This document shows positions 1 to 64,000 of a stretch of 64,000 nucleotides of DNA, piece after piece. Each line of letters begins with the position of its first letter. Within the stretch, counting starts at the first letter, position 1. This stretch comes from Candidatus Eiseniibacteriota bacterium (GTDB lineage Bacteria > Eisenbacteria > RBG-16-71-46 > JAFGJU01): the NCBI GenBank assembly GCA_020349905.1, contig CP070702.1, forward strand, positions 2,230,936 to 2,294,935, written 5' to 3'. The notes under the pieces were generated by a model. It was not told the DNA's origin, searched no databases, and was given only the letters and a program-made list of their open reading frames with translations. A program made the position numbers and the translations under genes.

Positions 1-108
1 TCTGTACTCCTTCACCACGGCCTCCATCTCGGAGCTCACCTTCTCGGGGGGGATCTCGATGCTGAGGGTCCTCTTCCACTGAGTTCCCTCTTCCACTTGA
101 ACCTTCAT
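1..108 (-). CDS. tig: trigger factor, N-terminal 36 codons only (gene runs past window start)
   Basis: Reverse complement of 1-108 translates MKVQVEEGTQWKRTLSIEIPPEKVSSEMEAVVKEYR, a typical trigger-factor N-terminus. ATG at 108-106 has GGAGG 6 nt upstream. A tRNA-Leu lies directly upstream, a common arrangement. Confidence 0.55.
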   Translation of the reverse strand, partial: MKVQVEEGTQWKRTLSIEIPPEKVSSEMEAVVKEYR

Positions 109-162
109 CAGGCCTCCTCGTCCACACAGATTAACTCGAACACCAGATGCTGGGCACGGACT

Positions 163-247
163 TGGTGCGAGAGGGGGGATTCGAACCCCCAAGAGTCTCC
201 TCACTGGATCCTAAATCCAGCGCGTCTGCCAGTTCCGCCACTCTCGC
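163..247 (-). tRNA. tRNA-Leu, anticodon UAG, type II with long variable arm
   Basis: Minus-strand sequence GCGAGAG...CTGGA-TTTAGGA-TCCAG...GGGGGTTCGAATCCCCC-CTCTCGC-A-CCA. It has a 7-bp acceptor stem (GCGAGAG/CTCTCGC), anticodon stem CTGGA/TCCAG with loop TTTAGGA (anticodon TAG, G37), a long variable arm, a T-arm GGGGG/CCCCC with TTCGAAT loop, and an encoded CCA at 163-165. Confidence 0.85.
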
Positions 248-504
248 GGCGCCTTGCCTCTTCAAAGTATAGCACATCGATTGGGAAAAGCAAGGTGAAG
301 TGGCTCAAGGGACTGTGGCGGTGCGCTTAGCGGGGCCCGGAGCCCCCTGGGACCACGCCCCGGGGCCCGCAGGTGCGCGGGCAAAGCGACAGGCGGGACA
401 GCAGACAGGGCATAGCATGTCGCCCACTGTCCGGTCCCGAAGGTGAGAACCATGCGGCGCAGGACGCCCGGCGAGCACGGAGACGCGAAACAGAAGTTGA
501 GCCC

Positions 505-1767
505 CTAGGCAGGACCTCCCAGCAGAGAGCGCACCTCTCTCTCCATCATCTCGTCCATTTCGGGGGCGTAGCCGAGGTGCTTAAAGACGATGAGACCTTC
601 CCGGTTTATCATGTACGTCGTTGGAGTTCCGCGTATCTTATAGATTTCTCTTCCCACGGACTTGTCGTCAATAAGTACCGGAAAGCTCACGCCCGTCTTT
701 TCCACCATCTTCACGGTCTTCTTCTTCTGGTTAGAGTCGTCTACTGCCAGGACTGCAAACTGTTCGCTCGGAAACTTGGCCGCCAGCTCCTCTAGTCGCG
801 GAAACTCCGCGACGCAAGGTCTTCAGGTGGGGCTCGTGAAGTTGAGCAGCAGCACCTTGCCCTTGTAGTCGGCCAGCGACACCATCGCCCCGTCCAGGGA
901 ACGCAGCGAGAACTCCGGAGCCGGGCTCATCCTGCGCTCTCTGCGAACCCGTATCTCTTCCTCCAATCCTTCGGCCGAACCCCTGGTCTCCGTGTAGAGC
1001 TCAACCAGCTTGGAGCGTATCTCCCCGTACTCGCCGGTTTCCATCATCACCAGATACGTTTCTATGGCGTCGTCCTGGCGACCCAGTTCCACCTGAGCCT
1101 CCCCCAGGTACTTAAGAATCTCAGCGTCGGGGTCCTCGCCCGTGAGCTGATTGGCCTGCTCCAGCGCAGCCACCGCCTCCTCTGCGTTACCGGCCTTAAG
1201 ATGTGCCATCCCGAGAGTGGCGAGCGAGTATGTCTTGTCGTATTCGTCTTCGGCCAGAGCCAGGGCCTTGTCACAGAGCTTCACGGCCAGCTCCGGATTC
1301 TGCTCCGCCTCCACCAGGTCGTACCCCATTCCCAGATACACCCACGGGTCCGTCAGAGAGAGCGCCAGGACCTCGGCGCCCAGGGCCGCTATGCTGTCGG
1401 AGTTGGCTGTCTTGACCCAGAAGGCAAACAGCTGGTAGTAGAGCCGCCCCTTCGTATCAACGGGCTCTTCAGAGGCAAGCACGTCGCGCGCGTAAGCCAC
1501 CGCGTGGGAGGTGTCCTCCAGAAAGCTCACGTACGTGTCAAAGATGTACCCGTAAGCGTAGCCGCGATACTCACCGCGGGGATACTGCTCCAGGAACGCC
1601 TGCAGCTTCTCCATTCTCACTCCACCCTCGGTCTGGTCGCGGGCTTCCCTGAGAGCCTCAAGCTCCTTCTCCCGGCCCGTCTCGGAAATCCGAGGGACGT
1701 ACTTGACCGCAAAAAGCGCGATGAGAACTGCAAGGGCCAGTATCAAGACTATGTTTCTCTTAGACAT
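505..1767 (-). CDS. membrane-anchored TPR-repeat / TlpA-like thioredoxin-fold selenoprotein (thiol:disulfide oxidoreductase) with in-frame UGA (823-825) read as selenocysteine in a U-R-P-C redox motif
   Basis: Six-frame ORFs 823..1767 (TM helix plus TPR repeats, ending ...APEFSLRSLDGAMVSLADYKGKVLLLNFTSPT) and 505..714 (thioredoxin-fold C-terminus) are in the same frame (825-714=111). They are separated only by TGA at 825-823. Read-through gives LNFTSPT-U-RPCVAEFPRLEELAAKFP..., i.e. the TlpA/ResA 'NFWAsWCxPC' active site with U at the first Cys. A stem-loop sits 9 nt downstream of the UGA. Confidence 0.8.
795..813 (-). promoter_or_regulatory. putative bacterial SECIS hairpin (GUCGCGG-AGUUU-CCGCGAC) starting 9 nt 3' of the in-frame UGA
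   Basis: Perfect 7-bp GC-rich stem with a 5-nt G/U-containing apical loop immediately downstream of UGA 825-823, at the position and spacing expected for a SelB-binding element. Confidence 0.6.
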
Positions 1768-1962
1768 CCTGTCACTCCTTTCGCACAGGGCGGGGCGGAC
1801 ACTATGCGTGCACGTCGCGCAACGTCGTAGAATCGTTCACGTCGTCGGTGTTCTGTTGCATCTTAACGATACAGCACCGGCCGGGAAAAAGCCACATTCT
1901 TTGGGGCCACACGCTCCCCTTTGCTACCTGACCTTCCGCACGCGACTCCACCGGAGCAAGAG

Positions 1963-3267
1963 CTAGGTCTCGGGAAGTCCCCTCGACAATTGCCGTATGA
2001 GGAGCACGATGGCCATGAGAGCCAGGCCCACAAACGTAAGCGTGGTGGCCTTATCGAGATTCTCCGCAACGAGGCCCACGAGAACGCTGGAAATCAGAAA
2101 CCCGCCGTTAAGCAGGCTGTCCCTGGCGCTGAAGACGCGTCCACGGAACTGGTCCGGCACGGATTTCTGTAGCAGCGCGTCCAGGCATATGAGAACCGGC
2201 GCAAGCGAAATCCCAGCCACGCACGCCAGCAGGTTCATGAATACAAGATTCTTCATCTGCGCAAAGACGATGACAACGATTCCAAACGCCGTCAGCCCAC
2301 CCAGTATGAGACGCCTCTGAGTGATGGCGTGGCCGAATCTCCCAACCAGGAGCGAGCCCAGGATCATCCCGATTCCCAGGGAGCCTATGAGCGTACCCAG
2401 ACCCTCCATTCCCTTCCCGAGCTCTTCTTTCACAAGGACTATGACCAGAACGTAGAGACTACCTCCCGCGAGAGCCAGGGCGATTGCGCTCGCAAACGCG
2501 AACACCGTGGCCTTGTGCGTGAACGCGAACCTCAACCCCTCCCACACCTCCCGGAATATCTTCTTAGACTCCCTCAACGTGGCCTGCATCCCTTTCTGCT
2601 GCTGAGACGGAGGTGCCACCTCTATGTCCTGTGCCCCGCGCACGGCGGGCCTGTACGTTACTAGCAGAAGCATGCCTGCCGAGAAGACATACGTGAGGGC
2701 ATCCAGAACGAAGCTGATGCGCCAGCCCAGGTATCCAACTATCATGCCGCCCGCCACCGCCCCGATGACGGTGGAGGCCCTCGCACCGAAGCTGGCGACC
2801 GAACCCGCCATCAGGAGCTTCCTTCGCGCTATCACGTTCGGAATGAGCGCCAGTTTAGCCGGTGAATAGAAAAGACCCGCCGAGAAGACCAGGAACACGA
2901 CGGCGAACACGACGTGAGAAGCGGTCGAGGGAGACATGAAGCGCGAGATGTAGGGAGAGAAGAACAGAGGAATGAGCAACACCAGAGAGGCCCTCATCAT
3001 GTCGCAGAAGATGAGGACCTTCTTCTTGTTCAGCCTGTCGACGAAAACGCCCGAAATGGGCCCGAAGATGAGGCCCGGGACGGTAACGAAAATCATCAGC
3101 TTGGAAAACTTAAACGTGGAGCCGGGCATCATATCGGAGACCAGCGCGATGAGGGCCATGTGGTTCAGGCGATCGCCGAACTGGGATATGGTCTGCCCGA
3201 TGCTTAGAGCGAGGAAACTCCTGACTCGCAGTACGCTGCCTACGCTGACTCGTCTCTGCGCTCCCAA
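1963..3267 (-). CDS. MFS transporter
   Basis: 12-TM hydrophobic profile. The TM1 motif GQTISQFGD and loop motif GPISGVFVDRLNKKKVL are typical of MFS. The six-frame ORF extends to 3705 but that part is Arg/Gly-rich and overlaps the upstream gene. The proposed start is a TTG at 3267 directly after the upstream stop; the first in-frame ATG (3159) would delete TM1. Confidence 0.6.
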   Translation of the reverse strand: MGAQRRVSVGSVLRVRSFLALSIGQTISQFGDRLNHMALIALVSDMMPGSTFKFSKLMIFVTVPGLIFGPISGVFVDRLNKKKVLIFCDMMRASLVLLIPLFFSPYISRFMSPSTASHVVFAVVFLVFSAGLFYSPAKLALIPNVIARRKLLMAGSVASFGARASTVIGAVAGGMIVGYLGWRISFVLDALTYVFSAGMLLLVTYRPAVRGAQDIEVAPPSQQQKGMQATLRESKKIFREVWEGLRFAFTHKATVFAFASAIALALAGGSLYVLVIVLVKEELGKGMEGLGTLIGSLGIGMILGSLLVGRFGHAITQRRLILGGLTAFGIVVIVFAQMKNLVFMNLLACVAGISLAPVLICLDALLQKSVPDQFRGRVFSARDSLLNGGFLISSVLVGLVAENLDKATTLTFVGLALMAIVLLIRQLSRGLPET

Positions 3268-3269
3268 GG

Positions 3270-4478
3270 CTATCTGTACCCCCAGAGTCCGCCCTCGCCT
3301 CCGGCCCAGCCGCTGGGGGAACCCTCGATGGCATCGACACAGAGGAGCGCTTGCGGGGTCTCCTCGAACAGATACCACGACAGGCCGCCGTCCGTGCTTC
3401 TCAACACGCAGCCGGTAGAACCGTACTCGCCCCCCACAGCCCATCCGTCGACGCTGCTCCAAAATGCTAGAGAGCGGAGCGAGGCATTGGTGGCGCCGGC
3501 CACTTGGCCCCAGCTGAGGCCGCCGTCCGTGGAGCGGATGACAAACCCGTCGTCGCCCACGCAGAGCCCGATATTGGAGGTGCGAAAGAGAACGTCTCTC
3601 AGGCAGGAGGCGGAGACCACGGGACGCTTCACCCAGCTCGCGCCTCCGTTGGTGGTCCTGAGGATGACCTGCCCTTCTCCGGGAACGAATCCTCCGACGG
3701 CCCACCCGAGCGTGGTGTTAAAGAAATAGACCGCAGAAAGACCCTGGGTCACGCCGCTCTGCTGAGGATTCCAGCTGAGGCCGCCGTCAGTCGTGCGAAG
3801 AATCTTCCCCGCCTCTCCGACCGCCCAGCCGTTGGAGACGTCCACGAAGAAAACGTCGTAAAGGTCCGTAGCCACTCCACTGGGGAGCGGAGTCCAGCTC
3901 TGACCGAAGTCGGTCGTCCGAAGGATGATCCCTCCGGTGCCGCACGCCCACCCGTTTGACGGCGAGGCGAAGCTCACCGAAAGCAAGGTCTCGATGGTTC
4001 CGCTCACGACTTCGTTCCAGTTGACGCCGGCGTCGGCGGTCCTAAATACTCGCCCGTTCTGGCCAACTGCGCAGCCGTAGTTCAGAGAGGCGAAGTTGAC
4101 GTCGAAGATGGTGGCGCTCACCTGCGGTATCTGGACCCATCTCAAAGTCCCCTCAAGAGCCTGCATGTGCACGTTCACCGATATCGTATCGTCTCCCGAG
4201 ATGGAAAACGCGAGAGTCGTGTCGCGGTATCCGTCTAGGGTAAGAGTCAGGGTGTAATCGCCCGTCCTCAGAGAGAGGGTGTCAGGAGTCAGCTTGCCCG
4301 TGCTCACGGCGTCAATGTGGATGAGAGCCCTCCCGGGCAGCGAACTCACAAAGAGGAGCCCGCCCGGCGGGGGCGTGGTGGACTTTCCTCCGCAGCCTGC
4401 GAGGAGTAGGCCCGCGAACGCGCACGTTGCGGCGCAGAGTGCGGGAATCCAGAAGGAGGAGCTGTTTCTTCTTTTCAT
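3270..4478 (-). CDS. lipoprotein with PEGA-like domain and Ycf48/BNR-type beta-propeller repeats
   Basis: Signal peptide with lipobox LLAGC, a PEGA-like segment, then repeated '(R)TTDGGxSW' / 'GWAVG' blades characteristic of Ycf48-like/BNR propellers. Confidence 0.6.
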   Translation of the reverse strand: MKRRNSSSFWIPALCAATCAFAGLLLAGCGGKSTTPPPGGLLFVSSLPGRALIHIDAVSTGKLTPDTLSLRTGDYTLTLTLDGYRDTTLAFSISGDDTISVNVHMQALEGTLRWVQIPQVSATIFDVNFASLNYGCAVGQNGRVFRTADAGVNWNEVVSGTIETLLSVSFASPSNGWACGTGGIILRTTDFGQSWTPLPSGVATDLYDVFFVDVSNGWAVGEAGKILRTTDGGLSWNPQQSGVTQGLSAVYFFNTTLGWAVGGFVPGEGQVILRTTNGGASWVKRPVVSASCLRDVLFRTSNIGLCVGDDGFVIRSTDGGLSWGQVAGATNASLRSLAFWSSVDGWAVGGEYGSTGCVLRSTDGGLSWYLFEETPQALLCVDAIEGSPSGWAGGEGGLWGYR

Positions 4479-4616
4479 TTGCCGTTAACCCCCGGCTTAA
4501 GATGGGCGGAATCCGGCGGCCGAAGACCTATGATTCAGACACCATGGGTCAGGCTTACCTAGCCAGCCGCCCCTTTCAGCACGGCCGGCCCTCGGCTCTC
4601 CGACAGGTCTCTCGCC

Positions 4617-5399
4617 CTATTTTCCTGTGAACTTAGGCTCTCGTTTCTCCAGAAAAGCGCCCACTCCTTCCTTCATGTCCTCGGTGGAGAAACAGAGGCC
4701 GAACATGTTGGCTTCGATGTAACTCCCTTCATCAGTGGAGACCTGGGAACCCTCATCTATGGCCTCCATCGCGTAGCGAACCGCAAGAGGCGGCTTGGAG
4801 AGAAAGACCTCGACCATCTCCTGGCACGTCGTAAGAAGCTCGCCCGGAGGAGTCACCTTGTTCACGAGACCGATCTGGAGGGCCTCCTGGGCGTCCACGA
4901 ACCTGCCAGAGAGGATAAGTTCCATCGCTTTTCCCTTCCCCACCAGCCGCGTGAGTCTCTGAGTCCCGGCGTAGCCGGGTATGAGCCCCAGGTTGAGCTC
5001 CGGCTGGCCCAGCTTCGCCTTCTCTGAGGCCACCCTGATGGTACAGGCCATGGCCAGTTCACACCCGCCTCCGAGGGCAAATCCGTTTATGGCAGCTACG
5101 GAGGGCTAGCCCAGCTTCTCCAGCAGGCGGAAGACGTGCTGCCCCGAAAGCGAGAAGTGCCGCGCGGCCTCAGGGCTTAGGCCCACGAACTCCTTTATGT
5201 CCGCGCCTGCCACGAACGCCTTCTCACCGCTTCCCGTGACTATGACCGCGCCCACTTCGTCGTCGCGACGTATGTCCAGCAGAACTCGCCTCAGCTCGTC
5301 CATGGTGGCCACGTTGAGAGCGTTCAGTACCTTGGGCCTGTTCAGAGTGATGGTGCCTATCCGGTCCTTCTTCTCAAAGAGAATGTTCTCGTAAGCCAT
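4617..5399 (-). pseudogene. enoyl-CoA hydratase (crotonase family) interrupted by a single in-frame TAG (5106-5108) at the conserved Lys of the K-P-x-I-A-A-x-N-G oxyanion-hole segment
   Basis: ORFs 5106..5399 (N-terminus ...RLLEKLG*) and 4617..5051 (C-terminus starting MACTIRV...) are in frame. The 54-nt gap translates PSVAAINGFALGGGCELA, the missing crotonase core. Only the TAG breaks an otherwise intact 261-codon gene. Confidence 0.6.
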
Positions 5400-5435
5400 T
5401 TGCTCCTCCTCCGTACCGTAATCTGACGTTCGACC

Positions 5436-5774
5436 TCAGCATGTCAGATGAAGCGCCGCCACGACGCGCTTCGTCTTGCACAGTTCGTTGTACTTTCGGC
5501 AGGCCTTCGTGGTGTTGAGCACCAGAAGCTCGATTCCCTCAGACTCCAGGAGGTGCTTCGTCTTCACTGGAACCTGGAGAAAACCCGAATACCCCGCGCC
5601 CACTATCACCACTTCGGGTTTCGCCGCCACAATGTCCTTTACGTCCTCCGCGGAAAGCTTGTGCCCCTCCCTCCGCCACCAGTCGCTCACGACTCTGTCG
5701 GGGAAAAGAATGACGTCGGAGGTGTACGTCTTGCCATCAACGATGATCTCTCCGAATTCGTACGAGTCAACCAT
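5436..5774 (-). CDS. Mth938-like domain protein (DUF498)
   Basis: Full-length match to the Mth938 domain pattern (..IVDGKTYTSDVILFPDRVV.WWRREGHKLS.EDV..I....PEVVIVGAGYSG....P.....LESEGIEL.VL.T..ACR.YN..). Confidence 0.6.
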   Translation of the reverse strand: MVDSYEFGEIIVDGKTYTSDVILFPDRVVSDWWRREGHKLSAEDVKDIVAAKPEVVIVGAGYSGFLQVPVKTKHLLESEGIELLVLNTTKACRKYNELCKTKRVVAALHLTC

Positions 5775-5806
5775 CGCAATGCCTCCCGCCGCTTCGTCCC
5801 GTGCGC

Positions 5807-7060
5807 TCAGAAGATGCTCATTTGCTCCGTCGCCGGGACGCCGTCTGTCTCCTGGTCCGGCAGAATGCTTATCTTGCCGAAAACCCCGTCGTGACCAGGC
5901 TCTATATTCACCTTTCCCTCTCTCACCGCCCCGATCCGGCTAACAATATCCTTCGGTACGTGACGAGAGAGTTCCTCCAGCGAGTGGGTGAGAAGTACGT
6001 CAAACTCGCTGCCACAGGACTGGACGATTCTCAGGTACTCCCGGCGCACGGAGGTGGCGCTCGGAGCCACGCCGCGCACCTCTCCGATTATCTCCTCCAG
6101 AGGGATGAGGTTGCGAGCGGGAATCGCTCCCTGGGGCACGACGCCGGGCTCTCTGTCGGCCAGCTCCTCTACCCTGTGGTAGACGCCTATCGTCAGAACT
6201 TTCTTGCACACCGGGCACACTTTGGAATACCGTATGCTCTCAGCGGGAGAGAACACGACGCCACATTTCCTGTGGCCGTCGTAGTGATACTTCCCTTCTT
6301 CCGGAAAGAACTCCACTGTGAAGAGAAACCTTTTCGGGTCCTTCTTCCTCAGAACGTCGCAGATTCCAGAATACGAGAGCTCGCAGTCGAACACGTTGGC
6401 CTCGCGTCCGATGCGGGAGGGCGAGTGAGCGTCGGAGTTGGAGACGAGGGTGATTTTGTCCAGCGTTGAGAGCCTCCAGTTCATAGGCGGGTCAGATGAC
6501 AGCCCCGTCTCTATTGCGAAGATCTTGTCGGTTTCCTCTTCGAAGCACTCCTCCAAGGAGTCGAAGCCGGAATTGGCCCCGAACACGCTGAACCATGGCG
6601 TCCACGCGTGAGCAGGGATGAGTACGAACGAAGGGGAAACCTCGAGCACCATCTTCACCAGGTCCTTGACAGGAAAAGTGAAGATGGGTCGCCCGTCGCT
6701 CGAGAGCTTTCCGAAACGCTGAAGCTTGGAGTTCAGTCTCTCTATGTCCCGGATGTCTCGCGCCAGAATCAGCGTGTGTATCTTCCTGAGCTTTCCACCT
6801 TGGTGGAAGATGTTACAGACCTCGCCGGTGAGCATGAAGCGAGTGGAACGCTCCCCTCTCTTCACGCGGAACAGTCCCTCTTCGGCTGGCTCCAGTCGGG
6901 CGCTCAGCTCGGCGAAATAGGTGGGGTGGGTGAAGTCTCCGGTTCCGAGCAGCGTGATGCCTTTCAGCTTGGCCCAGCGCGCCAGGGTCTCGACTTCCAT
7001 GTCCTTGCTTGTGGCGCGGCTGTAGCGCGAATGGACGTGGAGATCGGCAATGAAAGGCAA
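5807..7060 (-). CDS. endonuclease Q-like PHP-domain nuclease with Zn-ribbon
   Basis: N-terminus ADLHVHSRYSRATSKDM...AKLKGITLLGTGDFTHP matches archaeal/Bacillus EndoQ (DLHIHSHYSKAVSK...AKLKGLNLVGTGD). A C-x2-C...C-x2-C zinc finger (CPVCKK) is present. Confidence 0.65.
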   Translation of the reverse strand: MPFIADLHVHSRYSRATSKDMEVETLARWAKLKGITLLGTGDFTHPTYFAELSARLEPAEEGLFRVKRGERSTRFMLTGEVCNIFHQGGKLRKIHTLILARDIRDIERLNSKLQRFGKLSSDGRPIFTFPVKDLVKMVLEVSPSFVLIPAHAWTPWFSVFGANSGFDSLEECFEEETDKIFAIETGLSSDPPMNWRLSTLDKITLVSNSDAHSPSRIGREANVFDCELSYSGICDVLRKKDPKRFLFTVEFFPEEGKYHYDGHRKCGVVFSPAESIRYSKVCPVCKKVLTIGVYHRVEELADREPGVVPQGAIPARNLIPLEEIIGEVRGVAPSATSVRREYLRIVQSCGSEFDVLLTHSLEELSRHVPKDIVSRIGAVREGKVNIEPGHDGVFGKISILPDQETDGVPATEQMSIF

Positions 7061-7337
7061 CGTAAGGCTCCCGCGTTCGGCGTGTTCCTGTAGCTCGGCT
7101 GTCCACGTTTCCCGCCATGCTACCAGAAAGAAAAGTTAAGTCAAGCGCAAGGGATTAGGGGGTCGGGAGATTGGCAGAGCGCAAGTTAGGGGGTTCGGGG
7201 CCGGGCTCGTGTCGGGCTCGAGCCACCCACTTGAACGGCTGGTGTATTGCAGGTGATTGGCGGCCCGGCTCCGAGCAGGCGGTTCGAGTCCTATCCGGGG
7301 AAACGAGCTAGGGTTGCAGACCTGCCAGCGAAAGCAA

Positions 7338-7361
7338 GGGGACCGGCGGCTGGCCGGCCCC
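7338..7361 (-). terminator. GC-rich hairpin downstream of T9SS cargo gene 1
   Basis: GGGGACCGGC-GGCT-GGCCGGCCCC lies about 30 nt 3' of the stop. A near-identical structure follows the paralogous 3' end at 9357-9379. Confidence 0.4.
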
Positions 7362-7391
7362 TGACTGCATTGAGGTTCCCTTTGTTGGCGA

Positions 7392-9110
7392 TTACCTCAG
7401 CAATACCATCTTCTTCGTCTCATTGTGCCCAGACGCTTCCAGCCGGTACAGATACACACCCGACGCAACAGCCCGTCCCGCATCGTCACGACCGTCCCAG
7501 GCAACCTCGTAACGCTGAGGTTTCCGCCAACCTTCAACAAGCGTGCGGATGGCGCGGCCCTCAATGTCAAGAATGCTTAGCACGACCCTCCCCGGCTCGG
7601 GCAATGAGAATCGAATCGTTGTTAGCGGATTGAATGGGTTCGGGCAGTTCTGTTCCAGCGCTGATACTGCGGCCGGCCGCTGGACTGTCTCCCCGACACC
7701 CACAAAACTCCCATCAGCTTCAATACGCTGTGCATAGACGTTGTATGGATTGGCCCCTCGAGTATCCCGCCAAACGATCATAGCTCCTCCCGCTCCATCG
7801 GAGGTCAACCTCGGCTCCTCCTGCTGTCCCGCCGCAGTGCAGATGGCCTGGCCGTTTACTTCCCACAGTCGGACCCCTGACGCGTCCCTGCGCTGGGCGT
7901 AAATGTCCGAATTGTCCCCGCTGCGGTAGTCCTGCCACGTGATTATCGCACCCCCCTCACTGTCCCGGATGATTCTAGGAAGGTTCTGCGAGACCGGGGC
8001 TGCAGAGATCACCACACCTCCGGGCGTCCACAGGTGTGATCCCGCCGCATCAACTCGTTGAGCGTAGATGTTCAACTCATCCGTGGGGCCCGTGTAATAC
8101 GATACCCATGTGACAAATGCACCACCTGAGCCGTCAGGGACGAGCCTTGGTTCGAAAAGTCTGCAGCATGCTGAAGCTATAGGGATTCCGCTGGGACCCC
8201 ACGTGGTATCGCCTGACGCATCTACATGCTGACCGTGTATGGCGGTACTCGAGTAACCGGTCTCCTGTTTCCACACGATTATCGCGCCGCCAGCACCGTC
8301 CGATGCAATTCTGGGACTCCAGTTGTCGTCCGCGAGATTCGAAAGATAAACGCCGTTAGGGATCCAGAGGAGGTTTCCGTCCCCGTCCACGCGCTGGGTG
8401 TAGGCGTGAAAGTTCCCGCCGTTACGCATATCTTCCCAGGTAATGACAGCGCCGCCAAAGTCATCCGGGGCAATATCGATGCACTGTTGGTCAAACGCCG
8501 CGTTACAGATTACCACGCCATTTGTGGTCCACAGCGGAGTGCCGGAGCCGTTCACTCGCTGAGCGTAAACGTCTTCGTCGCTACCGCGCCCGTCACCCCA
8601 CACAATGATTGCGCCGCCCGCATCATCCGAGACTAGCTGCGGAGAGAACTGATTCCCCGGGGCCATGCATACAGCCACACCGTCCACACCCCACAACAGA
8701 TTCGCTGAGCCGTCTATTCGCTGGGCATGTATGTCACCCGGCCTTTCCCACACCACGATCGCACCACCCGAGCCGTCCGACACAATTTCGAGTCCACCGA
8801 GGCCCCATATATCAACAGATCCGGAGATCTTGACTCCGCACGATGCCCACAACTCGTTCCCGTCCGCATCCACGCGTTGTGCATAGACCTTGGTCCCACT
8901 TCGCTCATCCTTCCAGGCAATGATCGCGCCGCCAGCACCATCAAACGCGATGACGGGAGCGTACTGCCAGCCGCCTGCTATACAGATGGGATTTCCGCTG
9001 TCTTGCCAGATGGCGATCGCAGAGGCAGGGAACGTCAGCGCGAGAGCAAAAAGCAACATTGCAGTTCCCTTGTAAGTCTTGACTCTCTCCACAATCTCAC
9101 CCCTTGGCAT
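7392..9110 (-). CDS. secreted beta-propeller-like repeat protein with T9SS C-terminal sorting domain
   Basis: Signal peptide (likely start MLLFALALTFPASAIA at 9059). About 8-9 tandem repeats of a roughly 48-aa unit (SDGAGGAIIVW.D.R.G..VYAQRVD..G..LW). C-terminal roughly 85 aa has NCPNPFNPLTTIRFSL...KKMVLLR, the T9SS type-A sorting domain. Confidence 0.7.
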   Translation of the reverse strand: MPRGEIVERVKTYKGTAMLLFALALTFPASAIAIWQDSGNPICIAGGWQYAPVIAFDGAGGAIIAWKDERSGTKVYAQRVDADGNELWASCGVKISGSVDIWGLGGLEIVSDGSGGAIVVWERPGDIHAQRIDGSANLLWGVDGVAVCMAPGNQFSPQLVSDDAGGAIIVWGDGRGSDEDVYAQRVNGSGTPLWTTNGVVICNAAFDQQCIDIAPDDFGGAVITWEDMRNGGNFHAYTQRVDGDGNLLWIPNGVYLSNLADDNWSPRIASDGAGGAIIVWKQETGYSSTAIHGQHVDASGDTTWGPSGIPIASACCRLFEPRLVPDGSGGAFVTWVSYYTGPTDELNIYAQRVDAAGSHLWTPGGVVISAAPVSQNLPRIIRDSEGGAIITWQDYRSGDNSDIYAQRRDASGVRLWEVNGQAICTAAGQQEEPRLTSDGAGGAMIVWRDTRGANPYNVYAQRIEADGSFVGVGETVQRPAAVSALEQNCPNPFNPLTTIRFSLPEPGRVVLSILDIEGRAIRTLVEGWRKPQRYEVAWDGRDDAGRAVASGVYLYRLEASGHNETKKMVLLR

Positions 9111-9263
9111 TCGGTCTCCCTGTCATCAACCTTCAGATACGCTCGTCGCTATGAGACCACTAAGGACATTGAGATCATTCATGATACCATAGAATCGCCA
9201 CAATATCAAGGAAAGAAGGGAGTTACGACAGGCAGGTCAAATCGAGGTCATCCCCTGTTCGTT

Positions 9264-9292
9264 CACACAAAAAGTTCTAACATCGTCCAGCG
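9264..9292 (-). promoter_or_regulatory. conserved upstream element copy A (CACACAAAAAGTTCTAACATCGTCCAGCG) about 150 nt 5' of T9SS cargo gene 1
   Basis: About 90% identical to a second copy at 11186-11216, upstream of the next T9SS cargo gene. Confidence 0.4.
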
Positions 9293-9356
9293 CGGGAGAT
9301 GGCCTGGGGGCTCAGTGAGACGCGCTATGGACGTTGCCGTGGCTGGCAAGAGCAGA

Positions 9357-9379
9357 GGGGCCAGCGGTTGGCCGGCCCC
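9357..9379 (-). terminator. GC-rich hairpin downstream of T9SS cargo gene 2
   Basis: GGGGCCAGCGGTTGGCCGGCCCC lies about 30 nt 3' of the stop at 9408 and is homologous to 7338-7361. Confidence 0.4.
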
Positions 9380-9407
9380 TTGATTGTATTGAGGTCCTTT
9401 GTCAGCA

Positions 9408-10952
9408 CTACTTCAGCAAGACCATCTTCTTTGATTCTTTGTAGCCAGGCCCCTCAAGCTGATAGAAGTACACGCCTGAAGCGACTGCTTTGCCGGAGTC
9501 GTCCCGACCGTCCCATGCAACGTCGTAGTGTTGAGCCTCCCGCCAGCCCTCCAACAACGTGCGAACTGGTCTACCAAAAACATCATATACCCGTAGCTCA
9601 ACTAAACCAGGCACGGCAACAGAGAATGTGATATGTGTCAGAGGATTGAACGGATTAGGATAGTTCTGCTTCAGCGCGAATGGCGCGGACATCGGACCTT
9701 GCTCGTCAACCGCAATTACCATGCCAGGGAAGAACTCCACACTCAAGCTGGCATAGTTACTGGCGATCCCACTACCTGCCGTCTCCACATAGTTCTCGCA
9801 AACCCCATAGAACGTATGAGACCCGGCCGCGATGTTATAAGCCTGCGTATGCGAGAAGGAGTTGAATTCCAGATCCGCGCTCACGGCTTCCACTCCGACG
9901 TTGCCGTCGTTGGATTCCCAGTCTCTCTTGTCGCTGGCGGCCACGATGATTCGGTCGCCCACATCAGAGACACATAGGCCTTCATATCTGACGATTGCCG
10001 TCCCCAGCTCCGTTGGACTGATTATCAGGGAGTCCATGACTACCGGCGCACCTCTCACGTAAACATTCGTCTGCGATACTCCGGTATGTTGTACGAAGGC
10101 GTCACCTGCCGACGTTGGAAAGAACTCCACGGTCAGGCTCCCGTAAAACGACGCAATACCGTCCCCGTCCGTCTCCACGATGTTCTCAGCAACGGCGTAG
10201 AAGTCATGCGAACCAGGCCCGATCGAATACATGCGCGAGTGGGAGAACGGCGTAGTGTCGAGATCGCTGTCGATGGCCTCGACCGCGGTGCAGCCATCGT
10301 TGCCGCTCCAGCTGGTTGTGTTGCTGGCGGCGAGAATGATGCGGTCACCCGGAGTTGACACGCACACCCCGTCGAACCGCACGAGAGCGTTACCGGAGAC
10401 ACCGACCGTTATGTTCCTCTGGGCGATCAGGGTGCTCGCCCCACGGACATCTTCGTAATCGACAACGATCCCCGTATGGGATACGAGAGGTACGTCCACC
10501 CCGTCCGGGAAGAACTTGACTACCAGGCTTCCATAGACGGAGGCAATACCTGACCCAGCCGTCTCTACAAAGTTCTCCCCGACAGCGTAGAAAGTGTGAG
10601 TCCCGGCGCTTACCGGATATACCCGGGTGTGTGAAAAGGACCTGATGTTTATATCGCTGTCATATGCCTCCATTTCAGTGTGGCCGTCGTTTGAGTACCA
10701 AAGGGGCGTTTTGCTAGCGGCGAGAATAATACGATCGCCGGGAGAGGACCAGCACTGGCCATCAAACTGGACGACGACGTTGCCGGCCTCAGCAACAGTT
10801 ATGATCTGCTGGGCTAATACAACCGGAGCCCCGCGCATGTTGACATTATCTCGTATGACTCTGCGATGCCAGACTCCGACGTCAGCAGAACAGGGTGCGT
10901 ATGCGACGAGGCATACAAACAGGCACGCGATGCCTATCACTGCGGTTCTCAT
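9408..10952 (-). CDS. secreted protein with three internal roughly 125-aa repeats and T9SS C-terminal sorting domain
   Basis: Signal peptide MRTAVIGIACLFVCLVAYAPCSA. Three copies of a domain (VRGAPVV...GN.VV.FDG.C.S.PGDRIILAAS......NDG...EA..SD.....FSHT..Y....G.H.FYAV.EN.VET.G.GIAS.YGSL.V.FFP). C-terminus is QNYPNPFNPLTHITFS...KKMVLLK. Confidence 0.7.
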   Translation of the reverse strand: MRTAVIGIACLFVCLVAYAPCSADVGVWHRRVIRDNVNMRGAPVVLAQQIITVAEAGNVVVQFDGQCWSSPGDRIILAASKTPLWYSNDGHTEMEAYDSDINIRSFSHTRVYPVSAGTHTFYAVGENFVETAGSGIASVYGSLVVKFFPDGVDVPLVSHTGIVVDYEDVRGASTLIAQRNITVGVSGNALVRFDGVCVSTPGDRIILAASNTTSWSGNDGCTAVEAIDSDLDTTPFSHSRMYSIGPGSHDFYAVAENIVETDGDGIASFYGSLTVEFFPTSAGDAFVQHTGVSQTNVYVRGAPVVMDSLIISPTELGTAIVRYEGLCVSDVGDRIIVAASDKRDWESNDGNVGVEAVSADLEFNSFSHTQAYNIAAGSHTFYGVCENYVETAGSGIASNYASLSVEFFPGMVIAVDEQGPMSAPFALKQNYPNPFNPLTHITFSVAVPGLVELRVYDVFGRPVRTLLEGWREAQHYDVAWDGRDDSGKAVASGVYFYQLEGPGYKESKKMVLLK

Positions 10953-11185
10953 GTGACCCCCTTTTACCAGTCGTGGCCGATGGTGGACTGATGGTACTCA
11001 TCAGGTTATTGAAAACTGAGAGACAGCGGGACAATCCTCTGTCAAAGCCGCCCAGACTATCTAGCGACTCGCAACGTCAATCGTCCACTTATTGCGGCCA
11101 CAGAAAGTACCACATGTTCACGGTAATGTCAAGCGCGATTTGCAGTTAAGAGTCTGTGATGTACGACCGTATTCGCATGAACCTC

Positions 11186-11216
11186 CACACAAAAATAGTT
11201 CTAACAGCGTCCAGCG
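11186..11216 (-). promoter_or_regulatory. conserved upstream element copy B (CACACAAAAATAGTTCTAACAGCGTCCAGCG) about 235 nt 5' of T9SS cargo gene 2
   Basis: Direct comparison with copy A at 9264-9292. Confidence 0.4.
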
Positions 11217-11455
11217 ATGGGAGCCAAGGCAGACTCGAACAGAACCGGCCGCCGTGACAGACGATGCTCTGCAGCGAGAGGGCTGGGTTCATCCACTCCT
11301 CACGAACGATGCGGCGCTTAAATGACCTTCTCCGACACGACCAACCTTGTCTTGCACTGCTCATCGTCCCGCAGTAGAATCCCATCACAGGCTCATCCTT
11401 GCGAATTTGAGTCTCACAACTGCTCTGACTCGCAGACAGCCAGCGTGGATTCCCC

Positions 11456-13795
11456 ATGATCGGAAAGACCATCTCCCACTACAAGATCCTCGAGAAGCTC
11501 GGCGAAGGCGGTATGGGAGTCGTCTACAAGGCCCAGGACACGAAGCTTAGACGCATCGTGGCCTTGAAGTTCCTCCCACCGCAGGCCCTGGGTACGGAGG
11601 ACGAGAAGACTCGCTTTGTCCACGAGGCTCAGGCTGCAGCTGCACTGACTCACCCCAACATCTGCACGGTCTATGAGATTGATGAGGCCGATGGGCAGAC
11701 CTTCATTTCGATGGAGTGTGTGGAAGGTCAGAACCTCAAGCAGAAGATTAGCTCTGCTCCGCTGAAACTGGAAGAGGCACTGGGCGTTGCCGTTCAGATC
11801 GCCGAGGGTCTACAAGAAGCCCACGAGAGAGGGATGGTCCATCGCGACATAAAGAGTGCCAACATCATGTTGACGCCGAAGGGCCAGGTTAAGGTCATGG
11901 ATTTTGGCCTGGCAAAGCTCTACGGGGCGACCAAGGTAACAAAGACAGGGACGACCGTGGGCACTGCTGCCTACATGTCCCCTGAGCAGGCTCGGGGCGA
12001 GACAGTGGATCATCGTTCAGACATCTGGTCGTTCGGCGTGGTTCTCTACGAGATGCTGACCGGCCAACTGCCCTTCAAGGGTGACTACGGCGAGGCTATC
12101 ATTTATTCCATCCTCAATCAGTCGCCGGAGCCTATCACTGCTCTGCGCACGGGTGTTCCGATGGAGCTCGAGCGGATAATTGGCAAGGCGCTGGCAAAGA
12201 GCCCAGGCGAACGCTATCAACACGTAGACGAGATGCTCGTGGACCTGAGGACCCTCCAGAAGGAGCTGGAGTCTGGGCGAGCCATGACGCCGGCTTCCAG
12301 GACAGAGCCTCGACGAAGGAGAAGAATCCTCTGGTACGGCGGCGGCGCGGTCATCCTAATTCTGCTAGTTGCAGCCGCACTCCGCTTCTTTCCAAGAGAC
12401 AGAGAAACCATCGATTCCATCGCGGTGCTTCCGCTGGAGAACCTCTCAGGCGACCCCGAGCAGGAGTATTTCGTTGATGGCATGACCGAGGCGCTCATCA
12501 CCGAGCTGTCTAAGATCGGTGCACTCAGAGTCATCTCACGGACTTCGGTCATGCGCTACAAGGAAACCGATAAGCCGCTGGCGGAGATTGCGAGCGAGCT
12601 GGGGGTTGATGCGGTGGTGGAGGGTTCGGTACTGCGTGTGGGAGACCGAGTGAGGATAACGGCGCAGTTGATTGGTGCGGTGCCGGAACGTCACCTCTGG
12701 GCAGAGAGTTATGACCGCGACGTTGGTGACGTTTTGATTCTATCGAGTGAGGTTGCACAGACCATTGCGCGCGAGATCCGGGTCAGGCTCACGCAACAGG
12801 AGCAGGAACGCCTCGCGAGTGAACGTCCCGTGGACCCCGAGGCCTACGAGCTCTATCTCAAGGGCCAACATAGACTCTACGATGGATGGTCGCCGAAGGC
12901 AGCAGAAGAGGCCATCGAGTACTTCCGTGGGGCTGTCCAGAAGGAGCCAGATTTCGCAGAGGCGTACGCTGCGTTGGCAGACTGCTACATTTGGCTCGGG
13001 TGGAGTGGAGCGTTACCGCTTAAAGAGGCCTCATCAAAAGCCACCAACTTTGTCGAAAGGGCTTTGGACATTGATGACTCTCTCTCGGAGGCCCACTACT
13101 CACTGGGGGGCATAAAGTTCTATCTGGAATGGGACTGGCAGGGGGGAGCGGAGGAATACAAACGAGCCATGGCACTAAATCCAAACAACGCGTTTGCTCA
13201 CGGTGAATATGCCTGGACTTTAGCAGCGAGAGGTCGATTTGAGGAGGCGATTGTTGAAGCCAAGCGCATGTTCCAGCTCAATCCCGTCGCGTATGCAGCA
13301 AACATGAGTATGGTGTGGTTACACTACCTCGCGCGCCAGTACGATGAGGCACTAGCATATTGCTCACAATGGGCCGAGCTGGAGCCGAATGATTACAGAC
13401 CATACAGCGACATGACCACGGTATACGCGCAGATGGGGAGGTATGAGGACGCAGTGAGAGCTCAAAAGAGGTCCATGACCCTCCGGGGAGCCCCGCCAGA
13501 GAGGATAGCCGCACTGGATAGCGCCTACAGTGAATCAGGGCCAAAGGGTTACTGGAAGTGGCGTTTGGAGCGTCTGGGAAGATTGGAGGGCGGCTATGAC
13601 CGCTACCCGGCTTACACTGCCATGTACTACGGCCAGCTGGGCGAAAAGGATAAGGCGTTCGCCTGGCTGGAAAGGGCCTACGAGAAACATGATGCGGCGA
13701 TGTTCAGACTGAAAGTCGACCCCCCCTGGGACCCGCTACGGGACGACCCCCGCTTTCAAGATATGCTTCACCGGATGAACTTCCCGGAAGACTAA
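11456..13795 (+). CDS. Ser/Thr protein kinase with TM segment, TolB-N-like domain and C-terminal TPR repeats
   Basis: Gly-rich loop GEGGMGVVYKA, VALK, catalytic loop HRDIKSANIM, DFG, SPE motif. A TM helix sits around residue 290. The SIAVLPLENLSGDPEQEYFVDGMTEAL segment is typical of the TolB-N-like module in such kinases. The C-terminus is TPR-rich. Confidence 0.8.
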   Translation: MIGKTISHYKILEKLGEGGMGVVYKAQDTKLRRIVALKFLPPQALGTEDEKTRFVHEAQAAAALTHPNICTVYEIDEADGQTFISMECVEGQNLKQKISSAPLKLEEALGVAVQIAEGLQEAHERGMVHRDIKSANIMLTPKGQVKVMDFGLAKLYGATKVTKTGTTVGTAAYMSPEQARGETVDHRSDIWSFGVVLYEMLTGQLPFKGDYGEAIIYSILNQSPEPITALRTGVPMELERIIGKALAKSPGERYQHVDEMLVDLRTLQKELESGRAMTPASRTEPRRRRRILWYGGGAVILILLVAAALRFFPRDRETIDSIAVLPLENLSGDPEQEYFVDGMTEALITELSKIGALRVISRTSVMRYKETDKPLAEIASELGVDAVVEGSVLRVGDRVRITAQLIGAVPERHLWAESYDRDVGDVLILSSEVAQTIAREIRVRLTQQEQERLASERPVDPEAYELYLKGQHRLYDGWSPKAAEEAIEYFRGAVQKEPDFAEAYAALADCYIWLGWSGALPLKEASSKATNFVERALDIDDSLSEAHYSLGGIKFYLEWDWQGGAEEYKRAMALNPNNAFAHGEYAWTLAARGRFEEAIVEAKRMFQLNPVAYAANMSMVWLHYLARQYDEALAYCSQWAELEPNDYRPYSDMTTVYAQMGRYEDAVRAQKRSMTLRGAPPERIAALDSAYSESGPKGYWKWRLERLGRLEGGYDRYPAYTAMYYGQLGEKDKAFAWLERAYEKHDAAMFRLKVDPPWDPLRDDPRFQDMLHRMNFPED

Positions 13796-14026
13796 ACCTG
13801 GAAGAGAGACCGAGAGAGATGGCTTGAGCAGCTCGCTGGAAAGCCAAGTCCGATCATCCAGCACTCGTTGACCTCGGCTCCCAAGCCGGGAGAGAGCCAA
13901 CGCTCTACCAGCCAAGGACAGAAGCGCCAACGCTTGCAGGGCAAGATGAAGACAGCATCGAAGCAGGACGTATGTTTCCTCACGAGTAGCTTCCCGTCAC
14001 AGCGCTTGCCTTCCCCGGACGAGCTC

Positions 14027-15193
14027 TTACCTGCACGCTCTGCGAAGCCTGTGGGCGAGCCCTATGAGGCGCCTTGCGAAATCGTACGGTCCCCGGTTCC
14101 CGTTTGTCACGATGGCCACCGTGATTCCAGTTTCGTAATCCCCGAAAGCAACCGAACAGTAACCTCCGGCGTGCCCAAAACACCTCTGCGTATTCCACCA
14201 TCCGTAGATTGAAGGCAGGCGTGTTCCAAGCACGAAGCCCCTACCCACTGTCAAGAACGTCCGGTTGCTCCTGTCCCATCCACGGATTCCGCGGGTCGTG
14301 TATTTCTGTATCGCCCCTTTCGAAATCAGCTGCTTGCCAGAACGTGCCACTCCCCTGTCGACGAGAAACTCGTAGAACGCCGCCAGGCTGGCTGCGTCGG
14401 TTACCAGGCTGACGGCCGGGTTCCTGGAATTAAACATCTCTGCGGAATTGTTCGTTTTCTCAAAGCTCTCGGCAACGTTGACGCCGGCAACCATGGCCTT
14501 CGGCTTGCCCAGCCAATAGGAGAACGCCAGTGAATTCAAATCGCGCCCCGCAAGTCCGTATTGGAGAGCAGGTAGTCCCAGCGGAGCAGAGATTTCTTCT
14601 CTGACGAAATCCGGCAAAGTGCGTCCGTCCACCTTCAACATGATTTCTGAGAGTATCCATCCGTATTCCCAGGGCATGTAGGCGAAGATGCCGCGCCTAT
14701 AAGAAGGTTCTGACTCCTTGAGGCTGCTCAGTACGGCGTGTCTGTCCCCCCACAGGTGCGGATTCTTGGCCAAATCCGGCAGCAGGATGCCAGCCCTGTG
14801 AGTAAGGACGTCCAGCGTCGAAATCTCTTCTTTCCCGCGGGTTTCGAATTCCGGAAGCACTCTGGATACGGGAGCCGCTACGTCAAGCAGCCCGCGGTCT
14901 TCGAGCATGGCGATGGCGATTGCAGCCAACGGTTTTCCTGCTGACAGTACAGGAAACGGAGTTTGCGGCTGCACTTTGAACGGCGGGACAGGTTCATTTG
15001 ACCGTAGCCCCCGCGCAATGCCGAACACTCTGTTGAGCACTAACGTGCCGTGTCGCCTCAAGATAAGCTGGCCTCCCGGGCACGCTCCCGATAGCTGCTG
15101 CCTTTCAAAAAAGCTGACGGCCTTCTCGAGCGCGACCCGGTTCATACCAGTAGCCGCAGGGTCGATTTCATCTTCGTACGGAAAAGTCGCCAT
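14027..15193 (-). CDS. serine hydrolase of the beta-lactamase/transpeptidase-like (class C / esterase) superfamily
   Basis: About 388 aa with an S-x-x-K motif (SAGKPL) near the N-terminus and overall beta-lactamase-fold family features. It overlaps the upstream radical-SAM gene by 26 nt. Confidence 0.55.
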   Translation of the reverse strand: MATFPYEDEIDPAATGMNRVALEKAVSFFERQQLSGACPGGQLILRRHGTLVLNRVFGIARGLRSNEPVPPFKVQPQTPFPVLSAGKPLAAIAIAMLEDRGLLDVAAPVSRVLPEFETRGKEEISTLDVLTHRAGILLPDLAKNPHLWGDRHAVLSSLKESEPSYRRGIFAYMPWEYGWILSEIMLKVDGRTLPDFVREEISAPLGLPALQYGLAGRDLNSLAFSYWLGKPKAMVAGVNVAESFEKTNNSAEMFNSRNPAVSLVTDAASLAAFYEFLVDRGVARSGKQLISKGAIQKYTTRGIRGWDRSNRTFLTVGRGFVLGTRLPSIYGWWNTQRCFGHAGGYCSVAFGDYETGITVAIVTNGNRGPYDFARRLIGLAHRLRRACR

Positions 15194-16556
15194 TGCCGTA
15201 ATCCCTGTATGCTCTCTTCACGCGGTTGCGAACCCGGTACGACTTCATGAGAATCGAAGGAATCTCTCTAGGCGGGAATTTCCTCAAGAACGCCATCGCA
15301 TCCCCGAAGGAGAACGCCCTGCTCAGGAGCTGATAGAACTCGTAATAGAATTCCCTAAGCGGAAGCTCAGTCGGAAGCAGAGTGTGAATGAGGTCGAAGT
15401 AATCGTGGTTGTGGGTTATCAATCGGTTCCTCACCTCTTCGTAGAGGTCGGTGCCGGGAAAAGGCGTCAGCACTGCGAACGAGCCGAAGCCCAGCCTCAA
15501 CTTGCGGCAGTAGCGCCTGAGTGCTCTGAAATCCTCTCTACTGAATTCGGGTCGCAGGATGAAGGAGGCGTACGTTTCAACTCCAAGATCGCGCAGTATC
15601 TTCACTGCCTTCTCGTTATCGTCTGTCGTCGATCCTTTACCTATGTAGTTTAGGTCCTCATCCCTGAAGAACTCGAGTCCCACAAACACTCTCTCGAGGC
15701 CGATTTTTCTCCACATCTCGAGAAGCTCAGGATTTCTCGCAATCGTGTCACTTCTGCCGTATACGAAGTACTGCTTCCGTATCCCCGCCTTCTCTATCAA
15801 CGCCGCGAGAGTCTTCATTCTTGCTGCATCCACGAGTGATTCGTCGTCTGCGAAGAAGACGAACTCTTCTTCAATACCCGCCAATTCTTCGACCACTCTC
15901 TCTGGCTTTCTCCCGAGGTAGCGCCCCCTTGTCAGTTTCCAGAGAGTACAGAAATTGCACCTGTATGGGCATCCCTTTGAAGTACGAATGGAAGCCATCG
16001 GCTTCATCCATTCTGAGTAGTAGTGCCTTCTATACCTTGCAGTCAGTTTCCTGTCTGGAAGCGGAAAGCCATCCAAATCCTCCAGGGGCGAACAGGCAGT
16101 CCTCGCCAAACCGTCTCCTTTCGCGAACGCTATTCCTGGGATTCCGTCGAACCCACTTCCCTTCTCAAATCTTCTCACTACTTCTCTAAACGCAAAGACC
16201 CCTTCCCCCATTACCACGAGGTCAACGACGGGCGAAAGGAAATCCTCCGGCACGACCGTGGCGTGATGTCCTCCCACGACGGTGAGAACCTGTGAATTCC
16301 ATATCTTTATCTCCTGTAGGACGGACTTGACAGTATTGACGTGCACTGTGTAGGCGGTTATGCCAACGATCTGGGGGGAGAACTCTCTCAAGACCCCATG
16401 CAGGTCGTGCTCCAGCCGCATGTCAAGGATTTTCACGTCGTGGTGACCTTCGACTCCCGCGGCAACGTACTCGAGGGCCAGTGATTCAAAAATGAAGACG
16501 TCCTCTCCGCCTATCGTCAAGGGCGCCTTGGCCGGTTCGATAAGGAGTATCTTCAT
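15168..16556 (-). CDS. B12-binding domain radical SAM protein
   Basis: N-terminal Rossmann-like B12-binding segment (MKILLIEPA...). Radical SAM cluster motif CPYRCNFC. About 460 aa, typical of class B cobalamin-dependent rSAM enzymes. Confidence 0.7.
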   Translation of the reverse strand: MKILLIEPAKAPLTIGGEDVFIFESLALEYVAAGVEGHHDVKILDMRLEHDLHGVLREFSPQIVGITAYTVHVNTVKSVLQEIKIWNSQVLTVVGGHHATVVPEDFLSPVVDLVVMGEGVFAFREVVRRFEKGSGFDGIPGIAFAKGDGLARTACSPLEDLDGFPLPDRKLTARYRRHYYSEWMKPMASIRTSKGCPYRCNFCTLWKLTRGRYLGRKPERVVEELAGIEEEFVFFADDESLVDAARMKTLAALIEKAGIRKQYFVYGRSDTIARNPELLEMWRKIGLERVFVGLEFFRDEDLNYIGKGSTTDDNEKAVKILRDLGVETYASFILRPEFSREDFRALRRYCRKLRLGFGSFAVLTPFPGTDLYEEVRNRLITHNHDYFDLIHTLLPTELPLREFYYEFYQLLSRAFSFGDAMAFLRKFPPREIPSILMKSYRVRNRVKRAYRDYGNGDFSVRR

Positions 16557-16620
16557 CGAGTCCTGCTCCGCGATCCCCTCTTCGCGATTAAACCGTCAAA
16601 CACCTTCATCCGATGAGAAA

Positions 16621-19600
16621 CTACCGGACTTCTACCTCTCCTGCTGATTCACGGGAACGCATTAGTCCAAGGCGGCAGCAACCCCGGATGACAATTCGTC
16701 CGATATCATTCCTCACCATGTACAGGCTGGGCACCAGAATCAGGGTTATGGGAGTCGCAAACAGCAGGCCGTACGCCAGCGCAAGTGCCATCGGAGCCAT
16801 GTACGGGTCGCTTCCACCAATGCCGTAGGCCAGCGGCAACAGAGCTGAAGTGGTCGTGAGGGTAGTGACCACAACGGGCCTGAAGCGGTGCGATGTTCCT
16901 TCTGCCACGAGCTCCCGCATATCCACGTCGGTCTGCTCTCGAGTGAGCCTGTTGATGTGATTTACGAGCACAAGAGAGTCATTGACTACGACTCCGGCAA
17001 GACCTATGACACCCAGCATGGCCACGAAGCCGAGCGGTTCGCCGTGAAGGGCGAACGCCAGGATGACGCCCATGATGCCAAACGGGATGGCTGCCATTAC
17101 CATTAGCGGCTGCGTCGGAGAATTGAACAGTAGTATCAGAAGGAAGTAGATGCCGATAGCAGCCAGCATAAACGCCCTGAAGAGACTTCTCATGGACTCC
17201 TGCGTTTCCTCAGCTTCACCACCCACTGCGAAGCGCATACCCGTCCAGTCGCTGTCCAAATCGAAATGATTCAGCGTCGCCTCTGTCGCTTCCAGCGGTG
17301 TGGTCTCCCCTTTGGTGATGTCGGCCGTGATGGTAATGGCACGTTCCTTGTTGAAGTGATAGAAATTGGATGGGCCTGGTCCTGTCTCAAAGCGGGCAGC
17401 TTCGCCCAGCGGAATGAGGCGTCCCCGTCTGTTGGGAATAGTAAGCTCGGACAGAAACTTCAATTGTCTCCGGGCCTTCTCCTGAAGCATCACCCGAAAG
17501 TCTATGTCCTCGTCACCGTATCGGACGCTGGTTACGACCTCTCCGTCGTAGGCTATCCGAACACCCTGCGCCACGTCGGCCACCGTGAGACCCAGCCGAG
17601 ACAGCTTGTCGTAGTCGACCTTGATCTCAACCTGGTCCTTTCCGAGCTTGTCGTCGCGGTCAATGTCCTTAACGCCCTCCAGGGTTCCGAGGAAAGCCTC
17701 AACGGAATCTGCAAGCTGAGCCCTGAGCATGTCGTTCGAGCCCACTACCCGAATCGTAATGGGCTTTCCGACAGGAGGGCCTCCTCCTTCGATGGAATAG
17801 GTGACCTTCTCGTACCCCTCGAATCCATCGGTCTTCTGGCGAAGCTCTTCAACAATCTGGTCGGCGCTCCTTTCTCTTTGTGCGAAGGGAGTGAGGCTGA
17901 CCGAGATTATGGCCCAATTCTCGTTCTCTCCGGCGGCAAATCCTTCGAGACTACCGATACGGGTTACGAACGAACCCAATTCGTCCTCGGGCAGCTCTAA
18001 CACAATCTGCTCAACTTCCCTCACCCTGTCCGAAGTTGCCTCGAGGGAGGTTCCCGTAGGAAGTTCAATCAGAACGTAGAACTCGTCTGCCATGCTGGAG
18101 GGAAAGAGAGTGAAGCTCATAAACGTGGCCGCATACCAGAGAGAGACCACCAGAAGAACGATGAACAGTCCGAGAAAGGCGTATCGAAATCGAAGGAGCC
18201 GGAATATAACTCGACCACACGGTTTCTCCAGTCGTCCGAACCAGTTCTGGCGTGGAGGCACTGCCGTGCCCTCTCGGCTGCGGCGGAATCCGCGTATTAG
18301 ATGGGCCGGCAGGGCCACTGTTGCCTCAAACAGCGAGACGAAGAGAGCGAGGCTGATGACCAGGGGAATGACGTAGACAAAGTCCCCCAACATGCCGGTC
18401 ATAAGAAACAGGGGGGCGAAGGCCAGGAAGGTCGTGAGAATGGTAGTCACGACGGGTGCGTAGACCTCTCGGATTCCCTCCACGGCGGCGACCAGAGGCG
18501 GGTCCCCCTTCTCTCTGTGTCGCTGGATGTTCTCAGATATGATGATTGCATCATCAACGATGATCCCAAGGACTATGATCATCGCCGCCAGAGAAATGCC
18601 GTCAAGATAGACGTCGAACTGAGGCATCAGGAAAATGGTCCCGAGAAGGGAGACCGGGATACCCAGTGCCACCCAGAACGCATTCCGGAAGCTCAGAAAG
18701 AGAGAAAGCACAATCAGCACGAGTATCCCGCCGATCAGTCCGTTAGCACCCACGATGTTGAACCTATTGCGGACGTACCGAGAGAAATCGCGTGAATAGA
18801 GAATCTCTACGCCGTCAGGGAGATTCGCACTTTCCTTCTCTGCAAGCTCCTTGACAGCATCGACGGTTCGAATTGCGTCGGCAGTGGCCTTCTTGTTGAC
18901 GGTGAAGGAGATCGCCTGCTGGCCGTTCATGCGCGAGAGGACCCGCTCGTCTTCGAAATCGTCCTTCACTATGGCCAGGTCCTTCACCTTGATGACAGGC
19001 CCCTCGAAGGTCGAACGTACGATTACCTCTCGCACCTCCAGGGGGTCCCGGAACTGAGCGAGGGTCACCAGGTCCTTTTCACTGGTGTAGGATTCAAACG
19101 AGCCGCCTGTGGCACGGATGTTCCGAGCTCGAATCGCCGAGATGATCTCTCGCAATGGAATCTGATACTCTTGAATCGCTTCGGGAGAGACCTCGACCTT
19201 GACCTCCCTGGCACGATAGCCAAACCTCTCCACGCTCGAGACGCCCGGGAGGGCTTCTAGTTTCTTCTCGAACCGCCGTGCGATTTCGCGAAGCTCTCCG
19301 TAAGGCAGGTCTCCCGTGATTCCCACCTCGATGACCGGAAAGATAGAGGTCTTTATCTCGGTGACCGTGGGAGATTCGGTCACCTCAACAGGAAAGTCGG
19401 TTACTCTGTTCACGGCCTCTCTGACTTCATTTTGAACCTCTTCCTGGTCCTTCGCATCCGGGTCAATGACGACATTGACAACAGATATGTTCTCCATGGA
19501 GACAGAAGTCATTCGCTCTATGCCGGTCACTCCCTTTAGCTCTTCCTCGATCTTGTTCGTGACGTTAAGCTCCACGTCTTCGGGAGACGCACCGGGGTAG

Positions 19601-19767
19601 CGAGTCGTAATTATCATTACACCCAGGTCAACCTCGGGCCATATATCGCGCTTGATTTGCGTCAGAGTGCTTACGCCAAGCAAGATGGTCATGAGCGTGA
19701 TGAGATGAGCAAGAAGGTGACGCTCGGCAAAGAACTTGAAGAAGGATCGCATCGCCTTTTCCTCCAC
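16621..19767 (-). CDS. RND efflux transporter permease (HAE1/AcrB family)
   Basis: 1048 aa with 12 TM helices and two large periplasmic loops. Overall AcrB-like architecture and conserved TM4 region. Start may be the MRSFFKFF Met at 19752. Confidence 0.8.
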   Translation of the reverse strand: MEEKAMRSFFKFFAERHLLAHLITLMTILLGVSTLTQIKRDIWPEVDLGVMIITTRYPGASPEDVELNVTNKIEEELKGVTGIERMTSVSMENISVVNVVIDPDAKDQEEVQNEVREAVNRVTDFPVEVTESPTVTEIKTSIFPVIEVGITGDLPYGELREIARRFEKKLEALPGVSSVERFGYRAREVKVEVSPEAIQEYQIPLREIISAIRARNIRATGGSFESYTSEKDLVTLAQFRDPLEVREVIVRSTFEGPVIKVKDLAIVKDDFEDERVLSRMNGQQAISFTVNKKATADAIRTVDAVKELAEKESANLPDGVEILYSRDFSRYVRNRFNIVGANGLIGGILVLIVLSLFLSFRNAFWVALGIPVSLLGTIFLMPQFDVYLDGISLAAMIIVLGIIVDDAIIISENIQRHREKGDPPLVAAVEGIREVYAPVVTTILTTFLAFAPLFLMTGMLGDFVYVIPLVISLALFVSLFEATVALPAHLIRGFRRSREGTAVPPRQNWFGRLEKPCGRVIFRLLRFRYAFLGLFIVLLVVSLWYAATFMSFTLFPSSMADEFYVLIELPTGTSLEATSDRVREVEQIVLELPEDELGSFVTRIGSLEGFAAGENENWAIISVSLTPFAQRERSADQIVEELRQKTDGFEGYEKVTYSIEGGGPPVGKPITIRVVGSNDMLRAQLADSVEAFLGTLEGVKDIDRDDKLGKDQVEIKVDYDKLSRLGLTVADVAQGVRIAYDGEVVTSVRYGDEDIDFRVMLQEKARRQLKFLSELTIPNRRGRLIPLGEAARFETGPGPSNFYHFNKERAITITADITKGETTPLEATEATLNHFDLDSDWTGMRFAVGGEAEETQESMRSLFRAFMLAAIGIYFLLILLFNSPTQPLMVMAAIPFGIMGVILAFALHGEPLGFVAMLGVIGLAGVVVNDSLVLVNHINRLTREQTDVDMRELVAEGTSHRFRPVVVTTLTTTSALLPLAYGIGGSDPYMAPMALALAYGLLFATPITLILVPSLYMVRNDIGRIVIRGCCRLGLMRSRESAGEVEVR

Positions 19768-19799
19768 ACAGGATGGATCTGATAGCAGCCTATGAAGTA

Positions 19800-21281
19800 C
19801 TACTTGCTTGTTCGGTTCGTGGCGTCCGCTGTCAAGGGATACAGTTCATCCATCAAGGCGCGATAATGCAGGACCAGCTGCTGATAGGTGGCAGCATTCT
19901 GTGCATACCTCAGTTTGGCACTTTCCTCGTTATCGCGACTCTGGATAACGAAGGTCAGCTCTCCCCTCCCCTGATTGTAGAGTCGCTCTTCTTCCTCGGT
20001 CTTCTTCCGGGCTGATTCGATCTGTTCAAGGTTGAGGGCCAGGACGGCCCGAAGCTCTTCAATCTGAATCAGCAGGCTGCTCACCCCTGCTTCCAGGTCC
20101 AAGGCCACCTGCCCCATCTCCAACTCCAGTCGCTCCAGCTGGAGGTCTGACACCTGGATATCTGTACGGGCCGTGCGATTGCCGAGTGGGACCCGCAGCT
20201 CGGCCCCGACCAGAAGGTCCGGCTTGTCGAGCAAGAGCGATTCGCCGAACTCATCCTCCCCTCCCTGGAGACCCGCTCCGACATTGAGGAACAGCTGTGG
20301 ACGAGCCGCCTCCACTAAGCCAGCGCGCTGGTGCAAAAGCTGCTCCCGCAGAGTGGCCAGGGTACGAAGAAGTCTCGAGCGCACGGTGAGAACACTCACT
20401 GCCTGTTCAGGTGAAGGCAAATCCGCGAGTTCGTACAGGTCATACTCTGGGGCAGCGTAATAGATCTCCTGCCAGACAGCAAGCACTGCCAGCTCCGCCT
20501 GCTTCGACTTCCACTGCGACTCTATGAGCATGGTGCTCTGCCTCGCAATCCTGACAGCATCTTCAGCCCGCAGGACGTCTACCTCGTCTATTAGGTTCGC
20601 CCTTCTCCTTCTCTCGGTTTGCTGGAGCTGCTCTTCTGCCAGACGCAGACGGTCGGCTGCAATCCGGCTCTGCTCAGACAGGAGCGTCCACTCCAGAAAC
20701 CTCGCGCCCAAATCCAGGAGAAATCCCTCCTGTTCTTCCAGCGACTGGATTGCGCTGAGGTCCACCGCATACTCCGCCAGCTCGTATTCCAGGCGGTCAA
20801 GCTTGCCACGGTAGTTCTGCAGGAGCGGATGGGAGTATATGGCGTATATCCTGTGCTGATAGAACCGTTCAGGTCCCAGCGGGATTGAGAAGCCAGGAAG
20901 TTCGATTTCGGGAAATCTCTGGTCTGCGACGTCTGACGAGACAGAGACAGACAGCCGGCCGCCGGTACGCCAGAATGCTCTCTCGGCTCCCGCGTTGAGG
21001 CTCAGCAAGTCAACGCGCTCCGAAGCGAACGCGCTGGAGCCGACTGGCTTCTGGTGGAGAAAGTACGGAGACGAAGTGATGACCCAGTCCTCCGCCCCCA
21101 GGTATCGCTGACGTCGGGTTTCTTCGATCTCCACCGACATCGCTTCTTTGGCGAAGAGAGGATGGTTCTTACTGGCAGCCTCAAGGAAAGCCTCGAGAGT
21201 CACTGCCTGTACAACGGCGGTAAGCATCAAGAGCGCAAAGAGAGCCATTCCAAGTACTCTTCCCAGTGTCCTACGATTCAT
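19800..21281 (-). CDS. TolC-family outer membrane efflux channel
   Basis: Signal peptide MNRRTLGRVLGMALFALLMLTAVVQA. Duplicated coiled-coil/beta-barrel repeat organisation of outer membrane efflux proteins. Only 32 nt upstream of the RND gene. Confidence 0.65.
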   Translation of the reverse strand: MNRRTLGRVLGMALFALLMLTAVVQAVTLEAFLEAASKNHPLFAKEAMSVEIEETRRQRYLGAEDWVITSSPYFLHQKPVGSSAFASERVDLLSLNAGAERAFWRTGGRLSVSVSSDVADQRFPEIELPGFSIPLGPERFYQHRIYAIYSHPLLQNYRGKLDRLEYELAEYAVDLSAIQSLEEQEGFLLDLGARFLEWTLLSEQSRIAADRLRLAEEQLQQTERRRRANLIDEVDVLRAEDAVRIARQSTMLIESQWKSKQAELAVLAVWQEIYYAAPEYDLYELADLPSPEQAVSVLTVRSRLLRTLATLREQLLHQRAGLVEAARPQLFLNVGAGLQGGEDEFGESLLLDKPDLLVGAELRVPLGNRTARTDIQVSDLQLERLELEMGQVALDLEAGVSSLLIQIEELRAVLALNLEQIESARKKTEEEERLYNQGRGELTFVIQSRDNEESAKLRYAQNAATYQQLVLHYRALMDELYPLTADATNRTSK

Positions 21282-21721
21282 GACAACTCCCCGTGTTAGG
21301 ATACCTTGAACTACCTTCCCGTCCTCCGAACCGACCCTCTTGGTCCGGGCCCAGAGCTGGTATCTCCCGGCCCTCAAGGTTGTGGCCGGTCAGGATTCTT
21401 ATTTGAAGGCCTTCCCAACTCAAACATATATGCTTGTACAGGTCAATAGGGCCGAGATTATCGTGTCGAGTTCCGCTCACGGGTTAGCTGCCCCACGCCA
21501 TGAATCGGTCAAGAGCGTTCACAGTATGCCCTCACATGCCGCATCCCATTGTTGCCAGGGTCGCTCTGTGATAGAGTATCGGGGTGCGTTGGGGGGACGG
21601 GGATGATGGAGATACGGTATTAGTCTCCGCGACCCGACGAATTGTGCCGGAATCCTGCAGCCTCATGAACAGTGTTGGGATTCAACAGTGCTTTTCTGTC
21701 CGCACTGAGTGAGGTGGGACG

Positions 21722-22258
21722 GTGAAGAGGATTCTCATCGTGTGTCTGCTCTTGACAGCAGGCACGACCTTGCAGAATGCCTACGCTCAGGACGAGACTC
21801 TCATAAAGACGGTCACTGCCGGAAGTGGGCAGGCCCGGGGCGGCATAGAAATCTGGCGCCTCGGATTTCGAACGACTCCACATCTATTGTTCCACAGCGA
21901 GTCAGCGCATCTTACGTTTGGCTACGAAGCTTCTGTGAGTCACCTGGTACACGGAGACGAAGGCGCTGCCGGGATTGCGCTCTCACCAGTGTTCGTGTGC
22001 TACCTCGGCCCTAAGTCGAACAGCGTTCGCCCGTATCTGGAGGCGGGTTTGGGAGTGGCAGCCATCTCAGACACTGAGATTGCCAATCGCGATTTGTCCT
22101 CGAGCTTCCATTTCGAAAACCGGGTGGGCATCGGCATCAGAGGAAGAGGATACGATTTGAACCTCAGGTACCTGCACTACTCAAATTCGGGCTTGAAGGA
22201 GCCCAACGAGGGCCTTGACATACTCATGGTCTCGTTCGGGCACGGTTTCGTTCCGTGA
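21722..22258 (+). CDS. PagL-like outer-membrane acyloxyacyl hydrolase (lipid A deacylase family) beta-barrel
   Basis: Signal peptide. 178-aa beta-barrel-like alternation. The C-terminal LRYLHYSNSGL segment matches the H-x-S-N catalytic motif region of PagL-family lipid A 3-O-deacylases. Confidence 0.5.
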   Translation: MKRILIVCLLLTAGTTLQNAYAQDETLIKTVTAGSGQARGGIEIWRLGFRTTPHLLFHSESAHLTFGYEASVSHLVHGDEGAAGIALSPVFVCYLGPKSNSVRPYLEAGLGVAAISDTEIANRDLSSSFHFENRVGIGIRGRGYDLNLRYLHYSNSGLKEPNEGLDILMVSFGHGFVP

Positions 22259-22369
22259 GATCGAAGGCGTTGGCCTGAGATGTGAGGCGCAGGAAGACGC
22301 CTTCGGTCGCTCTGAGGTCTGCCGCGTCGTGTGAGATTCTCGAACCTGCGCGGGGCGCGGCGATCAGCT

Positions 22370-25249
22370 CTAATCCAGCGGTTCCCGCCTCACGAGCTTC
22401 ATGACCCTTTCAGCAAGGTATGGAGCGTCAGCGTCGTCCGGATTGATCGCGAGTGCTTTCTCATACTCCCCGAGCTCCTCGCGCAGCCGCCCGGTGATGT
22501 GAAAGAGATGACCCGCCATCACGTGGGTCGTGGCCCTGTAGTAGCGCTCGAGACTCTCCCTGGTTGCGGCCTGCTCCTCCGGCGATGCGCCCAGGTTGAC
22601 GACCAGGCCCTCGGGGAACCGTCTCGCCCTTGCTATCTCCGAGAGGTTCATCCACTCGCCGCGCTCCCGGATCATGTTCCGCGGCGCCCTGAACTCGACC
22701 AGCGGTCTGTCCTCTGTGTTCAGCAACCCCTCACCCACCATATCCTCGATGCCGCTGCCGTGGACGGCCAGGCAGTCCGCGATTGCCAGAGGATCGTTCA
22801 TCCTGACCGAAGCCAGATCAGCGTTCAGTCCCTCGTTCTCCAGCGCAAGACGTACTCTCTCAAGGTCGAGGCGAATGGGCTTCATACTGCCCATCGCCAC
22901 GCTGTATGCCTCGACCGTGTTGTTCATGTACCAGATGATCACGTGCGGAAATGCCGCTTCCAGCGTCCTCACGATCATCTTGTATTCCTCATCCGACAGG
23001 AAATACGTGGGCAACCAGAACGAGAGGATGCCGTCCTCGGTGAGCCGGCTCTTGCAGAGCTCGAAGTACTCCTTGGTATAGAGGCTACCGTTCCCTACGT
23101 AGCGCGGGTGAATCGAGTCTGAGAGGATGATGTCGTATCGCTCGTCAGTCGCCATGACGAAGTTCCTGGCATCCTCGATGACCAGGGAGACTCTCGGATC
23201 GCTGAGAACGTTTTGATTCATGTCCTGAAAGTACAGCGTCGCTGCCCTGATTACCGAGGGAGAGATTTCGACGCAATCGATGCGCTCGATGCTGGGATGG
23301 AGACTGATGGACCAGCAGGTCCCTCCGCTTCCGAAGCCGATCTGCATAACCTTCTTCGGGTCCGGATGCGAAAGAAGCGGAAAGTGAGCCTGCATCTTCT
23401 GTGTCACCAGGAAGCCGAACTTTGTTCCCGCCACGTTTAATCCGTTTATGTCCAGTACCCTGTGACCGCTTTGCGCCTGGTGCACGGTCACGGTCCCGCT
23501 GGCACTTTCGTTCACGTATATGAGTGCCATCCTCTTCTCGGCCGTGGCGTACATGTCGACGAAGACTTCCCGAGGGATGAGAGCGAAGGCGATGAGGACG
23601 GAGGCTGTGCCAGCAATTAGGGAACCAAGCTTCAGAGTCGCGCCCAGGTCACGGCCTTCCACAGACCTTGCCGTCTTGCCGGCCCGTACCGCCTTGCCCC
23701 CCCGTTTCCCGTGGCCCTTCCGTTTGGGCTTACTCCTTACGGTGCCTGCGGCGCCGTCGGGAGACGGGACGGGCGCGAACCACAAAATTACGATTCCGAC
23801 CGCCACGCTTACTGAACCTGTCGAGATGGCGGAAATCCTAACGCCCAGCGCCTCGACCAGGATGAAACTCGCGAGAAATGAACCTGCGATCGCACCGAGC
23901 GTGTTGATGCCGTAAACGTCACCCACACCGCGCCCCACGCGCGCCATGGCCCTCGAGTAAATCTTGGCAGCCAGCGGAAAGCTCGCCCCCATGAGAAAAG
24001 TGGGAACCAGAAGTATCACGAACGCAGCGCCCATCTTCCACATCGTGAATTGCCACCACGGGTCCGGCGTGTCGAGCGAAGTGCCGACTCCGCTCAGACT
24101 GCGCAGGAAAGATTCCCTGAACCCTATCAGCGGGGCAAAGAGAGGAATCAGAATGAGGACAACGATGCCGATGGAAAACTGAAACAGGCCGAAGAGACGA
24201 AGCCCGACACCCGGTCGGTCAAGGTATCTAGAGATGATGGCACTTCCGAGGGTGATTCCGAAAAGGAAACTCATCAGCACGAGGCTAAACGAGTGAACGA
24301 AGTTTCCGAGCACGTACACCATGATGCGCGTCCAGAGTACCTCGTTCGAGAGAGCCGCGAGCCCAGCCACTCCGGCACCCAGGAGGATGAGACGGGCCTC
24401 TCCGGGTAACGCTGCACCTGGGACCTGTACGGCCTTCTCTGCCGCTCCGACTTCCGATTCGCTACGCTGTGACCCGCTGCCCTTGCTGGAGCCTTGCACG
24501 GACGCAGGTGCGGAGGCAGGTGCGGCGACCCTTTCGCCTTCGACAGTCGCAGGTTCGATGGCCGCAATCCGCATTCCAACGGCTATTGCAATGAGCCCTA
24601 CCACTGTATTTATGAGGGCCGCAATGATGGAGGTCGTACGCATCCCCAGGAGTTCGATGAGGAAGAAGCCTGCCGCAAATGTACCCACCACCGCCCCGAA
24701 AGTATTCACAGCGTAAAGAGAGCCAACGGCTGACCCAAGACGCGGGAGCTTCCGCACGGCGAACTTCACGACCACAGGAAGAGTGGCTCCCATGAGCGTC
24801 GTGGGCAGAATGAGCGCCATCGTACAGAGGGCGAACCTGAGGAGCGTGAACGTGAAGAAGGAGGCCGAGAACTTCTGGAACGCAACAACGTGGACGGCGG
24901 TGACACCCTGCAAGATGGTCGGAAAGAAGACCGCGAAGAGCCCTATCACCAATTCCAGAACACCGTAGAGAACGAGAGGTGACATCCTACCGCGGTCCAC
25001 GTATCGTCCGAAGAGGAAGCTTCCGAGCGCAAGCCCGGCCATGAAGGCAGTCACGACGGCACCCATGGCGTAGACCGTGGCTCCGAACGTGGCGACAAGC
25101 ATCCTCGTCCAGACCACCTGGTAGACGAGCGCGCTAGCGCCCGAGAAAAAGAGAAGAACAAGAAGAAGCCAGCGTCTGGACCAGTCGGAGCGACCGGCGC
25201 CACCCTTTGGGTTACTCCGGCCAGCGGGTTTGCGGGAGTCTGTATTCAT
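22370..25249 (-). CDS. fused MFS-like membrane domain / spermidine synthase-like aminopropyltransferase with C-terminal TPR
   Basis: Two 6-TM blocks flank a Lys/Arg-rich loop. The C-terminal soluble domain with GFGSGGT...VEISP..IR.A...F......DPR..L...DAR...Y...D is the spermine/spermidine synthase fold. TPR-like repeats follow. ATG at 25249 gives a clean start; the six-frame ORF extends to 25315. Confidence 0.65.
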   Translation of the reverse strand: MNTDSRKPAGRSNPKGGAGRSDWSRRWLLLVLLFFSGASALVYQVVWTRMLVATFGATVYAMGAVVTAFMAGLALGSFLFGRYVDRGRMSPLVLYGVLELVIGLFAVFFPTILQGVTAVHVVAFQKFSASFFTFTLLRFALCTMALILPTTLMGATLPVVVKFAVRKLPRLGSAVGSLYAVNTFGAVVGTFAAGFFLIELLGMRTTSIIAALINTVVGLIAIAVGMRIAAIEPATVEGERVAAPASAPASVQGSSKGSGSQRSESEVGAAEKAVQVPGAALPGEARLILLGAGVAGLAALSNEVLWTRIMVYVLGNFVHSFSLVLMSFLFGITLGSAIISRYLDRPGVGLRLFGLFQFSIGIVVLILIPLFAPLIGFRESFLRSLSGVGTSLDTPDPWWQFTMWKMGAAFVILLVPTFLMGASFPLAAKIYSRAMARVGRGVGDVYGINTLGAIAGSFLASFILVEALGVRISAISTGSVSVAVGIVILWFAPVPSPDGAAGTVRSKPKRKGHGKRGGKAVRAGKTARSVEGRDLGATLKLGSLIAGTASVLIAFALIPREVFVDMYATAEKRMALIYVNESASGTVTVHQAQSGHRVLDINGLNVAGTKFGFLVTQKMQAHFPLLSHPDPKKVMQIGFGSGGTCWSISLHPSIERIDCVEISPSVIRAATLYFQDMNQNVLSDPRVSLVIEDARNFVMATDERYDIILSDSIHPRYVGNGSLYTKEYFELCKSRLTEDGILSFWLPTYFLSDEEYKMIVRTLEAAFPHVIIWYMNNTVEAYSVAMGSMKPIRLDLERVRLALENEGLNADLASVRMNDPLAIADCLAVHGSGIEDMVGEGLLNTEDRPLVEFRAPRNMIRERGEWMNLSEIARARRFPEGLVVNLGASPEEQAATRESLERYYRATTHVMAGHLFHITGRLREELGEYEKALAINPDDADAPYLAERVMKLVRREPLD

Positions 25250-25327
25250 GTTTGGACCGTCTCCTGTCTGACTCTTCGAACGATGGCCGATTCTAACTAA
25301 CGCCAATCCTCCCAACCCTACCCCGAG

Positions 25328-25446
25328 ATGCCCGTTCAGTCCGAGTCACCCATCTTGGGAGACACGTCGCCCGTTCTGCCGAGTTGCCGATTTTAGGAGA
25401 AACGTCGCCCGTTCTGCCGAGCCCCCCATTCTGAGAGACGCCTCGC
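25328..25446. repeat. array of 3-4 direct repeats (core CGCCCGTTCTGCCGAG) spaced 38 bp apart in a divergent intergenic region
   Basis: Perfect 20-bp copies ACGTCGCCCGTTCTGCCGAG at 25364-25383 and 25402-25421, with degenerate copies at about 25328 and 25434. Confidence 0.7.
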
Positions 25447-25476
25447 CGCAGGGCAAGCCCTCCATGTCACAAGTGC

Positions 25477-25505
25477 TTGATTTTCCAGCCACTATAGTGT
25501 ATAAT
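25477..25505 (+). promoter_or_regulatory. near-consensus sigma70-type promoter (TTGATT-17-TATAAT) upstream of the multiheme cytochrome gene
   Basis: AT-rich island in GC-rich DNA. -35 TTGATT, 17-nt spacer ending in TG, -10 TATAAT followed by AAA. About 150-nt 5' leader to GTG at 25662. Confidence 0.5.
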
Positions 25506-25661
25506 AAAGGGGTGGTCAGTGCAACCCGCCTCGAATAGCGCCAATATGACAAAAAAATCGTGACGCTATCCAAAGAGCGCCTTCGGATGGACTGGACTAG
25601 CGGTTGGTCCGTCTATTGTATTTCGCACCCCGAGTAACTACAGCGGAGGGAGGCGATCTCC

Positions 25662-28343
25662 GTGAAGTATTTGCGAACGTTGGCTCTGTGTCTCGCCGTC
25701 ACGTGTGTGGCGACCGCTCCTCTCCTTCTCTCCTCCCTGACCGAGGCCCGCACACCCATCAGAAACGCCTTCTTCAACGTCTACCCTTCTGCCGAAGGCA
25801 CCCGCCTGGACGACCTGGCCAGCAGCCCGACTCACTGCGGGGTGTGCCACTTCGACTTCGACGGAGGCGGGCCCAGGAACCCGTATGGGATTGCAGTGGA
25901 GGTGGCTCGCAACTCCGGAATGTACTCCACGGACGAAGAGGTCATTGCCGCCATAGAAGGCGAGGACTCTGACAACGACGGTTTCTCCAGCCTGATAGAG
26001 ATTACCGACACCGTCAACTTCGACAACACCCCCACCTTTCCAGGACTGAATCAGAACAACATTAGCAGCGTCGTTAATGTGAGCGTTATCGAGATAAATA
26101 CTCATCTCACACCTACTGGCGGCGTTGACACGACCCCTCCCGCAGTTGTAGTGCTCTCTCCGAACGGCGCGGAAAGCTTCGATGCAAGCACCGTCAGAAA
26201 CGTCACCTGGTCTGCGTCCGACGCGAGTGGCATCTCCCACGTGAACATCTACCTTTCTGATGACAACGGCCTCACCTACATGCCGATAGCCAAGGGTAGG
26301 CCCAACGACCAGCCTTTTAGCTGGCACGTGCATAACCTGCCCGGTACGCAGAACCTGATTCGCGTCGTGGCAAAGGACAACGCGGGCAACAGCGGCTTCG
26401 ACGATAGTGACAGTCCTTTCACCATCATCCGCTATCCATTCGGCAGGGTGCCATCGACGCTGCGAGACGTAAGACTTTCCGGGACCCAGCCCTTAGAAGG
26501 CGGAATACTTGAAGACCCGGACGTGAGCTGCATAACCTGCCACGGCAACTACGACGTCGTTGCTGAACCCTGGCACAGCTGGAGAGGCAGCCCGATGGGC
26601 CAGGCAGCAAGGGACCCTCTGTTTCTGGCGTGCCTGGTGACTGCCGAGCAGGCCGCTCCCTCTGTGGGAGACCAGTGCCTTCGCTGTCACACCCCGGGAG
26701 GATGGCAGGAGGGACGCGCCGTCGACACGTTCGGGAACATGATAAACGCCAAGGATCGCCAGGGCGTGCAGTGCGACTTCTGCCACCGTGCCGTGGACCC
26801 TGACTACAAGCTAGGCATAAGTCCCCTGGAGGACGTCGCCGTACTCGACTCCCTGGACGCCATCCCCATGGACTACGCGAACGGCCAGTTCGTCACGGAC
26901 CCCAATCCGTTCAGACGCGGGCCCTTCTTTGACGCAGAGTCCAGCCACGGCTTCCTGGAGTCTCCGTTCCATCGCAAGTCAGAGATGTGCGGCACGTGCC
27001 ACGACGTCAGTAATCCCGTGTACGTGAGGGGTGCGACGCCTGACGAATACGTTCCGAACGCTTTCGATTCTCCGCACCCGGACGGGGATCAAGCCAACAT
27101 GTTCCCGCTTGAACGTACGTTCAGCGAATGGTCCATGAGCGAATATGCTTCCACGGGCGTTTTTGCACCTCAGTTTGCTGGGAACAAGCCGGACGGCATA
27201 GTGTCTACCTGCCAGGACTGCCACATGTCGGACGTTAACGCAAGGGGAGCCAGTGTACCGGGTACTCCGACGCGTCCGGACCTGCCGCTTCACGACTTCA
27301 CGGGAGGCAACTACTTCATCGCCGACATCCTGCCCAGCTTCTACCCCGGAGAGGTCGATTCGCTGAGACTGCTCGACGCCAAACTGAGAGCTATCGCCAT
27401 GCTTCAGAAGGCCGCGAGCATTTCGCTCATAGCGGGAGACGAGCCTCCTCATCTCAAGTTGACCGTGGTCGTGGTGAACGAGACGGGCCACAAGCTGCCC
27501 ACCGGCTATCCGGAAGGCAGGCGCATGTGGCTGAATGTTAAGGTCTACGACGACGAATCTAATCTAGTCTACGAATCTGGTGCCTACGACGAGGAAACTG
27601 CTCTTCTGGGGGACGACCCGGATATCAAGGTCTATCAGATAAAGCCGGGTATTTCTCGCCGGATATCCCCTGTTGTCAGCATCCCGTTCGGGCCGTCGTT
27701 CAATTTTGTCATGAACGACACGCTATTCTCGGACAACCGGATTCCGCCGAGAGGTTTCACCAACGCCAACTTCGAGGCCATACAGTCCCAGCCTATCGCA
27801 TACAGCTATGCAGACGGCCAATTCTCGGACACGACGACGTACCTGGTGCCTCCCACTGCGGTCTTCGCCGAGGTGAAGTTGTACTATCAGACAACGACCA
27901 GGGAATACATCGAGTGGCTGAGAGACCACAACGCCACAAACAGCATGGGACAGGACCTGTTGGACGCCTGGGCCAGGGAGGGAAAGTGCGCTCCGGTAGC
28001 AATGGCGACCGACACGATAAGCCTGCAGCTTCCGGTAGATGTTCCGATCAGAGAGGCCCCCGGCTTCCGCAACGCGCTGTTCCAGAACACACCCAACCCG
28101 TTTAATCCACTTACGAACATCGCCTATTCTCTTGAGTCGGCGGGACGAGTCAGCATCAGGGTCTACGACGTGAGGGGAAGTCTCGTCCGCACTCTGGTGG
28201 ACGCTGTGAAGCAGGCAGGGATGCACGAGGCCCTCTGGGATGGCCGCAGCGACGCGGGTGGGGCCGTCTCATCAGGCGTCTACGTGGTCAGGATGAACGT
28301 GAACGGCTACGAAGCGGTCCGCAAGGCCGTGCTCCTCAAGTGA
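25662..28343 (+). CDS. secreted multiheme (six CxxCH) c-type cytochrome with T9SS C-terminal sorting domain
   Basis: GTG start with GGAGGGAGG RBS. Signal peptide. Heme motifs CGVCH, CITCH, CLRCH, CDFCH, CGTCH, CQDCH. C-terminal 85 aa NTPNPFNPLTNIAYSL...RKAVLLK is homologous to the sorting domains of the two cargo proteins at 7392-10952. Confidence 0.8.
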   Translation: MKYLRTLALCLAVTCVATAPLLLSSLTEARTPIRNAFFNVYPSAEGTRLDDLASSPTHCGVCHFDFDGGGPRNPYGIAVEVARNSGMYSTDEEVIAAIEGEDSDNDGFSSLIEITDTVNFDNTPTFPGLNQNNISSVVNVSVIEINTHLTPTGGVDTTPPAVVVLSPNGAESFDASTVRNVTWSASDASGISHVNIYLSDDNGLTYMPIAKGRPNDQPFSWHVHNLPGTQNLIRVVAKDNAGNSGFDDSDSPFTIIRYPFGRVPSTLRDVRLSGTQPLEGGILEDPDVSCITCHGNYDVVAEPWHSWRGSPMGQAARDPLFLACLVTAEQAAPSVGDQCLRCHTPGGWQEGRAVDTFGNMINAKDRQGVQCDFCHRAVDPDYKLGISPLEDVAVLDSLDAIPMDYANGQFVTDPNPFRRGPFFDAESSHGFLESPFHRKSEMCGTCHDVSNPVYVRGATPDEYVPNAFDSPHPDGDQANMFPLERTFSEWSMSEYASTGVFAPQFAGNKPDGIVSTCQDCHMSDVNARGASVPGTPTRPDLPLHDFTGGNYFIADILPSFYPGEVDSLRLLDAKLRAIAMLQKAASISLIAGDEPPHLKLTVVVVNETGHKLPTGYPEGRRMWLNVKVYDDESNLVYESGAYDEETALLGDDPDIKVYQIKPGISRRISPVVSIPFGPSFNFVMNDTLFSDNRIPPRGFTNANFEAIQSQPIAYSYADGQFSDTTTYLVPPTAVFAEVKLYYQTTTREYIEWLRDHNATNSMGQDLLDAWAREGKCAPVAMATDTISLQLPVDVPIREAPGFRNALFQNTPNPFNPLTNIAYSLESAGRVSIRVYDVRGSLVRTLVDAVKQAGMHEALWDGRSDAGGAVSSGVYVVRMNVNGYEAVRKAVLLK

Positions 28344-28586
28344 TTCCAGAAGACGGGCAGCCTGCCCTGACAGCGTTCTGAGGCGGCTGCCCTCACCCCC
28401 CCGAGAAACCTCTGCGGTGGCGTTACCCCCTCCGAGAGTAGCAGATCAGGCCCGGTCCAGCTGGTGCCCGCGGCCCAATTGACGGCCTGCGCTGCCTCGC
28501 ACCCTACGGCCCTCTTGCGCGGACGTGACATGCTCCTGGGGCGGGCGCACCCGTCTCGCTCACGCAACACCATGGGAAGATTCTAC

Positions 28587-28615
28587 TTGACGCGATGGGC
28601 GGTTTGTGATATAAT
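28587..28615 (+). promoter_or_regulatory. near-consensus sigma70-type promoter (TTGACG-17-TGaTATAAT) upstream of the Cys-rich protein operon
   Basis: Same architecture and flanks (GTGxTATAATAAA) as the promoter at 25477-25505. About 140-nt leader to ATG 28755. Confidence 0.5.
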
Positions 28616-28754
28616 AAACCGGTAATTTCTATAGAAAGATCACCTTCATAACATACCAGACGACAGTTGCACTACCCGAGAGGGGAGCCCGCGATTCCCC
28701 GGACTCCTCGCCCTATTACTATCCCTTCGAGGGTGAGAAAGGGGGTGATTTGGT

Positions 28755-29525
28755 ATGAAGAAGGCTATGGGAATTCTCCTCGGCCTGATGTGCGTTGCGT
28801 TCCTCGTGAGCCTCCTCGTTACACCTCAACCCAGGATTCAGCACAGAGGCTCTTCCGCCTTCGACGTGGCCCTAGAGCGGGCCGTTGACAGATTGGAAGG
28901 CACCGGCAGGTTCGTCCTTGCCGGAACGGCCACCCCTGTCGACGCACAGCTGCAGCCCACGTTCGATGGCAGATACACCTGCGATACGTATGAGGCGGCG
29001 ATGACCACGTGTGACCCGGCGCAGCCAGGATGCCTAACACACACAGCCGACCCAATGGGTCACACATGCGTGGCGGGTGAGTACACGTGCCAGGTGGCAA
29101 CGTGCGACACCTACGACAGGCAGCAGTATACGTGCGATCCCGCCAACGCAGACTGTCCCACTGCTACTCACACGTCTGAACCGTCGCCCTACAATCACAC
29201 TTGCGAAGGCCACACCTGTGACGGTGCCTTCACCTGTGATTTTACGGTTGACCCGCGTGCTTGGACCTGCGATGCGGCTGACGTCGACTGCCAGGACGTG
29301 ACGTTTAATGCGTTTATCTCAACGTGTGACCCGATGAAACCGGAGTGCCGCGAGAGCAATCCAGACCACTGTACCGCAGAAGGTTACTTCACGTGTATCG
29401 TGACAGAGGTAACCTGCGACCCGCTCGATCCCAACTGTCCGACCATCGATCCGAGACCGGGTTGCGCCACTGCGACAGAGCACACGACCTGGGGACAGCT
29501 CAAGACCCTACACATGAGGGAGTAG
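28755..29525 (+). CDS. secreted cysteine-rich repeat protein (about 25 Cys; repeated [YF]TC[DQ]x7-9TCDPxxPxC units)
   Basis: RBS GGGGGTGA. Signal peptide MKKAMGILLGLMCVAFLVSLLV. The mature part is dominated by 'TCD' tripeptides arranged in 4-5 degenerate repeats. No recognisable catalytic motif. Confidence 0.7.
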   Translation: MKKAMGILLGLMCVAFLVSLLVTPQPRIQHRGSSAFDVALERAVDRLEGTGRFVLAGTATPVDAQLQPTFDGRYTCDTYEAAMTTCDPAQPGCLTHTADPMGHTCVAGEYTCQVATCDTYDRQQYTCDPANADCPTATHTSEPSPYNHTCEGHTCDGAFTCDFTVDPRAWTCDAADVDCQDVTFNAFISTCDPMKPECRESNPDHCTAEGYFTCIVTEVTCDPLDPNCPTIDPRPGCATATEHTTWGQLKTLHMRE

Positions 29526-29672
29526 GACTCCCCGGGCAACGGCCAGAATTCGGGGGAGAAACCCCAGCTGTTTCTTCCCCGGATTTTTTTATTCCTGCCG
29601 CACGCATGAAGGGGTGTGGTAATATCGAAGCGCTCGTCTGGAGAGCGCGTCGCTGTTCGCTCAAGGTGACCA

Positions 29673-32099
29673 ATGAGAATGTGGACCCGAAACATCTCGT
29701 TTCTCTTTCTCGTCGGCGCCTCAACGAGGTCTCTCGGTCTACTGAGTGGTGACCTCTACGAGATACTCTCTTTCTTAGGCTTCCTGGTCTTCGCCTCCAC
29801 GTTTCGCCTGGGCCTGCTGAACGCCGGCGACGGGGGTCTCTTCCGGCTCATCTCAGCATTTTTTCTCGCAGGGGCAGGCATAGCCCTGTTCAGGTGGGGG
29901 GAGACAGGACTCCTTCCGCTGTATGTTTTTCTGTCAATATCGCTTCTGCTGCTTTTTTGGCGGAGAGAGTCTGAGGACGTCAGGCACCTGGAAAGCTACG
30001 TCCTGGCTCTGGCGTGCGTTGCGTTCCTAGGCGGGTTGGTGCGACTGCTTCCGGTTCTCTGGCACGCAGAGACAGACCTGGCTTCTCTCTTATCGTGGAC
30101 GGCGGAGAAGCTTGCCGAGGAAGACCGGGCCCTGGGGGCCACGACCATGGCGATGCCTCTTCTGGCGGCACTCTTGTTCCTCCTGTTCGTGCGGGAGGCG
30201 GCAGCTGAGAGCCGCCGCCATTCCCGGTGGATAGCCGGGGCCTTGGTTCTGGTGGCCGTCCACGTCTTCTACCTGGTCTTCCTGAAATACTACGCCCGCT
30301 GGATAACCTCTCACCGCCCGACTTGGGACTGGTTGATTCTCAATTCCCAGCACCTGTTTCTGATTCTGGGGAGCGTCGCCTTCACACTCATTGACAGAGG
30401 CAGGACAGTACGCTCCTTGATGCCCGCGTACTTCTGGCGAGCCGGCTACGTCTCAGCGGCCTTGTTTGTGGTGGCAGTGGTTGTTGCGCTGGCGCTGGCC
30501 TGGGCTCCGGCCCCCACGCACCGGCCGTACTGTGTGATGGTGTACGACGCCGGGTATCTCAACTGGAAGATTCCCGTCCACGGCACGTACGGAGAGCGTA
30601 GCGCGGGCATGTTCGGGATGTTTCCGTCGGCGCTGGAGGCCGCAGGTCTGGACGTCATCGCCTCGAATGACCTGACGCTTCTGGATTCACCGGCGGCGCC
30701 GGACTGCGTCGTAATGATAAACATCCAGGAGTATCTCGAGGAGGAGGAGAGGGAGAGGATCTGGAAGTTTGTCTCCGAGGGCGGGGGCCTGCTCTGCCTG
30801 GGTGACCACACCGGTGTGGCGGGCATCAGGGGTCCGTTTAACGACCTGCTCGAACCGGTGGGCATCCGGTTTCGATTCGACAGCTCCACGTTCTTCGGAC
30901 AGGGGTGGAACGAGGCTCTGGACTTCCGCCCGCACCCGCTCAACCGGGGCGTAGAGACGGCCGAAGATTTCCAGATATGGGTCGGCGCAACGCTAGACCT
31001 GGACATTGCTGCACGTCCCGTCGTAATCGGCCGCTACGGGTATTCCGACATAGGCGACGCCGCCAACATCGAGCGCTCCTATCTCGGCGACCGCAGGTAC
31101 AATCCCAACGAGCTTCTGGGTGACGTGGTGCTCGTGGCCGACGCTCGCTTCGGCAAGGGCAAGGTCCTGGTGTTCGGGGACACATCGGGCTACCAGAATC
31201 TCTCCCTTGTGCGCACTCTGGATTCGGTCGTCCGGTCGCTGGACTACTTGAGCGCCGGCGAGAGGTTCGGCCCCGGCGCTCTTGCGCAGGTCGGCTTACT
31301 TGTGTTGCTCCTTCTTCTCGTCACCGCTGGAGCCGCGTACGTCAAGAACCCCCTGCCCATCATCGCGGCGGCCCTGGGGGTGATTGTAGGGTCGGCGCTG
31401 TGTCAACTTGCTACACCCACGCCCAAACAGCTGACTCCGGCCTTCCTGGATGAGAGCCCCGAGTTCTCCTTCTCTCCAACGCCCCACGTCAAGAGGGAAC
31501 TCGCCGTGATGGACGTTTCTCACGGTGGTCACCACACGTTGCGGGGCTGGAAGGACAAGAGCATAGGCGGGCTTCAATTGAACCTGGCGCGGAACGGATA
31601 CTTCCCGTTGCTCAGGCCCGAGTTTCCTTACCAGGACCTCGAACGCGGGGCGGCTCTGCTTGTCATCATGGCTCCGACCCGCGTTTACAGCGAGAGAGAG
31701 ATAGATGCAATCGAGAAGTTTCTGAGAAGCGGCGGAAGGGTGATAATAAGTGTGGGCTTCGAGGAGCTTCGCGCCTCCGAAGGACTTCTCAACCGTTTCG
31801 GCCTCAGCGTGGCGAACGTGCCGCTGGGGCGACTCGAGGTCGCCTCCGAGGGCGACAGTCCCGGGATTCTGTTCCGGGAGGGATGGCCGGTTCTCTTCGA
31901 CAGCGGCGCTCCGGTGGAGGTCATGGTGTCTGAGTGGAACTACCCGCTCGTCGTGAGGAAGCCTGTCGGGGCGGGCAACATAATTCTCATCGGGGACAGC
32001 TCCTTTTTCCACGACGCGAATCTTGAAACGCGTGAACACTATTTCGAGGGGAACGTGGCGTTCTTCAGGCGACTCATCGAGCTTGGAAAAACGAAATGA
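29673..32099 (+). CDS. large polytopic membrane protein (about 9 N-terminal TM helices plus 2 internal TM helices) carrying two GldG/GATase1-like extracytoplasmic domains; paralog A
   Basis: Hydrophobicity pattern. Two soluble domains with motifs CVVMINIQEYL...FVSEGGGLLCLGDHTG and LLVIMAPTRVYSEREIDAIEKFLRSGGRVIISVG...NIILIGDSSFFHD. These resemble the GldG / 'ABC-type uncharacterized transport system' family pattern (VLVIAGP..FS..E...L..FV..GG.L). Paralogous to the next gene. Confidence 0.6.
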   Translation: MRMWTRNISFLFLVGASTRSLGLLSGDLYEILSFLGFLVFASTFRLGLLNAGDGGLFRLISAFFLAGAGIALFRWGETGLLPLYVFLSISLLLLFWRRESEDVRHLESYVLALACVAFLGGLVRLLPVLWHAETDLASLLSWTAEKLAEEDRALGATTMAMPLLAALLFLLFVREAAAESRRHSRWIAGALVLVAVHVFYLVFLKYYARWITSHRPTWDWLILNSQHLFLILGSVAFTLIDRGRTVRSLMPAYFWRAGYVSAALFVVAVVVALALAWAPAPTHRPYCVMVYDAGYLNWKIPVHGTYGERSAGMFGMFPSALEAAGLDVIASNDLTLLDSPAAPDCVVMINIQEYLEEEERERIWKFVSEGGGLLCLGDHTGVAGIRGPFNDLLEPVGIRFRFDSSTFFGQGWNEALDFRPHPLNRGVETAEDFQIWVGATLDLDIAARPVVIGRYGYSDIGDAANIERSYLGDRRYNPNELLGDVVLVADARFGKGKVLVFGDTSGYQNLSLVRTLDSVVRSLDYLSAGERFGPGALAQVGLLVLLLLLVTAGAAYVKNPLPIIAAALGVIVGSALCQLATPTPKQLTPAFLDESPEFSFSPTPHVKRELAVMDVSHGGHHTLRGWKDKSIGGLQLNLARNGYFPLLRPEFPYQDLERGAALLVIMAPTRVYSEREIDAIEKFLRSGGRVIISVGFEELRASEGLLNRFGLSVANVPLGRLEVASEGDSPGILFREGWPVLFDSGAPVEVMVSEWNYPLVVRKPVGAGNIILIGDSSFFHDANLETREHYFEGNVAFFRRLIELGKTK

Positions 32100-34714
32100 C
32101 CGCAGTCTGGATTGGCATACTCGTTCTGGCGTTCTCGTGGCTCAAAGCGCTTCCTCTATTTGAAGACGCCGGCGGCTCTTTGCCGTGGTTTCTGGTCGGA
32201 GTGCTCCTGGTAGTCTTCGGGCTTCGCAATCAGAACTTCTGGCAAGACGGACCGCGAAAGGGTCCTGCGGTGGCCGTTCTCGTTTCCTCCATGGTGGCGA
32301 TTGCCTGGCTGGGTGATCCTTTCCGGACGGGATTCCTTCTGCTGGCACTGGCTGCCCTTCTCACGCTGCTTCCTGTGCCGCGCGCAGCTGCACGGTGGGC
32401 CCTGCCGGGATTATGGTTCTCCGGAATGGTGTGCGTACTGCAGGCGGCGTGCGTCCCTCTTCTTTACTCGTTCTGCGCCCGTTATCACCAGACCGCCGAG
32501 CTGCCGTTCCTGCACGACCTGGTGTCCGGATTTCCGTCCTTCCCGTGGCTGGCGACATTGCTCTACGTCCCCCTCAAGATACTGAATCCCGACACGGCCC
32601 TTGGCGGGGCTACTCTGTATATGCCCGCCAGCGTGGACGTGATAGCGTTGACTCCCACCTGGGAGAAGCTGGGCCTCATCCCGGCCGTTCTCTTTGGGGC
32701 CGGCGCCGCTCCGCTCCTGCTCCTTCGCCCCGACTGGCGCAGGCGGTTGGGTGGGCTGCTGTTCTGGACGGCCCTCTTCCTGTACGTACGTCTTGTGCTC
32801 CTCTTCCTGCTGGTCGCCCACACGAGAAACGAGCGCGCCTTCTGGCTCTTTGACTTCGTCTTCCTGAGCTTCTTTCCGCTCGCCCTTTTGCTCGCGGCCT
32901 GGTGGCATCGGGGCTCTTCGGCTCCTGAGTCGCCTGAGCCCTCGGAGGTCGGGCCTCTCAGGTCGGGCAGGAAACGCTTCCTGGCCTGGCTGGCGGGTCC
33001 CGAGGAGAGCGAGAGTCATTTTGACGCGAGGCTCAGAACGGCACGTGTGCTCGTCGCGACGTTTCTCTTCGCAGGCGGGCTCACTGCGTTCTGGGGATTT
33101 CACGACGCGGGGATTCCGAAGGCCGGCCGCATTCTCATCGACGAAGGCCACAGCGACTGGGAGTGGACGACCGAACCCTTCGACACTCTCACGTACGGGG
33201 GAAAGTCTGGCTACAACTACTACTGTCTTGCCGATTACTGGAATCACTTCTACAGCGTGGAGACCCGAAGAGACAGCTTGACGTCCGAACTTCTGGCAGG
33301 TTGGGACGTCCTAGTCATAAAGACGCCCACGTCGGCTTTCTCGAAACAAGAAGTAGACGCCATCGAGGGTTTTGTCCGGCAGGGGGGCGGACTCTTTCTC
33401 ATAGGTGACCACACCAACGTATTCGGAACCAGTACGTATCTCAATGCTATCGCCGAACGGTTCGGAATGTACTTCAGATACGACGCCACCTACACCCTGG
33501 CCTCGCTCGGCCTCAGTCTCTTCGAGCGCCCGCATCGGTTTGCTCATCCGGTGATTCGTTTCATGCCCGATTACCTGTTTGCCACCTCGTGCACGATGTA
33601 TTCCCCTCCCCTGTCGGAGAACGTCATCCTTGGATACGGGCTTCGGGCCATGTACCTGGACTACTCGGAGGTGAGCTACTTTCCGACCAAGCAAGAGAAG
33701 TGGGACTACGATTTCGGGCTCTTCGTCCAGGCCGGAGGCGTGAGATTCGGCAAGGGCAGAGTCCTGGGTTTCACCGACAGCACCTGTTTTTCGAACTTCT
33801 TCATGTTCATGCCGGGAAAGCCAGAGCTGGCTCTGGCGTCCCTGGAATGGCTGAACAGAACGAACAGATGGTCGTGGCGCTACAGAATTTTCCTCCTCAC
33901 TTCACTTATCGGACTCGTGCTGCTCGTCATCGAGGCGCGTCGCAACACGGGCCTGTCCTTCTGGCAGGGAGTGATCGTATCGGGTACGTTGACGGTCGTA
34001 GTCCTTGGAGCCATCACCGAATCGCAGGTCGCCCGTTCCTACGCTCTGCCGCAGCCGCACCGTCCCCCGATCTACATCACCTTTGACCACGAACACGGGA
34101 ACTACCTGATCCCCGCCGAGACTCTGCCCGTCTCCAACTGGCAGAACTTCCAGACGTTCTACGTCTGGACCCAGCGCATGGGACTCGTTCCCAGAGACGA
34201 GAGCTCCCTGGAGGGAGCGGTCCGGAACAGCCGCGCTCTCGTGGAGATTCACCCCTACCGTTCCTTCTCCATCGAGGAGATAGACCTTGTCGTAGATTTC
34301 GTGCGGCGGGGAGGAACGCTCGTCGTGCTGGATTCCCCCGACAACTTCCGCAGTTCTGCGAAAACGCTCCTGGGGCCCTTCAGCGTATACTTTGACGGGG
34401 AGGTGGCTGATTCCCTGGCCGTGCTCGACGCTCAGGGCGACACCCTGGGAGTGCCGCGACGGGCCGTCGGTGTTAGAGGCGTGGCTCCCCTTCTTACGCT
34501 GGGTGACGGCCGGACTGTCATGGGCTACCGGCCCTTCGGAAAAGGTAGGGTCGTCGCGTGTGGGGCGTCGTACCTCTTCTGCTCGGAGTCCATGGGAAAC
34601 ACAGCCGTCGTACCGAACGCCCGGCAGAGGCGCGTCTTCAGGGCAGAGTACGACGTCTTTGAGAAGGTGGCCGGCCTGCGTGTGCGGGGACGTTACTACC
34701 TTCCTGACGAATAG
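32096..34714 (+). CDS. paralog B of the preceding membrane protein (same N-terminal TM module plus two GldG/GATase1-like domains)
   Basis: Start ATG overlaps the previous stop (ATGA at 32096-32099), indicating translational coupling. Domain motifs DVLVIKTPTSAFSKQEVDAIEGFVRQGGGLFLIGDHTNVFG and LVEIHPYRSFSIEEIDLVVDFVRRGGTLVVLDSPDNF are collinear with paralog A. Confidence 0.6.
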   Translation: MTAVWIGILVLAFSWLKALPLFEDAGGSLPWFLVGVLLVVFGLRNQNFWQDGPRKGPAVAVLVSSMVAIAWLGDPFRTGFLLLALAALLTLLPVPRAAARWALPGLWFSGMVCVLQAACVPLLYSFCARYHQTAELPFLHDLVSGFPSFPWLATLLYVPLKILNPDTALGGATLYMPASVDVIALTPTWEKLGLIPAVLFGAGAAPLLLLRPDWRRRLGGLLFWTALFLYVRLVLLFLLVAHTRNERAFWLFDFVFLSFFPLALLLAAWWHRGSSAPESPEPSEVGPLRSGRKRFLAWLAGPEESESHFDARLRTARVLVATFLFAGGLTAFWGFHDAGIPKAGRILIDEGHSDWEWTTEPFDTLTYGGKSGYNYYCLADYWNHFYSVETRRDSLTSELLAGWDVLVIKTPTSAFSKQEVDAIEGFVRQGGGLFLIGDHTNVFGTSTYLNAIAERFGMYFRYDATYTLASLGLSLFERPHRFAHPVIRFMPDYLFATSCTMYSPPLSENVILGYGLRAMYLDYSEVSYFPTKQEKWDYDFGLFVQAGGVRFGKGRVLGFTDSTCFSNFFMFMPGKPELALASLEWLNRTNRWSWRYRIFLLTSLIGLVLLVIEARRNTGLSFWQGVIVSGTLTVVVLGAITESQVARSYALPQPHRPPIYITFDHEHGNYLIPAETLPVSNWQNFQTFYVWTQRMGLVPRDESSLEGAVRNSRALVEIHPYRSFSIEEIDLVVDFVRRGGTLVVLDSPDNFRSSAKTLLGPFSVYFDGEVADSLAVLDAQGDTLGVPRRAVGVRGVAPLLTLGDGRTVMGYRPFGKGRVVACGASYLFCSESMGNTAVVPNARQRRVFRAEYDVFEKVAGLRVRGRYYLPDE

Positions 34715-34742
34715 CGGAGAGAGATGCCGCAGGGTTACACAG

Positions 34743-34862
34743 ACACGAGGGGATGGTTCGGATGCCACCTGGAACAAAGACACGCAGGGGTGCTCGGATG
34801 CCCCCAGGACACGGACACGCAGGGGTGCTCGGACGCCCCCAGGACACGGACACGCAGGGGTG
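34743..34862. repeat. tandem direct repeat, about 3.4 copies of a 35-bp unit (GACACGCAGGGGTGCTCGGATGCCCCCAGGACACG)
   Basis: Two near-perfect copies at 34779-34813 and 34814-34848. A truncated third copy and a degenerate leading copy flank them. It sits in the 150-nt gap between membrane protein B and the next gene. Confidence 0.75.
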
Positions 34863-34867
34863 ACCAG

Positions 34868-35674
34868 ATGTTGCGTATGAAACTGATGGCGAGCATTCTC
34901 GCAACGCTCGTGGCTCTTGCGGGCGCCCCGGGCGATGGGAGGACCGGCCGCGTTGGTGAAACTCCGTCTGCTGCGGCCGCGGGTACCGATTCGGGGCGCG
35001 TGAACTACAGCCCGCCGTTCGACCCGAAGGATTTCGTTGAGCACGTCGACAATCCCTACTTTCCCCTCACGCCAGGAACGACGCGCCTGTATGCCTTGAG
35101 GACCGAAGAAGACCTCGGGGCAGTTGAGGAGTTTGTCACCTTTGACACGAAGACCATCCTGGGCGTCAAGACCACAGTGGTGCTCAGCAAAGAGATGATG
35201 GGAGGGGCTCTCGTCGAACAGACCTCGGACTGGTATGCACAGGACAAGCACGGCAACGTATGGTACTTCGGCGAGTACTCCGAGCATTACAGGGACGGAG
35301 AATTTCTTGGCACTCGCGGCTCATGGGAGGCGGGCAAGGACGACGTGCAACCCGGAATCATCATGCCCGCCAATCCCAGAATACGAATGACCTACAGGCA
35401 GGAATGCCGCATCGGCGAGGCAGAAGACTTTGCAGAGGTGCTGAGTCGTTCGAAGCGGGTCTCCGTGCCGTACGGGACCTTCGAGAAGTGCCTTCAGACG
35501 GCTGAGTGGACCCCGCTAGAACCCGGAGGCAGGGAGTTCAAGTACTACGCGCCCGGCGTAGGACTCGTCCTGGAAGTCGAACCCGGGGACAACGAAACCC
35601 GCCTCGAGCTGGCGGCCGTGTCGCCCCCGGGTGGAATGATCGAGGTCGACAGCTTGACGAAGAAAGCCCGCTAG
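34868..35674 (+). CDS. secreted protein of unknown function
   Basis: Signal peptide MLRMKLMASILATLVALAGAPG after a GGGGTGA SD. The six-frame ORF starts further upstream at 34724 but that extension is the repeat array. No recognisable motifs. Confidence 0.55.
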   Translation: MLRMKLMASILATLVALAGAPGDGRTGRVGETPSAAAAGTDSGRVNYSPPFDPKDFVEHVDNPYFPLTPGTTRLYALRTEEDLGAVEEFVTFDTKTILGVKTTVVLSKEMMGGALVEQTSDWYAQDKHGNVWYFGEYSEHYRDGEFLGTRGSWEAGKDDVQPGIIMPANPRIRMTYRQECRIGEAEDFAEVLSRSKRVSVPYGTFEKCLQTAEWTPLEPGGREFKYYAPGVGLVLEVEPGDNETRLELAAVSPPGGMIEVDSLTKKAR

Positions 35675-36993
35675 ACACCCGCAACAACGACGTCCGCAAA
35701 GACCAGGCTGGGCGTACGTCGCGAGGAGTATACCCACGGGTCGTTTGCCACTTCTATGAGCCGGGGCCAGAACTTGAGCTGGTTGTCTGCGATGTTCATC
35801 TCGGCCACTGCCTGAGTGGGCTTGCCGTCCTCGAAGAGGTGGCCGAAGATTCCAATCGAAGCATCCCCGGTCGTTGAGTTGGAATTCCCTCCTATGAATC
35901 CCGTGATGTATATCCCTCTTCCCAGGTCCTTCATTATCTCCGCCACGGATCTCTTTCCGGGAGGGATGATGAGGTTCGAAGAACCCCCGGTCGTGGGTTC
36001 GCAGTCCAGCTTGCGGCTGTAGTACCAGTCGACATAGAAATCCTTGAGCACGCCCGATTCGATCATGACTCGCTTCTTCGCCGCGAAACCGTCCCCGTCG
36101 AATAACCGGCTGCCCAAACCTCCGACAAGTAGCGGATCATCGATCAGCGTAAGATGCTCGCTCGCGACCTTCTGACCCTTCTTGTCTGCTAGGAAGGACC
36201 GCTTCTGGTGGATGTTCCAACCGCTCATCGCTTCCAGCAACGCGCCCAGCAGTGTGGGAACGTTTCGATTCTCCACAATGATGGGTAGCGTCTCAGTCTT
36301 GAGCTTCTTGGCGCCCAGAAGGCTCAGGGTCCGCCTGGCGGCGACGGCTCCGATTTCTCCGGGCGAGGGCATCTTCCTCCGGGCCACAGAAGCCACGAAA
36401 TTGTAGCCGGCGGGCCTGCGATCTCCCTCGTCCTGTGCGGTGACGCGGGCTCCGGCCCAGTAGGAGGTGCCGTTTGCGTAGCCCTCGAAACCGTTACTGG
36501 TAAGAACTACCCTCTCCTCGTGGGTATCCTGGGCCATGGCGGTCACGGTGATGATCTTCTCGCCCCCCTCTGTGAGGCAGGCCTCTTCGATGGTCTTCAC
36601 CGAGTCGTGCCGGTCACCAGCGGTGAGCTGAGGGTAGTCCGGGTCGATTATTTTCAAGTCCACATCCGCCCTGCCTTCGTAGTACTTGGGGTCTGGCAGA
36701 GCGCGATACGGGTCCTCGGCCAGAAGTCCTGTCGTGGCCACGGCCTTGGCGATGAAGTCCGTGAGGGCGTTCCGTCGCAAATCGGACGTGCTCTGGGCCG
36801 AATAGCGACCCTTCGCGAAGATTTCGACGACAAGCTCCCTGGTCGAGGCCTCCTTTATGTTCTCGGGCTTGCGTTCCCTGTAGCTCATCTGAACGAATCG
36901 CTCTCCGGAAATCCCGACGCGACAATTGTCGGCACCGGACGACAGAGCTGTCTTGACCGACCATCCGGCCAGGTCATGAAGTTCCTTGTTCAT
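35671..36993 (-). CDS. pmbA: PmbA/TldE-family metallopeptidase component
   Basis: 440 aa TldD/PmbA-fold protein lacking the HExxxH motif, paired with the adjacent TldD gene. Confidence 0.65.
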   Translation of the reverse strand: MNKELHDLAGWSVKTALSSGADNCRVGISGERFVQMSYRERKPENIKEASTRELVVEIFAKGRYSAQSTSDLRRNALTDFIAKAVATTGLLAEDPYRALPDPKYYEGRADVDLKIIDPDYPQLTAGDRHDSVKTIEEACLTEGGEKIITVTAMAQDTHEERVVLTSNGFEGYANGTSYWAGARVTAQDEGDRRPAGYNFVASVARRKMPSPGEIGAVAARRTLSLLGAKKLKTETLPIIVENRNVPTLLGALLEAMSGWNIHQKRSFLADKKGQKVASEHLTLIDDPLLVGGLGSRLFDGDGFAAKKRVMIESGVLKDFYVDWYYSRKLDCEPTTGGSSNLIIPPGKRSVAEIMKDLGRGIYITGFIGGNSNSTTGDASIGIFGHLFEDGKPTQAVAEMNIADNQLKFWPRLIEVANDPWVYSSRRTPSLVFADVVVAGV

Positions 36994-37005
36994 CCTCTCT
37001 CTCCT

Positions 37006-38535
37006 TTATCCTTTCACACCGCCGACAGTCATGGACTTGACCAGGATAGTAGGCTGACCGAAGCTGGCCGGTATCGACTGGCCGCCCTTTCCACACGAGC
37101 CAGCGCCACTTTTCGCCAGCTCCATGTCGTTCGCCACCATGATGACGTTTTGCAGCATCTTCGGCCCGTTGCCCATTATGTTGATGTCCTTTATCGGGGC
37201 CCCGAGTTTGCCGTTCTCTATCATCCTTCCCTGTGAGACGTAGAACGCAAAGTCCCCCTCCCCTATTCTCACTTCCCCGTTGCTCACGTCCTGGACGTAG
37301 ATGCCTCTATCGACGCTTCGTATGACGTCGTCGGGTGTGGCAGGGCCGGGGAGCATGTATGTGTTGCGCATTCGCGGCTGAACGAAGTGTTGATAGCTCT
37401 CGCGGCGACCGTTGCCGGTCGAGGCAACGTTGTAGTGCTTGGCTGAGATATTGTCGTGCATGTAGCTCGTGAGAATCCCGTCCTGCACCAGCACGGTTCT
37501 CTCAGATGGAGTCCCCTCATCATCGACGTTGATGGAGCCCAGTTGACCGGGAATCGTGCCGTCGTCGATTATCGTCACGAAGGGCTCCGCCACCTTTTTC
37601 CCTATCATGGTGGAGTAAGTGGACATCTTCTTTCGATTGAAGTCGGCCTCCATCCCGTGTCCGATGGCCTCGTGAAGCAGCACACCCGTGACTCCAGGCC
37701 CCAGAACCACTGGCATCTCACCTGCCGGGGGCTGGATGGCGTCGAAGAGGGTAACAGCGCGCTGGACCGAAGTTTCTGCAACCTCTTCGACCACAGCATC
37801 TGTGTAGAAGGAAAAGTCCCTTCGGCCACCCAGGTTCCACCATGCGCTCTCCCTCCTGCCGTCCTTCTCCGCAACCACGGAGGCGTACAGGTAATTCCTG
37901 GGCTGGAGATCCTCGACCTTCGAACCATCGCTCGTCAGAATCAGTACCCGCTTCTGCTGGTCGTGAAATCCAGCGTTCACCTTGACCACGTGGGGCGAGG
38001 AGGCGAAGCAGCGGTCGTTGACAGACTGGACGAGCGGCAGCTTGGACTCCAGTGGGACTATCGTGAGCAGCGTCTCAAGCGGGTAGTAGTCCTTGAGCTT
38101 CAGCTCCTTGAACTCCTCCCGCAGCTGGCGGGGGCCGGAGTCTGCTATCGAAGCGGCTGTGGAAGCGGCGTTCAGCATGGACTTCTCCGCCAGCTCTTGC
38201 GTGAAGCCGTAGCCGACCTGGTCGCCCTTCACAGTACGAATACCAACGCCCAGTGCCACGTCACAATACGCCCGGTTGACCTGGCCGTCCTCCAGCAGGA
38301 CCCAGTTCCCGATGGTGTGCTCGAAGTATAAGTCGGCGTAGTCGCCTCCCTTTGAAAGGGCCTCGGCAAGCACCCTCCTGCAAAGGGCGTCCGTGATGCC
38401 GAACTCGCGTTCGAAGTAGCCGGACGCGTCCGTGCTTCCGAGGCCGAACAGACTTCTGGGAAAAGAGGCGGCTATGGCGGCGGTCACTGCCACGGCGGAC
38501 GTCTTGAGAAAACAGCGTCTACTCATTGATTCCAT
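37006..38535 (-). CDS. tldD: TldD-family metallopeptidase with Tat signal peptide
   Basis: Start MESMSRRCFLKTSAVAVTAAIAASF (twin-arginine motif SRRCFLK) with GGAGGG SD. HEAIGH zinc motif (LLHEAIGHGMEADF). TldD-like length. Confidence 0.7.
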   Translation of the reverse strand: MESMSRRCFLKTSAVAVTAAIAASFPRSLFGLGSTDASGYFEREFGITDALCRRVLAEALSKGGDYADLYFEHTIGNWVLLEDGQVNRAYCDVALGVGIRTVKGDQVGYGFTQELAEKSMLNAASTAASIADSGPRQLREEFKELKLKDYYPLETLLTIVPLESKLPLVQSVNDRCFASSPHVVKVNAGFHDQQKRVLILTSDGSKVEDLQPRNYLYASVVAEKDGRRESAWWNLGGRRDFSFYTDAVVEEVAETSVQRAVTLFDAIQPPAGEMPVVLGPGVTGVLLHEAIGHGMEADFNRKKMSTYSTMIGKKVAEPFVTIIDDGTIPGQLGSINVDDEGTPSERTVLVQDGILTSYMHDNISAKHYNVASTGNGRRESYQHFVQPRMRNTYMLPGPATPDDVIRSVDRGIYVQDVSNGEVRIGEGDFAFYVSQGRMIENGKLGAPIKDINIMGNGPKMLQNVIMVANDMELAKSGAGSCGKGGQSIPASFGQPTILVKSMTVGGVKG

Positions 38536-38905
38536 GTGTCCCTCCTCTTGCTCATATGAAGTATGAACGCGCAGGAAAAGCCTACGCTCATTACTACGCA
38601 CTTGCCACAGTTTTTGGTTCCCCTGTTGATCGCCTCCCCCCAGGATTCCTTCCGCCCGCCATTTCGGCCTGAAAGTGCGCCATTTGCGCTCCCAAAGCAG
38701 GCCGGAGGACGACCATCTTTCCCTTGCAACCGCGGGCCTTTTTGGCTACGGTGCAAGTGCACTGACGACCCTCTCGTGACATCGAGCGGCTGCGCGCCGT
38801 ATCGAGAACGGTCGAAGCTGCTGCTCCTCGCAGTGCTTGTGCCCGGTCGGGAGTGGGCTTCATCGGGCGAGCACTCGCAGTGAGCGGAAAGGTAACTCTG
38901 TCAAT

Positions 38906-39691
38906 ATGGCCTCTTCTCCGAAAACCATCGTCGTGATGCCGGCCTACAACGCCGAGACCACCCTGGAACAGACTCTGGCCGACATGCCGGACGGTGCCGC
39001 GGACGAGATCATTCTGGTCGACGATTGCAGCACGGACGGAAGCGCTGAGCTGGCACGAAAGCTGGGTCTCACGGTGATACAGCATGAGAAGAACATGGGA
39101 TACGGGGCCAATCAGAAGACCTGCTATCGTGAGGCGCTCAAACGAGACGCGGACGTCATAGTAATGATTCACCCCGATTACCAGTACGATTCCAGCCTGC
39201 TGTCAATAATGGCGGAACTTCTCATGAAGGAGCACTGCGACGTGCTGCTCGGAAACAGGATAAGGACACGCAAGGAGGCCCTGGACGGAGGCATGCCGTT
39301 CTACAAGTACATCGCCAACCGGGGTCTCACCATGATAGAGAACATCTGGCTGGGACAGAACCTGGGCGAGTTCCATTCTGGGATGCGGGGCTACCGCAGG
39401 GTAGTGCTGGAGACGATCCCCTGGGAGAGCAATAGCGACGATTTCGTGTTCGACAGCCAGTTTCTAGTGCAGGCCGTGCACTTCGGCTTTCGCCTCGGCG
39501 ACATCCCCGTGCCCGTGCGGTACATGAAGGAGGCGAGCAGCATCAACTTCCGGCGAAGCACGACGTACGGACTCGAGACTCTCCGGACTCTTCTGTCCTT
39601 CTCGTTACACCGCGCCGGGCTGGCACGGAGTCCCCTCTTTCTGGGCCGAGAGACCAGTAGCCAAGATGAAGCTCAGGGACAGCGCGACTGA
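38906..39691 (+). CDS. family 2 glycosyltransferase (polyprenol-phosphate sugar synthase-like, DPM1/ArnC type)
   Basis: [10 protein letters not shown]...[10 protein letters not shown]...D..V.M..D pattern of GT2 dolichol-P-mannose/undecaprenyl-P-sugar synthases. Start ATG 38906. Confidence 0.7.
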
Positions 39692-41276
39692 ATTGCCGTT
39701 TGAGACCTCGAAACGGACCGGCACGATTCTGAGTGTAATCGTGCTGCTGGTTGGCGTGCTCTATCGACTGTACGGTCTCACGGGTGACATCACGTTTGAC
39801 TCCGCGGTCTACGCACAGAACGCGTACAACCTCCTTAACGGCACCTTCCGACTCGATACCTACTCCTGGTACGACCACCGGCTGACGGTGTTCGTGCCGG
39901 TCGCTGCATCGTACGCTCTCCTCGGCGTGGGGGCTCTTTCGACTCACCTGTGGCCCCTGATTCTCTCCGTTTCTCAGATCGGTGCGGTCCTGTGGCTGGG
40001 ATCCCGCTGGCTGGGGCGGGAAATCGCCTTGCTGGCTGCGTTCTTCCTGGCGCTTCTCCCGTTGGACGTCAAGTATGCCGGCGTGCTCAGCCCGGACATC
40101 GTCATAGCGGCCCTCTTGACGCTCTCGGCTGTCTGCTGGATTGGTGCTTTTCAAAGGGAGGAGAGACCGCCTTCCGGAACCCTGCTCTTCCTGGGGGGGC
40201 TCTTCCTGGGCCTGTCCATCCTCACGCGTCCGTACGCGGCCGTGATGCTGCCCTTCTTCGTAGTCTACGCGGCGTGGAAACGCTCGTTCTTGCGGGCTTC
40301 GCTCTGGTGGTGCCTGGGTGTTGTCTCGGTAGGGGTTCCTGTTGTGCTTCTGTACGCATTCCTCACGGGTGACCCGCTCTTCCGCTTGCACGCCATATCC
40401 AGCTTCTACGGAGCGCCGCCGGTACCGGAGGGACCCAGGTGGCTGGCCTACCCGGCACTCATCTGGAACCTGGGAAATGCCACGGGCCTCTTTGCTCCGC
40501 TGTTCGCCGCAACTGCCCTCCTGGCCCTTGTGCGGCCGACTCGGGAGCGGCTGGTGCTGCTTCTCTGGATTGCTCCCATGCTGCTCTACCTTCAGTTCGG
40601 CTCCATGAGCCTGGATTCGTACGTGCCCGTCTTCAAGAGAGTCCGCTTCCTCACGCCCCTGCTCGCTCCTGGAGCTCTTCTCGCGGCCACGGTGGTCGTC
40701 GAGGAGTTGCCCCGGACAGTGAAAGGAATCGGAAGTTGGCTTAAGTTCTCTCCGAGCGAGCGGGTGTCCAGGATTCTCCTGGCTCTCTTGATACTCGTTC
40801 TCTGCCTCAGTTCGCTGGTGTTCATGCGAGGGCATCGCAACACGCACGTCCCCGTGGCCAGGAGTTTCAGAAGCGTCGTGGAAATACTCGGACGTCAGGA
40901 GGAGCTTCCCATACTCACGGACCATTGGCGTACGGCCATCCGCCTGAGTTACTACATGGGCTTCCGGGAGGGCTCTCATTTCTACGTGGGGGCGGATGAA
41001 TCCAAGAGGATGGAGAGGACCGAGGCGCTAAAGAACTCAAGGCTAGGGTATCTGAAGTGGTACGAAGACGCGCAGGAGGTGCCCGAAGCTTTCGTGGTGT
41101 TGGAGGACGAAATACTGGCGCTGGCTGAGAAGGCGGCCGTTTCGGACCCGAGCCGCTCGACCTATCCGGCGAAGGACATTCCGGCGTATTGCCACAATCC
41201 GCCCGATTCGTGGCAGCTCGTGAGGCGCTCCGGTTCACTCCGGGTCTTCCGGAGCAATGGAGCCGGTCTTCGCTGA
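39666..41276 (+). CDS. GT39/ArnT-like (PMT family) polyprenol-phosphate-sugar-dependent membrane glycosyltransferase
   Basis: About 11 TM helices with an N-terminal periplasmic loop and a long C-terminal soluble domain. Overlaps the upstream GT2 gene by 26 nt, the classic ArnC/ArnT-like pairing. Confidence 0.6.
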
Positions 41277-41319
41277 CGCGAAGGGCGGATTTCACTGGCT
41301 CACAACAGGCAGCCCACCT

Positions 41320-41730
41320 TTACCTGTATTTGAGCAGGGTCGCCTTTACCTCCTTGGTTTCCTCGGTCGTGGTCTTCGTCACGGCGGTTGTGGTTTCTTC
41401 GGTCTTGTCGTCCTCGACGCTCGTCTCCGTGGTCTCCGTGTACTTGGACGATTCGCCGGAGATGTAGCGCTCAAACCCCAGGATCACGATGGCGTCGGCC
41501 CCCTTCTGGCGGGCCTTCTCCAGCATCTGCTCCTGCATCTTCTCCGCGCTGACCATGGCGTTTCCAGTGGCGATGACGTGCCCCATGACCTCGTAGTCAC
41601 GTGACACCTCGTCGAGCGAGAAGTAGATATCGACGTGTGACGTCGGTGGATACTCTCGCCCCACGTAGTCTATGGTTGCGCAACCTGCAAGGCACAGCAC
41701 GGAAATGAGCAGAACCGGTACGACTCTCAT
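41320..41730 (-). CDS. small lipoprotein, unknown function, with Thr/Glu-rich tail
   Basis: Signal peptide with lipobox LCLAGCAT. 136 aa. Confidence 0.5.
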   Translation of the reverse strand: MRVVPVLLISVLCLAGCATIDYVGREYPPTSHVDIYFSLDEVSRDYEVMGHVIATGNAMVSAEKMQEQMLEKARQKGADAIVILGFERYISGESSKYTETTETSVEDDKTEETTTAVTKTTTEETKEVKATLLKYR

Positions 41731-41778
41731 GTCACCCTCACTTTTCTGTCTGCCTTCTTCTCACAGGGGCGGTCCTTC

Positions 41779-43143
41779 CTAGTCTCTCTTGCCCGACCCG
41801 GTTTTGTCAACGACCACTTTCCCGTCCTTCATGACCCAGCGTACGCCGTGGATGGCCGCGTCGATGTCCACCAGAGGGTTGCCTTCAACGGCCACGATGT
41901 CCGCGTAACACCCGGGCGCCACCCTACCCAACTCATTCTCCATCCCCAGAAGGACCGCGCCGTTCACGGTCGCAGTGACCAGCGCCTCCTCGGGCGTCAT
42001 TCCCGCCTTTACGAACCAGCCCAGCTCACGCGTGTTCTCTCCGAACATGGTGAAGAGCGCATCGGACCCCATCGCAAGAGGTACACCTGCCTTGTGCGCC
42101 CGGCGCGCCGTCTCCAGATTACGTTCCACGAACGCCCTGAGCTGCTTCTCGATTTCCTCAGAGTAACCGTAGTCTTCCCTGTTATCGGCGTAGTAACGAT
42201 TGTGGTCGATGGTCGGCACGTAGAATATCCTGCGCCTGGCCATCTCGGCAATTGTCTCGTCGTCCATCCCCGTGGCGTGCTCTATGGAATTGGCGCCCGC
42301 CCTCACGGCGTCGCGGGCCGCATCGGGCCCGTAGGAATGGACCGCGATGTGTTTTCCTCTCGCGTGCGCTATGTCCACGGCGGCCTTGATCTCCTCAAAA
42401 GTGAACGTCTGATAGCCGGTGAGATCACTGGCGCTTCCGGTGGAGGCGAACATCTTTATGCAGTCGGCCCCGGCCGCTATCTGCTCTCTCACGACTCGAG
42501 TCACATCAGCCACGCCGTCGGCCCTTCCCCAGCTCGGAGAGACCTGGCCAGGATACGAGGGCGCGAACGTGGGCAAAAGCCCGTAGCCGCACACGAACAT
42601 TCTGGGCCCCACCATGGCTCCCCTGTTGATGAGGTCGCGCATCGCAATGTCCATGTGCACGCAGGAATTCGGATCGAAGGCACCCAAGTCCCGCACGGTC
42701 GTGACACCTGCTTCCAGAGTCTTGAGCGCGTTCTCCTGGGCAAGAAACACGGTCATCGCGGGTGACATGCTTTCCGCCTGAGACCACGGGGTCGTGCCCG
42801 GAGTCCTGTCCCAGTAGTAGGTCATGTGCGTGTGAACATCGATGAGGCCTGGCAGTCCTGTGTAGCCGGTAAGGTCTATCACCTCGGCACCTTCTGGAAT
42901 TGCCGAGGCCTCGGCGGTCACATCGACGACCCGGTTCCCTTCCACCACGACCAGGGCGCCGGAGAGAAGCGGCCCCTTGCCGTCCCAGAGCTTTCCGAAC
43001 CGAAGGACCCTAGTGTCAGACGAACAGGGCGCCGGGCACGGCAGGAAGATTGTGAGGCACACGGCCAGGACTGCCGCGGCTAACACCACAGAGGAAAGGG
43101 ACGTTTCTGCGGACCCGGCCGTCGCGGAATTGGGCTTCATCAT
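41779..43143 (-). CDS. amidohydrolase-family metal-dependent hydrolase (secreted/membrane-anchored)
   Basis: Motifs VIDLTGYTGLPGLIDVHTHM and later His/Asp ligands typical of the amidohydrolase superfamily. Start MMKPNS at 43143 with GGGAGG SD and a signal/anchor sequence. The six-frame ORF extension to 43374 is likely non-coding. Confidence 0.65.
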   Translation of the reverse strand: MMKPNSATAGSAETSLSSVVLAAAVLAVCLTIFLPCPAPCSSDTRVLRFGKLWDGKGPLLSGALVVVEGNRVVDVTAEASAIPEGAEVIDLTGYTGLPGLIDVHTHMTYYWDRTPGTTPWSQAESMSPAMTVFLAQENALKTLEAGVTTVRDLGAFDPNSCVHMDIAMRDLINRGAMVGPRMFVCGYGLLPTFAPSYPGQVSPSWGRADGVADVTRVVREQIAAGADCIKMFASTGSASDLTGYQTFTFEEIKAAVDIAHARGKHIAVHSYGPDAARDAVRAGANSIEHATGMDDETIAEMARRRIFYVPTIDHNRYYADNREDYGYSEEIEKQLRAFVERNLETARRAHKAGVPLAMGSDALFTMFGENTRELGWFVKAGMTPEEALVTATVNGAVLLGMENELGRVAPGCYADIVAVEGNPLVDIDAAIHGVRWVMKDGKVVVDKTGSGKRD

Positions 43144-43465
43144 GGCCACCTCCCTGGGGACAGGTTGAATCGCGCGAACGGAGGTTCTGTCATGAACACT
43201 CAACCTCGAAGCAGCATAAGGCAGCGGAAACTGCGGGTCAAGCCCATCGCCCGTTTCTGCAACGTGGCTTTGGCACCCCGCCCGGGGCTTTGGCTTTGCC
43301 CCTGCAGGTGCCGTTGTGGCTTGGGCACCGGACCTTGACAAGACGGCTTCGGCCCCGCCACCGGAAATCATCACTTTGCCACCACAAATCGCCCGGGAGC
43401 CGTCTTGACACGCTGAACCCGATGGTGCTATGTTTTATTGTTTGTATCTGCGTTCGGCCTCTTTG

Positions 43466-43505
43466 AGGAGGAAAGCATGCAGGTCAGGAGGAAAGCATGC
43501 ACGCC
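43466..43505 (+). repeat. 20-bp tandem duplication of the etfB ribosome-binding site and start codon (AGGAGGAAAGCATGCAGGTC / AGGAGGAAAGCATGCACGCC)
   Basis: Two SD+ATG copies 20 nt apart. The first ATG (43477) opens an out-of-frame 32-codon uORF overlapping the etfB start (43497). Confidence 0.7.
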
Positions 43506-44288
43506 GTCGTATGTATCAAGCAGGTTCCGGAAAGCCCCAACGTGGGGATCGACCCTTCAACTAACACTTTAATCCGTGAAGGTATCCCTAGTATTGTCAA
43601 TCCGTTCGACACGTATGCCATAGAGGAGGCACTGCTGCTGAAGGACAAGTTCGGCGGCAAGGTGACGGTCATGACCATGGGACCTGCCCAGGCCGCAGAG
43701 GCCCTTCGGGAAGCCCTGGCCATGGGCGCAGACGAGGCCATGCTTCTCAGTGACAGGGCGTTCGCCGGCGCCGACACGTGGGCGACTTCGTACACGTTGG
43801 CCAAGGCTGTGGAGAAGGTCGGCGATTACGACATCGTATTCTGCGGCAAGCAGGCCATAGACGGAGACACTGCACAGGTGGGGCCGGGAATCGCCAGGCG
43901 CCTGGGAATCCCCCAGCTCACGTACGTGAGCAAGATAAGAGAAATCGACATCGACGCCAAGAGGATAGTCGTGGAGCGAATGCTGGAAGCCGGCAAGGAA
44001 GTTGTGGAGTCCAAGCTCCCCGCTCTGGTGACGGTCGTGAAGGACATAAACCAGCCCCGCTTCAGGACGCTCATAGGAATCAGAAAGGCGTCTCAGGCGG
44101 AAATCCCGGTTCTCGGGCCGGCGGACCTCGGATGCGAGGCAGAGAACATAGGCCTAGCGGGCTCGCCGACAGAGGTCATCAAGATTTTCACGCCTGAACC
44201 CCGCAAGGGCGGACAGGTGCTGGAGGGGGAACCCGAAGAGACCTGCGTGCTTCTCATCGAGAAGATCATGGACGCCAAGATACTTTAG
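43497..44288 (+). CDS. etfB: electron transfer flavoprotein beta subunit
   Basis: MHAVVCIKQVPES...DTYAIEEAL..K...G..V..MTMGP..A..ALREALAMGADEA: a canonical EtfB. Confidence 0.85.
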   Translation: MHAVVCIKQVPESPNVGIDPSTNTLIREGIPSIVNPFDTYAIEEALLLKDKFGGKVTVMTMGPAQAAEALREALAMGADEAMLLSDRAFAGADTWATSYTLAKAVEKVGDYDIVFCGKQAIDGDTAQVGPGIARRLGIPQLTYVSKIREIDIDAKRIVVERMLEAGKEVVESKLPALVTVVKDINQPRFRTLIGIRKASQAEIPVLGPADLGCEAENIGLAGSPTEVIKIFTPEPRKGGQVLEGEPEETCVLLIEKIMDAKIL

Positions 44289-44303
44289 GTCGAGAGAGAG
44301 ACG

Positions 44304-45503
44304 ATGCACAACCTGAGACTCAACGAAGAAGCCTGTACCGGATGCGGCGCGTGTGTAGAGACCTGCCCGTTCGGGGCACTCATTCTGGAGGGCGACATCG
44401 TTCGCGTCGGAGAGAACTGCAACGACTGCGGAGCGTGCCTGAGTTCGTGCCCCACGGAGGCCCTGATCCTTGAGAGGCCGGAGCCCACGGTGAGCGTGGA
44501 CCTGTCCGCCTACAAGGACGTGTGGGTGGTCGTAGAATACGGCAGGGCGGGCATCTCACACGTGGCGCTAGAACTCCTCGGAAAGGGAAGGCAGTTGGCC
44601 GACACGCTCAAGTGCCGCCTCTGCGCCCTGATTCTGGGCGACGGTGTCTCCCGGCTCTCGGAAGAGGCCTTCGCGCATGGCGCTGATGTTGTCTACCTCG
44701 TGGAGAGCCCCGTGCTCCGCAAATATCGAACGGACCCTTACGTGGAAGCGGCCTCCGTCCTGGTCAGGAAGTACAAGCCGGAGATAGTGCTGCTCGGTGC
44801 GACCACTACTGGGAGAGATTTCGCCGGTGCCCTTGCCACGGAAATCGGCACGGGTCTCACGGCCGACTGCACCGGGCTCGAGATAGAGCCGGAGGGAAGA
44901 AACCTCGTTCAGACCAGACCCGCATTCGGCGGCAACATAATGGCGCAGATTCTCTGCCGCAGGCACCGGCCGCAGATGGCAACCGTGCGACCCAAGGTGA
45001 TGGAACTGCCCGAGCGCGTCGACGGGAAGAAGGGAGAGGTCATCACCGAGCCCGTGGACCTGGACGAAGAGAAATTCCTGACGAGGGTACTGGAGTTCGT
45101 CAAGGAAGAAGGGTCCACGGTCAATCTTGCCGACGCCAACGTCATCGTCTCCGGGGGAAGAGGACTTGCAGATCCCAAGCACTTCGCTGTGATAGAGGAG
45201 CTCGCCAAGACTCTGGGCGGGGCCGTGGGCGCATCCCGCGCGGCGGTCGACGCGGGATGGATTCCCTATCCTCATCAGGTGGGCCAGACCGGAAAGACCG
45301 TGAGGCCCAAGCTCTATATCGCCTGCGGAATTTCGGGCGCCATACAGCACCTGGCCGGAATGCAGACCTCGGATATCATCGTGGCAATAAACAAGGATCC
45401 CGACGCTCCCATCTTCAAGGTGGCCACCTACGGAATAGTTGGCGACCTCTTCAAGATAGTCCCTCTGCTCACAGAGAAGTTCGCGAAGCGTCTCGGAAAG
45501 TAG
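44304..45503 (+). CDS. etfA: electron transfer flavoprotein alpha subunit with N-terminal 2x[4Fe-4S] ferredoxin domain
   Basis: N-terminus CTGCGACVETCP...CNDCGACLSSCP (two CxxCxxCxxxCP motifs) followed by the EtfA FAD-binding domain (SGGRGL...YIACGISGAIQH). Confidence 0.8.
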   Translation: MHNLRLNEEACTGCGACVETCPFGALILEGDIVRVGENCNDCGACLSSCPTEALILERPEPTVSVDLSAYKDVWVVVEYGRAGISHVALELLGKGRQLADTLKCRLCALILGDGVSRLSEEAFAHGADVVYLVESPVLRKYRTDPYVEAASVLVRKYKPEIVLLGATTTGRDFAGALATEIGTGLTADCTGLEIEPEGRNLVQTRPAFGGNIMAQILCRRHRPQMATVRPKVMELPERVDGKKGEVITEPVDLDEEKFLTRVLEFVKEEGSTVNLADANVIVSGGRGLADPKHFAVIEELAKTLGGAVGASRAAVDAGWIPYPHQVGQTGKTVRPKLYIACGISGAIQHLAGMQTSDIIVAINKDPDAPIFKVATYGIVGDLFKIVPLLTEKFAKRLGK

Positions 45504-45609
45504 TGCTCTCGTGTCTGAACGGATCCGGTGCGCCTGACGGGCAGGTCGTACATCGTGCGGCTTTAACGGGGCTTCTGCCGGAGCGAGGCAGCGGCGCCCT
45601 GCGACCGGC

Positions 45610-46809
45610 TCAGATTCGCTTCATGGCCTGCCGGAGGTCGTAGATGAGGTCGTCCACGTCCTCCAGACCGACCGAGAGCCGGACCAGTCCCTCGGTGATG
45701 CCTACCTCTTCCAGCTCTTCCGGAGTGTACCCGCAGTGCGTCATCGTGGCGGGGTGCTGAATGAGGGTGTCCACGTCTCCCAGGCTCACCGCCAGTACGC
45801 AGACCTCCACACTGTTCATCAGCTTCCGTCCGGCCTCCCTCCCCCCCTTGAGCTCGAAGGCTATCATCCCCCCGGGGCCTCTCATCTGCCTCTTCGCAAG
45901 CTCGTACTGCGGGTGAGTACGCAGCCAGGGGAACCACACCCTGCTGACCTTGGGATGGAACGAGAGGAACTGAGCTATCTCCATGGCGTTCTCTGAGTGT
46001 TTCTCCATGCGGACCGGAAGCGTCTTAAGTCCCCTCAGAAGCAGCCAGGCGTTGAAGGGGCTGATTACCCCACCCAGGTCTCTCAGAAACTCCTTCTTCA
46101 ACTGCTTGATTCCGTCGGCAGGCCCCACGATGATGCCCGCTACCGTGTCGCCGTGCCCGCCGATGTACTTCGTGGCGCTGTGCAGCGAATAGTCTGCGCC
46201 CAGCTCCAGTGGGTTCTGATAGTACGGAGTGCAAAAGGTATTGTCCACCACCAGGGCCACTCCCTGCTTCCTGGTTATGGATGCCACTGCCTCGATGTCC
46301 ACGAGCTTGAGAGTGGGGTTGGCCGGTGTCTCGATGAAGACCAGCCTCGTTCTCTCGTCTATGGCCCTTTCTATGTTCTGGGGGTCGGAGGCGTCTACCT
46401 CCTGTACCTCGATGTTGAGGCGGGGAAACGTATTCACGAATAGTTGATGAGTGCCTCCGTAGAGAGTGTCTGACGCAACGACCTTCTCGCCGCTCCGCGC
46501 GAGACTGATGATGAGCGTCGCCGTGGCGGCCATCCCGGAGGCCGTTGCCAGGCCCGCCTCCCCACCTTCCAAGAAGGCCATCTCGTTTTCCAGGGCGGTC
46601 TGCGTGGGGTTTCCGAGTCTGGTGTAGTAGTAACCTTCCTGCTCGCCGGCAAAGATGGCGGCTCCCTGTTCCGCACTTTCAAAGGCGAAGGTCGAACTCT
46701 GGAAGATCGGGGTGGAAAGAGCACGGATGGGAATCTGCGTCTCGTGTTTGTCCAGGCGCTTCTTCCCGTGCACCGCTATCGTTGCGAAACCCAGCTTCCT
46801 CTCTTTCAT
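45610..46809 (-). CDS. PLP-dependent Cys/Met-metabolism enzyme (methionine gamma-lyase / cystathionine gamma-synthase family)
   Basis: 399 aa with the SATKYIGGHGD PLP-lysine motif and overall family conservation. Confidence 0.75.
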   Translation of the reverse strand: MKERKLGFATIAVHGKKRLDKHETQIPIRALSTPIFQSSTFAFESAEQGAAIFAGEQEGYYYTRLGNPTQTALENEMAFLEGGEAGLATASGMAATATLIISLARSGEKVVASDTLYGGTHQLFVNTFPRLNIEVQEVDASDPQNIERAIDERTRLVFIETPANPTLKLVDIEAVASITRKQGVALVVDNTFCTPYYQNPLELGADYSLHSATKYIGGHGDTVAGIIVGPADGIKQLKKEFLRDLGGVISPFNAWLLLRGLKTLPVRMEKHSENAMEIAQFLSFHPKVSRVWFPWLRTHPQYELAKRQMRGPGGMIAFELKGGREAGRKLMNSVEVCVLAVSLGDVDTLIQHPATMTHCGYTPEELEEVGITEGLVRLSVGLEDVDDLIYDLRQAMKRI

Positions 46810-46874
46810 GCCTCTGGAGCCCTCTTCTATACTGCCTTCGTCAAGCCGTTCTATATCGTCTTCGGAATGCCCTC

Positions 46875-48032
46875 TTATGTCGCCTTCCTCAGGTCATCGA
46901 CACGGTCGCAGACTTCCCAGGTGAACCCTTCCTCCAGCCTGCCGAAATGACCGAACGCAGCCGTGGCCTCGTAAATGGGACGCCGGAGGTCCAGGGTCTC
47001 GATGATGCCCGCCGGCGTCAGGTCGAACTGCTCCCTGATGAGCTTCTCGAGTTTACGGTCATCCACCTTTCCGGTGCCGAAGGTGTCGACCGTCAGCGAG
47101 ACGGGCTCCTCCATCCCGATGGCGTAGGCCAACTGAAGCTCGCACCTGTCAGCCAGCCCGGCCGCGACGATGTTCTTGGCGACGTATCTCGCCGCGTAGG
47201 AACCCGAGCGGTCTGTCTTTGTCGGGTCCTTTCCCGAGAACGCGGCTCCTCCGTGCCTGGCGGAAATCCCGTAGGAGTCCACAGCCAGTTTCCTCCCGGT
47301 GAGGCCCACGTCCACTCTCGGGCCGGCCGAGATGAACTTGCCCGCCGGATTTATGAGCAGCTGTGCATCGTTGGAGCCCAATCCGGTCGGAGCCATGACC
47401 TTGTCGATGACCTCCTTCTTGAGATCGCGCCTCAACTGCTCAAGCTCTATCTCGGGGGAATGCTGTGCAGAAAGCACGAGCGTGCTCAACGAAACTGGTT
47501 TTCCGGAATCGTACTCCACGGTGACCTGCGCCTTCCCGTCAGGGCGCAGGTAGGGGAGCACGCCGGATAGCCGCACGTCCCTCAACTTCCTCGTCAGCCC
47601 GTGGGCCAGAAAAATCGGAACAGGCATGTATTCCGAGGAAAACCCCGCCGCCTCCGCCTCGTTGCTGGCGTAGCCCACCATCATCCCCTGGTCGCCGGCC
47701 CCCTTGCGATCCACTGCCAGCCCGATGTCAGGACACTGCTCGTCTATCATGACGATGACCGCGCAGGTCTGATAGTCGAATCCGGAGCAGACGTCACAGT
47801 AGCCCACCTTCTTGAGCTTCTCCCGCACTATTCCAGTGATGTCCACGTAACACTTGGTCGTGATCTCGCCGGTCACGACGACGAGGCCCGTAGTAATCAG
47901 GGCCTCGCAGGCCACGCGCGCGTACGCGTCCTCCCGGAGGATGGCATCGAGAATCGAGTCCGATATTTGGTCGCAGACCTTGTCAGGATGGGCCTCACTT
48001 ACCGATTCAGAAGTGGCAAGATACCTGGACAC
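46875..48032 (-). CDS. metK: S-adenosylmethionine synthetase
   Basis: N-terminus [18 protein letters not shown] and conserved MetK motifs throughout. GTG start at 48032 with AAGGAG 6 nt upstream. Confidence 0.85.
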
Positions 48033-48276
48033 GTGTGACTCCTTTCACTGGGGACGCCATCAAAACCCTTAAGTTTCTCACAAACGCTCTTGCACTGTCA
48101 AATGCATTCACCGATGATGTCTTGACCCGCAAACTGCAGGCGTGATATCGTGCCGCAGAATGGCGTGGTCGCCAGGCCGGGCCACTCACTCGGCCGGCAG
48201 GCGAAAGTATCCGGCGAGAGCCGCGGGTCCCCAAAGACCGCGGTGTCACAAGGTACGCACCCGGCGGGTGTTCTGA
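48033..48276 (-). promoter_or_regulatory. about 240-nt structured 5' leader of metK; candidate SAM-responsive riboswitch (unverified)
   Basis: Long GC-rich untranslated leader. A possible P1 pairing GACCCGC...GCGGGUC encloses about 100 nt containing UGGCCCGGCCUGGCGACC, reminiscent of the SAM-I/IV core UGGCCC...CCCGGCAACC. Confidence 0.25.
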
Positions 48277-49857
48277 ATGACCCAGGAAGACACGTCTTCT
48301 AGATATCCTCCCTCCGAGGTCCGATTCCCGCATTGGGCCGCGGTGGCCACCCTGCTGGCCCTGGCCGCCACCCTGAGGCTCTATCGTCTTTCCGCTCAGA
48401 GCATCTGGGTCGACGAGATGCTGACCCTTTCTTCGAGCGGCATCACTGCCACGCTCAACCCCATCGACATCTTCGACAACCTGCACGGTCCCCTGCATTC
48501 GCTCATCCTTTTTCTCTGGACACAAGTCGCGGGCGAGAGCGAGTTCGTCTTGAGACTCCCTTCCGTTTTTTTCAGCGTCCTCTCTCTGGTGGTGATTTAC
48601 AGGTTGATTCTTAGACTCTTTGACGCTCGGACAGCGCTCGTGGCCCTGGCGCTCCTGGCGATCTCCCCTCTTCACGTCTGGTACGGGCAGGAGGCACGGA
48701 ACTACAGCCTTCTTCTCTTCTTCTCCGCGCTTTCTTTCGACAGCTATCTCTCTCTGCTTTCGGAACCCGGCAGGGCCAACTTCGGGAAATACGTGCTCTT
48801 CACCTTCAGCGCTCTTCTCTGCAACATGAGCGCGGCGTTTCTCGTCATCGTCCAGGACGTCTTCTTCTTCTTCTCTCCCCGGAAGCTCTCGTTCCGCGAC
48901 CTTCTTCTGGTACACGTCCTGCTCGCCCTTTTGCTCTTGCCCTGGCTCAAGGGGATGTTCGAGAGGGTGGAGTTTCACCGTCTGGTCAGGACCGAACCCT
49001 ATCCGGAGTCTCAATTCCTGAGGGGAGAGACAACGTTCTCGCCTTTGGCAATTCCGTACACGTTCTACGTGTTCTCGGTCGGTTACTCACTCGGGCCGGG
49101 CCTCAGGGAGCTTCACGAGTCGGTGGGGCTGGCCGGTATCTCCGGACATCTCCGGACCGTCGTCCCTGCGGCGGCCTGTTTCTCTCTGGCGTTTCTACTG
49201 GGCGTGTTTTCGCTCAGAGACAGGAAGAGACTGCTCTTTCTCTTGCTTCTCTGGTTGGCCGTGCCGCTAGTGCTGGTCTCCCTTTTCGCCGTCAAGAACT
49301 TCAAGCCATTCAATCCCCGCTACGCCCTCGTGGCCCTGCCTGCCTACATAATGATAGTCGTAGAGGGGGTGCGCCTGCGCGCGCCGGTTGTCCTGAGGGC
49401 GCTTCTTCTGGCAGCGCTCCTGGCCTCGATGCTCGTCTCCCTCTGGAACTACTACACCGTGCCGGCGTACTGGAAGGACGACTTTAGAGGGGCGGCGGGC
49501 GTCTTAAACGCAGAGGTGACCGCCGGTGACGTAGTCTTCGCAGCAGGCACGTATGAGCCGCTCATCTACTATCGCAGCGAGAGGGTACCTCTGCTGCCAT
49601 TATTCCCGGAGGTCGTACGCGATCGTGCCGCCCTCGAGTCCTACGTCCTCAAGCAGGCGGCAGGTTCTGAGCGGGTATGGCTCGTCACTTCCAGGATGTG
49701 GAACGTGGACCCGGAGGGAGCGGTGAGGGGGTTATTCACGCGCTTATTCAGCGTCGAGAAAGAGCTTCGTTTCGAGGGTGTCGAGGTCATCCTGTTCGTG
49801 AGAGAGCGCGAGGCCTCTTCCGGACAGGGCGGCGTAAAGCGCACGCTCGACACTTGA
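48277..49857 (+). CDS. GT39-family (ArnT/PMT-like) membrane glycosyltransferase
   Basis: Multiple TM helices in the N-terminal two thirds, with a first periplasmic loop carrying a D-E motif (SIWVDEMLT). C-terminal soluble domain. Family-typical size. Confidence 0.6.
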   Translation: MTQEDTSSRYPPSEVRFPHWAAVATLLALAATLRLYRLSAQSIWVDEMLTLSSSGITATLNPIDIFDNLHGPLHSLILFLWTQVAGESEFVLRLPSVFFSVLSLVVIYRLILRLFDARTALVALALLAISPLHVWYGQEARNYSLLLFFSALSFDSYLSLLSEPGRANFGKYVLFTFSALLCNMSAAFLVIVQDVFFFFSPRKLSFRDLLLVHVLLALLLLPWLKGMFERVEFHRLVRTEPYPESQFLRGETTFSPLAIPYTFYVFSVGYSLGPGLRELHESVGLAGISGHLRTVVPAAACFSLAFLLGVFSLRDRKRLLFLLLLWLAVPLVLVSLFAVKNFKPFNPRYALVALPAYIMIVVEGVRLRAPVVLRALLLAALLASMLVSLWNYYTVPAYWKDDFRGAAGVLNAEVTAGDVVFAAGTYEPLIYYRSERVPLLPLFPEVVRDRAALESYVLKQAAGSERVWLVTSRMWNVDPEGAVRGLFTRLFSVEKELRFEGVEVILFVREREASSGQGGVKRTLDT

Positions 49858-49861
49858 CCCG

Positions 49862-50839
49862 GTGCCTGAGCGAGAGACTGGGCGCCTGACTCAGAGAGCG
49901 GAGGGAATCTTGAGACTCCTCATAGTGAACCAGAGGGCTCCGGAATACGCTGCTCTCATCAAGAAGGAGCTTCCCGACCTCGAGATAAGTGTCGCGAAAA
50001 ACAAGAGCGAAATCCCTCCTTCCATCGAAGACGTGGACATCATACTCGCGTGGCGCGTTCCAAAGGACGTGCTCAAGAAGGCGGTAAACGTCCGGTGGCT
50101 TGCTTCGACCGGAGCGGGCGTGGACCACCTGATTCTTCCCTGGCTCGGAAAGGACGTGGTAATAACGAAGGCTCCTCCCATCTTCGGAAGACTCATCGCC
50201 GAGTACGTCATGGGTTACGCGCTTCACGTCTCCCTGGGTGTGGAGAATGTGCTTTCAAACAAACAGAAGAAGCTCTGGGCCGTGCCTGAGCGCTCTGCAT
50301 TGGGCGGAAGGCTGATGGGAATACTGGGAATGGGAAGCATAGGCACCGAAATCGCCCGGGCGGCCAGGTGCATGGGAATGAAGGTGTGGGGAGTCAGAAG
50401 AAGCGCTGCCCCGTCGCCGGATGCCGACCGGGTGTTCGGCCCGAAGGAACTTAAGGACTTCCTTCCCCATCCTGACTTCCTTGTCATCGCTCTCCCGCTC
50501 ACCGAAGAAACCAGGGACCTTATCGGGTCCGATGAGCTCTCCCTCGTCAAGTCAACCGCGTGGATAATAAACGTGGGGAGAGGCAGGGTGCTGGGCGAGG
50601 AAGCACTGGTGAGGAAGCTCGGCCAGGGAGGATTGGGTGGCTACGTTGCGGACGTCTTTGCGACGGAGCCGCTCCCGAAGGAGAGCCCCCTGTGGGAGCT
50701 CTCCAACGTTATAATCACTCCGCACTACGCGGCACTTACGAGCCCGGAGGAGTTCGTCCCTTCCTTCGTGGACAACGTGCGCAGGTTCGAGGCAGGCCGA
50801 CCTCTTCTGTTCCAGATAGACAGGCAGAAGGGCTACTGA
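49862..50839 (+). CDS. D-isomer-specific 2-hydroxyacid dehydrogenase (NAD-binding)
   Basis: GILGMGSIGTEIARAA Rossmann motif. A catalytic Arg-Glu-His arrangement in the C-terminal half. 325 aa. Confidence 0.75.
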   Translation: MPERETGRLTQRAEGILRLLIVNQRAPEYAALIKKELPDLEISVAKNKSEIPPSIEDVDIILAWRVPKDVLKKAVNVRWLASTGAGVDHLILPWLGKDVVITKAPPIFGRLIAEYVMGYALHVSLGVENVLSNKQKKLWAVPERSALGGRLMGILGMGSIGTEIARAARCMGMKVWGVRRSAAPSPDADRVFGPKELKDFLPHPDFLVIALPLTEETRDLIGSDELSLVKSTAWIINVGRGRVLGEEALVRKLGQGGLGGYVADVFATEPLPKESPLWELSNVIITPHYAALTSPEEFVPSFVDNVRRFEAGRPLLFQIDRQKGY

Positions 50840-51036
50840 CCAAGGATGGTCTTGGCAAGAAAGCGAAGCGACCTGTCATAGGTCTTCTCCGCCGCCTTTG
50901 GAAAGAGGCACGCGGGCGCCTCTCCCGCTCTCTTGTGGTACTGGATGCACTCGCAGCACTTGCCCTTTCTGGAACACGGGTCGTACGTGCACGTGCAGAA
51001 GCCCAGGTTCGCCTTGATTGAATCGCATTCAGCCAC
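50833..51036 (-). CDS. small cysteine-rich protein (CxCxYxPC...CCEC, DUF6485-like)
   Basis: 67 aa, 8 Cys, with AAGGAGG SD. It overlaps the convergent dehydrogenase gene end by 7 nt. Confidence 0.5.
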   Translation of the reverse strand: MAECDSIKANLGFCTCTYDPCSRKGKCCECIQYHKRAGEAPACLFPKAAEKTYDRSLRFLAKTILGQ

Positions 51037-51102
51037 AGCAGCCTCCTTGCCCTCTTATTCCCATCCCACCCGAATCCAGCATTAACCCGAATGAGACAAA
51101 GG

Positions 51103-51160
51103 GCCCGCGTTTCCCTTGATAGTAGCTATCACGCACACTAGTGCGATGGGAAACGCGGGC
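51103..51160. repeat. nested palindrome: 13-bp inverted repeat (GCCCGCGTTTCCC/GGGAAACGCGGGC) enclosing two 5-bp hairpins
   Basis: The outer stem is perfect. The 32-nt interior contains GATAG-TAG-CTATC and CGCAC-ACTA-GTGCG. It lies between two minus-strand genes. Confidence 0.6.
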
Positions 51161-51184
51161 TCACCTCTTTTAGTCTTCGGCCCC

Positions 51185-52723
51185 TCACCGCACCGGTCTA
51201 AACCCGCTCTCCCAGCTTGTCCGCGGCACGATGGCTCGCATCCTGGAAAGGGAGAACGGCGGCACCGTGGGGCCATCGAAGTAGAATAGCGTCATGTCTA
51301 TATCGGTAACGTCGTCAACTACGAAGACAGGAGTGAGCACCGGTTCGCCCTGGCCCGACACCTCACCATAAATCCCGACGGGTTCAGACGGCACCTCCCC
51401 CACGAAGTCAAGCTCGCCGTTGCCGTTGAGGTCCATGAAACAGATGATGTAGTAACAGCCGAACGGCAGGGGTGTGCTGACGTACGGGCCTGTTCCGTTC
51501 GGCAGGACTGCCATGCCCCAGGGGTCCGCCTCTCCGCCCGCGGTCGGGTCCTCCATGAAGAAGAGCGCATACGTCGTGTCGGACTCGGTCACCTCCGGAC
51601 GCTTCGAGACGGTTCCGGATATGGTGCAGAGCCGGTATACGAGGTCGAGCGATAAGTCTATGCCCCTCGTGGTCTTTCCAGCAGTAACAACGACCGGGTC
51701 CGGCGACCCGTCCTGGCCCGGGTCATACATACCCGCTGGCTCTCCGAGGTCAATGTCCTCGTTACCGTTCACGTCAAGGGCAGCCGCTACGTAGTAAGTG
51801 CCAGGGGGGACGGGTTCCACGGTGTAGGGGCCGAGCGCCTCGCTCCAGCCCTGTACGTCTGGCTCGAAAAAGCAGGGCTGTCGAAACAGACCTATGAACA
51901 CCCCTCCGTACACCTGGGATTCGCCCTGGGCTATGAAGGGAGAGTAGCTGATGGTCCCGGTGACGGTGCCTCCCTCCCCGGTTTCAAAGCTCCATGAGTA
52001 CTCGGATTCCAGCGGATTCCCTGAGACGTCTGTTGCCCCGGTGCCGACAGAGGCATGGAAGGCGGCGAAGTCCTCAAGAGGGTCAGCTGGCGTGAAGATG
52101 GCCCTGGAATTGTTGGCCTCCCAGCTGAAGCTCCCGGGTAGAGAGTAGCCGCCAAAGGGGCCCTCGAGGATTTCGAAGTTACTCTCCACAGAGCCCGTGT
52201 TCATCCTTTCGCTGAATTCAATGGTGACGGTAGTAAGCGTATCCACGTCCCACGCTCCGTCCGCCGGAATCGTGCGAGTCACGACAGGCGACGTGGTGTC
52301 GGACTGTGTGGAGCCGGAGAACTCTGTGGTCTGGGCGCTCATCGCGTTGCCCGCAAGGTCCTTCACACCGCTTACTTCCAGTATGTAGTCGAACCCTAAC
52401 TGCGGGTCCGTCTCCAGAAGCACGTTTTCCCCATCTTGAAGCAAGACGCCGCTCACCACCGGCAGAAGACCTGTGGCTTCAGCATGCACAAGCGACGGGG
52501 TTATGGTGTAGTTCCCGGCGTCCTCGGCTGAAGTTTCGTCCAGCTTCTCGTTGAACGTGACGTTTAGATGAATCTCGTCGACCGCGGTTGCCGAGACGAG
52601 TTCCGGCGGCGTGTTGTCCCTTTCAGGTTTCTGGCTGCTTTTCTCCGAACACCCCCCCAGTGACACCACGAGCAGCACAACGAAAACGAGAGTGGCGACG
52701 GAGGTGACCCTTCCCGGAGACAT
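51185..52723 (-). CDS. lipoprotein with tandem Ig-like (SbsA/Big-type) domains
   Basis: Lipobox VSLGGCSEK after ATG 52723 (AAGGAG SD). Repeated '...VTFNEKLDETSAEDAGNYTITP' / '...TIEFSERMNTGSVESNFEIL' Ig-like domain starts. Confidence 0.55.
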   Translation of the reverse strand: MSPGRVTSVATLVFVVLLVVSLGGCSEKSSQKPERDNTPPELVSATAVDEIHLNVTFNEKLDETSAEDAGNYTITPSLVHAEATGLLPVVSGVLLQDGENVLLETDPQLGFDYILEVSGVKDLAGNAMSAQTTEFSGSTQSDTTSPVVTRTIPADGAWDVDTLTTVTIEFSERMNTGSVESNFEILEGPFGGYSLPGSFSWEANNSRAIFTPADPLEDFAAFHASVGTGATDVSGNPLESEYSWSFETGEGGTVTGTISYSPFIAQGESQVYGGVFIGLFRQPCFFEPDVQGWSEALGPYTVEPVPPGTYYVAAALDVNGNEDIDLGEPAGMYDPGQDGSPDPVVVTAGKTTRGIDLSLDLVYRLCTISGTVSKRPEVTESDTTYALFFMEDPTAGGEADPWGMAVLPNGTGPYVSTPLPFGCYYIICFMDLNGNGELDFVGEVPSEPVGIYGEVSGQGEPVLTPVFVVDDVTDIDMTLFYFDGPTVPPFSLSRMRAIVPRTSWESGFRPVR

Positions 52724-53067
52724 CGCACTCCTCCTTAGTATTGGAAGCCGGCTCATCACATTCGCTTCATCGCCAGGGTGGATACCCGAACGCATTCATA
52801 GCACAGTGCCGAAAATCCGTCAATGCGCTCTTGGCCGCGCCGCGCTTGACGCCGTTTTGGGGGCGTGCTAGCATGCCGCCTGGCCCGGGGGGACGAGACC
52901 CGGCCCAGGGGCGGCTCGCTTGCGCCTACCCGTTGCAAATCAAGAAGTTACGCGGGGACGGCGGATCTCGGACTTCGATTGCGGCCCGGTCTCAAAGCAT
53001 CGGCTCAGGCACACGCTCCGGTCTGCGGCGGCCCCTGAGGCCGTCACGAGCGTTGCGGAGGTCAGGA

Positions 53068-54129
53068 TTGAAGATTTGTTTTCTGGGCGACGCGTCCATG
53101 AATCACGTGGCCAGATGGGTCAACTATTTTGTTGACAGGGAACACGAGTGCCTCGTCATAAGCCTCGAGAAGGGGCAGAGCTTTAAGTGCGCGTTCAACC
53201 ACGTCCCCATGCCGGCCCTGCCGCGCTTCATCCGGTACCCTCTGGCCACCTTCTTCATTTCCAGCCTCGTTCGAAGCTTCGGCCCCGACCTGGTGAACGC
53301 TCTCTTCATTCCGAACTACGGCCTTATTGCGGCTCTAATGGGCACCAGGCCCCTCGCCGTGACGACCATGGGGTCCGACGTGCTCGTATCCCCCAGGAGG
53401 AGCCCGTTCCATCTCTGGAGAACCAAGTACGTGCTCTCCAAGTGCGACCTGGTGACGTCGGACGCATGGATGATGACCGAGAGAATAGTCTCGTTCGGAG
53501 CCGGGCACGAGAAGGTGCTCACGGTCCCGATGGGGATAGACAACTCGGTGTTCAACATGAAGGACCGGACGCCTCCCTCCCTGGAGGAACCCGTCATAGC
53601 GAGCACGCGGCAGCTCGAGCCTCTCTACAACGTGCACCAGCTCGTAGAGGCAATCCCGGAGATACTTAGAGCCGTTCCGAAAGCCAAGTTCGTGATCGCC
53701 GGCACGGGCTCAGAACAGGAGAAGCTCGTGGAAGCCACCAGGCGCAACGCCACCTCGGACGCCGTGAGCTTCGCTGGCTGGCTTAGGCCCACCGAACTTG
53801 CAGCGCTCCTCAGGCGCTCAAGCATCTTCGTGTCCACTTCCACCTCCGACAGCACCTCGGTTTCTCTTCTCGAAGCAATGGCCTGCGGAGCCTTTCCCGT
53901 CGTGAGCCACATCCCCGGAAACCGGGAATGGGTGGAGAACGGTGTGAACGGACTCCTATTCAGGCTCGGGAGCGCCTCTTCCCTCGCCCAGGCGGTGACG
54001 AGCGCCCTGTCGGATAAAAATCTCCTGGCCTCCGCCGTCCAGAAGAATAGCGAAATCGTCCAGAAAAAGGCGCTCTGGAGCGACAACATGTCTGTGGTCG
54101 AGAGCGCTTTCGAAGTCCTCAAGCGTTAG
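53068..54129 (+). CDS. GT4-family glycosyltransferase (GT-B fold)
   Basis: TTG start after a GGAGG SD. N-terminal KICFLGDASMNH and C-terminal E-x7-E-like region (FVSTSTSDSTSVSLLEAMACGAFPV). The upstream part of the six-frame ORF (52741-53067) is Arg/Gly-rich and non-coding in character. Confidence 0.6.
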   Translation: MKICFLGDASMNHVARWVNYFVDREHECLVISLEKGQSFKCAFNHVPMPALPRFIRYPLATFFISSLVRSFGPDLVNALFIPNYGLIAALMGTRPLAVTTMGSDVLVSPRRSPFHLWRTKYVLSKCDLVTSDAWMMTERIVSFGAGHEKVLTVPMGIDNSVFNMKDRTPPSLEEPVIASTRQLEPLYNVHQLVEAIPEILRAVPKAKFVIAGTGSEQEKLVEATRRNATSDAVSFAGWLRPTELAALLRRSSIFVSTSTSDSTSVSLLEAMACGAFPVVSHIPGNREWVENGVNGLLFRLGSASSLAQAVTSALSDKNLLASAVQKNSEIVQKKALWSDNMSVVESAFEVLKR

Positions 54130-54210
54130 GCCGCGATGGCCGCCTTATGGCCTCGACTATGCCGCGGCTGTCAGAGTCCTCAAGGGATAGGGCGCAGTTC
54201 GAACGCCTCC

Positions 54211-55683
54211 TCAGAATATCGCTGAGACGGAGGAAGCCACGAGGCGGGCAAAACCGGACGGAAACACGCCCATGGCCAGAGTGCCCAGGACGCATATCAG
54301 CAGCGCCGCTCTTGCAGCGAGAGAAGGAGGGGCCTCTATCCCGACCGTCTCTTCCTTCATGTACATGAGATACACAATCCGCATGTAGAAGTAGACCGAG
54401 ACGAGGCTGTTGAGAACGCCGATGACAGCCAGGTCGACGTAGCCGGCTCCGACGGCCGCGCTGAACACGTAGAACTTGGCGAAGAATCCTCCTGTCGGGG
54501 GAATACCAGCCAGGGAAATCATGAAGAGCGCCATGGCTCCTGAGAGAAGCGGATGGCGCGTCGAGAGACCGCTGTAAGAGGTGAGGTCCAGGGCTTCTTG
54601 CTCCTCGCGCCTCAAGAGAGCTATGACTCCAAAGGCACCCAGCGTCATGAAGGCGTAGGCGAGGGCGTAAAAGAGAACACTCGAGTAGCCCGCCCTACCC
54701 GCCGCTGTCAGCGCCACCAGCAGGTACCCTGCGTGAGCTATGCTGGAGTAGGCAAGCATGCGCTTGATGTTGGTCTGCGAGATGGCGGCCAGGTTGCCGA
54801 GCGTCATCGTTGCAACGGCCAGGACCCAGAGCACCTTGGAGAGCTCTATCTGAACCGGAGCGAGTCCGGTTCCGAATATACGGACGAAGGCAGCGAACAC
54901 TGCCGCCTTGGATACCACTGACATGTATCCCGTCACCGACGTGGGCGCCCCTTGGTAGACGTCAGGAACCCACATGTGAAACGGGACCGACCCCAGCTTG
55001 AAACAGAGCCCCACCATAAGCAACGCGCACGCCGCATACACCAGAAGCGTCGGAGCGTCTCCCCCCGAGGAAAGCATCGCCTGCATCGCGCCGTACTGCG
55101 TGCTGCCTGCCGCCCCGTAGAAGAGGGCTATCCCGTAGAGCAGAAAGCCGGAGGCAAACGCCCCCAGCACGAAATACTTGACCGCCGCCTCCACCGAGAC
55201 GGTCCTGTCGCGGAAGAACCCGCTGAGCACGTAGAGAGAGACGGAGAGTATTTCCAGGCCCAGAAAGAACACGACCATATCCACGGCCGACGCCATTAGC
55301 ATGGCCCCTGAAGTGGCAAAGAGCAGAAGCGAATAGTACTCTCCCCTCTCTATCCCTTCCCTACGCGCGTAGAAGAAGGAGCTGAGAACCACGAGCGCAG
55401 TGCCCAGAAGCAGAAGAAGGTCGAAGAAGGAGGAGAATCTGTCGAGACTGATGGCTCCGCTGAACCCCACGACTTCCCTTCCCCACAAGAAGGTCACCAG
55501 GACCGAAGAGGCCAGCAATCCCACGAGCGAGACGAGCGGAAGCACCCACTTTCGTCCGGGGGGCAGAAGGAAGTCGAGGAGGAGCACGACGATGGCGAAG
55601 AACACGACCGCGCTGAAGGGAGCGGCAGCCAGAAGTCCCATGTCCGAAACTCCGGAGAAAGAAGTCGCAGCTCCCATCGTCAC
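54211..55683 (-). CDS. nuoN: NADH-quinone oxidoreductase subunit N
   Basis: 490 aa, 14-TM antiporter-like subunit, last gene of the nuo cluster. Family conservation. Confidence 0.8.
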   Translation of the reverse strand: MTMGAATSFSGVSDMGLLAAAPFSAVVFFAIVVLLLDFLLPPGRKWVLPLVSLVGLLASSVLVTFLWGREVVGFSGAISLDRFSSFFDLLLLLGTALVVLSSFFYARREGIERGEYYSLLLFATSGAMLMASAVDMVVFFLGLEILSVSLYVLSGFFRDRTVSVEAAVKYFVLGAFASGFLLYGIALFYGAAGSTQYGAMQAMLSSGGDAPTLLVYAACALLMVGLCFKLGSVPFHMWVPDVYQGAPTSVTGYMSVVSKAAVFAAFVRIFGTGLAPVQIELSKVLWVLAVATMTLGNLAAISQTNIKRMLAYSSIAHAGYLLVALTAAGRAGYSSVLFYALAYAFMTLGAFGVIALLRREEQEALDLTSYSGLSTRHPLLSGAMALFMISLAGIPPTGGFFAKFYVFSAAVGAGYVDLAVIGVLNSLVSVYFYMRIVYLMYMKEETVGIEAPPSLAARAALLICVLGTLAMGVFPSGFARLVASSVSAIF

Positions 55684-57383
55684 TCCCCTCCCTCGTCCGC
55701 CTGAGTATCCGGTTCCATGGCCGAAGCAACCTCCTGAGAAGCGCCCTGCGAAGCCCCCTCAGAGTCCTCCTCTCCACCGTGCATCAATTGCCGGGTCAAT
55801 GTGGGAAGCCCCCTGGACGCGGCCTCCTCAACGCTTTCCACGGGCGCAGCGTTGGCGTTTCTTACCGTCTCCAGGAGGGCGTCCACCGAGGCGTGCATTC
55901 GGGAGAGGAAGAAGCCAGGCCACACGCCTATCCAGAATATGAGCACCACTATGGGAACCAGAATCCACCTCTCCCTGGCACCGATGTCGAAAAACACCGA
56001 CCCGTGCTTCTGTGCGGCACTCTGCTCTTCGCCGTCACCGTCTCGAGGTTCTCCGAACATCACCTTCTGGAACATCCACAGCATGTAGACGGCGGAGAGG
56101 ATGATTCCCACCGCGGCGGCAGCAGCAAAGACCGCGTTCTTCATGAACGCGCCCACCAGTATCAGGAACTCCCCGGCGAAGCCGTTGAGGCCCGGAAGCG
56201 CGATGGAGGAGAGCGTGACGATGAGGAAGAAGCCCGCGAACACGGGCATCCGCTTCCAGAGACCTCCGAAGTCCTCCATCATCCTGCTGTGACGCCGGTC
56301 GTAGAGCATTCCCACTATGAGAAAGAGAGCGCCGGTGCTTATGCCGTGGTTCACCATCTGAAGGATGCCGCCCTCAACACCCTGCGTGTTCAGGGCAAAG
56401 AGTCCCAGCATGACGAACCCGAGATGGCTCACGCTTGAATAGGCCACCAGCTTCTTCACGTCGCGCTGGGCCAAAGCCACCAGAGCTCCGTAGATGATTC
56501 CGATGATGGCCAGGATCGCTATTGCCGGAACTGCCTGAAGCGACACGCGCGGGAACAGAGGCAGGCAGAACCTCAGAAATCCGTACGTCCCCATCTTGAG
56601 GAGTATCCCCGCAAGCAGCACGCTGCCCGCGGTGGGAGCTTCCACGTGCGCATCGGGGAGCCACGTGTGAAACGGAAACATCGGAACCTTGATGGCGAAG
56701 CTTAGGAAGAAGGCCAGGAAGAGCCATAGCTCGACTCCTCCGGGGATGGCTGTGCCGTACAGCTTGAGCAAGTCGAACGTGTATTCGCCGGTGTTCCCGT
56801 GATGAATGAAGAACAGAGCCAGTATCGCGACCAGCATCAGGAGGCTTCCGGCCAGGGTGTAAAGAATGAACTTCACCGCGGCGTAGATTCTCTGCGGCCC
56901 ACCCCACACTCCGATGATGAGGTACATTGGGATGAGCATCGCCTCCCAGAAGATGTAGAAGAGCAGCAGGTCCAGAGAGACGAACACGCCTATCATTCCG
57001 GTTTCCAGAATCAACATCGAAACCATGAATCCCTTCACCCTGTGGGTGATGGAAGTCCAGGAGGCCCCGATGGAGAGCACGGTGAGAAAGCTCGTCAGAA
57101 TCACCAGGAAAAGGCTGATGCCGTCTATGCCCACGTGATAGCTGGACCCTATGGCGTCTATCCACGCATGCTTTTCGACGAACTGGACCGAGGGCGTGGA
57201 GACGTCGAAACCCGCGAGCAGGGGCACACAGACGGCGAAGTCTACCAGGGCAGTGACAAGAGCCACGGTTCTGATGAACCTCACTCTGCCGGGGTTCGTG
57301 AGGGCAATAAGGAACGCCCCGAGCAGCGGGAGGAAAGTAACGACCGTTATCAAGGGCACCTGTGACATGACCTCACCCGTCAC
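55680..57383 (-). CDS. nuoM: NADH-quinone oxidoreductase subunit M (with acidic C-terminal extension)
   Basis: Antiporter-like subunit with conserved NuoM TM core. 4-nt overlaps with its neighbours. Confidence 0.8.
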   Translation of the reverse strand: MTGEVMSQVPLITVVTFLPLLGAFLIALTNPGRVRFIRTVALVTALVDFAVCVPLLAGFDVSTPSVQFVEKHAWIDAIGSSYHVGIDGISLFLVILTSFLTVLSIGASWTSITHRVKGFMVSMLILETGMIGVFVSLDLLLFYIFWEAMLIPMYLIIGVWGGPQRIYAAVKFILYTLAGSLLMLVAILALFFIHHGNTGEYTFDLLKLYGTAIPGGVELWLFLAFFLSFAIKVPMFPFHTWLPDAHVEAPTAGSVLLAGILLKMGTYGFLRFCLPLFPRVSLQAVPAIAILAIIGIIYGALVALAQRDVKKLVAYSSVSHLGFVMLGLFALNTQGVEGGILQMVNHGISTGALFLIVGMLYDRRHSRMMEDFGGLWKRMPVFAGFFLIVTLSSIALPGLNGFAGEFLILVGAFMKNAVFAAAAAVGIILSAVYMLWMFQKVMFGEPRDGDGEEQSAAQKHGSVFFDIGARERWILVPIVVLIFWIGVWPGFFLSRMHASVDALLETVRNANAAPVESVEEAASRGLPTLTRQLMHGGEEDSEGASQGASQEVASAMEPDTQADEGGE

Positions 57384-59305
57384 CTGAGTAACCAGAACGC
57401 CAGTATCGCTATCGCACCCACGACGATGGAGAGCGCGTAGTTCTGAACGCCTCCTGTTTGCAGCCGCCTGGAGACCTTGCTGGCCGTCTCGACCAGGAAG
57501 GCCGAGCCGTTCACTGCACCGTCGATGATGAGGGCGTCGACGTGGCGCCAGAGAGCCGTCGCGAACGACACCAGTGGCCTGACGAACAGAGTGTCGTAGA
57601 TCTCGTCCACGTAATACTTATTGAAAAGAATCGAGTAGAGCCGCGCGAATCTCTCCTTGAGACGCTGGGGAACATCGGGAGAGATCACGTAAAACCTGTA
57701 GGCCAGGACTATTCCGAGCACCGCGATAGAAACCGAAACCACTGCCATGCTGAGTTCGGAGACAACGAAGTGCCCCGCTCCGGCTTCGTGTGTCCCGGCC
57801 GCTACGTGGCCATTGACGTGGCGGAAGACGGGGCTCAAGAACTCCTTCACGAAGTGACGTCCGAAGAGAAGGGGTGCTCCGACCAGACCGCCTACCGCCG
57901 ACAGCACTGCCAGGCAGACGAGGGGGAGCTTTATGGAAAAAGGCGGCGCGTGAACGTGCCCCTCGTGCCTGGCCGTCCCGTGGAAGACAAGGAAGAGAAG
58001 CCTGAACATGTAGAAGGCCGTCATGAGCGCGCCCACGGCACCCAGGGCCCAGACCAGAGGGCCTCTCCTCAGAAGCGTTTCCCAGAGTATCTCGTCCTTG
58101 CTGAAGAAGCCGGCAAACGGGAACACTCCGGCTATCGCCAGGGCCGCTATCAAGAACGACCAGTACGAGACGGGGAGCTTCGAGCGAAGCCCGCCCATTT
58201 TCGTTATGTCCTGCTCGCCGGCCAGAGCGTGTATTACGGCTCCGGCCACCAGGAAGAGCAGCGCCTTGAAGAAGGCGTGCGTCATGAGATGGAATATCCC
58301 CACCGCGAAGGCCCCCACCCCACAGGCCAGGAACATGTAGCCGAGCTGGCTGATGGTGGAATATGCGAGCACCCTCTTAAGGTCGTTCTGGACCAGGCCA
58401 ATCGACGCCGCGTAGACCGCCGTGGCGAGGCCGACGATGGCTACGACTGCCAGGGCCAGGGGGGAGAGCACGAAGAGCGCGCTGCAACGGGCCACCATGT
58501 AAACGCCTGCAGTCACCATCGTGGCCGCGTGAATCAGGGCGCTCACGGGCGTGGGACCTTCCATGGCGTCCGGAAGCCACGTGTAGAGGGGAATCTGCGC
58601 GGACTTCCCGGTCGCACCCGCGAACAGAAGCAGGGCGATCCCTGTAATGAGGGTCGACCCCGAAGGAAAGAGCCTCTCGGCACCTGAGAAGACCTCACCG
58701 AACTCAAGCGTGCCGAAGGTTCTGAAAATGAGCAGGATGCCGAGGGCGAAACCGAAGTCACCGATTCTGTTCACTATGAAGGCCTTCCTGCCCGCGTCGG
58801 CAGCGGGTTTCTTCTGAAACCAGAAGCCGATGAGAAGGTACGAGCAGAGCCCCACGGCTTCCCAACCCACGTAGAGCACGAGGAAGTTCCCTCCGAGGAC
58901 GAGGGTGAGCATGGAAAACGTGAAGAGGTTAAGGTACGTGAAGTACCTTCTGTATCCAGAATCCCCGGCCATGTATCCGGTGGAATAGACGTGTATCAGG
59001 AAGGCCACGCCGGAAACCACGAGGGTCATCAGAACCGAAAGCGGGTCCAGCAGGAGCGTTCCCTCTACCTTGAAGCTTCCCGAGAGAAACCACGTAAAGA
59101 TGTGCCTCTCAAAGTGACGCTGGGCCGGCTGCATCGCCAGAAGCTCGAGGAAGCAGGCCACACTCACGACGAAGGAGAGGCCCACGACGCCGCAGGAGAG
59201 CGCGCTCACAAACCGCCGCCCGAGTCTTCCTCCCAGGAATATGTTGCCCGCGACCCCCGCCAGGGGAAGGGCCAGAATCAACCAGGCATGTTCGAGCATC
59301 GTCAC
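57380..59305 (-). CDS. nuoL: NADH-quinone oxidoreductase subunit L
   Basis: 641 aa with a long C-terminal amphipathic helix region. Conserved NuoL motifs. Confidence 0.8.
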   Translation of the reverse strand: MTMLEHAWLILALPLAGVAGNIFLGGRLGRRFVSALSCGVVGLSFVVSVACFLELLAMQPAQRHFERHIFTWFLSGSFKVEGTLLLDPLSVLMTLVVSGVAFLIHVYSTGYMAGDSGYRRYFTYLNLFTFSMLTLVLGGNFLVLYVGWEAVGLCSYLLIGFWFQKKPAADAGRKAFIVNRIGDFGFALGILLIFRTFGTLEFGEVFSGAERLFPSGSTLITGIALLLFAGATGKSAQIPLYTWLPDAMEGPTPVSALIHAATMVTAGVYMVARCSALFVLSPLALAVVAIVGLATAVYAASIGLVQNDLKRVLAYSTISQLGYMFLACGVGAFAVGIFHLMTHAFFKALLFLVAGAVIHALAGEQDITKMGGLRSKLPVSYWSFLIAALAIAGVFPFAGFFSKDEILWETLLRRGPLVWALGAVGALMTAFYMFRLLFLVFHGTARHEGHVHAPPFSIKLPLVCLAVLSAVGGLVGAPLLFGRHFVKEFLSPVFRHVNGHVAAGTHEAGAGHFVVSELSMAVVSVSIAVLGIVLAYRFYVISPDVPQRLKERFARLYSILFNKYYVDEIYDTLFVRPLVSFATALWRHVDALIIDGAVNGSAFLVETASKVSRRLQTGGVQNYALSIVVGAIAILAFWLLR

Positions 59306-59361
59306 CTCACGACGATATGTTCACGCGTGCGAAGAACCGCCTGCCTGCGGTCACTCCACAC

Positions 59362-59667
59362 CTACCACTTCATCACGTTCATCTCGTCCACGTCGGTGGT
59401 CTCGCGGGCCCTGAAGGCGATCAGCACTATGGCGAGCCCCACCGCGACCTCTGCGGCAGCCACCGTCATCACGAACAGAACGACTATTTGCCCTCCCACT
59501 GCCCCGCTCGCCCTGGAGAAAGTCACGAAGGCCAGGTTGGCAGCGTTCAGCATGAGCTCGATGGACATGAGGACCACCAGGATGTTCCTCCTGAGAAGGA
59601 CCCCCGCCACGCCCACCGCGAATATCACCGCGCTCACTGCAAGATAATGGCTCACGCCTACGGGCAT
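59362..59667 (-). CDS. nuoK: NADH-quinone oxidoreductase subunit K
   Basis: 101 aa, 3 TM, with NuoK-typical conserved Glu residues in TM2/TM3. Confidence 0.8.
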   Translation of the reverse strand: MPVGVSHYLAVSAVIFAVGVAGVLLRRNILVVLMSIELMLNAANLAFVTFSRASGAVGGQIVVLFVMTVAAAEVAVGLAIVLIAFRARETTDVDEMNVMKW

Positions 59668-59671
59668 CGGT

Positions 59672-60178
59672 TCACCTCTTCTTCGTTATCGCTATCGCCC
59701 CCACGATGGCCACAAGGAGCAGCACGGAGGCCACCTCGAATTGAAAGAGATAGCGCGTGAAGAGCTCTCGTCCTATGGACTGGACCGTCCCGAAACTTAT
59801 GCCGCTCGCCGCTATCCACGCCTCTTTGCTGAGCCACCCCACGCCCATGACCGCCACGAAAAGAGCCTCCATCAGAAGCACAATGACCAGGATCACCGCA
59901 CCCAGCTTCTGTACCGTGGACGAGTGAAGCGTGACCGTCTCCTTCTTGACGTTGAGAAGCATAAGAACAAAGACGAAAAGCACCACTATCGCTCCCGCGT
60001 ACACGATGACCTGCAGGGCCGCAATGAACTGCGCACCCAGGAGCAGGAATAGGAGCGCCACCGAAAGCAGGCACACTATGAGGAAGAGCACGCTGTGCAC
60101 AGGGTTCTTCCTGGAGACAACGAGCGCCGCAGAGGCGATGGCCACGAGCGAGCATACGAAGAACAGCAGCGCGGTCAT
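59672..60178 (-). CDS. nuoJ: NADH-quinone oxidoreductase subunit J
   Basis: Start MTALLFFVCSLVAIASAALVVS at 60178. The longer six-frame ORF is an Arg-rich artefact overlapping nuoI. Confidence 0.75.
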   Translation of the reverse strand: MTALLFFVCSLVAIASAALVVSRKNPVHSVLFLIVCLLSVALLFLLLGAQFIAALQVIVYAGAIVVLFVFVLMLLNVKKETVTLHSSTVQKLGAVILVIVLLMEALFVAVMGVGWLSKEAWIAASGISFGTVQSIGRELFTRYLFQFEVASVLLLVAIVGAIAITKKR

Positions 60179-60639
60179 GCCAGCCTCCCTTCCCTCTCCG
60201 TCAGGCGATCCCCGTTCTCGAGAAGGCGCGATTTCGTGAAGAAGAAGCTGTCGCGCTCGTAGTCGGCCATCTCGTATCTGGGCGTCATGGAAAGCGCCTC
60301 GGTCGGACACGCGTCCACGCAGTAGCCGCAGAAGATGCATCGCCCTATGTCTATCACGTATTCCCTGGCGTACCTTTCTCCCTTGGAGTAGCGTTCTCCG
60401 TCTACGTTCTCCGCCGCGTCGACCTCGATTGCGTTTGAAGGACACACCCTGGCACAGAGCCCACACCCCACGCACTTCTCGAAGCCCTCCTCATCTAGAG
60501 AGAGAGCCAGAAGCCCGCGAAACCTGGGACTCACTTCCCTCTTTCTTTCGGGATAGAAGACCGTGACGGGCTTCTTGAAGAAGTGGCTGAGCGTCAGCCG
60601 GAGTCCCCTCAGTATGGCGAGTGCAGTGTTCATTCTCAA
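60175..60639 (-). CDS. nuoI: NADH-quinone oxidoreductase subunit I (2x[4Fe-4S])
   Basis: Two CxxCxxCxxxCP motifs (CVGCGLCARVCP, CIFCGYCVDACP). Confidence 0.85.
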   Translation of the reverse strand: MRMNTALAILRGLRLTLSHFFKKPVTVFYPERKREVSPRFRGLLALSLDEEGFEKCVGCGLCARVCPSNAIEVDAAENVDGERYSKGERYAREYVIDIGRCIFCGYCVDACPTEALSMTPRYEMADYERDSFFFTKSRLLENGDRLTEREGRLA

Positions 60640-61619
60640 TCAATAAGGGCCAGAATCAGGCCGGTCACGATGATGTTTGCCAGCGAAACGGGAAGGAGCA
60701 CCTTCCACCCGAACTTCATGAGCTGATCGTATCTAAACCTGGGAAGCGTTCCCCTGACCCAGATGAAGAGGAACATGAGCGCCGCCACTTTGCCCAGGAA
60801 CCAGACCACGGGCGGGAGGAAAGGACCGTGCCATCCTCCCAGGTAGAGAGTGGTCACCATGGCAGAGACAGCGATCATGTTTCCGTACTCTCCCAGGAAA
60901 AACATCGCGAACTTCATGCTCCCGTATTCCGTGTGAAAGCCCGCCACCAGCTCGTTCTCCGCCTCGGGCAGATCGAACGGAAGCCTGTTCACCTCTGCGA
61001 AGGAGGCGATGAGGAATATGAGAAACCCCACGGGTTGAAGAATCAGAAACCAGAGCCGCGATTGGCTCGCAACAACGTCCGACAAACTCACGGAGCGGGA
61101 TATCATGAGAACGCCGATGACGGAGAAGACGAGGCAGAGCTCGTAGCTCACCATCTGGGCCGCGGAACGAAGCCCTCCCAGGATGGGATACTTGCTGTTG
61201 GAGGCCCACGCCCCCATTATGAGCCCGTAGACTCCCAGGGACGAGATGGCGAAGACGTAGAGCAGCCCTATGTTGATGTCCGCAAGCTGGAGCGCTATCC
61301 GCCGGCCGAAGAGTTGTATCTCGTTGCCGAAAGGAATCACCGCGAACGTGGCGAAGGCAGCGGCAAGGGATATTCCGGGAGCCAGGAAGAAGACGGCGCG
61401 GTCGGCCTGTGAAGGCACGACGTCCTCCTTGAAGAACAGCTTGATTCCGTCCGCGAAGGGTTGGAACAGTCCCCAGGGACCCACGCGGTTGGGTCCCACC
61501 CGCACCTGGAGGTGCGCGATCACGCGTCTTTCCATGAGCGTCGCGTAGGCAATCATGAGGAGCAACGCCAGAAGGATTACCAGGGATTTGATTACGGTAA
61601 TGAGAACGTACTCAAGCAC
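60636..61619 (-). CDS. nuoH: NADH-quinone oxidoreductase subunit H
   Basis: 327 aa, 8 TM, with conserved NuoH/ND1 motifs (RVGPNRVGPWGLFQPFADGIKLF). Confidence 0.85.
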   Translation of the reverse strand: MLEYVLITVIKSLVILLALLLMIAYATLMERRVIAHLQVRVGPNRVGPWGLFQPFADGIKLFFKEDVVPSQADRAVFFLAPGISLAAAFATFAVIPFGNEIQLFGRRIALQLADINIGLLYVFAISSLGVYGLIMGAWASNSKYPILGGLRSAAQMVSYELCLVFSVIGVLMISRSVSLSDVVASQSRLWFLILQPVGFLIFLIASFAEVNRLPFDLPEAENELVAGFHTEYGSMKFAMFFLGEYGNMIAVSAMVTTLYLGGWHGPFLPPVVWFLGKVAALMFLFIWVRGTLPRFRYDQLMKFGWKVLLPVSLANIIVTGLILALID

Positions 61620-64000
61620 CTTTCTTCCTCACTCTCACCCTGGTCACCGCCTCGCCACCCGATGTAAGACAATTGAGACGGGTGCGCGCCAGGCCCCGGG
61701 GGAGAAAGACAACACCAGGCATGAGACTCTCAGTGGCCACGGCCCTCACTTCCACACTGCCCCTGGGGGATTCTATCTCTACCAGGTCTCCCTCACGTAT
61801 TTCGAACTCCGCGGCGTCGGAGGCGGAAATCTCTGCGAAGTCTTCTTTGGGGACCAGCTCGTGCTCGGAGAACTCCCGGACCCATCCCCAGCTGGAGACA
61901 CGAAGAGCCCCGCAGATAAGAACGTAGGGGTACTCGGATCTCTCGGGCGCCCTCTCCTCGAACCTCATCTTCTTCTCGAAATCCCGAAGGGCCATCCAGG
62001 CCTCGGAGGGCTCGGCGGCGTTTCCAGTAAGTTCGACGCCGCTTCCCGCGGCCAGGGCTTTCATGTCCTCGGGAGCGCCCCATCCGTGGAGCCGGTTGGC
62101 TTCGCGGAAGACGGATGCAGCGCCCTTTACGGATAGCTTCCCGCGCATCGTGCGCCGTATGGATTCAAGCACGTCGAAGAGAAGCGACCGCTTCCCGTAC
62201 TCGCTCTCCTGTGGGGAGAGGCCACAGAGCCTTCCGTCTAAACTCAGCACGGTCCCTTCCTTCTCGAAAACACTTTGAAGAGGCAGGTAGACGTCCGCGA
62301 CTGCAGCCGTGGCGTTCAGCGTCTCACTCTGAACCACGAGGAATTCCACTTTTCTCAAAGCTTCCTTGGCCGCCTCCCTGTCGGCGTATTCGGCAATAGG
62401 GTCGCTTCCCACAATCAGAAGCGCACGCAGCTTTCCGGCCGAGGCAGCTTCCAGCATCTGAGAGAAGCTCCGACACGCCGTGCCCTCTTGCGTCCTGGAA
62501 GACTCGCCTCCCGAGGCGCGCGAAGAAGCGTCACTGCCAGAGGCCCTTTCAGCGTCGTCGCCTCCGCCAGCTTCCCCTCCGGGCGAAGTAATCAGGGCCC
62601 CTGGAAACACTCCCAGATCCAGCGCACCCCGCACGTTTCCTTCTCCCAGAAGCGAAAGCAAGACCGTTTCTCCTGCGCCCAGGGCCGCTCTGGCCGCGCA
62701 GATCCTCAGCATCGAGGAAAGCACCAGGTAGACGTGTGGGCTCTCAAAGACCTCCGCTCCCACGACGAGCCCCAGCCTCTTTGCCGAGAGAAGCTCCTCC
62801 AAGAGAGAACTCAACTCTTCCAGCTTGATTCCGGTGAGCTGGCTCGCCCTGTGCAGGGATAATTGGCCCGCCCCCTCAGCTGCTGCAGCCGAACCAGGCT
62901 GGGCGTTCTCACTCCGCGCGGCCCTCGCCGCCAGTTCCGTTGAGACGAAGGCCAGGAGCATCGCGGCGTGCACCGGCGTTGCCGGAATCCAGCCCCTTGA
63001 AAGCGGGCGGGGAGTTACACGTCTTGGTCCCACGGACGTTAGCCGGGCCCCAGAATCGGCTGCCCGGCAAACGTGCAGCCCCACGACGGGAGTCTCCTCA
63101 CACGGGTCACAGCAGAAGAGATGTATCGAGTCGCAACCTGCCAGTTGGCTGATGCGTCCCTGGACCGTACGAGCCGTCGACATCACCTCCGCTTCCTCTG
63201 CGCTCACCGCGGCTCCTGTGCGGACTCTGAAGTCCACGTTGGGAGAGCCAAGAACGTTTCGGAACACGTAGTTGACTGCGAAGAACTCTTCGTTGGTGAG
63301 AGAGGTCGAGCACAGGACTCCCACGCTGGCAGGACCGCTGTCTTTGGAAATCACTCTGAAGCGACCGGCCACCATGTCCAGAGCCACGTCCCACGGCACG
63401 TCCACTTCTCTGCTCTCTTCCCTCAAGAAAGGCTTTCTCCGCCGGGAACCGTCACGCACGTGCCCGAACCTCCCCAGGTCGCATATCCAGGGACTTAGGC
63501 CACCCTTCCGGCTCTTGATGCGGACGATGCGCCCCGAATCCAGTTCCAGTTCAGTCAGGCAGCCCACTGGGCAGAGCGGGCAAACGGACGGAATGCTCTC
63601 CAGCTCCCATACTCTGGCCTTGAACCTGAAGACCCTGTCCGTGAGTGCCCCCACCGGACAGAGTTGCGTCACGTTTCCCGAGAACGGATTTCGAAGCTCC
63701 TTGCCCAGGTAGGTGCCGATGCTGGTCTCGCGTCCCCTGTCGAAGGCGCCCACGTCGTGCGTGAGCGTCACCTCGGAGGCGAAGCGCACGCATCGGGTGC
63801 AGTGAATGCACCTGTTCATGTCTCTCACGACGAACGGGCCGATGTCCTCCTTCGAGAACGTCCTCTTCGGGAAGGCGAACCTGCCCTTCCCCCTGCCGTA
63901 GGCGAACACGTAGTCCTGAAGCTTGCACTCTCCACCCTTGTCGCACACCGGACAGTCCAGGGGGTGGTTTATGGTCATGAGCTCCAGCACGCCTCTTCGC
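61612..64000 (-). CDS. nuoG: NADH-quinone oxidoreductase subunit G (5'-partial; N-terminal 2Fe-2S domain lies beyond window end)
   Basis: INHPLDCPVCDKGGECKLQD and CIHCTRCVRF cluster motifs. Molybdopterin-like C-terminal domain. No stop between 63990 and the window edge. Confidence 0.8.
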   Translation of the reverse strand, partial: RRGVLELMTINHPLDCPVCDKGGECKLQDYVFAYGRGKGRFAFPKRTFSKEDIGPFVVRDMNRCIHCTRCVRFASEVTLTHDVGAFDRGRETSIGTYLGKELRNPFSGNVTQLCPVGALTDRVFRFKARVWELESIPSVCPLCPVGCLTELELDSGRIVRIKSRKGGLSPWICDLGRFGHVRDGSRRRKPFLREESREVDVPWDVALDMVAGRFRVISKDSGPASVGVLCSTSLTNEEFFAVNYVFRNVLGSPNVDFRVRTGAAVSAEEAEVMSTARTVQGRISQLAGCDSIHLFCCDPCEETPVVGLHVCRAADSGARLTSVGPRRVTPRPLSRGWIPATPVHAAMLLAFVSTELAARAARSENAQPGSAAAAEGAGQLSLHRASQLTGIKLEELSSLLEELLSAKRLGLVVGAEVFESPHVYLVLSSMLRICAARAALGAGETVLLSLLGEGNVRGALDLGVFPGALITSPGGEAGGGDDAERASGSDASSRASGGESSRTQEGTACRSFSQMLEAASAGKLRALLIVGSDPIAEYADREAAKEALRKVEFLVVQSETLNATAAVADVYLPLQSVFEKEGTVLSLDGRLCGLSPQESEYGKRSLLFDVLESIRRTMRGKLSVKGAASVFREANRLHGWGAPEDMKALAAGSGVELTGNAAEPSEAWMALRDFEKKMRFEERAPERSEYPYVLICGALRVSSWGWVREFSEHELVPKEDFAEISASDAAEFEIREGDLVEIESPRGSVEVRAVATESLMPGVVFLPRGLARTRLNCLTSGGEAVTRVRVRKKGA

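Follow-up and report, generated by a model that had tools for sequence, protein, structure and literature searches.

A predicted TPR-TlpA selenoprotein gene with a covarying SECIS-type hairpin in the candidate phylum Eiseniibacteriota

Introduction

The 'Prx-like thiol:disulfide oxidoreductase' family of selenoproteins (Kryukov and Gladyshev 2004) is characterized by the domain PF00578 and a UxxC or UxxU motif (PMC13188914; PMC1794560). In the passages of these two sources that treat the family, it is predicted from a conserved UGA, a bacterial SECIS element (bSECIS) and Cys homologs, lacks biochemical characterisation, and has described members in Deltaproteobacteria and marine metagenomes, with WP_010940744.1 among its published representatives. 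The 2026 review adds that SECIS predictors miss some classes (PMC13188914).

The gene described here lies in a 64-kb stretch of DNA from the candidate phylum Eiseniibacteriota, the whole of which was analysed and is referred to as the window. Its predicted product resembles the Prx-like family as an AhpC/TSA-type protein (PF00578) with selenocysteine (Sec) in the first position of UxxC. The affiliation is by the family definition as worded in those passages (PF00578 plus UxxC), with PF00578 as the best Pfam match and U-R-P-C as the motif. A TPR solenoid, a P-T-U signature or a member from Eiseniibacteriota is nowhere mentioned in these passages.

Results

Reading frame and annotation

The minus-strand frame runs from ATG 1767-1765 to TAG 507-505 and comprises 421 codons (420 residues and the stop). 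Its sole internal stop within 1767..505 is the TGA at 825-823, codon 315, in the peptide context ...LLLNFTSPT-[TGA]-RPCVAEFP... A Shine-Dalgarno-like AAGGAG (1775..1780, minus strand), a putative ribosome-binding signal judging by its sequence, is located 7 nt 5' of the ATG. The gene continues across the TGA. The read-through CDS (505..1767, minus strand), predicted to encode an anchored TPR-TlpA selenoprotein, shows indel-free collinearity with the orthologs L001-L004, and five full-length orthologs are collinear in the same manner. A preliminary description of this DNA had pointed to homologs ending at the TGA as one observation that would speak against read-through; all orthologs instead continue in frame to the same stop (TAG, 505..507, minus strand), which follows ...LLGGPA. 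When every in-frame TGA on either strand of the 64 kb was scored by codon-usage log-odds, TGA 825-823 ranked first for coding signal on both of its flanks.

Downstream of the TGA, the earliest ATG, GTG or TTG in the window (714) comes only after the CxxC region. The NCBI record of this MAG nevertheless holds two proteins, a 314-aa 'tetratricopeptide repeat protein' and a 93-aa 'TlpA family protein disulfide reductase', the latter starting at a DNA CTG. The same two-gene split was found in every public record examined, both at NCBI and at JGI. The preliminary description had reported two same-frame ORFs parted solely by the TGA and had foreseen truncation by automated annotation; it was correct on both points, and all of its coordinates hold.

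Domain architecture

The protein begins with MSKR and 17 hydrophobic residues, as read from the sequence. This N-terminal segment (residues about 5-22, NIVLILALAVLIALFAVK; 1702..1755, minus strand) is helical in the AF2 model and, in contrast to most family members, has no lipobox Cys. It is presumed to be an uncleaved signal anchor, a topology that would place the remainder of the protein in the periplasm. The segment is followed by an all-alpha TPR-like solenoid of 13 helices (residues 48-279; 931..1626, minus strand), which extends from helix H48-61 through H266-279 in a model with a mean pLDDT of 88.4. Pfam assigned TPR_12 (33.1 bits, cut-off 30.1) and TPR_2 (30.5 bits, cut-off 27) to this N-terminal part, in agreement with the long TPR domain originally claimed along with the membrane anchor.

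The C-terminal part is a thioredoxin-fold domain of the TlpA/ResA/DsbE type (residues 281-415; 523..927, minus strand), and the TGA lies inside it. AhpC-TSA (PF00578; E 5.9e-20, 71.9 bits, gathering cut-off 26) was the best Pfam match, accompanied by Redoxin (PF08534; E 4.4e-17, 62.7 bits, gathering cut-off 26.6), and both alignments cover residues 281-403 and thus span codon 315. Residue U315 sits between strand 305-311 and helix 317-330 of the AF2 model, i.e. at the canonical CxxC site. Cys318 (TGC, 814..816, minus strand), the resolving Cys of U-R-P-C, is conserved in every ortholog and every Cys homolog without exception. The codon for Pro382 (622..624, minus strand), within R-G-T-P-T-T, corresponds to an invariant column (P108) aligned with the Cys homologs, which, from what is generally known of the thioredoxin fold, we take to be its conserved cis-Pro.

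Conservation of the in-frame TGA

A TGA occupies the identical codon in 9 of 9 close orthologs with 60-79% identity. Sixty-two more distant family members, from named genomes, were found in GTDB with the pattern N-F-W-x-P-T-TGA-x-x-C, which includes the TGA and excludes the bases of the hairpin. The pattern yielded 91 matches, comprising these 62 true TlpA-like read-through ORFs and 29 chance matches, close to the approximately 35 estimated by hand. In the ungapped alignment of the 9 orthologs and the 62 pattern-found members, the TGA (823..825, minus strand), the proposed Sec codon at the first, nucleophilic position of U-x-x-C, is present in 71/71 sequences, and the frame is kept without indels in all of them. 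Among the five full-length orthologs, identity over the 105 codons 3' of the TGA is 68-86%, and each pair has 32-45 synonymous codon differences, similar to the N-terminal part. The UGA is under selection.

In seven Cys homologs, the first Cys of W-C-x-P-C aligns with the U of T-U-x-P-C. Placement of the TGA at the first Cys of a thioredoxin-fold CxxC motif, here T-U-R-P-C of the TlpA/ResA type, had been read from the letters of the window, and the alignment proposed as its check agrees with it in all seven cases. The Cys-form relatives that were to be sought do exist and include one (P0067) with the same TPR architecture.

The SECIS-type hairpin

Nine nucleotides 3' of the TGA starts a hairpin, GTCGCGG/AGTTT/CCGCGAC (795..813, minus strand), embedded in the codons for V-A-E-F-P-R. 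It had been noticed as a perfect stem of 7 bp; its coordinates are right, and RNAfold adds an A-U pair to give an 8-bp stem (5' arm 813-806, 3' arm 802-795) with a GUU loop (805-803) and -12.6 kcal/mol. Shuffled versions averaged -3.4 kcal/mol (z = -5.2), and 0 of 200 were as stable. The wider 71-nt stretch is of ordinary stability (z = -0.93), and the fold signal therefore resides in the hairpin proper. A lower stem, CCUU/GAGG, seen in the fold of the window was dropped, as its base pairing is not kept by the orthologs.

The published bSECIS model specifies a loop of 3-9 nt with a G in its first two positions, an upper stem of 4-16 bp, a UGA-to-loop distance of 16-37 nt, and an MFE of at most -7.5. 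The hairpin agrees with it on all four counts, having GUU as its loop, a stem of 8 bp, a distance of 17 nt and an MFE of -12.6 kcal/mol, and the ortholog hairpins have MFEs of -9.5 to -12.0 kcal/mol. Across the 71-sequence ungapped alignment, 86.1% of the pairing cells are paired compared with 66.6% in shuffles (0/500), and the covariation score is 0.480 compared with 0.114 in shuffles (0/500) and a maximum of 0.118 in slid controls. Four stem pairs have changed on both sides in 12-43 of the 71 sequences each, by synonymous as well as amino-acid-changing substitutions, and stem covariation is present also among the nine close orthologs. Synonymous-codon identity amounts to 76% in the hairpin codons and 48% elsewhere, the highest of 107 six-codon windows. 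The hairpin is under selection.

In five Cys-form homologs, no more than 2-4 of the 8 pairs can form in the same register, and the local MFEs are -0.3 to -4.6, compared with -14.0; this holds even where the peptide is nearly identical (CRAEFPY, CVAELPN). Among the 62 members from the genome scan, three (L026, L099 and L102) lack a hairpin in this register. The suggestion that the element is placed like a SECIS is thus strengthened by its fit to the published model, its strong covariation and its absence from the Cys forms. No Rfam family matched the hairpin, in a database that covers bacterial SECIS elements poorly; at a permissive E-value, positions 740-860 gave chance matches to microRNA-like hairpins only.

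Sec machinery and genomic neighborhood

Searches with E. coli SelA, SelB and SelD (tblastn) against the 64-kb window and about 100 related loci gave a best E of 0.15. A weak SelA-like match at 45919-46410 belongs to a PLP enzyme of Cys/Met metabolism. ARAGORN and Rfam detected tRNA-Leu as the only tRNA in the window and no tRNA-Sec, and neither selA, selB, selD nor tRNA-Sec was found in the approximately 100 related loci. Sec machinery elsewhere in the organism, implied according to the preliminary description, is at this stage a prediction. A codon-model scan of all in-frame TGAs revealed no other selenoprotein gene in the window. The second high-scoring TGA, at 5438, is an ordinary stop between a DUF498 gene and an enoyl-CoA hydratase gene in the same frame. 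The enoyl-CoA hydratase gene itself contains a TAG (5108-5106) where the ortholog has Lys, a probable nonsense mutation or consensus error.

The neighboring genes (an MFS transporter, a BNR/PEGA protein and tRNA-Leu) provide no functional clue. A Pfam scan of about 40 window genes detected housekeeping functions (Nuo subunits, ETF, MetK, RND efflux, PmbA/TldD and glycosyltransferases) and no ccm, ccdA, dsbD, sco or msr gene; likewise, Pfam scans of the window genes showed no cytochrome c maturation or Sco/Cox genes nearby. Promoter and terminator scans gave no informative signal.

Discussion

Decoding of UGA codon 315

We consider it highly probable, at roughly 0.9, that UGA codon 315 is decoded as selenocysteine in a single 420-residue periplasmic TPR-TlpA reductase; from the sequence we infer Sec as the residue inserted at this position. 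Were the TGA a genuine stop, the locus would encode a 314-residue TPR protein with the first two thioredoxin strands and, independently translated, a C-terminal fragment. Gene callers indeed split the locus in every record, and some orthologs carry a GTG five codons past the TGA, but the corresponding codon in the window is GCG, the earliest start codon is at 714 and the NCBI fragment has to begin at a CTG. Termination would sever the thioredoxin fold precisely at the catalytic residue and leave the covarying hairpin without a role. The residues from the TGA to any start codon (RPCVAEFPRLEEL) are conserved in the protein, and the frame is free of indels in 71/71 sequences. A genuine stop is hence very improbable. 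Slightly less so, while still improbable, is read-through with a residue other than Sec, either by a near-cognate or suppressor tRNA (Trp, Cys or Gly) or by lineage-specific reassignment, with the hairpin as a general read-through stimulator. Stimulatory hairpins 3' of leaky stops are general knowledge from other systems, and such decoding would fit with the Sec machinery not being found in the 64-kb window and the approximately 100 related loci. Reassignment is, however, contradicted by the window itself, in which about half of the long ORFs terminate with TGA. The codon moreover falls on the catalytic Cys of a redox motif, the signature site of Sec/Cys exchange, the loop, spacing and energy of the hairpin fit the SelB-type bSECIS model, and family members are found in Acidobacteria and Deltaproteobacteria, for which selenoproteins are already known.

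Two further explanations dispute the significance of the codon or of the hairpin. A pseudogene mutation or an assembly or sequencing error in a Cys-type TlpA gene (TGC or TGT) would have a precedent in the probable nonsense or consensus error at TAG 5108-5106 of the same window, but it can hardly be reconciled with 71 independent assemblies, spread over several phyla, that all have TGA at this codon, nor with a downstream frame that is intact and under purifying selection; of all explanations it is the one we credit least. The hairpin might also be a codon by-product of the conserved peptide C-x-x-E-x-P with no function as RNA. GAG (Glu) and CCN (Pro) automatically yield one or two apical pairs, and both residues are conserved in the Cys homologs as well. 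These homologs, however, with the peptides CRAEFPY and CVAELPN, reach 2-4 of 8 pairs and no stable local fold, and neither the compensatory stem changes, synonymous and amino-acid-changing, nor the excess of synonymous-codon identity in the hairpin is accounted for by the peptide; we regard this origin as highly improbable.

Proposed mechanism

If codon 315 is decoded as Sec, the hairpin 9 nt 3' of the UGA, with its 8-bp stem and GUU loop, would be the binding site of SelB loaded with Sec-tRNA(Sec). This hairpin coincides with the codons of the conserved active-site segment C-x-x-E-x-P. The mature protein would then act on the periplasmic side as a thiol:disulfide (selenol:selenenylsulfide) reductase, in which Sec315 would attack the substrate disulfide and Cys318 would resolve the intermediate. 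By analogy, recruitment of substrates or of partner proteins is the most likely role of the TPR solenoid. The predicted oxidoreductase would presumably work in the reductase direction and receive electrons from a CcdA/DsbD-type donor; any view of its substrates likewise draws on analogy.

Size and range of the family

A profile of the N-terminal part retrieved 102 cluster representatives at E<=1e-10, with Sec and Cys types both present. The fusion of TPR and TlpA, judged unusual in the preliminary description, is thus common, these 102 representatives sharing the N-terminal part. Among these best 102 representatives, 74 are of the Sec type and 19 of the Cys type. Members occur in Acidobacteriota, Eisenbacteria (the seven MAGs JADJQY01, CAWGMA01, CAVPCR01, JBHGAY01, CAIMUX01, WJJW01 and JBIOUT01), Gemmatimonadota, Krumholzibacteriota, Myxococcota, Fervidibacter and Anaerolineales. 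Lipoproteins are numerous among them, and so are proteins with a TPR solenoid. No NCBIfam model scored above its cut-off for the family, and a literature search for TlpA, tetratricopeptide and selenoprotein gave nothing relevant on bacteria. Whether these sequences represent a large, mainly Sec-type family of extracytoplasmic TlpA-like reductases, with a P-T-U-x-x-C motif, a family-wide SECIS and no NCBIfam model of its own, is in our judgment an even call. Selenoproteins with a thioredoxin fold and a UxxC motif were already described in 2004, and fusion to a TPR part is common, so that the window gene is a further member of an already known kind.

The general understanding of how selenoproteins work is unchanged by this locus. 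Its immediate relevance concerns annotation: the gene is mis-annotated as two in all public records examined, at least 74 protein clusters (50% identity) are divided in the same way, and as no NCBIfam model reaches its cut-off, a family-specific model would mend many annotations. The family would also give SECIS predictors a clean and useful example, in which a strongly covarying stem of 6-8 bp with a GUN loop and a fixed spacing is superimposed on an active-site peptide motif. Sec decoding is implied for Eiseniibacteriota and related uncultured phyla, for which no report was found. As a literature search for Eisenbacteria or Eiseniibacteriota with selenocysteine or selenoprotein returned no earlier report, the window gene may be the first evidence of Sec decoding in this candidate phylum. 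The ratio of Sec to Cys members, about four to one by sequence, suggests a real catalytic advantage of selenium in this predicted extracytoplasmic reductase.

Comparison with known systems

In its fold, the C-terminal domain corresponds to ResA of Bacillus subtilis, CcmG/DsbE and TlpA of Bradyrhizobium. The nearest structures found by Foldseek in the PDB were DsbE (3gl3) and ResA (1st9), with a TM-score of 0.90 on the target and an rmsd of 1.5-1.7 A. Common to all of them are a membrane anchor, presumed in the window protein, the segment CxxC-x-x-E-x-P and a cis-Pro. In contrast to these Cys-type proteins, the window protein has a predicted Sec in place of the first Cys and Thr (P-T-U) in place of Trp (W-C), and a TPR solenoid of 230 residues is inserted between anchor and domain. 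Its scores against the NCBIfam models for ResA (NF002854, 86.1, cut-off 170), DsbE (TIGR00385, 52.1, cut-off 123) and TlpA (NF047696, 52.5, cut-off 230) all remain below the cut-offs, and the protein therefore has a TlpA-like fold yet stands outside the three named families.

Curated selenoprotein families of the TlpA/redoxin type are NF041054 (ResA-like WAxxUGC motif-containing protein), likewise extended by a long N-terminal segment, and NF053656 (TUGYCR motif thioredoxin fold (seleno)protein). The window protein scored far under both cut-offs (35.8 of 300 and 24.1 of 100, respectively), and six other family members reached 31-63 of the 300 set for NF041054. The motifs differ accordingly, P-T-U-x-x-C (P-T-U-R-P-C in the window) being distinct from WAxxU-G-C in NF041054 and T-U-G-Y-C-R in NF053656. 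Closer in architecture are metagenomic Cys-type fusions (P0067, P0006, P0007 and P0008) with the same order of TPR and TlpA parts. The N-terminal profile aligned with P0067 over profile positions 53-313, and the motif region of this protein is FWFPA-C-GPC-RAEFPYL. In these fusions Cys takes the place of Sec, and the first Cys codon is not followed by a hairpin.

The reference bacterial SECIS is that of Escherichia coli fdhF. With it the window hairpin shares the location within the CDS immediately 3' of the UGA, an apical loop containing G and U, and a similar spacing. The two differ in sequence, and the window element has a shorter, perfect stem with no bulged U and a 3-nt GUU loop as the putative SelB site.

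The TGA codon and its reading frame

The gene at 1767..505 of the minus strand starts with ATG (1767-1765), 7 nt downstream of an AAGGAG motif, and ends with TAG (507-505). Its frame of 421 codons holds a sole internal stop, TGA at 825-823 (codon 315), flanked by the peptides ...KGKVLLLNFTSPT-[TGA]-RPCVAEFPRLEEL... Re-reading of the sequence confirmed the coordinates of gene, TGA and hairpin in the preliminary description. All in-frame TGA codons of both strands were scored with a codon-usage model whose training set was the window's long ORFs; TGA 825-823 ranked first for coding signal on both flanks. The truncation expected from automated annotation has occurred: NCBI lists two products, one of 314 aa ('MAG: tetratricopeptide repeat protein [Candidatus Eiseniibacteriota bacterium]', on a contig of 2.69 Mb) and one of 93 aa, a 'TlpA family protein disulfide reductase' of the same MAG (P0027; window about 783-505, minus strand). 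The initial M of the latter is CTG (Leu) in the DNA, a rare start codon that the pipeline needed to call the orphan fragment.

Three orthologs with 63-67% identity are split likewise, each into a product of exactly 314 aa and a 101-aa redoxin gene that is annotated separately. A fifth full-length ortholog was taken from a metagenome scan and four further, more divergent ones were obtained via C-terminal fragments. The TGA occupies the same codon in nine of nine orthologs, within the motif T-U-[R/G/K/T]-[P/A]-C. The five full-length genes align collinearly, with no indel anywhere, and their conservation pattern after the TGA matches that before it; downstream of the TGA, ortholog pairs share 68-86% protein identity at 32-45 synonymous codon differences. 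In an alignment to seven homologs of the Cys type, the TGA falls on the first active-site Cys of W-C-x-P-C, as the proposed reading demands. The second Cys, a Glu and both Pro are invariant in this alignment, the second Pro being what we take to be the cis-Pro position of the thioredoxin fold.

In the window, the earliest ATG, GTG or TTG 3' of the TGA lies at 714, past the redox motif, which leaves no functional domain that could be translated separately. Nor is TGA reassigned in this organism, given that roughly every second long ORF in the window ends with it. Conservation of the UGA, the Cys homologs and a hairpin of the bSECIS type thus support the Sec-decoded, TlpA-like reading of the preliminary description, and we put the probability of a single Sec-decoded gene at roughly 0.9. 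We infer Sec as residue 315 from the site of the UGA, the homologs with Cys and the putative SECIS, not from the decoding machinery: selA, selB, selD and tRNA-Sec were detected neither in the 64-kb window nor in any fetched related locus.

The candidate SECIS element

The hairpin GTCGCGG-AGTTT-CCGCGAC (813-795, minus strand) starts nine nt after the TGA. RNAfold adds an A-U pair, which makes the stem 8 bp long, reduces the loop to GUU and yields -12.6 kcal/mol; shuffled 19-mers averaged -3.4 kcal/mol (z = -5.2) and none of 200 was equally stable. The bacterial consensus, as outlined in a 2026 review of prokaryotic selenoproteomes, comprises an upper stem of 4-16 bp capped by a loop of 3-9 nt, a G within the first two loop positions, a UGA-to-loop distance of 16-37 nt and an MFE <= -7.5 kcal/mol (PMC13188914). 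The hairpin first noted as SECIS-like falls within this model (GUU loop; stem of 8 bp; 17 nt from UGA to loop; -12.6 kcal/mol), and its stem covaries. Ortholog hairpins reach -9.5 to -12.0 kcal/mol, paired cells amount to 97% among the nine orthologs versus 29-61% in slid controls, and two pairs of the stem have changed in a compensatory way (C-G to U-A; U-A to C-G or U-G). Synonymous-codon identity is 76% in the six hairpin codons versus 48% elsewhere, the highest of 107 six-codon windows.

Distribution of the family and covariation of the hairpin

The preliminary description called the fusion of TPR and TlpA domains unusual, which did not hold up: when 1.84 billion cluster representatives were searched with a profile built on the N-terminal 314 residues, 102 matched at E<=1e-10. 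Of these, 74 stop no more than four residues from where the profile ends, the fetched truncated representatives terminating in ...NFW[HSF]PT, NFMSPT or IWSPT. Another 19 run on for at least 80 residues and are presumably Cys forms; P0067, the one continuing representative fetched, reads FWFPA-C-GPC. In one distant representative, NFWHPT-TGA-GACRVEYPHL is accompanied by the hairpin GUGUGGA-GUA-UCCACAC. A separate subgroup of the profile matches (P0049, P0068 and P0071, 435 aa each) is cut at the same profile position, ending in FFSYG, FWGYT or FWGYG instead of xPT; by sequence, this subgroup may be a second Sec-type lineage with another flanking motif.

GTDB species genomes were scanned with AAYTTYTGGNNNCCNACNTGANNNNNNTGY (N-F-W-x-P-T-TGA-x-x-C), a pattern that specifies no hairpin base. 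The scan returned 91 matches, about 35 being expected by chance (an estimate); 62 were confirmed by domain HMM as TlpA-like read-through ORFs and 29 were noise. The 62 members derive from many Acidobacteriota, seven Candidatus Eisenbacteria MAGs, Gemmatimonadota, Krumholzibacteriota, Myxococcaceae, other delta proteobacteria, Fervidibacter and Anaerolineales. In nearly all, a hairpin of 6-8 bp occupies precisely the register seen in the window gene, with differing stems (CGUGAGGA/UCCUCAC, CGUGCGGA/UCCGCAC, GCUCGGGA/GCCCGAGC, GUAACGGA/UCCGUUAC and others). In an ungapped alignment of 71 sequences, paired cells reached 86.1% versus 66.6% after shuffling (0/500 shuffles), and the covariation score was 0.480 versus 0.114 (0/500), at most 0.118 with a slid partner. 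Each of four stem pairs is changed on both sides in 12-43 sequences, with up to five pair types.

Five distinct Cys-form genes served as control in the same register. They form 2-4 of 8 pairs, with a local MFE of -0.3 to -4.6 versus -14.0 in the window. Two of them encode a near-identical peptide (CGPCRAEFPY, CRPCVAELPN), yet the hairpin is missing; hence it tracks the UGA and not the peptide. Three of the 62 scan members (L026, L099, L102) lack the in-register hairpin. The two from Anaerolineales, L099 and L102, have instead, further downstream, a GC-rich hairpin of the GCUGCCGG-UCCU-GGCAGC type, at roughly 17 nt from the UGA, which may be an alternative SECIS placement.

The frame after the TGA usually spans 103-115 codons; in the loci L021, L031 and L064 it extends to about 294-304 and in L048 to 587, which suggests that further domains follow the TlpA domain at the C-terminus. 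Some genomes encode two or three Sec-type paralogs (L035/L050/L077 in the Acidobacteriota MAG SMAG_U14095; L028/L086 on the Acidobacteriota chromosome OZ244217.1). On contig DATKUA010000145.1, two Sec-type genes adjoin two Cys-type TlpA genes, thus the family is locally expanded.

Domain structure and proposed function

With Cys substituted for the internal stop, Pfam assigned AhpC-TSA (E 5.9e-20) and Redoxin (E 4.4e-17) to residues 281-403, a domain that therefore spans codon 315, and TPR_12 and TPR_2 above cut-offs to residues 144-209. The AlphaFold2 model (mean pLDDT 88.4, pTM 0.75) consists of an N-terminal helix including a hydrophobic segment (residues 5-22), a solenoid of thirteen helices (48-279) and a thioredoxin fold (281-415). 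Residue 315 follows strand 305-311 and precedes helix 317-330, where a CxxC motif canonically sits. The nearest PDB structures to the thioredoxin-fold domain in Foldseek were Chlorobium DsbE (3gl3) and Bacillus ResA (1st9), with a TM-score of 0.90 on target and an rmsd of 1.5-1.7 A, followed by TlpA, Etrx and related extracytoplasmic reductases. The protein scored below the curated cut-offs of the NCBIfam models for ResA, DsbE and TlpA and of the TlpA-type selenoprotein models WAxxUGC_long and TUGYCR; seven scanned family members matched no NCBIfam model at cut-off. The protein is TlpA-like in fold and outside all named NCBIfam families.

The N-terminus, MSKR followed by 17 hydrophobic residues, has no lipobox Cys, which suggests a signal anchor that leaves most of the protein on the periplasmic side. 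A lipobox occurs in most other family members, which would be lipoproteins. SelB with Sec-tRNA(Sec) would bind the GUU-loop hairpin with the ribosome at UGA315, leading to Sec insertion. With ResA, CcmG, TlpA and Etrx as models, the U-x-x-C pair would reduce disulfides outside the cytoplasm, or possibly sulfenates or methionine-sulfoxide-reductase partners, and would be recycled by a membrane electron carrier of the CcdA/DsbD type. The most obvious part to recruit substrates or partners would be the TPR solenoid. No functional hint came from the conserved neighbours (MFS transporter and BNR/PEGA protein, then trigger factor-ClpP-ClpX-Lon in orthologs).

Genomic neighbourhood

A tRNA-Leu gene (anticodon TAG; 163-247, minus strand) lies directly downstream of the selenoprotein gene. 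The orthologous loci have here a 381-386-aa protein of unknown function and then trigger factor-ClpP-ClpX, so synteny breaks downstream. A mechanically called 580-aa MFS transporter ORF (1963-3705, minus strand) overlaps the BNR/PEGA gene (3270-4478, minus strand) by more than 400 nt. The MFS proteins of the orthologs have 398 aa; the true start is therefore near 3168 and the N-terminal extension an artefact. The enoyl-CoA hydratase gene (4617-5399, minus strand) has an in-frame TAG at 5108-5106 (LEKLG*PSVAAINGF), where the ortholog in the related locus L001 (IEKLGKPVIAAINGF) has Lys, a single-base difference of AAG to TAG. This is probably a nonsense mutation or a MAG consensus error and, not being a TGA, is unrelated to Sec. 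Three large proteins (7392-9110 and 9408-10952, minus strand; 25662-28343, plus strand) have a C-terminal FlgD Ig-like domain as sole Pfam match (E about 1e-8), apparently a sorting or anchoring domain common to the C-termini of secreted proteins that are otherwise unknown.

Relation to known selenoproteins

Our literature search retrieved no paper linking Eisenbacteria/Eiseniibacteriota with selenocysteine. Selenoproteins are already known from Acidobacteria and Deltaproteobacteria, both of which also contain members of the family. According to the accounts consulted, thioredoxin-fold selenoproteins with UxxC have been recognised since 2004, among them the 'Prx-like thiol:disulfide oxidoreductase' family, that is PF00578 with UxxC (PMC13188914, PMC1794560). 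That annotation pipelines cut such genes short is textbook knowledge. As both the proteins and their mis-annotation are known, the window gene joins a known kind; less obvious is the scale, a large and mostly Sec-type family with a sharply defined SECIS in several poorly studied phyla.

Follow-up and report, generated by a model that had tools for sequence, protein, structure and literature searches.

A hexahaem c-type cytochrome with a type IX secretion-like C-terminal domain in Candidatus Eiseniibacteriota

The locus studied here lies in a 64-kb window (the whole stretch of DNA that was analysed, 64,000 nucleotides) and raises the question of whether a cytochrome with six haem-binding motifs, ending in a domain of the sorting type, is carried to the cell surface, and whether it would relay electrons there or act as an enzyme. 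The open reading frame at 25662-28343 on the plus strand is a real gene, and its product is 100% identical to the GenBank MAG protein JSW03_09735 (Candidatus Eiseniibacteriota bacterium).

Organization of the protein and its gene

The protein is composed of the following parts:

25662..28343, plus strand: coding sequence of the hexahaem cytochrome, GTG start, 893 aa plus stop
25662..25748, plus strand: signal peptide, aa 1-29, found by inspection, with a predicted signal peptidase I cut after T-E-A
25749..26111, plus strand: N-terminal helical one-haem domain, aa 30-150, with HCGVCH at aa 58-63
aa 102-113, plus strand: EF-hand-like loop DSDNDGFSSLIE within the one-haem domain
26139..26429, plus strand: Ig-like beta-sandwich of Big_7 type, aa 160-256 (PF17957 23.7 bits, cut-off 24.1)
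26514..27299, plus strand: alpha-helical pentahaem cap, aa 285-546, with CxxCH at aa 290, 339, 371, 443 and 517
27318..28031, plus strand: beta-sandwich stem of the pentahaem module, aa 553-790
27477-27524, plus strand: family motif N-E-T-G-H-K-L-P-T-G-Y-P-E-G-R-R, aa 606-621, inside the stem
28032..28091, plus strand: variable linker from the stem to the C-terminal domain, aa 791-810, with poorly conserved columns
28092..28340, plus strand: C-terminal sorting-type domain, FlgD-Ig / T9SS type A, aa 811-893 (PNPFNP ... WDGR ... SGVY ... RKAVLLK)

A total of six CxxCH motifs were found, at residues 59, 290, 339, 371, 443 and 517, where the number expected from composition is 0.006, and all six were observed to be invariant among the 42 orthologues that were aligned. 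We regard the protein as a genuine multihaem c-type cytochrome, with haem attachment predicted from these motifs. Its N-terminus has the features of a Sec-type signal peptide, judged by inspection only, with a K/R n-region, a hydrophobic core and T-E-A ahead of R30. The sequence-only reading of this locus, which had described six CxxCH motifs behind a signal peptide, is borne out in both respects. The mature N-terminus R-x-P-I-R is kept in the orthologues, and the segment before it is variable and hydrophobic.

The one-haem domain contains seven residues that are invariant in the 42 sequences (H58, C59, C62, H63, D104, D106 and E113) and was modelled with pLDDT 62-83. It gave a weak match to NF041762, a GEGP dihaem protein, at E 2.7e-6, which is far under the cut-off of that model. 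As read from its motif alone, the EF-hand-like loop may bind calcium. The Ig-like domain that follows is all-beta in the model (pLDDT 72-91), and PF17957 is listed for many orthologues in the precomputed Pfam column. Residues N606, G609, H610, P613, G615, E618, R620 and W623 of the stem are invariant even at 37-50% identity. Position 681 is occupied by Asn in the present copy and by a nearly invariant His in the other orthologues. Residues 791-801 of the linker were modelled with pLDDT below 50.

More than 1,800 homologues were counted in sequence clusters, and among the 120 listed all but two are full length (804-930 aa). The listed relatives share 55-79% identity over their full length and belong to three candidate phyla, the Eiseniibacteriota, Latescibacterota and Krumholzibacteria. 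This degree of conservation across the three phyla points to strong purifying selection on the cytochrome.

Two features were found upstream of the gene:

25477..25505, plus strand: predicted sigma-70-type promoter, TTGATT-17 nt-TATAAT, about 155 nt before the start codon
25645..25653, plus strand: Shine-Dalgarno-like GGAGGGAGG, 8 nt ahead of the GTG, read from the sequence

The predicted promoter has 10 of the 12 consensus matches in a consensus scan; TTGATT-17-TATAAT is likewise present upstream of an orthologue with 79% identity (L002). An earlier claim that this promoter is nearly identical to that of the downstream operon stands for TTGA, the 17-nt spacing and TATAAT+AAA, which both promoters have in common, but not for the spacers and flanks, which are unrelated. 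Together the two promoters account for every TTGA-N19-TATAAT site in the 64 kb, where 0.01 would be expected. A cis-regulatory RNA was considered for the 155-nt leader and rejected, with no Rfam match and no conservation of the leader in the same orthologue. The search for an operon or conserved partner was equally negative in the seven contexts examined. In all seven the gene is monocistronic and its neighbours vary; neither a porin nor a quinol oxidase nor a partner cytochrome adjoins it, and no neighbourhood is conserved. This differs from ExtHIJKL of Geobacter, PtdA-PtdB of marine Alphaproteobacteria and the sPHC/lPHC proteins of cable bacteria, whose genes are clustered with a porin and other cytochromes, whereas the hexahaem cytochrome carries a secretion-type tail instead.

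The pentahaem core

On the basis of sequence, profile and fold comparison, the core of the cytochrome is assigned to the pentahaem 'mushroom' family of Thermochromatium tepidum cytochrome c552 and Geobacter ExtKL/MccSep. It has the architecture of this c552/ExtKL (PHC) family, in which an alpha-helical cap with five haems is followed by an Ig-like beta-sandwich stem. To this core are added the one-haem helical domain with its calcium-loop motif and the Ig domain on the N-terminal side and the T9SS type-A / FlgD-Ig domain on the C-terminal side. A first full-length AlphaFold model, made with 42 close orthologues, gave pLDDT below 50 in the haem core, and a good core model (pLDDT 92.6, pTM 0.91) was obtained with 31 relatives of 37-50% identity. 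Single-sequence phmmer searches of the core and the stem against the PDB gave nothing useful and only profiles gave matches; the core profile found 5ZE8 at E 9.9e-9 in four stretches, one of which fell short of significance, and their order is shared by the two proteins. The stem motif (H-x-x-P-T/S-G) aligns with 'PHAMPTGAP' of c552 and with 'GHSIPDGXP' of MccSep, where X is Sec325.

NrfA, HAO, octahaem and Mtr cytochromes had been named as possible classes for the haem domain, and HMM classification placed it in none of them but in the c552/ExtKL pentahaem family. For the NrfA/HAO/octahaem group, NrfB was matched only at E 0.03, the matches to NrfA chains were weak (E 0.015-0.04) and covered haems 4-5, and no CxxCK is present. 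For the Mtr group (MtrC/OmcA/MtrF), PF22113 reached 25.3 bits, short of its cut-off of 30, in a match confined to 93 residues and haems 1-3, and the protein has six haems and no conserved lipobox. The Shewanella decahaem cytochromes MtrC and OmcA are likewise multihaem proteins which mature in the periplasm and are then placed on the surface, a placement that is predicted for the hexahaem cytochrome. However, MtrC is a lipoprotein of a different fold that is exported by the type II pathway and docked on the MtrAB porin-cytochrome conduit, whereas the hexahaem cytochrome has neither a lipobox nor an adjoining porin or MtrA-like partner.

Two known members of the family differ from the present protein in several ways. 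Cytochrome c552 (PDB 5ZE8) is a low-potential pentahaem protein, soluble and of about 385 residues, without the extra haem domain, the Ig domain or the sorting tail; the present core is about 150 residues larger, and c552 has Ala where the hexahaem cytochrome has Tyr616. No function has been assigned to c552 (PMC11976967). MccSep/ExtKL (GSU2937-2936) of Geobacter sulfurreducens, a pentahaem selenoprotein polysulfide reductase, shares the five-haem cap and the Ig-like stem with its hairpin, and its G-H-x-x-P-x-G loop aligns with that of the hexahaem cytochrome. It is an enzyme found in the periplasmic fraction (bioRxiv 10.1101/2025.11.18.688581). Whereas MccSep is periplasmic and tetrameric and has Sec325 and a haem-ligating Cys239, the hexahaem cytochrome has an export-type tail, no such Cys and Tyr616 at the position of Sec325, and this Tyr is present in 42 of 42 orthologues. 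No Cys was found to be conserved beyond the twelve of the CxxCH motifs (C324 occurs in 64% and 16% of the sequences in two alignments and C776 in 10%). The score against NF040886 was 26.5 bits, where the cut-off is 250. The protein does not fit a polysulfide reductase of the MccSep type, with neither a catalytic Sec or Cys at the U325 position nor a Cys ligand like C239. Several His and Met residues in the core are invariant or nearly invariant and are candidate distal haem ligands.

The C-terminal domain as a candidate export signal

The tail (residues 811-893) scored 34.8 bits against PF13860 (FlgD_ig, cut-off 27), 23.2 bits against TIGR04183, a margin of 0.2 bits over the cut-off of 23.0, and 22.6 bits against PF18962, under the cut-off of 27. 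In line with the earlier reading of a T9SS sorting domain, the tail is of the T9SS type-A / FlgD-Ig kind, with borderline scores in the T9SS-specific models. About half of the listed orthologues have PF18962 in their precomputed Pfam entry, and NCBI uses the name 'T9SS type A sorting domain-containing protein' for the same-contig paralogue and for several orthologues. In the AlphaFold model six beta strands of the tail, with pLDDT 84-92, pack into a compact beta sandwich behind the flexible linker, and all aligned orthologues keep the tail at the extreme C-terminus. A profile search with the tail found the FlgD Ig domain at E 8e-5 and, weakly, the tail of PorZ at E 0.13. The overall plan is that of T9SS type-A cargo such as RgpB gingipain and PPAD of Porphyromonas gingivalis, with a Sec signal, a C-terminal beta-sandwich of about 80 aa and the PxP, G-x-Y and terminal K/R motifs. 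Unlike the cargo of Bacteroidota, the cytochrome belongs to a host outside that phylum, its tail is of the FlgD-Ig subtype and the cargo would be a multihaem cytochrome.

Domains of the same kind were found on two unrelated proteins in the window:

7395..7649, minus strand: C-terminal domain of a 572-aa protein (ORF 7392..9110)
9411..9665, minus strand: C-terminal domain of a 514-aa protein (ORF 9408..10952)

The first is 48% and the second 51% identical to the cytochrome tail over 85 ungapped residues, and the tail matches the two proteins in tblastn at E 1e-27 and 3e-27. Their PF13860 scores are 36.1 and 33.7 bits respectively, and their TIGR04183 scores are 22.6, just under the cut-off of 23, and 28.5. 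The sequence-only reading had described the last 85 or so residues as about 60% identical to those of two neighbouring T9SS cargo proteins. The homology is confirmed by tblastn, but the identity is lower than stated, and the two proteins are not neighbours of the cytochrome because 15-18 kb and about ten genes separate them from it. In related genomes the same tail was observed on other unrelated secreted proteins, which include an S8 peptidase and a PPAD-like deiminase, and this fits the expectation for a sorting tag. The Porphyromonas counterpart of the latter, PPAD, is an established T9SS cargo. Relatives of the pentahaem core carry other tails of extracellular type, namely Por_Secre_tail (5/32), dockerin (5/32), fn3 (2/32) and TSP3 (1/32).

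Genes for PagL, a TolC-like protein and AcrB are present in the window, which indicates a diderm host cell with LPS and an outer membrane. About 40 ORFs of the 64-kb window were scanned with Pfam and NCBIfam, and no T9SS core gene (SprA/Sov, PorV, PorU, GldK/L/M/N or PorK/L/M/N) was found among them. NCBI taxonomy places the Eiseniibacteriota outside the FCB group. With PorM/GldM sequences from the supplement of PMC7323717, a GC-biased back-translated motif, MINLMY[LIV]V, was scanned in genome contigs. The matches listed were almost all from Bacteroidota. A stricter pattern was scanned in metagenome contigs, and the 45 highest-GC contigs among the matches listed encode GldM of the Bacteroidales type, 40-60% identical to PorM. 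Both scans are uninformative on the Eiseniibacteriota lineage either way. In the open-access literature we found no report of T9SS in Eiseniibacteriota or Latescibacterota, no paper that ties T9SS to multihaem cytochromes, and incidental co-mentions only of T9SS with extracellular electron transfer. Surface export of the cytochrome by type IX secretion is considered likely, and the protein is probably located on the cell surface because its tail resembles a type IX secretion signal.

Possible roles of the cytochrome

The best explanation, to which we give a probability of about one half, is that of a secreted hexahaem c-type cytochrome with a T9SS-type tail which relays electrons between the envelope and an external redox partner. 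The apoprotein would cross the inner membrane via Sec and the six haems would be attached in the periplasm. The folded holoprotein would then be recognised by its C-terminal domain, be taken through the outer membrane via type IX secretion and end surface-anchored or released. There its redox partner would probably be insoluble or macromolecular. A relay appears more probable than an enzyme of the MccSep type because the six CxxCH motifs are canonical, His and Met residues are available as candidate ligands and the catalytic Cys or Sec is absent. Counted for export were the HMM scores of the tail, its occurrence on the two window proteins, the S8 peptidase and the PPAD-like deiminase, and the diderm envelope. 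Counted on the other side of the export and relay reading were the lack of a T9SS core gene in the window, the position of the Eiseniibacteriota outside FCB, the narrow TIGR04183 margin, the lack of an adjoining porin, quinol oxidase or partner cytochrome, the precedent of MccSep as a periplasmic enzyme and the Asn at His681.

A surface or secreted redox enzyme is the strongest competitor, although we consider it clearly less probable. Here the G-H-K-L-P-T-G-Y-P-E-G-R-R loop together with one haem would form an active site, and sulfur species, nitrogen oxides, peroxide or oxidised organic matter are candidate extracellular substrates. The loop corresponds to the Sec loop of MccSep, it is the most conserved stretch of the family with a motif invariant down to 37% identity, and Tyr616 sits at the Sec325 position. 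A lone gene would also suit an enzyme that needs no partner encoded alongside, and the only characterised member of the family is an enzyme (bioRxiv 10.1101/2025.11.18.688581). However, no CxxCK, Cys/Sec ligand or unusual haem motif is present, and the core offers several His and Met residues, invariant or nearly so, as potential distal ligands. Furthermore, an enzyme outside the cell would still have to receive electrons through the outer membrane, for which no evident route is seen.

It is rather unlikely that the cytochrome stays in the periplasm and works like MccSep, with the FlgD-type Ig domain as a structural or binding module and not as an export signal. The generic FlgD_ig model scores best and the T9SS-specific models lie at or under their cut-offs, T9SS reports for Eiseniibacteriota were not found in the open-access literature, and MccSep itself fractionates with the periplasm (bioRxiv 10.1101/2025.11.18.688581). 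Against this, the domain stands strictly at the C-terminal end, behind a disordered linker, and closes with a K/R-rich motif as is typical for type-A tails; the same tail occurs on unrelated hydrolases, including the PPAD-like protein, and relatives of the core bear dockerin, fn3 or Por_Secre_tail instead. Very improbable in our view is a role as building block of a 'nanowire', an extracellular polymer of cytochromes in which secreted monomers would stack their haems into a conductive fibre. Structural homology, including a long beta hairpin, has been described between c552-type pentahaem cytochromes and the archaeal filament AvECN (PMC11976967), and the predicted export and the promoter close to consensus would be in keeping with such a polymer.

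For the preferred reading of a secreted electron relay, a role in extracellular electron transfer is speculation. The wider proposal that in the Latescibacterota-Eiseniibacteriota-Krumholzibacteria lineages T9SS delivers the holo-hexahaem cytochrome to the surface, where it forms the outer terminus of extracellular electron transfer without an adjoining Mtr/Omc-type conduit, is doubtful at present.

To our knowledge, multihaem cytochromes of the cell surface are either lipoproteins exported by type II secretion or components of porin-cytochrome complexes, and the T9SS cargo we know of are hydrolases, adhesins and motility proteins. If the tail is not an export signal, the protein would be one more uncharacterised periplasmic cytochrome. 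If the export reading is true, a cofactor-loaded six-haem T9SS cargo would join the fields of surface cytochromes and type IX secretion; it would provide a new route for multihaem cytochromes to the bacterial surface and the first non-hydrolytic, redox class of T9SS cargo. The Tyr in place of the Sec or Cys of MccSep may represent a third functional flavour of the c552/ExtKL fold. The hosts are abundant sediment and soil heterotrophs which are usually called fermenters, and the family, with its constant architecture across three uncultured phyla, would be a testable candidate for their surface redox chemistry.

Haem core and protein family

The cytochrome carries six CxxCH motifs (aa 59, 290, 339, 371, 443 and 517), against an expectation of 0.006 at its Cys and His composition. 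All six are invariant, together with 176 further columns, in an alignment of 42 of the best database matches. By inspection, the N-terminus resembles a Sec signal peptide with a predicted cut after T-E-A29, and a variable hydrophobic segment is followed by R-x-P-I-R, which is kept in all aligned orthologues. The sequence-only reading was correct on the six motifs and is supported on the signal peptide. The same sequence, at 100% identity, is annotated as a hypothetical protein in a Candidatus Eiseniibacteriota MAG (2.69-Mb contig), and a 71% identical paralogue on the same contig bears the NCBI name "T9SS type A sorting domain-containing protein". Scoring was limited to 8,000 candidates and gave matches to more than 1,800 database clusters; all but two of the best 120 are full length (804-930 aa) with 55-79% identity, and their named sources are Latescibacterota, Krumholzibacteria and Eiseniibacteriota. 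Judged from the alignment, the invariance across the 42 orthologues is unusually tight for an exported protein found over several phyla.

Domains were scanned with Pfam and NCBIfam. Sub-threshold matches were also observed to an MtrC/MtrF domain, ExtKL and a GEGP dihaem protein, and PF18962 scored 22.6 bits on the tail, below its cut-off of 27.

Domain matches in the cytochrome
aa 160-226: Big_7, 23.7 bits, just below the cut-off of 24.1
aa 811-888: TIGR04183, 23.2 bits against a cut-off of 23.0
aa 825-879: FlgD_ig, 34.8 bits against a cut-off of 27

In a full-length AlphaFold model, confidence was good over the N-terminal helical domain, the Ig domain, the stem and the C-terminal sandwich and low over the haem core. 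A second model, of aa 255-800 and built with more diverse sequences, reached pLDDT 92.6 and pTM 0.91. By far the best structural match of this core is the pentahaem cytochrome c552 of Thermochromatium tepidum (PDB 5ZE8, Foldseek E 1.1e-14), which the core sequence profile also finds (E 9.9e-9). The profile match consists of four stretches in conserved order over haems 1-3, haem 5 and the stem motif, one of which is not significant. The c552 fold is common to Geobacter ExtKL (now MccSep), Gsu2801, cable-bacteria pentahaem cytochromes and PtdA, and a relation to an archaeal cytochrome filament has been proposed (PMC11976967; bioRxiv 10.1101/2023.11.21.568154).

MccSep, a tetrameric polysulfide reductase of the periplasm, has an active site in which Cys239 ligates a haem and Sec325 sits on a loop of the Ig-like stem (bioRxiv 10.1101/2025.11.18.688581). 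The stem profile pairs "GHSIPDGXPTPNR" of MccSep with "GHKLPTGYPEGRR" of the cytochrome, and Sec325 therefore falls at the position of Tyr616, which is invariant in 42/42 orthologues. In contrast to MccSep with its ligand Cys239, the cytochrome alignments hold no conserved cysteine beyond the twelve that bind haem. Taken together, the modelled fold and the profile match indicate a member of the c552/ExtKL fold family, whereas the tyrosine in place of Sec325 and the lack of an extra conserved cysteine led us to reject an MccSep-type enzyme.

Conserved alignment columns offer Met312, His429, His437, His544, His610 and His681 as candidate distal ligands. Position 681 (window 27702-27704) is Asn in this copy and in its closest orthologue (P0002, 79%) but His in the other 40/42, including the 71% paralogue, and this histidine is nearly invariant also in relatives at 37-50% identity. 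If His681 is a haem ligand, one haem of this copy would be differently coordinated.

The C-terminal tail and secretion

The tail lies at the extreme C-terminus after a disordered linker, is modelled by AlphaFold as a six-stranded sandwich and contains the motifs PNPFNP, WDGR, SGVY and a terminal RKAVLLK. In PDB it matches the Ig domains of FlgD (E 8e-5) and has a weak match to the tail of PorZ (E 0.13). When the last 94 aa served as tblastn query, two further window proteins were found, at 7392..9110(-) and 9408..10952(-) (E 1e-27 and 3e-27). Their relationship to the cytochrome tail, noticed earlier, holds without gaps over the last 85 residues, though at 48% and 51% identity rather than about 60%. 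Neither is a neighbour as had been stated, since they lie 15-18 kb away, beyond a kinase, a beta-lactamase-fold protein, a radical SAM enzyme, AcrB, a TolC-like protein, PagL and a spermidine-synthase fusion. These two proteins (572 and 514 aa) are encoded adjacent to each other; the tail is their sole recognisable domain, with 65% identity between them (55/85 residues), and their N-terminal parts have no family match.

The same tail occurs on a 2,475-aa S8 peptidase in a Latescibacteria genome, and a 597-aa protein joins PAD_porph (PPAD-like; a Porphyromonas-type peptidylarginine deiminase domain) to the FlgD-Ig tail (L125, 12146-13939) in a 6.45-Mb genome that also has a cytochrome orthologue. 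Both proteins behave like cargo whose tail is a portable sorting tag. PPAD of P. gingivalis is a T9SS cargo, so the PAD_porph protein gives an independent hint, by analogy, that the tail may have a T9SS-sorting role in this lineage too.

In an exhaustive search with aa 1-800, aa 260-790 emerged as an independent module, present in many proteins by itself or joined to other tails; at E below 1e-30 the 800-aa query has 943 matching clusters, among them multi-repeat proteins that hit only its Ig domain. Scanning 31 core relatives and the tail-less window core (32 sequences) gave Por_Secre_tail in 5, dockerin in 5, a MopE-type metal motif in 3, FlgD_ig in 3, fn3 in 2 and TSP3 in 1, and these appended domains are of extracytoplasmic or surface type.

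PagL, TolC-like and AcrB genes in the window point to an outer membrane with LPS. No T9SS core genes were found within the 64-kb window, and the library searched held no literature linking Eiseniibacteriota or Latescibacterota with T9SS. In two GldM searches aimed at this lineage (genome and metagenome contigs), almost all of the matches listed were from Bacteroidota, an outcome that speaks neither for nor against T9SS in the lineage. On this evidence T9SS export would be the best reading of the tail.

Promoter and surrounding genes

Features at the cytochrome gene
25477-25505, +: putative cytochrome promoter TTGATT-17-TATAAT, consensus match
8 nt 5' of the GTG, +: ribosome-binding site GGAGGGAGG, read from the sequence
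25662..28343, +: cytochrome ORF, GTG start, 893 aa
28587-28615, +: second putative promoter of the same consensus, ahead of the Cys-rich gene 28755-29525

The two promoters had been described as nearly identical. Their likeness is confined to TTGA, a spacing of 17 nt and TATAAT with AAA directly after it, the rest being unrelated; TTGA-N19-TATAAT occurs at only these two sites in the 64 kb, and TTGATT-17-TATAAT also precedes the 79% orthologue. They therefore look more like ordinary strong housekeeping promoters than like a regulatory element in common. The 155-nt cytochrome leader has zero Rfam matches and no conservation in comparison with the 79% orthologue. A 38-nt unit is present in three tandem copies (25341-25454; 100%, 84% and 63% identity to the first copy) in the divergent intergenic region and stops 22 nt short of the cytochrome promoter's -35 hexamer. 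The 20-mer ACGTCGCCCGTTCTGCCGAG has exactly two copies in the window, both within this array (0.01 expected). The array may be an operator array; the L001 and L002 orthologues have no such array upstream.

Other genes in the window
1963-3705 and 3270-4478, -: long ORFs overlapping by about 430 nt, one an MFS transporter (match from aa 158; upstream start probably over-extended), the other Ycf48-like/BNR-repeat
16621-19767, -: AcrB-type RND pump, directly following the TolC-like gene
19800-21377, -: TolC-like outer-membrane factor; among ORFs of at least 200 aa, none between or beside the pair was recognised as a membrane-fusion (adaptor) gene
22370-25315, -: MFS-like multi-pass membrane domain fused to a spermidine/spermine synthase domain, 981 aa, divergent from the cytochrome
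28755-29525, +: 256 aa, with a signal peptide and 21 cysteines; nine T-C-D motifs recur as a loose T-C-D-P-x-x-x-x-C repeat; no match in Pfam or NCBIfam; possibly a secreted protein that binds metal or is rich in disulfides
29673-32099 and 32096-34714, +: large membrane proteins of 808 and 872 aa, both polytopic, encoded 3' of the Cys-rich gene, with DUF4350/ABC_transp_aux (GldG-like)/IFT52-GIFT domains and a 4-nt CDS overlap

The last pair is the "downstream unknown operon" of the sequence-only reading and has no link to the cytochrome in the other genomes examined.

Possible role of the cytochrome

The cytochrome gene stands alone amid unrelated neighbours in 7/7 contexts (the window and the orthologue loci L001-L003 and L124-L126), and no recurrent porin, partner cytochrome or maturation gene was found over them. 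Only one kind of gene recurs nearby, a Ser/Thr kinase with C-terminal TPR repeats, which lies within 12 kb in 4/7 and directly adjacent in two. Its proximity may be due to chance, since kinases of this type are common in these genomes.

Ser/Thr kinase-TPR genes near the cytochrome
window: 11456-13795
L002: 2958-5075
L003: 6657-9584
L124: 9759-11882

With no porin, partner cytochrome or maturation gene recurring, function was judged from the protein alone. An electron relay at the cell surface seems the most likely role: all sites are canonical CxxCH, several conserved His and Met residues are on hand as possible distal ligands, a catalytic Cys, Sec or Lys is absent, and the added haem domain could act as an electron entry or exit point. 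In the main rival reading, the invariant G-H-K-L-P-T-G-Y-P-E-G-R-R loop would be the centre of a redox enzyme at the cell surface. Extracellular electron transfer would be plausible.

Published counts of secreted multihaem cytochromes exist for Krumholzibacteriota and for the sister phylum Effluviviacota (PMC11495043, PMC11323493), and the c552/ExtKL fold and T9SS tails are each known separately; no paper holding both T9SS and multihaem was found in the library searched. What appears to be new is the predicted fusion of this fold with a T9SS-type tail, plus an additional haem domain and Ig domain, in a family that is both large and tightly conserved.

Follow-up and report, generated by a model that had tools for sequence, protein, structure and literature searches.

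A gene at positions 28755..29525 (+) of the 64-kb stretch of DNA analyzed here (hereafter the window) encodes a 256-residue protein (the target) built on Thr-Cys repeats. The gene is real, conserved and under selection, and sequence comparisons make its product the founding type of an apparently undescribed Thr-Cys repeat family that matches no described one. Because it always precedes two large GldG-like membrane proteins, the gene probably belongs, in these little-studied bacteria, to a cell-envelope module not described before. We propose that the target is abundant in the envelope, is braced by disulfides and acts together with the downstream membrane pair, a role that we regard as plausible, a little short of probable.

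The open reading frame (ATG start, stop codon included in the coordinates) lies exactly where the initial annotation had placed it and is annotated at NCBI as hypothetical protein JSW03_09740 of a Candidatus Eiseniibacteriota MAG. About 25 Cys and nine T-C-D/Q occurrences had been claimed for this protein; recounting gave 21 Cys in total, 20 of them beyond the N-terminal hydrophobic helix, and 10 TC[DQ] (nine TCD and one TCQ). The three units quoted at the time are present verbatim (YTCDTYEAAMTTCDPAQPGC at residues 74-93, YTCQVATCDTYDRQQYTCDPANADCPT at 110-136 and FTCIVTEVTCDPLDPNCPTIDPRPGC at 212-237), and the T-C-D-type repeat organization was borne out as five diverged TCD[PA]x4C units in a pattern far above chance. 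In composition-preserving shuffles, none of 100,000 reached the observed 13 TC dipeptides (3.35 expected; p<1e-5) or the observed 11 TC[DQNE] (0.77 expected), and the best non-overlapping self-alignment scored 106 versus 40 +/- 7 in shuffles (z=9). Tandem Repeats Finder detected no DNA-level repeat around the gene, which indicates that the protein repeats are old.

All relatives share four parts, namely an N-terminal transmembrane (TM) helix, an SS[P]AFxxALxxAVxRLEG helix, a Thr-Cys-rich core and a terminal TTWGx[IV]KxxY. In the target the first of these is a 19-residue hydrophobic stretch (residues 4-22, 28764..28820 (+); Kyte-Doolittle score 2.68) that AlphaFold2 (AF2) models as a helix over residues 2-22 with pLDDT >90 and that may be a signal anchor or an uncleaved signal peptide. 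The protein had been called secreted, which this hydrophobic helix supports in part; no lipobox or AxA-type signal-peptidase site is evident in the target sequence, so that secretion is no more likely than an uncleaved signal anchor. The second part, a juxtamembrane helix common to the whole broad family (SSAFDVALERAVDRLEG, residues 33-49, 28851..28901 (+)), is modeled by AF2 over residues 34-49/52 with pLDDT ~73-75, and all 64 sequences compared keep its S33, A35, L40 and L47. The Thr-Cys-Asp-rich core (residues 69-237, 28959..29465 (+)) carries 20 Cys (11.6% of its residues), the five TCD[PA]x4C units and two super-repeats of ~70-80 residues; it is acidic (pI 4.05), has 12.8% large hydrophobic residues and is modeled mostly at pLDDT <60. 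The protein ends with the motif T-T-W-G-x-[ILV]-K-x-x-[YFH] (residues 244-253, 29484..29513 (+)), a putative short amphipathic helix followed three residues later by the stop. W246, G247 and K250 of this motif are invariant in the 64 sequences, and in all homologous loci it ends 1-4 residues before the stop codon. A six-frame translation of the window contains the motif once, in the Cys-rich protein, and a literature search found no mention of a C-terminal TTWGxIKxxY-type motif. Its use as a general sorting tag was rejected, as its sole occurrence outside the family is a short, dubious frame of locus L008.

Several known classes of protein were also considered for the target and rejected. A lipoprotein does not fit, since Cys13, within L-G-L-M-C, falls midway along the hydrophobic helix and the family members have I, L, V or M at the -1 position. 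The N-terminus (MKKAMGILLGLMCVAFLV) has neither the G-F-T-L-I-E nor the Glu of a type IV pilin or pseudopilin. For a RiPP/lanthipeptide precursor or an FGE (CxPxR) substrate the motifs are absent and the modifying enzymes are not conserved neighbors.

The initial annotation had suggested fold prediction and searches for homologs and genomic partners. AF2 gave no confident fold, with a pLDDT of 46 from a 33-sequence alignment and 54.5 from a 64-sequence alignment, and Foldseek found no match in the PDB for these low-confidence models. The searches led to the identification of the family and of the DUF4350 pair described below. Only 33 clusters among 1.84 billion representative proteins match the target, and the homologs of the Cys-rich protein number 78. 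Across 33 homologs there are 33 invariant columns, including 12 Cys and 12 Thr, and the core varies in length from 13 to 56 Cys. The initial annotation did not recognize the repeat type, and our searches agree: the target matches no family in Pfam at E<=0.01 or in NCBIfam at E<=0.1, a Pfam scan of 64 family members at E<=1 gave no family matched by more than two of them, and no sequence relative was found in the PDB with the family profile or a hexad-periodic relative. Homology to a named Cys-rich domain (EGF-like, anaphylatoxin, TSP type 3, YTV, CxxC repeats and others), set beforehand as the counter-evidence to look for, is thus absent from Pfam and NCBIfam. Two paralogs carry additional domains. 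In P0041 a FlgD_ig/Por_Secre_tail sorting domain (FlgD_ig, 36.2 bits) immediately follows the WG motif, and in P0063 the family N-terminus is followed by Ig domains and a sorting domain (FlgD_ig, 32.7 bits). This C-terminal domain of T9SS cargo (~75-80 aa) is absent from the target. Together with the N-terminal helix, the sorting domains of the paralogs point to a putatively extracytoplasmic protein.

Loci were searched for with alignment A1; the broad alignment A2 has no conserved stretch. Wherever the DNA of a close-subfamily locus extends far enough downstream, the Cys-rich gene is followed by genes for two polytopic proteins of ~800 and ~870 aa, here called p808 and p872 (the window, L001, L002, L003, L005/L013, L006, L007, L011, L012, L016, L017, L018, L019, L021 and L023), and the flanks of this three-gene block differ in every locus examined. 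The order is kept in two distant loci, L025 and the P0070 locus, where the Cys-rich protein is ~28% identical. In the P0070 locus three tandem genes without Pfam matches, one of which encodes the family member P0056, precede the pair; tandem duplicates of the Cys-rich gene remain ahead of the pair here and in L011 and L021. In a single Phycisphaerales MAG locus (L026) the pair is preceded by genes for a TPR protein and, two genes upstream, a 1086-aa protein of 143 Cys with strict heptad Cys periodicity and a PTxCP repeat. This protein has no detectable similarity to the target, and a PDB sequence search with it returned nothing relevant. Some family members have no DUF4350 pair as neighbors: in L014/L015 these are P0075 and P0071, and in L022/L024 the long form P0028.

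In the window, p808 (partner 1, JSW03_09745; 29673..32099 (+)) consists of ~8 TM segments, a DUF4350/GIFT-like domain, a 2-TM hairpin and a second DUF4350 domain. Its paralog p872 (partner 2; 32096..34714 (+)) has a like architecture and 24% identity over ~460 aa, and its start overlaps the p808 stop by 4 nt. Both partners reach the Pfam gathering thresholds of DUF4350 (PF14258; cut-off 30.4 bits) and ABC_transp_aux (PF09822; cut-off 34.7), with 63.3 and 43.6 bits for p808 and 42.1 and 46.2 bits for p872; p872 also matches IFT52_GIFT (36.9 bits, cut-off 27.2) and, weakly, the IFT52 GIFT domain in the PDB, a domain to which both partners show weak similarity. The GIFT domain is common to bacterial gliding protein GldG and eukaryotic IFT52. 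The partners are not GldG orthologs (TIGR03521, 16.9 bits versus a cut-off of 389.85), and the ABC transporter genes (GldA/GldF ATPase and permease) are absent from the module in every locus fetched. A DsbD/CcdA/DsbB-like thiol-disulfide transporter was rejected as well, there being no conserved TM-region Cys pair in eight partner homologs. The 8-TM domain gave no consistent Pfam match (GT-C, O-antigen ligase or other) even at E<=10, and the positive-inside counts for p808 and p872 are in conflict. The conserved N-terminal helix, the TTWGxIKxxY motif, the variable core length and the DUF4350/GldG-like linkage all lie beyond the initial annotation; these overlooked features are the most informative on function.

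The signals around the Cys-rich gene point to high expression. A sigma-70-type promoter-like site (TTGACG-17 nt-TATAAT with a TG extension, 28587..28615 (+)), called from its consensus match alone (11/12), lies ~140 nt 5' of the start codon, and a similar TTGAAA-17-(TG)TATAAT occupies the equivalent position in L002. A Shine-Dalgarno sequence (AAGGGGGTGA, 28738..28748 (+)) with the ATG 6-7 nt downstream is the sole strongly conserved upstream block among eight homologous loci compared, mostly as AAGGAGGTGA. Between the gene and p808 lies an 18-pair, intrinsic-terminator-like hairpin with a T7 run behind it (29545..29594 (+)). A GC hairpin with a U-run is found at the matching position in L001, L002, L005, L007, L011 (twice), L016, L017, L021, L023 and L026, and a hairpin with no clean U-run in L003 and L025. 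Since this terminator is conserved, the Cys-rich gene, p808 and p872 are perhaps not one transcript. Rfam gave no match around the gene.

This terminator, present in nearly all loci, is also an argument for a surface or secreted protein, such as an adhesin or surface-layer component, that functions independently of the pair, the synteny then reflecting shared descent and a convenient insertion site and the DUF4350 proteins having some unrelated task. Such independence would also agree with the paralogs found away from any DUF4350 pair, with the T9SS-type sorting domain of P0041, which implies surface delivery, and with p808 homologs being more widely distributed than the Cys-rich family (149 clusters or more, Tectomicrobia and Phycisphaerae among them). 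It accounts poorly, however, for a block that persists despite different flanks at every examined locus and down to ~28% identity of the Cys-rich protein, for tandem Cys-rich duplicates that stay ahead of the pair, and for the presence, in another phylum, of a Cys-repeat protein without detectable similarity to the target whose gene lies two genes ahead of the pair (L026). We consider an independent function unlikely.

The initial annotation had left the choice between a disulfide and a metal-binding scaffold. In the close family, Cys-Cys gaps of 1, 2 and 3 occur 2, 0 and 1 times (3 of 700 gaps), and in the distant family gaps of 1-3 account for 31 of 1126; the commonest gap is 7 in the former and 6 in the latter. 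The target has no gap below 5, its smallest, and Cys autocorrelation has its sole peak at lag 7 (7 versus ~2 expected) with no 12-residue series; distant relatives show a hexad Cys periodicity with lags of 6/12/18, and the 468-aa protein of L025 is a regular hexad relative. Thr precedes 66-75% of Cys, while Asp follows 34-41% of them and Thr 5-8%. Because CxxC, CxC and CC are nearly absent and the dominant gap is 6-7, structural disulfides are favored over metal clusters, and of the two scaffolds proposed the disulfide one is thus the better fit on spacing and the metal-binding one is disfavored. The acidity of the core and its low content of large hydrophobic residues also favor the disulfide scaffold. 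Close members mostly have 20 Cys, an even number, and indels take out Cys in fours. Cys parity is not conserved over the whole family (cores with 19, 21, 23, 15, 13, 29 and 31 Cys occur), so that a fixed all-disulfide pattern cannot hold for every member. The conserved His and Asp beside Cys (HTC, TCD) would also fit metal or Ca2+ ligation.

The varying parity is one of several observations that would suit a periplasmic, thiol-based binder of Cu, Zn, Cd, Hg, As or sulfur species in an anaerobe, that is, a membrane-tethered metallothionein analog or sulfur carrier. The Cys content of the core, the conserved H139 and H148 and the many Asp beside Cys, the failure of AF2 to fold the apo sequence, the rhodanese genes near the module in L005 and L026, and a metagenomic host lineage with multiheme cytochromes encoded nearby all agree with such a binder. 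Against it, metallothioneins, zinc ribbons and Fe-S sites typically have CxxC, CxC and CC knuckles, which are all but missing here (minimum common spacing 5-7), the Thr preceding Cys shows stronger conservation than any of the candidate ligands, the conserved neighbors include no metal transporter or resistance gene, and extracytoplasmic Cys are usually oxidized. A thiol-based binder appears quite doubtful to us.

A further reading takes the Thr ladder itself as the functional surface, on an ice-, mineral- or crystal-binding beta-solenoid resembling the TCT antifreeze proteins of beetles. The frequent Thr before Cys fits this, as does the 6/12/18 periodicity of distant members, which matches the 12-residue C2-C8 repeat of TmAFP/DhbAFP (PMC8038014). 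The target itself has lag 7 only and no 12-residue periodicity, Asp and not Thr follows Cys, which leaves no TxT ladder, no PDB chain is similar in sequence, and antifreeze proteins have nothing that corresponds to the membrane anchor and the conserved termini; we regard this reading as highly improbable. Finally, that the open reading frame is a chance or low-complexity artifact with no real protein, for which nothing speaks but its unusual composition, is refuted by the conservation pattern, with 78 homologs that share conserved ends, orthologs with dN/dS of 0.06-0.22 (dS saturated), and a strong conserved Shine-Dalgarno sequence and terminator.

The disulfide-braced envelope protein that we propose would be made at a high level as a monocistronic unit, through the near-consensus promoter, the strong Shine-Dalgarno sequence and its own terminator. 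Its N-terminal helix would hold it in the inner membrane, or direct Sec export followed by release, so that the short helix, the acidic Thr/Cys/Asp/Pro-rich core and the amphipathic TTWGxIKxxY end would all lie outside the cytoplasm. About ten disulfide bonds in C-x6-C-type loops would hold the core together, and a Cys core of freely variable length could serve as a modular rigid spacer or scaffold, with the two conserved ends as the likeliest sites of specific contacts. The translationally coupled paralogs p808 and p872 would together make a heteromeric platform in the membrane, on which the repeat protein is bound, positioned or assembled in the envelope. We infer all of the three-protein topology, the interaction with the membrane pair and the structural role. 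A broader and more speculative version, which we think improbable, is a hitherto undescribed three-part envelope system common to the Eisenbacteria lineage (Thr-Cys hexad/heptad) and Phycisphaerales (heptad PTxCP), in which the DUF4350/GIFT pair exports, oxidatively assembles or anchors hyper-cysteine disulfide-ladder proteins.

If our proposal is true, the target defines a new cysteine-rich repeat family, probably with a new fold beyond present AlphaFold2 modeling, and gives DUF4350/GldG-like membrane proteins, which are widespread and to our knowledge without a known molecular function, a concrete partner. The three-part system, if true, would provide a first function for this large superfamily in addition to a new protein fold. 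On our main proposal, the family would also be a part of the envelope that is specific to candidate phyla of the FCB group (Eisenbacteria, Latescibacteria and Gemmatimonadota-labelled MAGs); as far as we know, the cell surfaces of these phyla are uncharacterized. The scope is that of a narrow family in uncultured organisms.

Among known systems, metallothioneins are likewise Cys-rich, poor in aromatic and hydrophobic residues and have no predicted fold without ligand; unlike them, the target practically lacks CxC, CxxC and CC, is putatively extracytoplasmic and has Thr as the conserved context of its Cys. The chlamydial OmcA/OmcB and the planctomycete Cys/Pro-rich YTV cell-wall proteins are abundant, Cys-rich and extracytoplasmic and are believed to lend mechanical strength through disulfides. 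The target may be like them in this, and L026 ties a membrane pair of the same type to a 143-Cys protein; unlike them, the target has no Pfam match, and its Thr-Cys-Asp signature, N-terminal anchor and C-terminal WG motif are unique.

[quoted passage not shown] Unlike in those modules, no vWA or COG0714 MoxR AAA+ gene lies beside the pair in the window or the fetched loci, and the architecture of the partners (8 TM, domain, 2 TM, second domain, as a paralogous pair) differs from the described GldG/arCOG01314 type.

The beetle antifreeze proteins TmAFP/DhbAFP form a beta-helix of 12-residue TCTxSxNCxxAx coils with one C2-C8 disulfide per coil (PMC8038014). The target differs from them in having no detectable homology in the PDB, no 12-residue regularity and T-C-D in place of T-C-T. 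It is also a bacterial protein with a membrane anchor, is 2-5 times longer, has conserved termini outside the repeats and comes with gene partners of its own. It is like them in having Thr before most Cys, no CxxC, Cys 6-7 residues apart and a scant hydrophobic core, and the 6/12/18 Cys periodicity of the distant members parallels their i/i+6 disulfide ladder (PMC8038014). By this analogy the beetle antifreeze proteins may offer the best available structural model for the fold of such a sequence, that of a disulfide ladder.

Gene order around the gene for the 256-aa Thr-Cys repeat protein (28755-29525, + strand) was compared by tblastn over all fetched loci. Downstream of this gene lie those for an 808-aa and then an 872-aa membrane protein, p808 and p872, the start of the p872 gene overlapping the p808 stop by 4 nt. 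The order Cys-rich gene, p808, p872 was found in the window, in the homologous loci L001, L002, L003, L005/L013, L006, L007, L011 and L012 and likewise in L016, L017, L018, L019, L021 and L023; it holds in all close-subfamily loci with sufficient downstream DNA, and the outer flanking genes on both sides of the three-gene block vary between loci. Tandem Cys-rich copies remain upstream of the pair in L011 and L021. The arrangement is kept at ~28% identity of the Cys-rich protein, both in L025, where a 468-aa family member with 56 Cys lies ahead of the pair, and at the locus of the relative P0070, where three tandem genes without a Pfam match precede it, two of them (P0056 and P0070) encoding family members. 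Exceptions are the distant members P0075 and P0071, which adjoin lipoprotein paralogues and not the pair, and the long form P0028, followed by a convergent methyltransferase-like ORF.

The ~275-317-aa lipoproteins that follow P0075 and P0071 (L014 10468-12303; L015 11094-14056) are two paralogues with a GCGG lipobox, a common 'DLSIY.PAG...TWTTYLAIE.SLTVPAGTF' core and no Pfam family. Tandem duplications of the Cys-rich gene were seen in L011 (1886-2653 and 3015-3788), L008 (7168-7989 and 8283-9257) and L021 (129-851 and 1056-1595). Each L011 copy has its own terminator. The dN/dS of 0.49 between these two copies exceeds the orthologue range of 0.06-0.2, suggesting that selection became relaxed or diversifying once the gene had duplicated. 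Two unrelated loci, L005 (14724-15431) and L026 (12826-13203), have rhodanese-domain genes just 3' of the module, possibly a sulfur link or a coincidence. In the window, a 316-aa ORF directly 3' of the p872 gene (34724-35674, +) has no Pfam or NCBIfam match, and the other loci do not keep it at this position. Not conserved as a neighbour either is the gene for an 893-aa protein (25662-28343, +) with several CxxCH haem-binding motifs, weak MtrC/MtrF, cytochrome c7, ExtKL and GEGP-dihaem matches, Ig-like domains and a C-terminal FlgD_ig/Por_Secre_tail sorting domain, features suggestive of a multihaem cytochrome destined for the cell surface. Further away are a 981-aa MFS transporter-spermidine synthase fusion (NF037959 MFS_SpdSyn; 22370-25315, -) and a complex I/Mrp-type run (54211-63990, -) with three Proton_antipo_M subunits and an Nqo3/NuoG-like molybdopterin subunit, an ordinary respiratory context.

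The two downstream proteins are paralogues (24% identity) that share one architecture: ~8 TM helices come first, then a DUF4350/ABC_transp_aux/IFT52-GIFT-type domain, and a 2-TM hairpin separates this from a second DUF4350 domain. With at least 149 clusters, Phycisphaerae and Tectomicrobia MAGs among them, p808 homologues are more widespread than the Cys-rich proteins. For the 8-TM domain, a Pfam scan as permissive as E<=10 gave no consistent match. The DUF4350 domains may be periplasmic, as suggested by a basic RRNT loop in the p872 hairpin and by the published DUF4350/GldG inference, the overall positive-inside count being ambiguous. As GldG the pair scores far under the equivalog threshold, and a DsbD/DsbB-like redox role is argued against by the lack of a conserved Cys pair in the membrane domains. 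At the single readable Phycisphaerales locus (L026, MAG contig JAKSDK010000312.1), a TPR protein and a secreted protein of 1086 aa and 143 Cys (1436-4696, +) are encoded ahead of the pair. The gene for the latter, which has its own terminator, lies two genes upstream of the pair, nearly the position of the Cys-rich gene. Its product has a dockerin-like N-terminus followed through the Cys array by almost perfectly regular 'xPTxCPx' heptads, with Cys autocorrelation values of 85, 65, 50 and 45 for lags of 7, 14, 21 and 28; this repeat has no Pfam or PDB relative, and no similarity to the Thr-Cys protein was found. This one parallel case is only a lead.

Alignments show four parts common to the whole Thr-Cys family: a hydrophobic N-terminal helix (residues 2-22, AlphaFold2 pLDDT above 90) without a lipobox or clear signal-peptidase site; a conserved helix SS[P]AFxxALxxAVxRLEG (residues 33-49); a core rich in Thr, Cys, Asp and Pro whose length varies widely; and a T-[TS]-W-G-x-[ILV]-K-x-x-[YF] motif with 1-4 residues between it and the stop. 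The core holds 13 to 38 Cys among database members and 56 in the L025 protein, whole modules of ~80-110 residues being duplicated in long forms. Family-wide, Thr stands directly before 66-75% of Cys and Asp directly after 34-41%; 12 Cys and 12 Thr columns are invariant in a 33-sequence alignment. The paralogue P0041 carries a FlgD_ig/Por_Secre_tail sorting domain immediately C-terminal to the WG motif, and in the paralogue P0063 the family N-terminus is followed by Ig-like domains and such a domain; the family therefore probably lies outside the cytoplasm. Two more window proteins have a C-terminal FlgD_ig as sole Pfam match (7392-9110 and 9408-10952, both -), a T9SS-like sorting domain whose use in this organism seems widespread. 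A short L008 frame (6480-6506, -) ending in QSWGSIKKRYYR and a stop bears the family C-terminal motif outside a family member; no start codon yields an ORF of >=30 aa, and the frame may have arisen by chance or be what remains of a gene. Our leading, still tentative, reading is that the Thr-Cys protein is an N-terminally anchored, disulfide-braced modular envelope repeat protein, whose conserved ends would dock to a heteromeric DUF4350/GIFT membrane platform, or which that platform would handle. A surface protein functioning independently of its neighbours, compatible with the sorting domains and with the members found away from the pair, is unlikely given the order kept elsewhere.

The initial annotation had offered a disulfide ladder or a metal-binding scaffold. 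The commonest Cys-Cys gap is 7 in the close and 6 in the distant subfamily, gaps of 1-3 are rare (3/700 and 31/1126), and the acidic core (pI 4.05) has just 12.8% large hydrophobic residues, so something besides a hydrophobic core must hold it together. For these reasons we favour structural disulfides over metal-thiolate clusters. Cys parity varies (19, 21, 23, 15, 13, 29 and 31 are all seen), and the conserved His and Asp beside Cys would fit ion binding too; a thiol, metal or sulfur binder nonetheless seems rather improbable. Autocorrelation gives lag 7 only in the window's protein and a 6/12/18 series in distant members, like the i/i+6 Cys of the beetle antifreeze beta-helix, in which a C2-C8 disulfide pins each 12-residue TCTxSxNCxxAx coil (PMC8038014). 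Two AlphaFold2 runs gave mean pLDDT 46 and 54.5, the core mostly below 60, and Foldseek, given a model of such low confidence, found no PDB match. An antifreeze-like or crystal-binding solenoid is very improbable.

That the protein is an artefact can practically be dismissed: this is a real gene, which purifying selection maintains (dN/dS 0.06-0.22 between orthologues). The product is 100% identical to hypothetical protein JSW03_09740 from a Candidatus Eiseniibacteriota MAG with a 2.69-Mb contig. The three peptide units quoted initially occur verbatim; the counts needed correction, from ~25 Cys to 21 (20 after the hydrophobic helix) and from nine T-C-D/Q to 10, and five TCD[PA]x4C units are present. 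The Thr-Cys pattern is not chance (13 dipeptides against 3.35 in shuffles, 0/100,000 reaching 13), and a score of 106 was obtained for the best non-overlapping self-alignment, where shuffles give 40 +/- 7 (z=9). Because the gene region holds no DNA tandem repeat, the repeats are ancient. Upstream is a promoter-like TTGACG-17-(TG)TATAAT (28587-28615, +; 11/12 matches), and a strong Shine-Dalgarno (AAGGAGGTGA in most loci) is the sole well-conserved upstream block across eight loci. At 29545-29594 (+), 3' of the stop codon, lies an 18-bp GC hairpin with a T7 run; 11 other loci, L026 among them, have equivalent hairpins in this position with differing stem sequences, two further loci have one without a clean U-run, and Rfam recognised no family in the region. 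Such a layout would be expected for an abundant protein ahead of less-expressed partner genes.

Members of the family are very few: a search with the single sequence gave 37 clusters (90% identity) and a profile of distant members gave 78, while 1.84 billion proteins include 33 representatives (E<=0.001) and 185,579 species genomes contain 3 loci. In NCBI the host MAGs carry the labels Eisenbacteria, Latescibacterota or Gemmatimonadota, and every naming source gives 'hypothetical protein'. Pfam and NCBIfam scans recognised no family in the protein, 64 relatives share none in Pfam at E<=1, and the PDB holds no sequence relative; the repeat type, unrecognised at first reading, thus stays so, and by sequence the protein falls within no described family. 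As a general class, extracytoplasmic Cys-rich repeat proteins are already known, and the literature searchable here holds no description of the three-gene module. It is doubtful that the protein represents a genuinely new envelope system in which DUF4350/GldG-like proteins are tied to disulfide-ladder proteins. Since no ABC, vWA or MoxR genes lie beside the pair in the loci examined, p808 and p872 differ from the described GldAFG and arCOG01314 modules (PMC5898192) and are neither of these.
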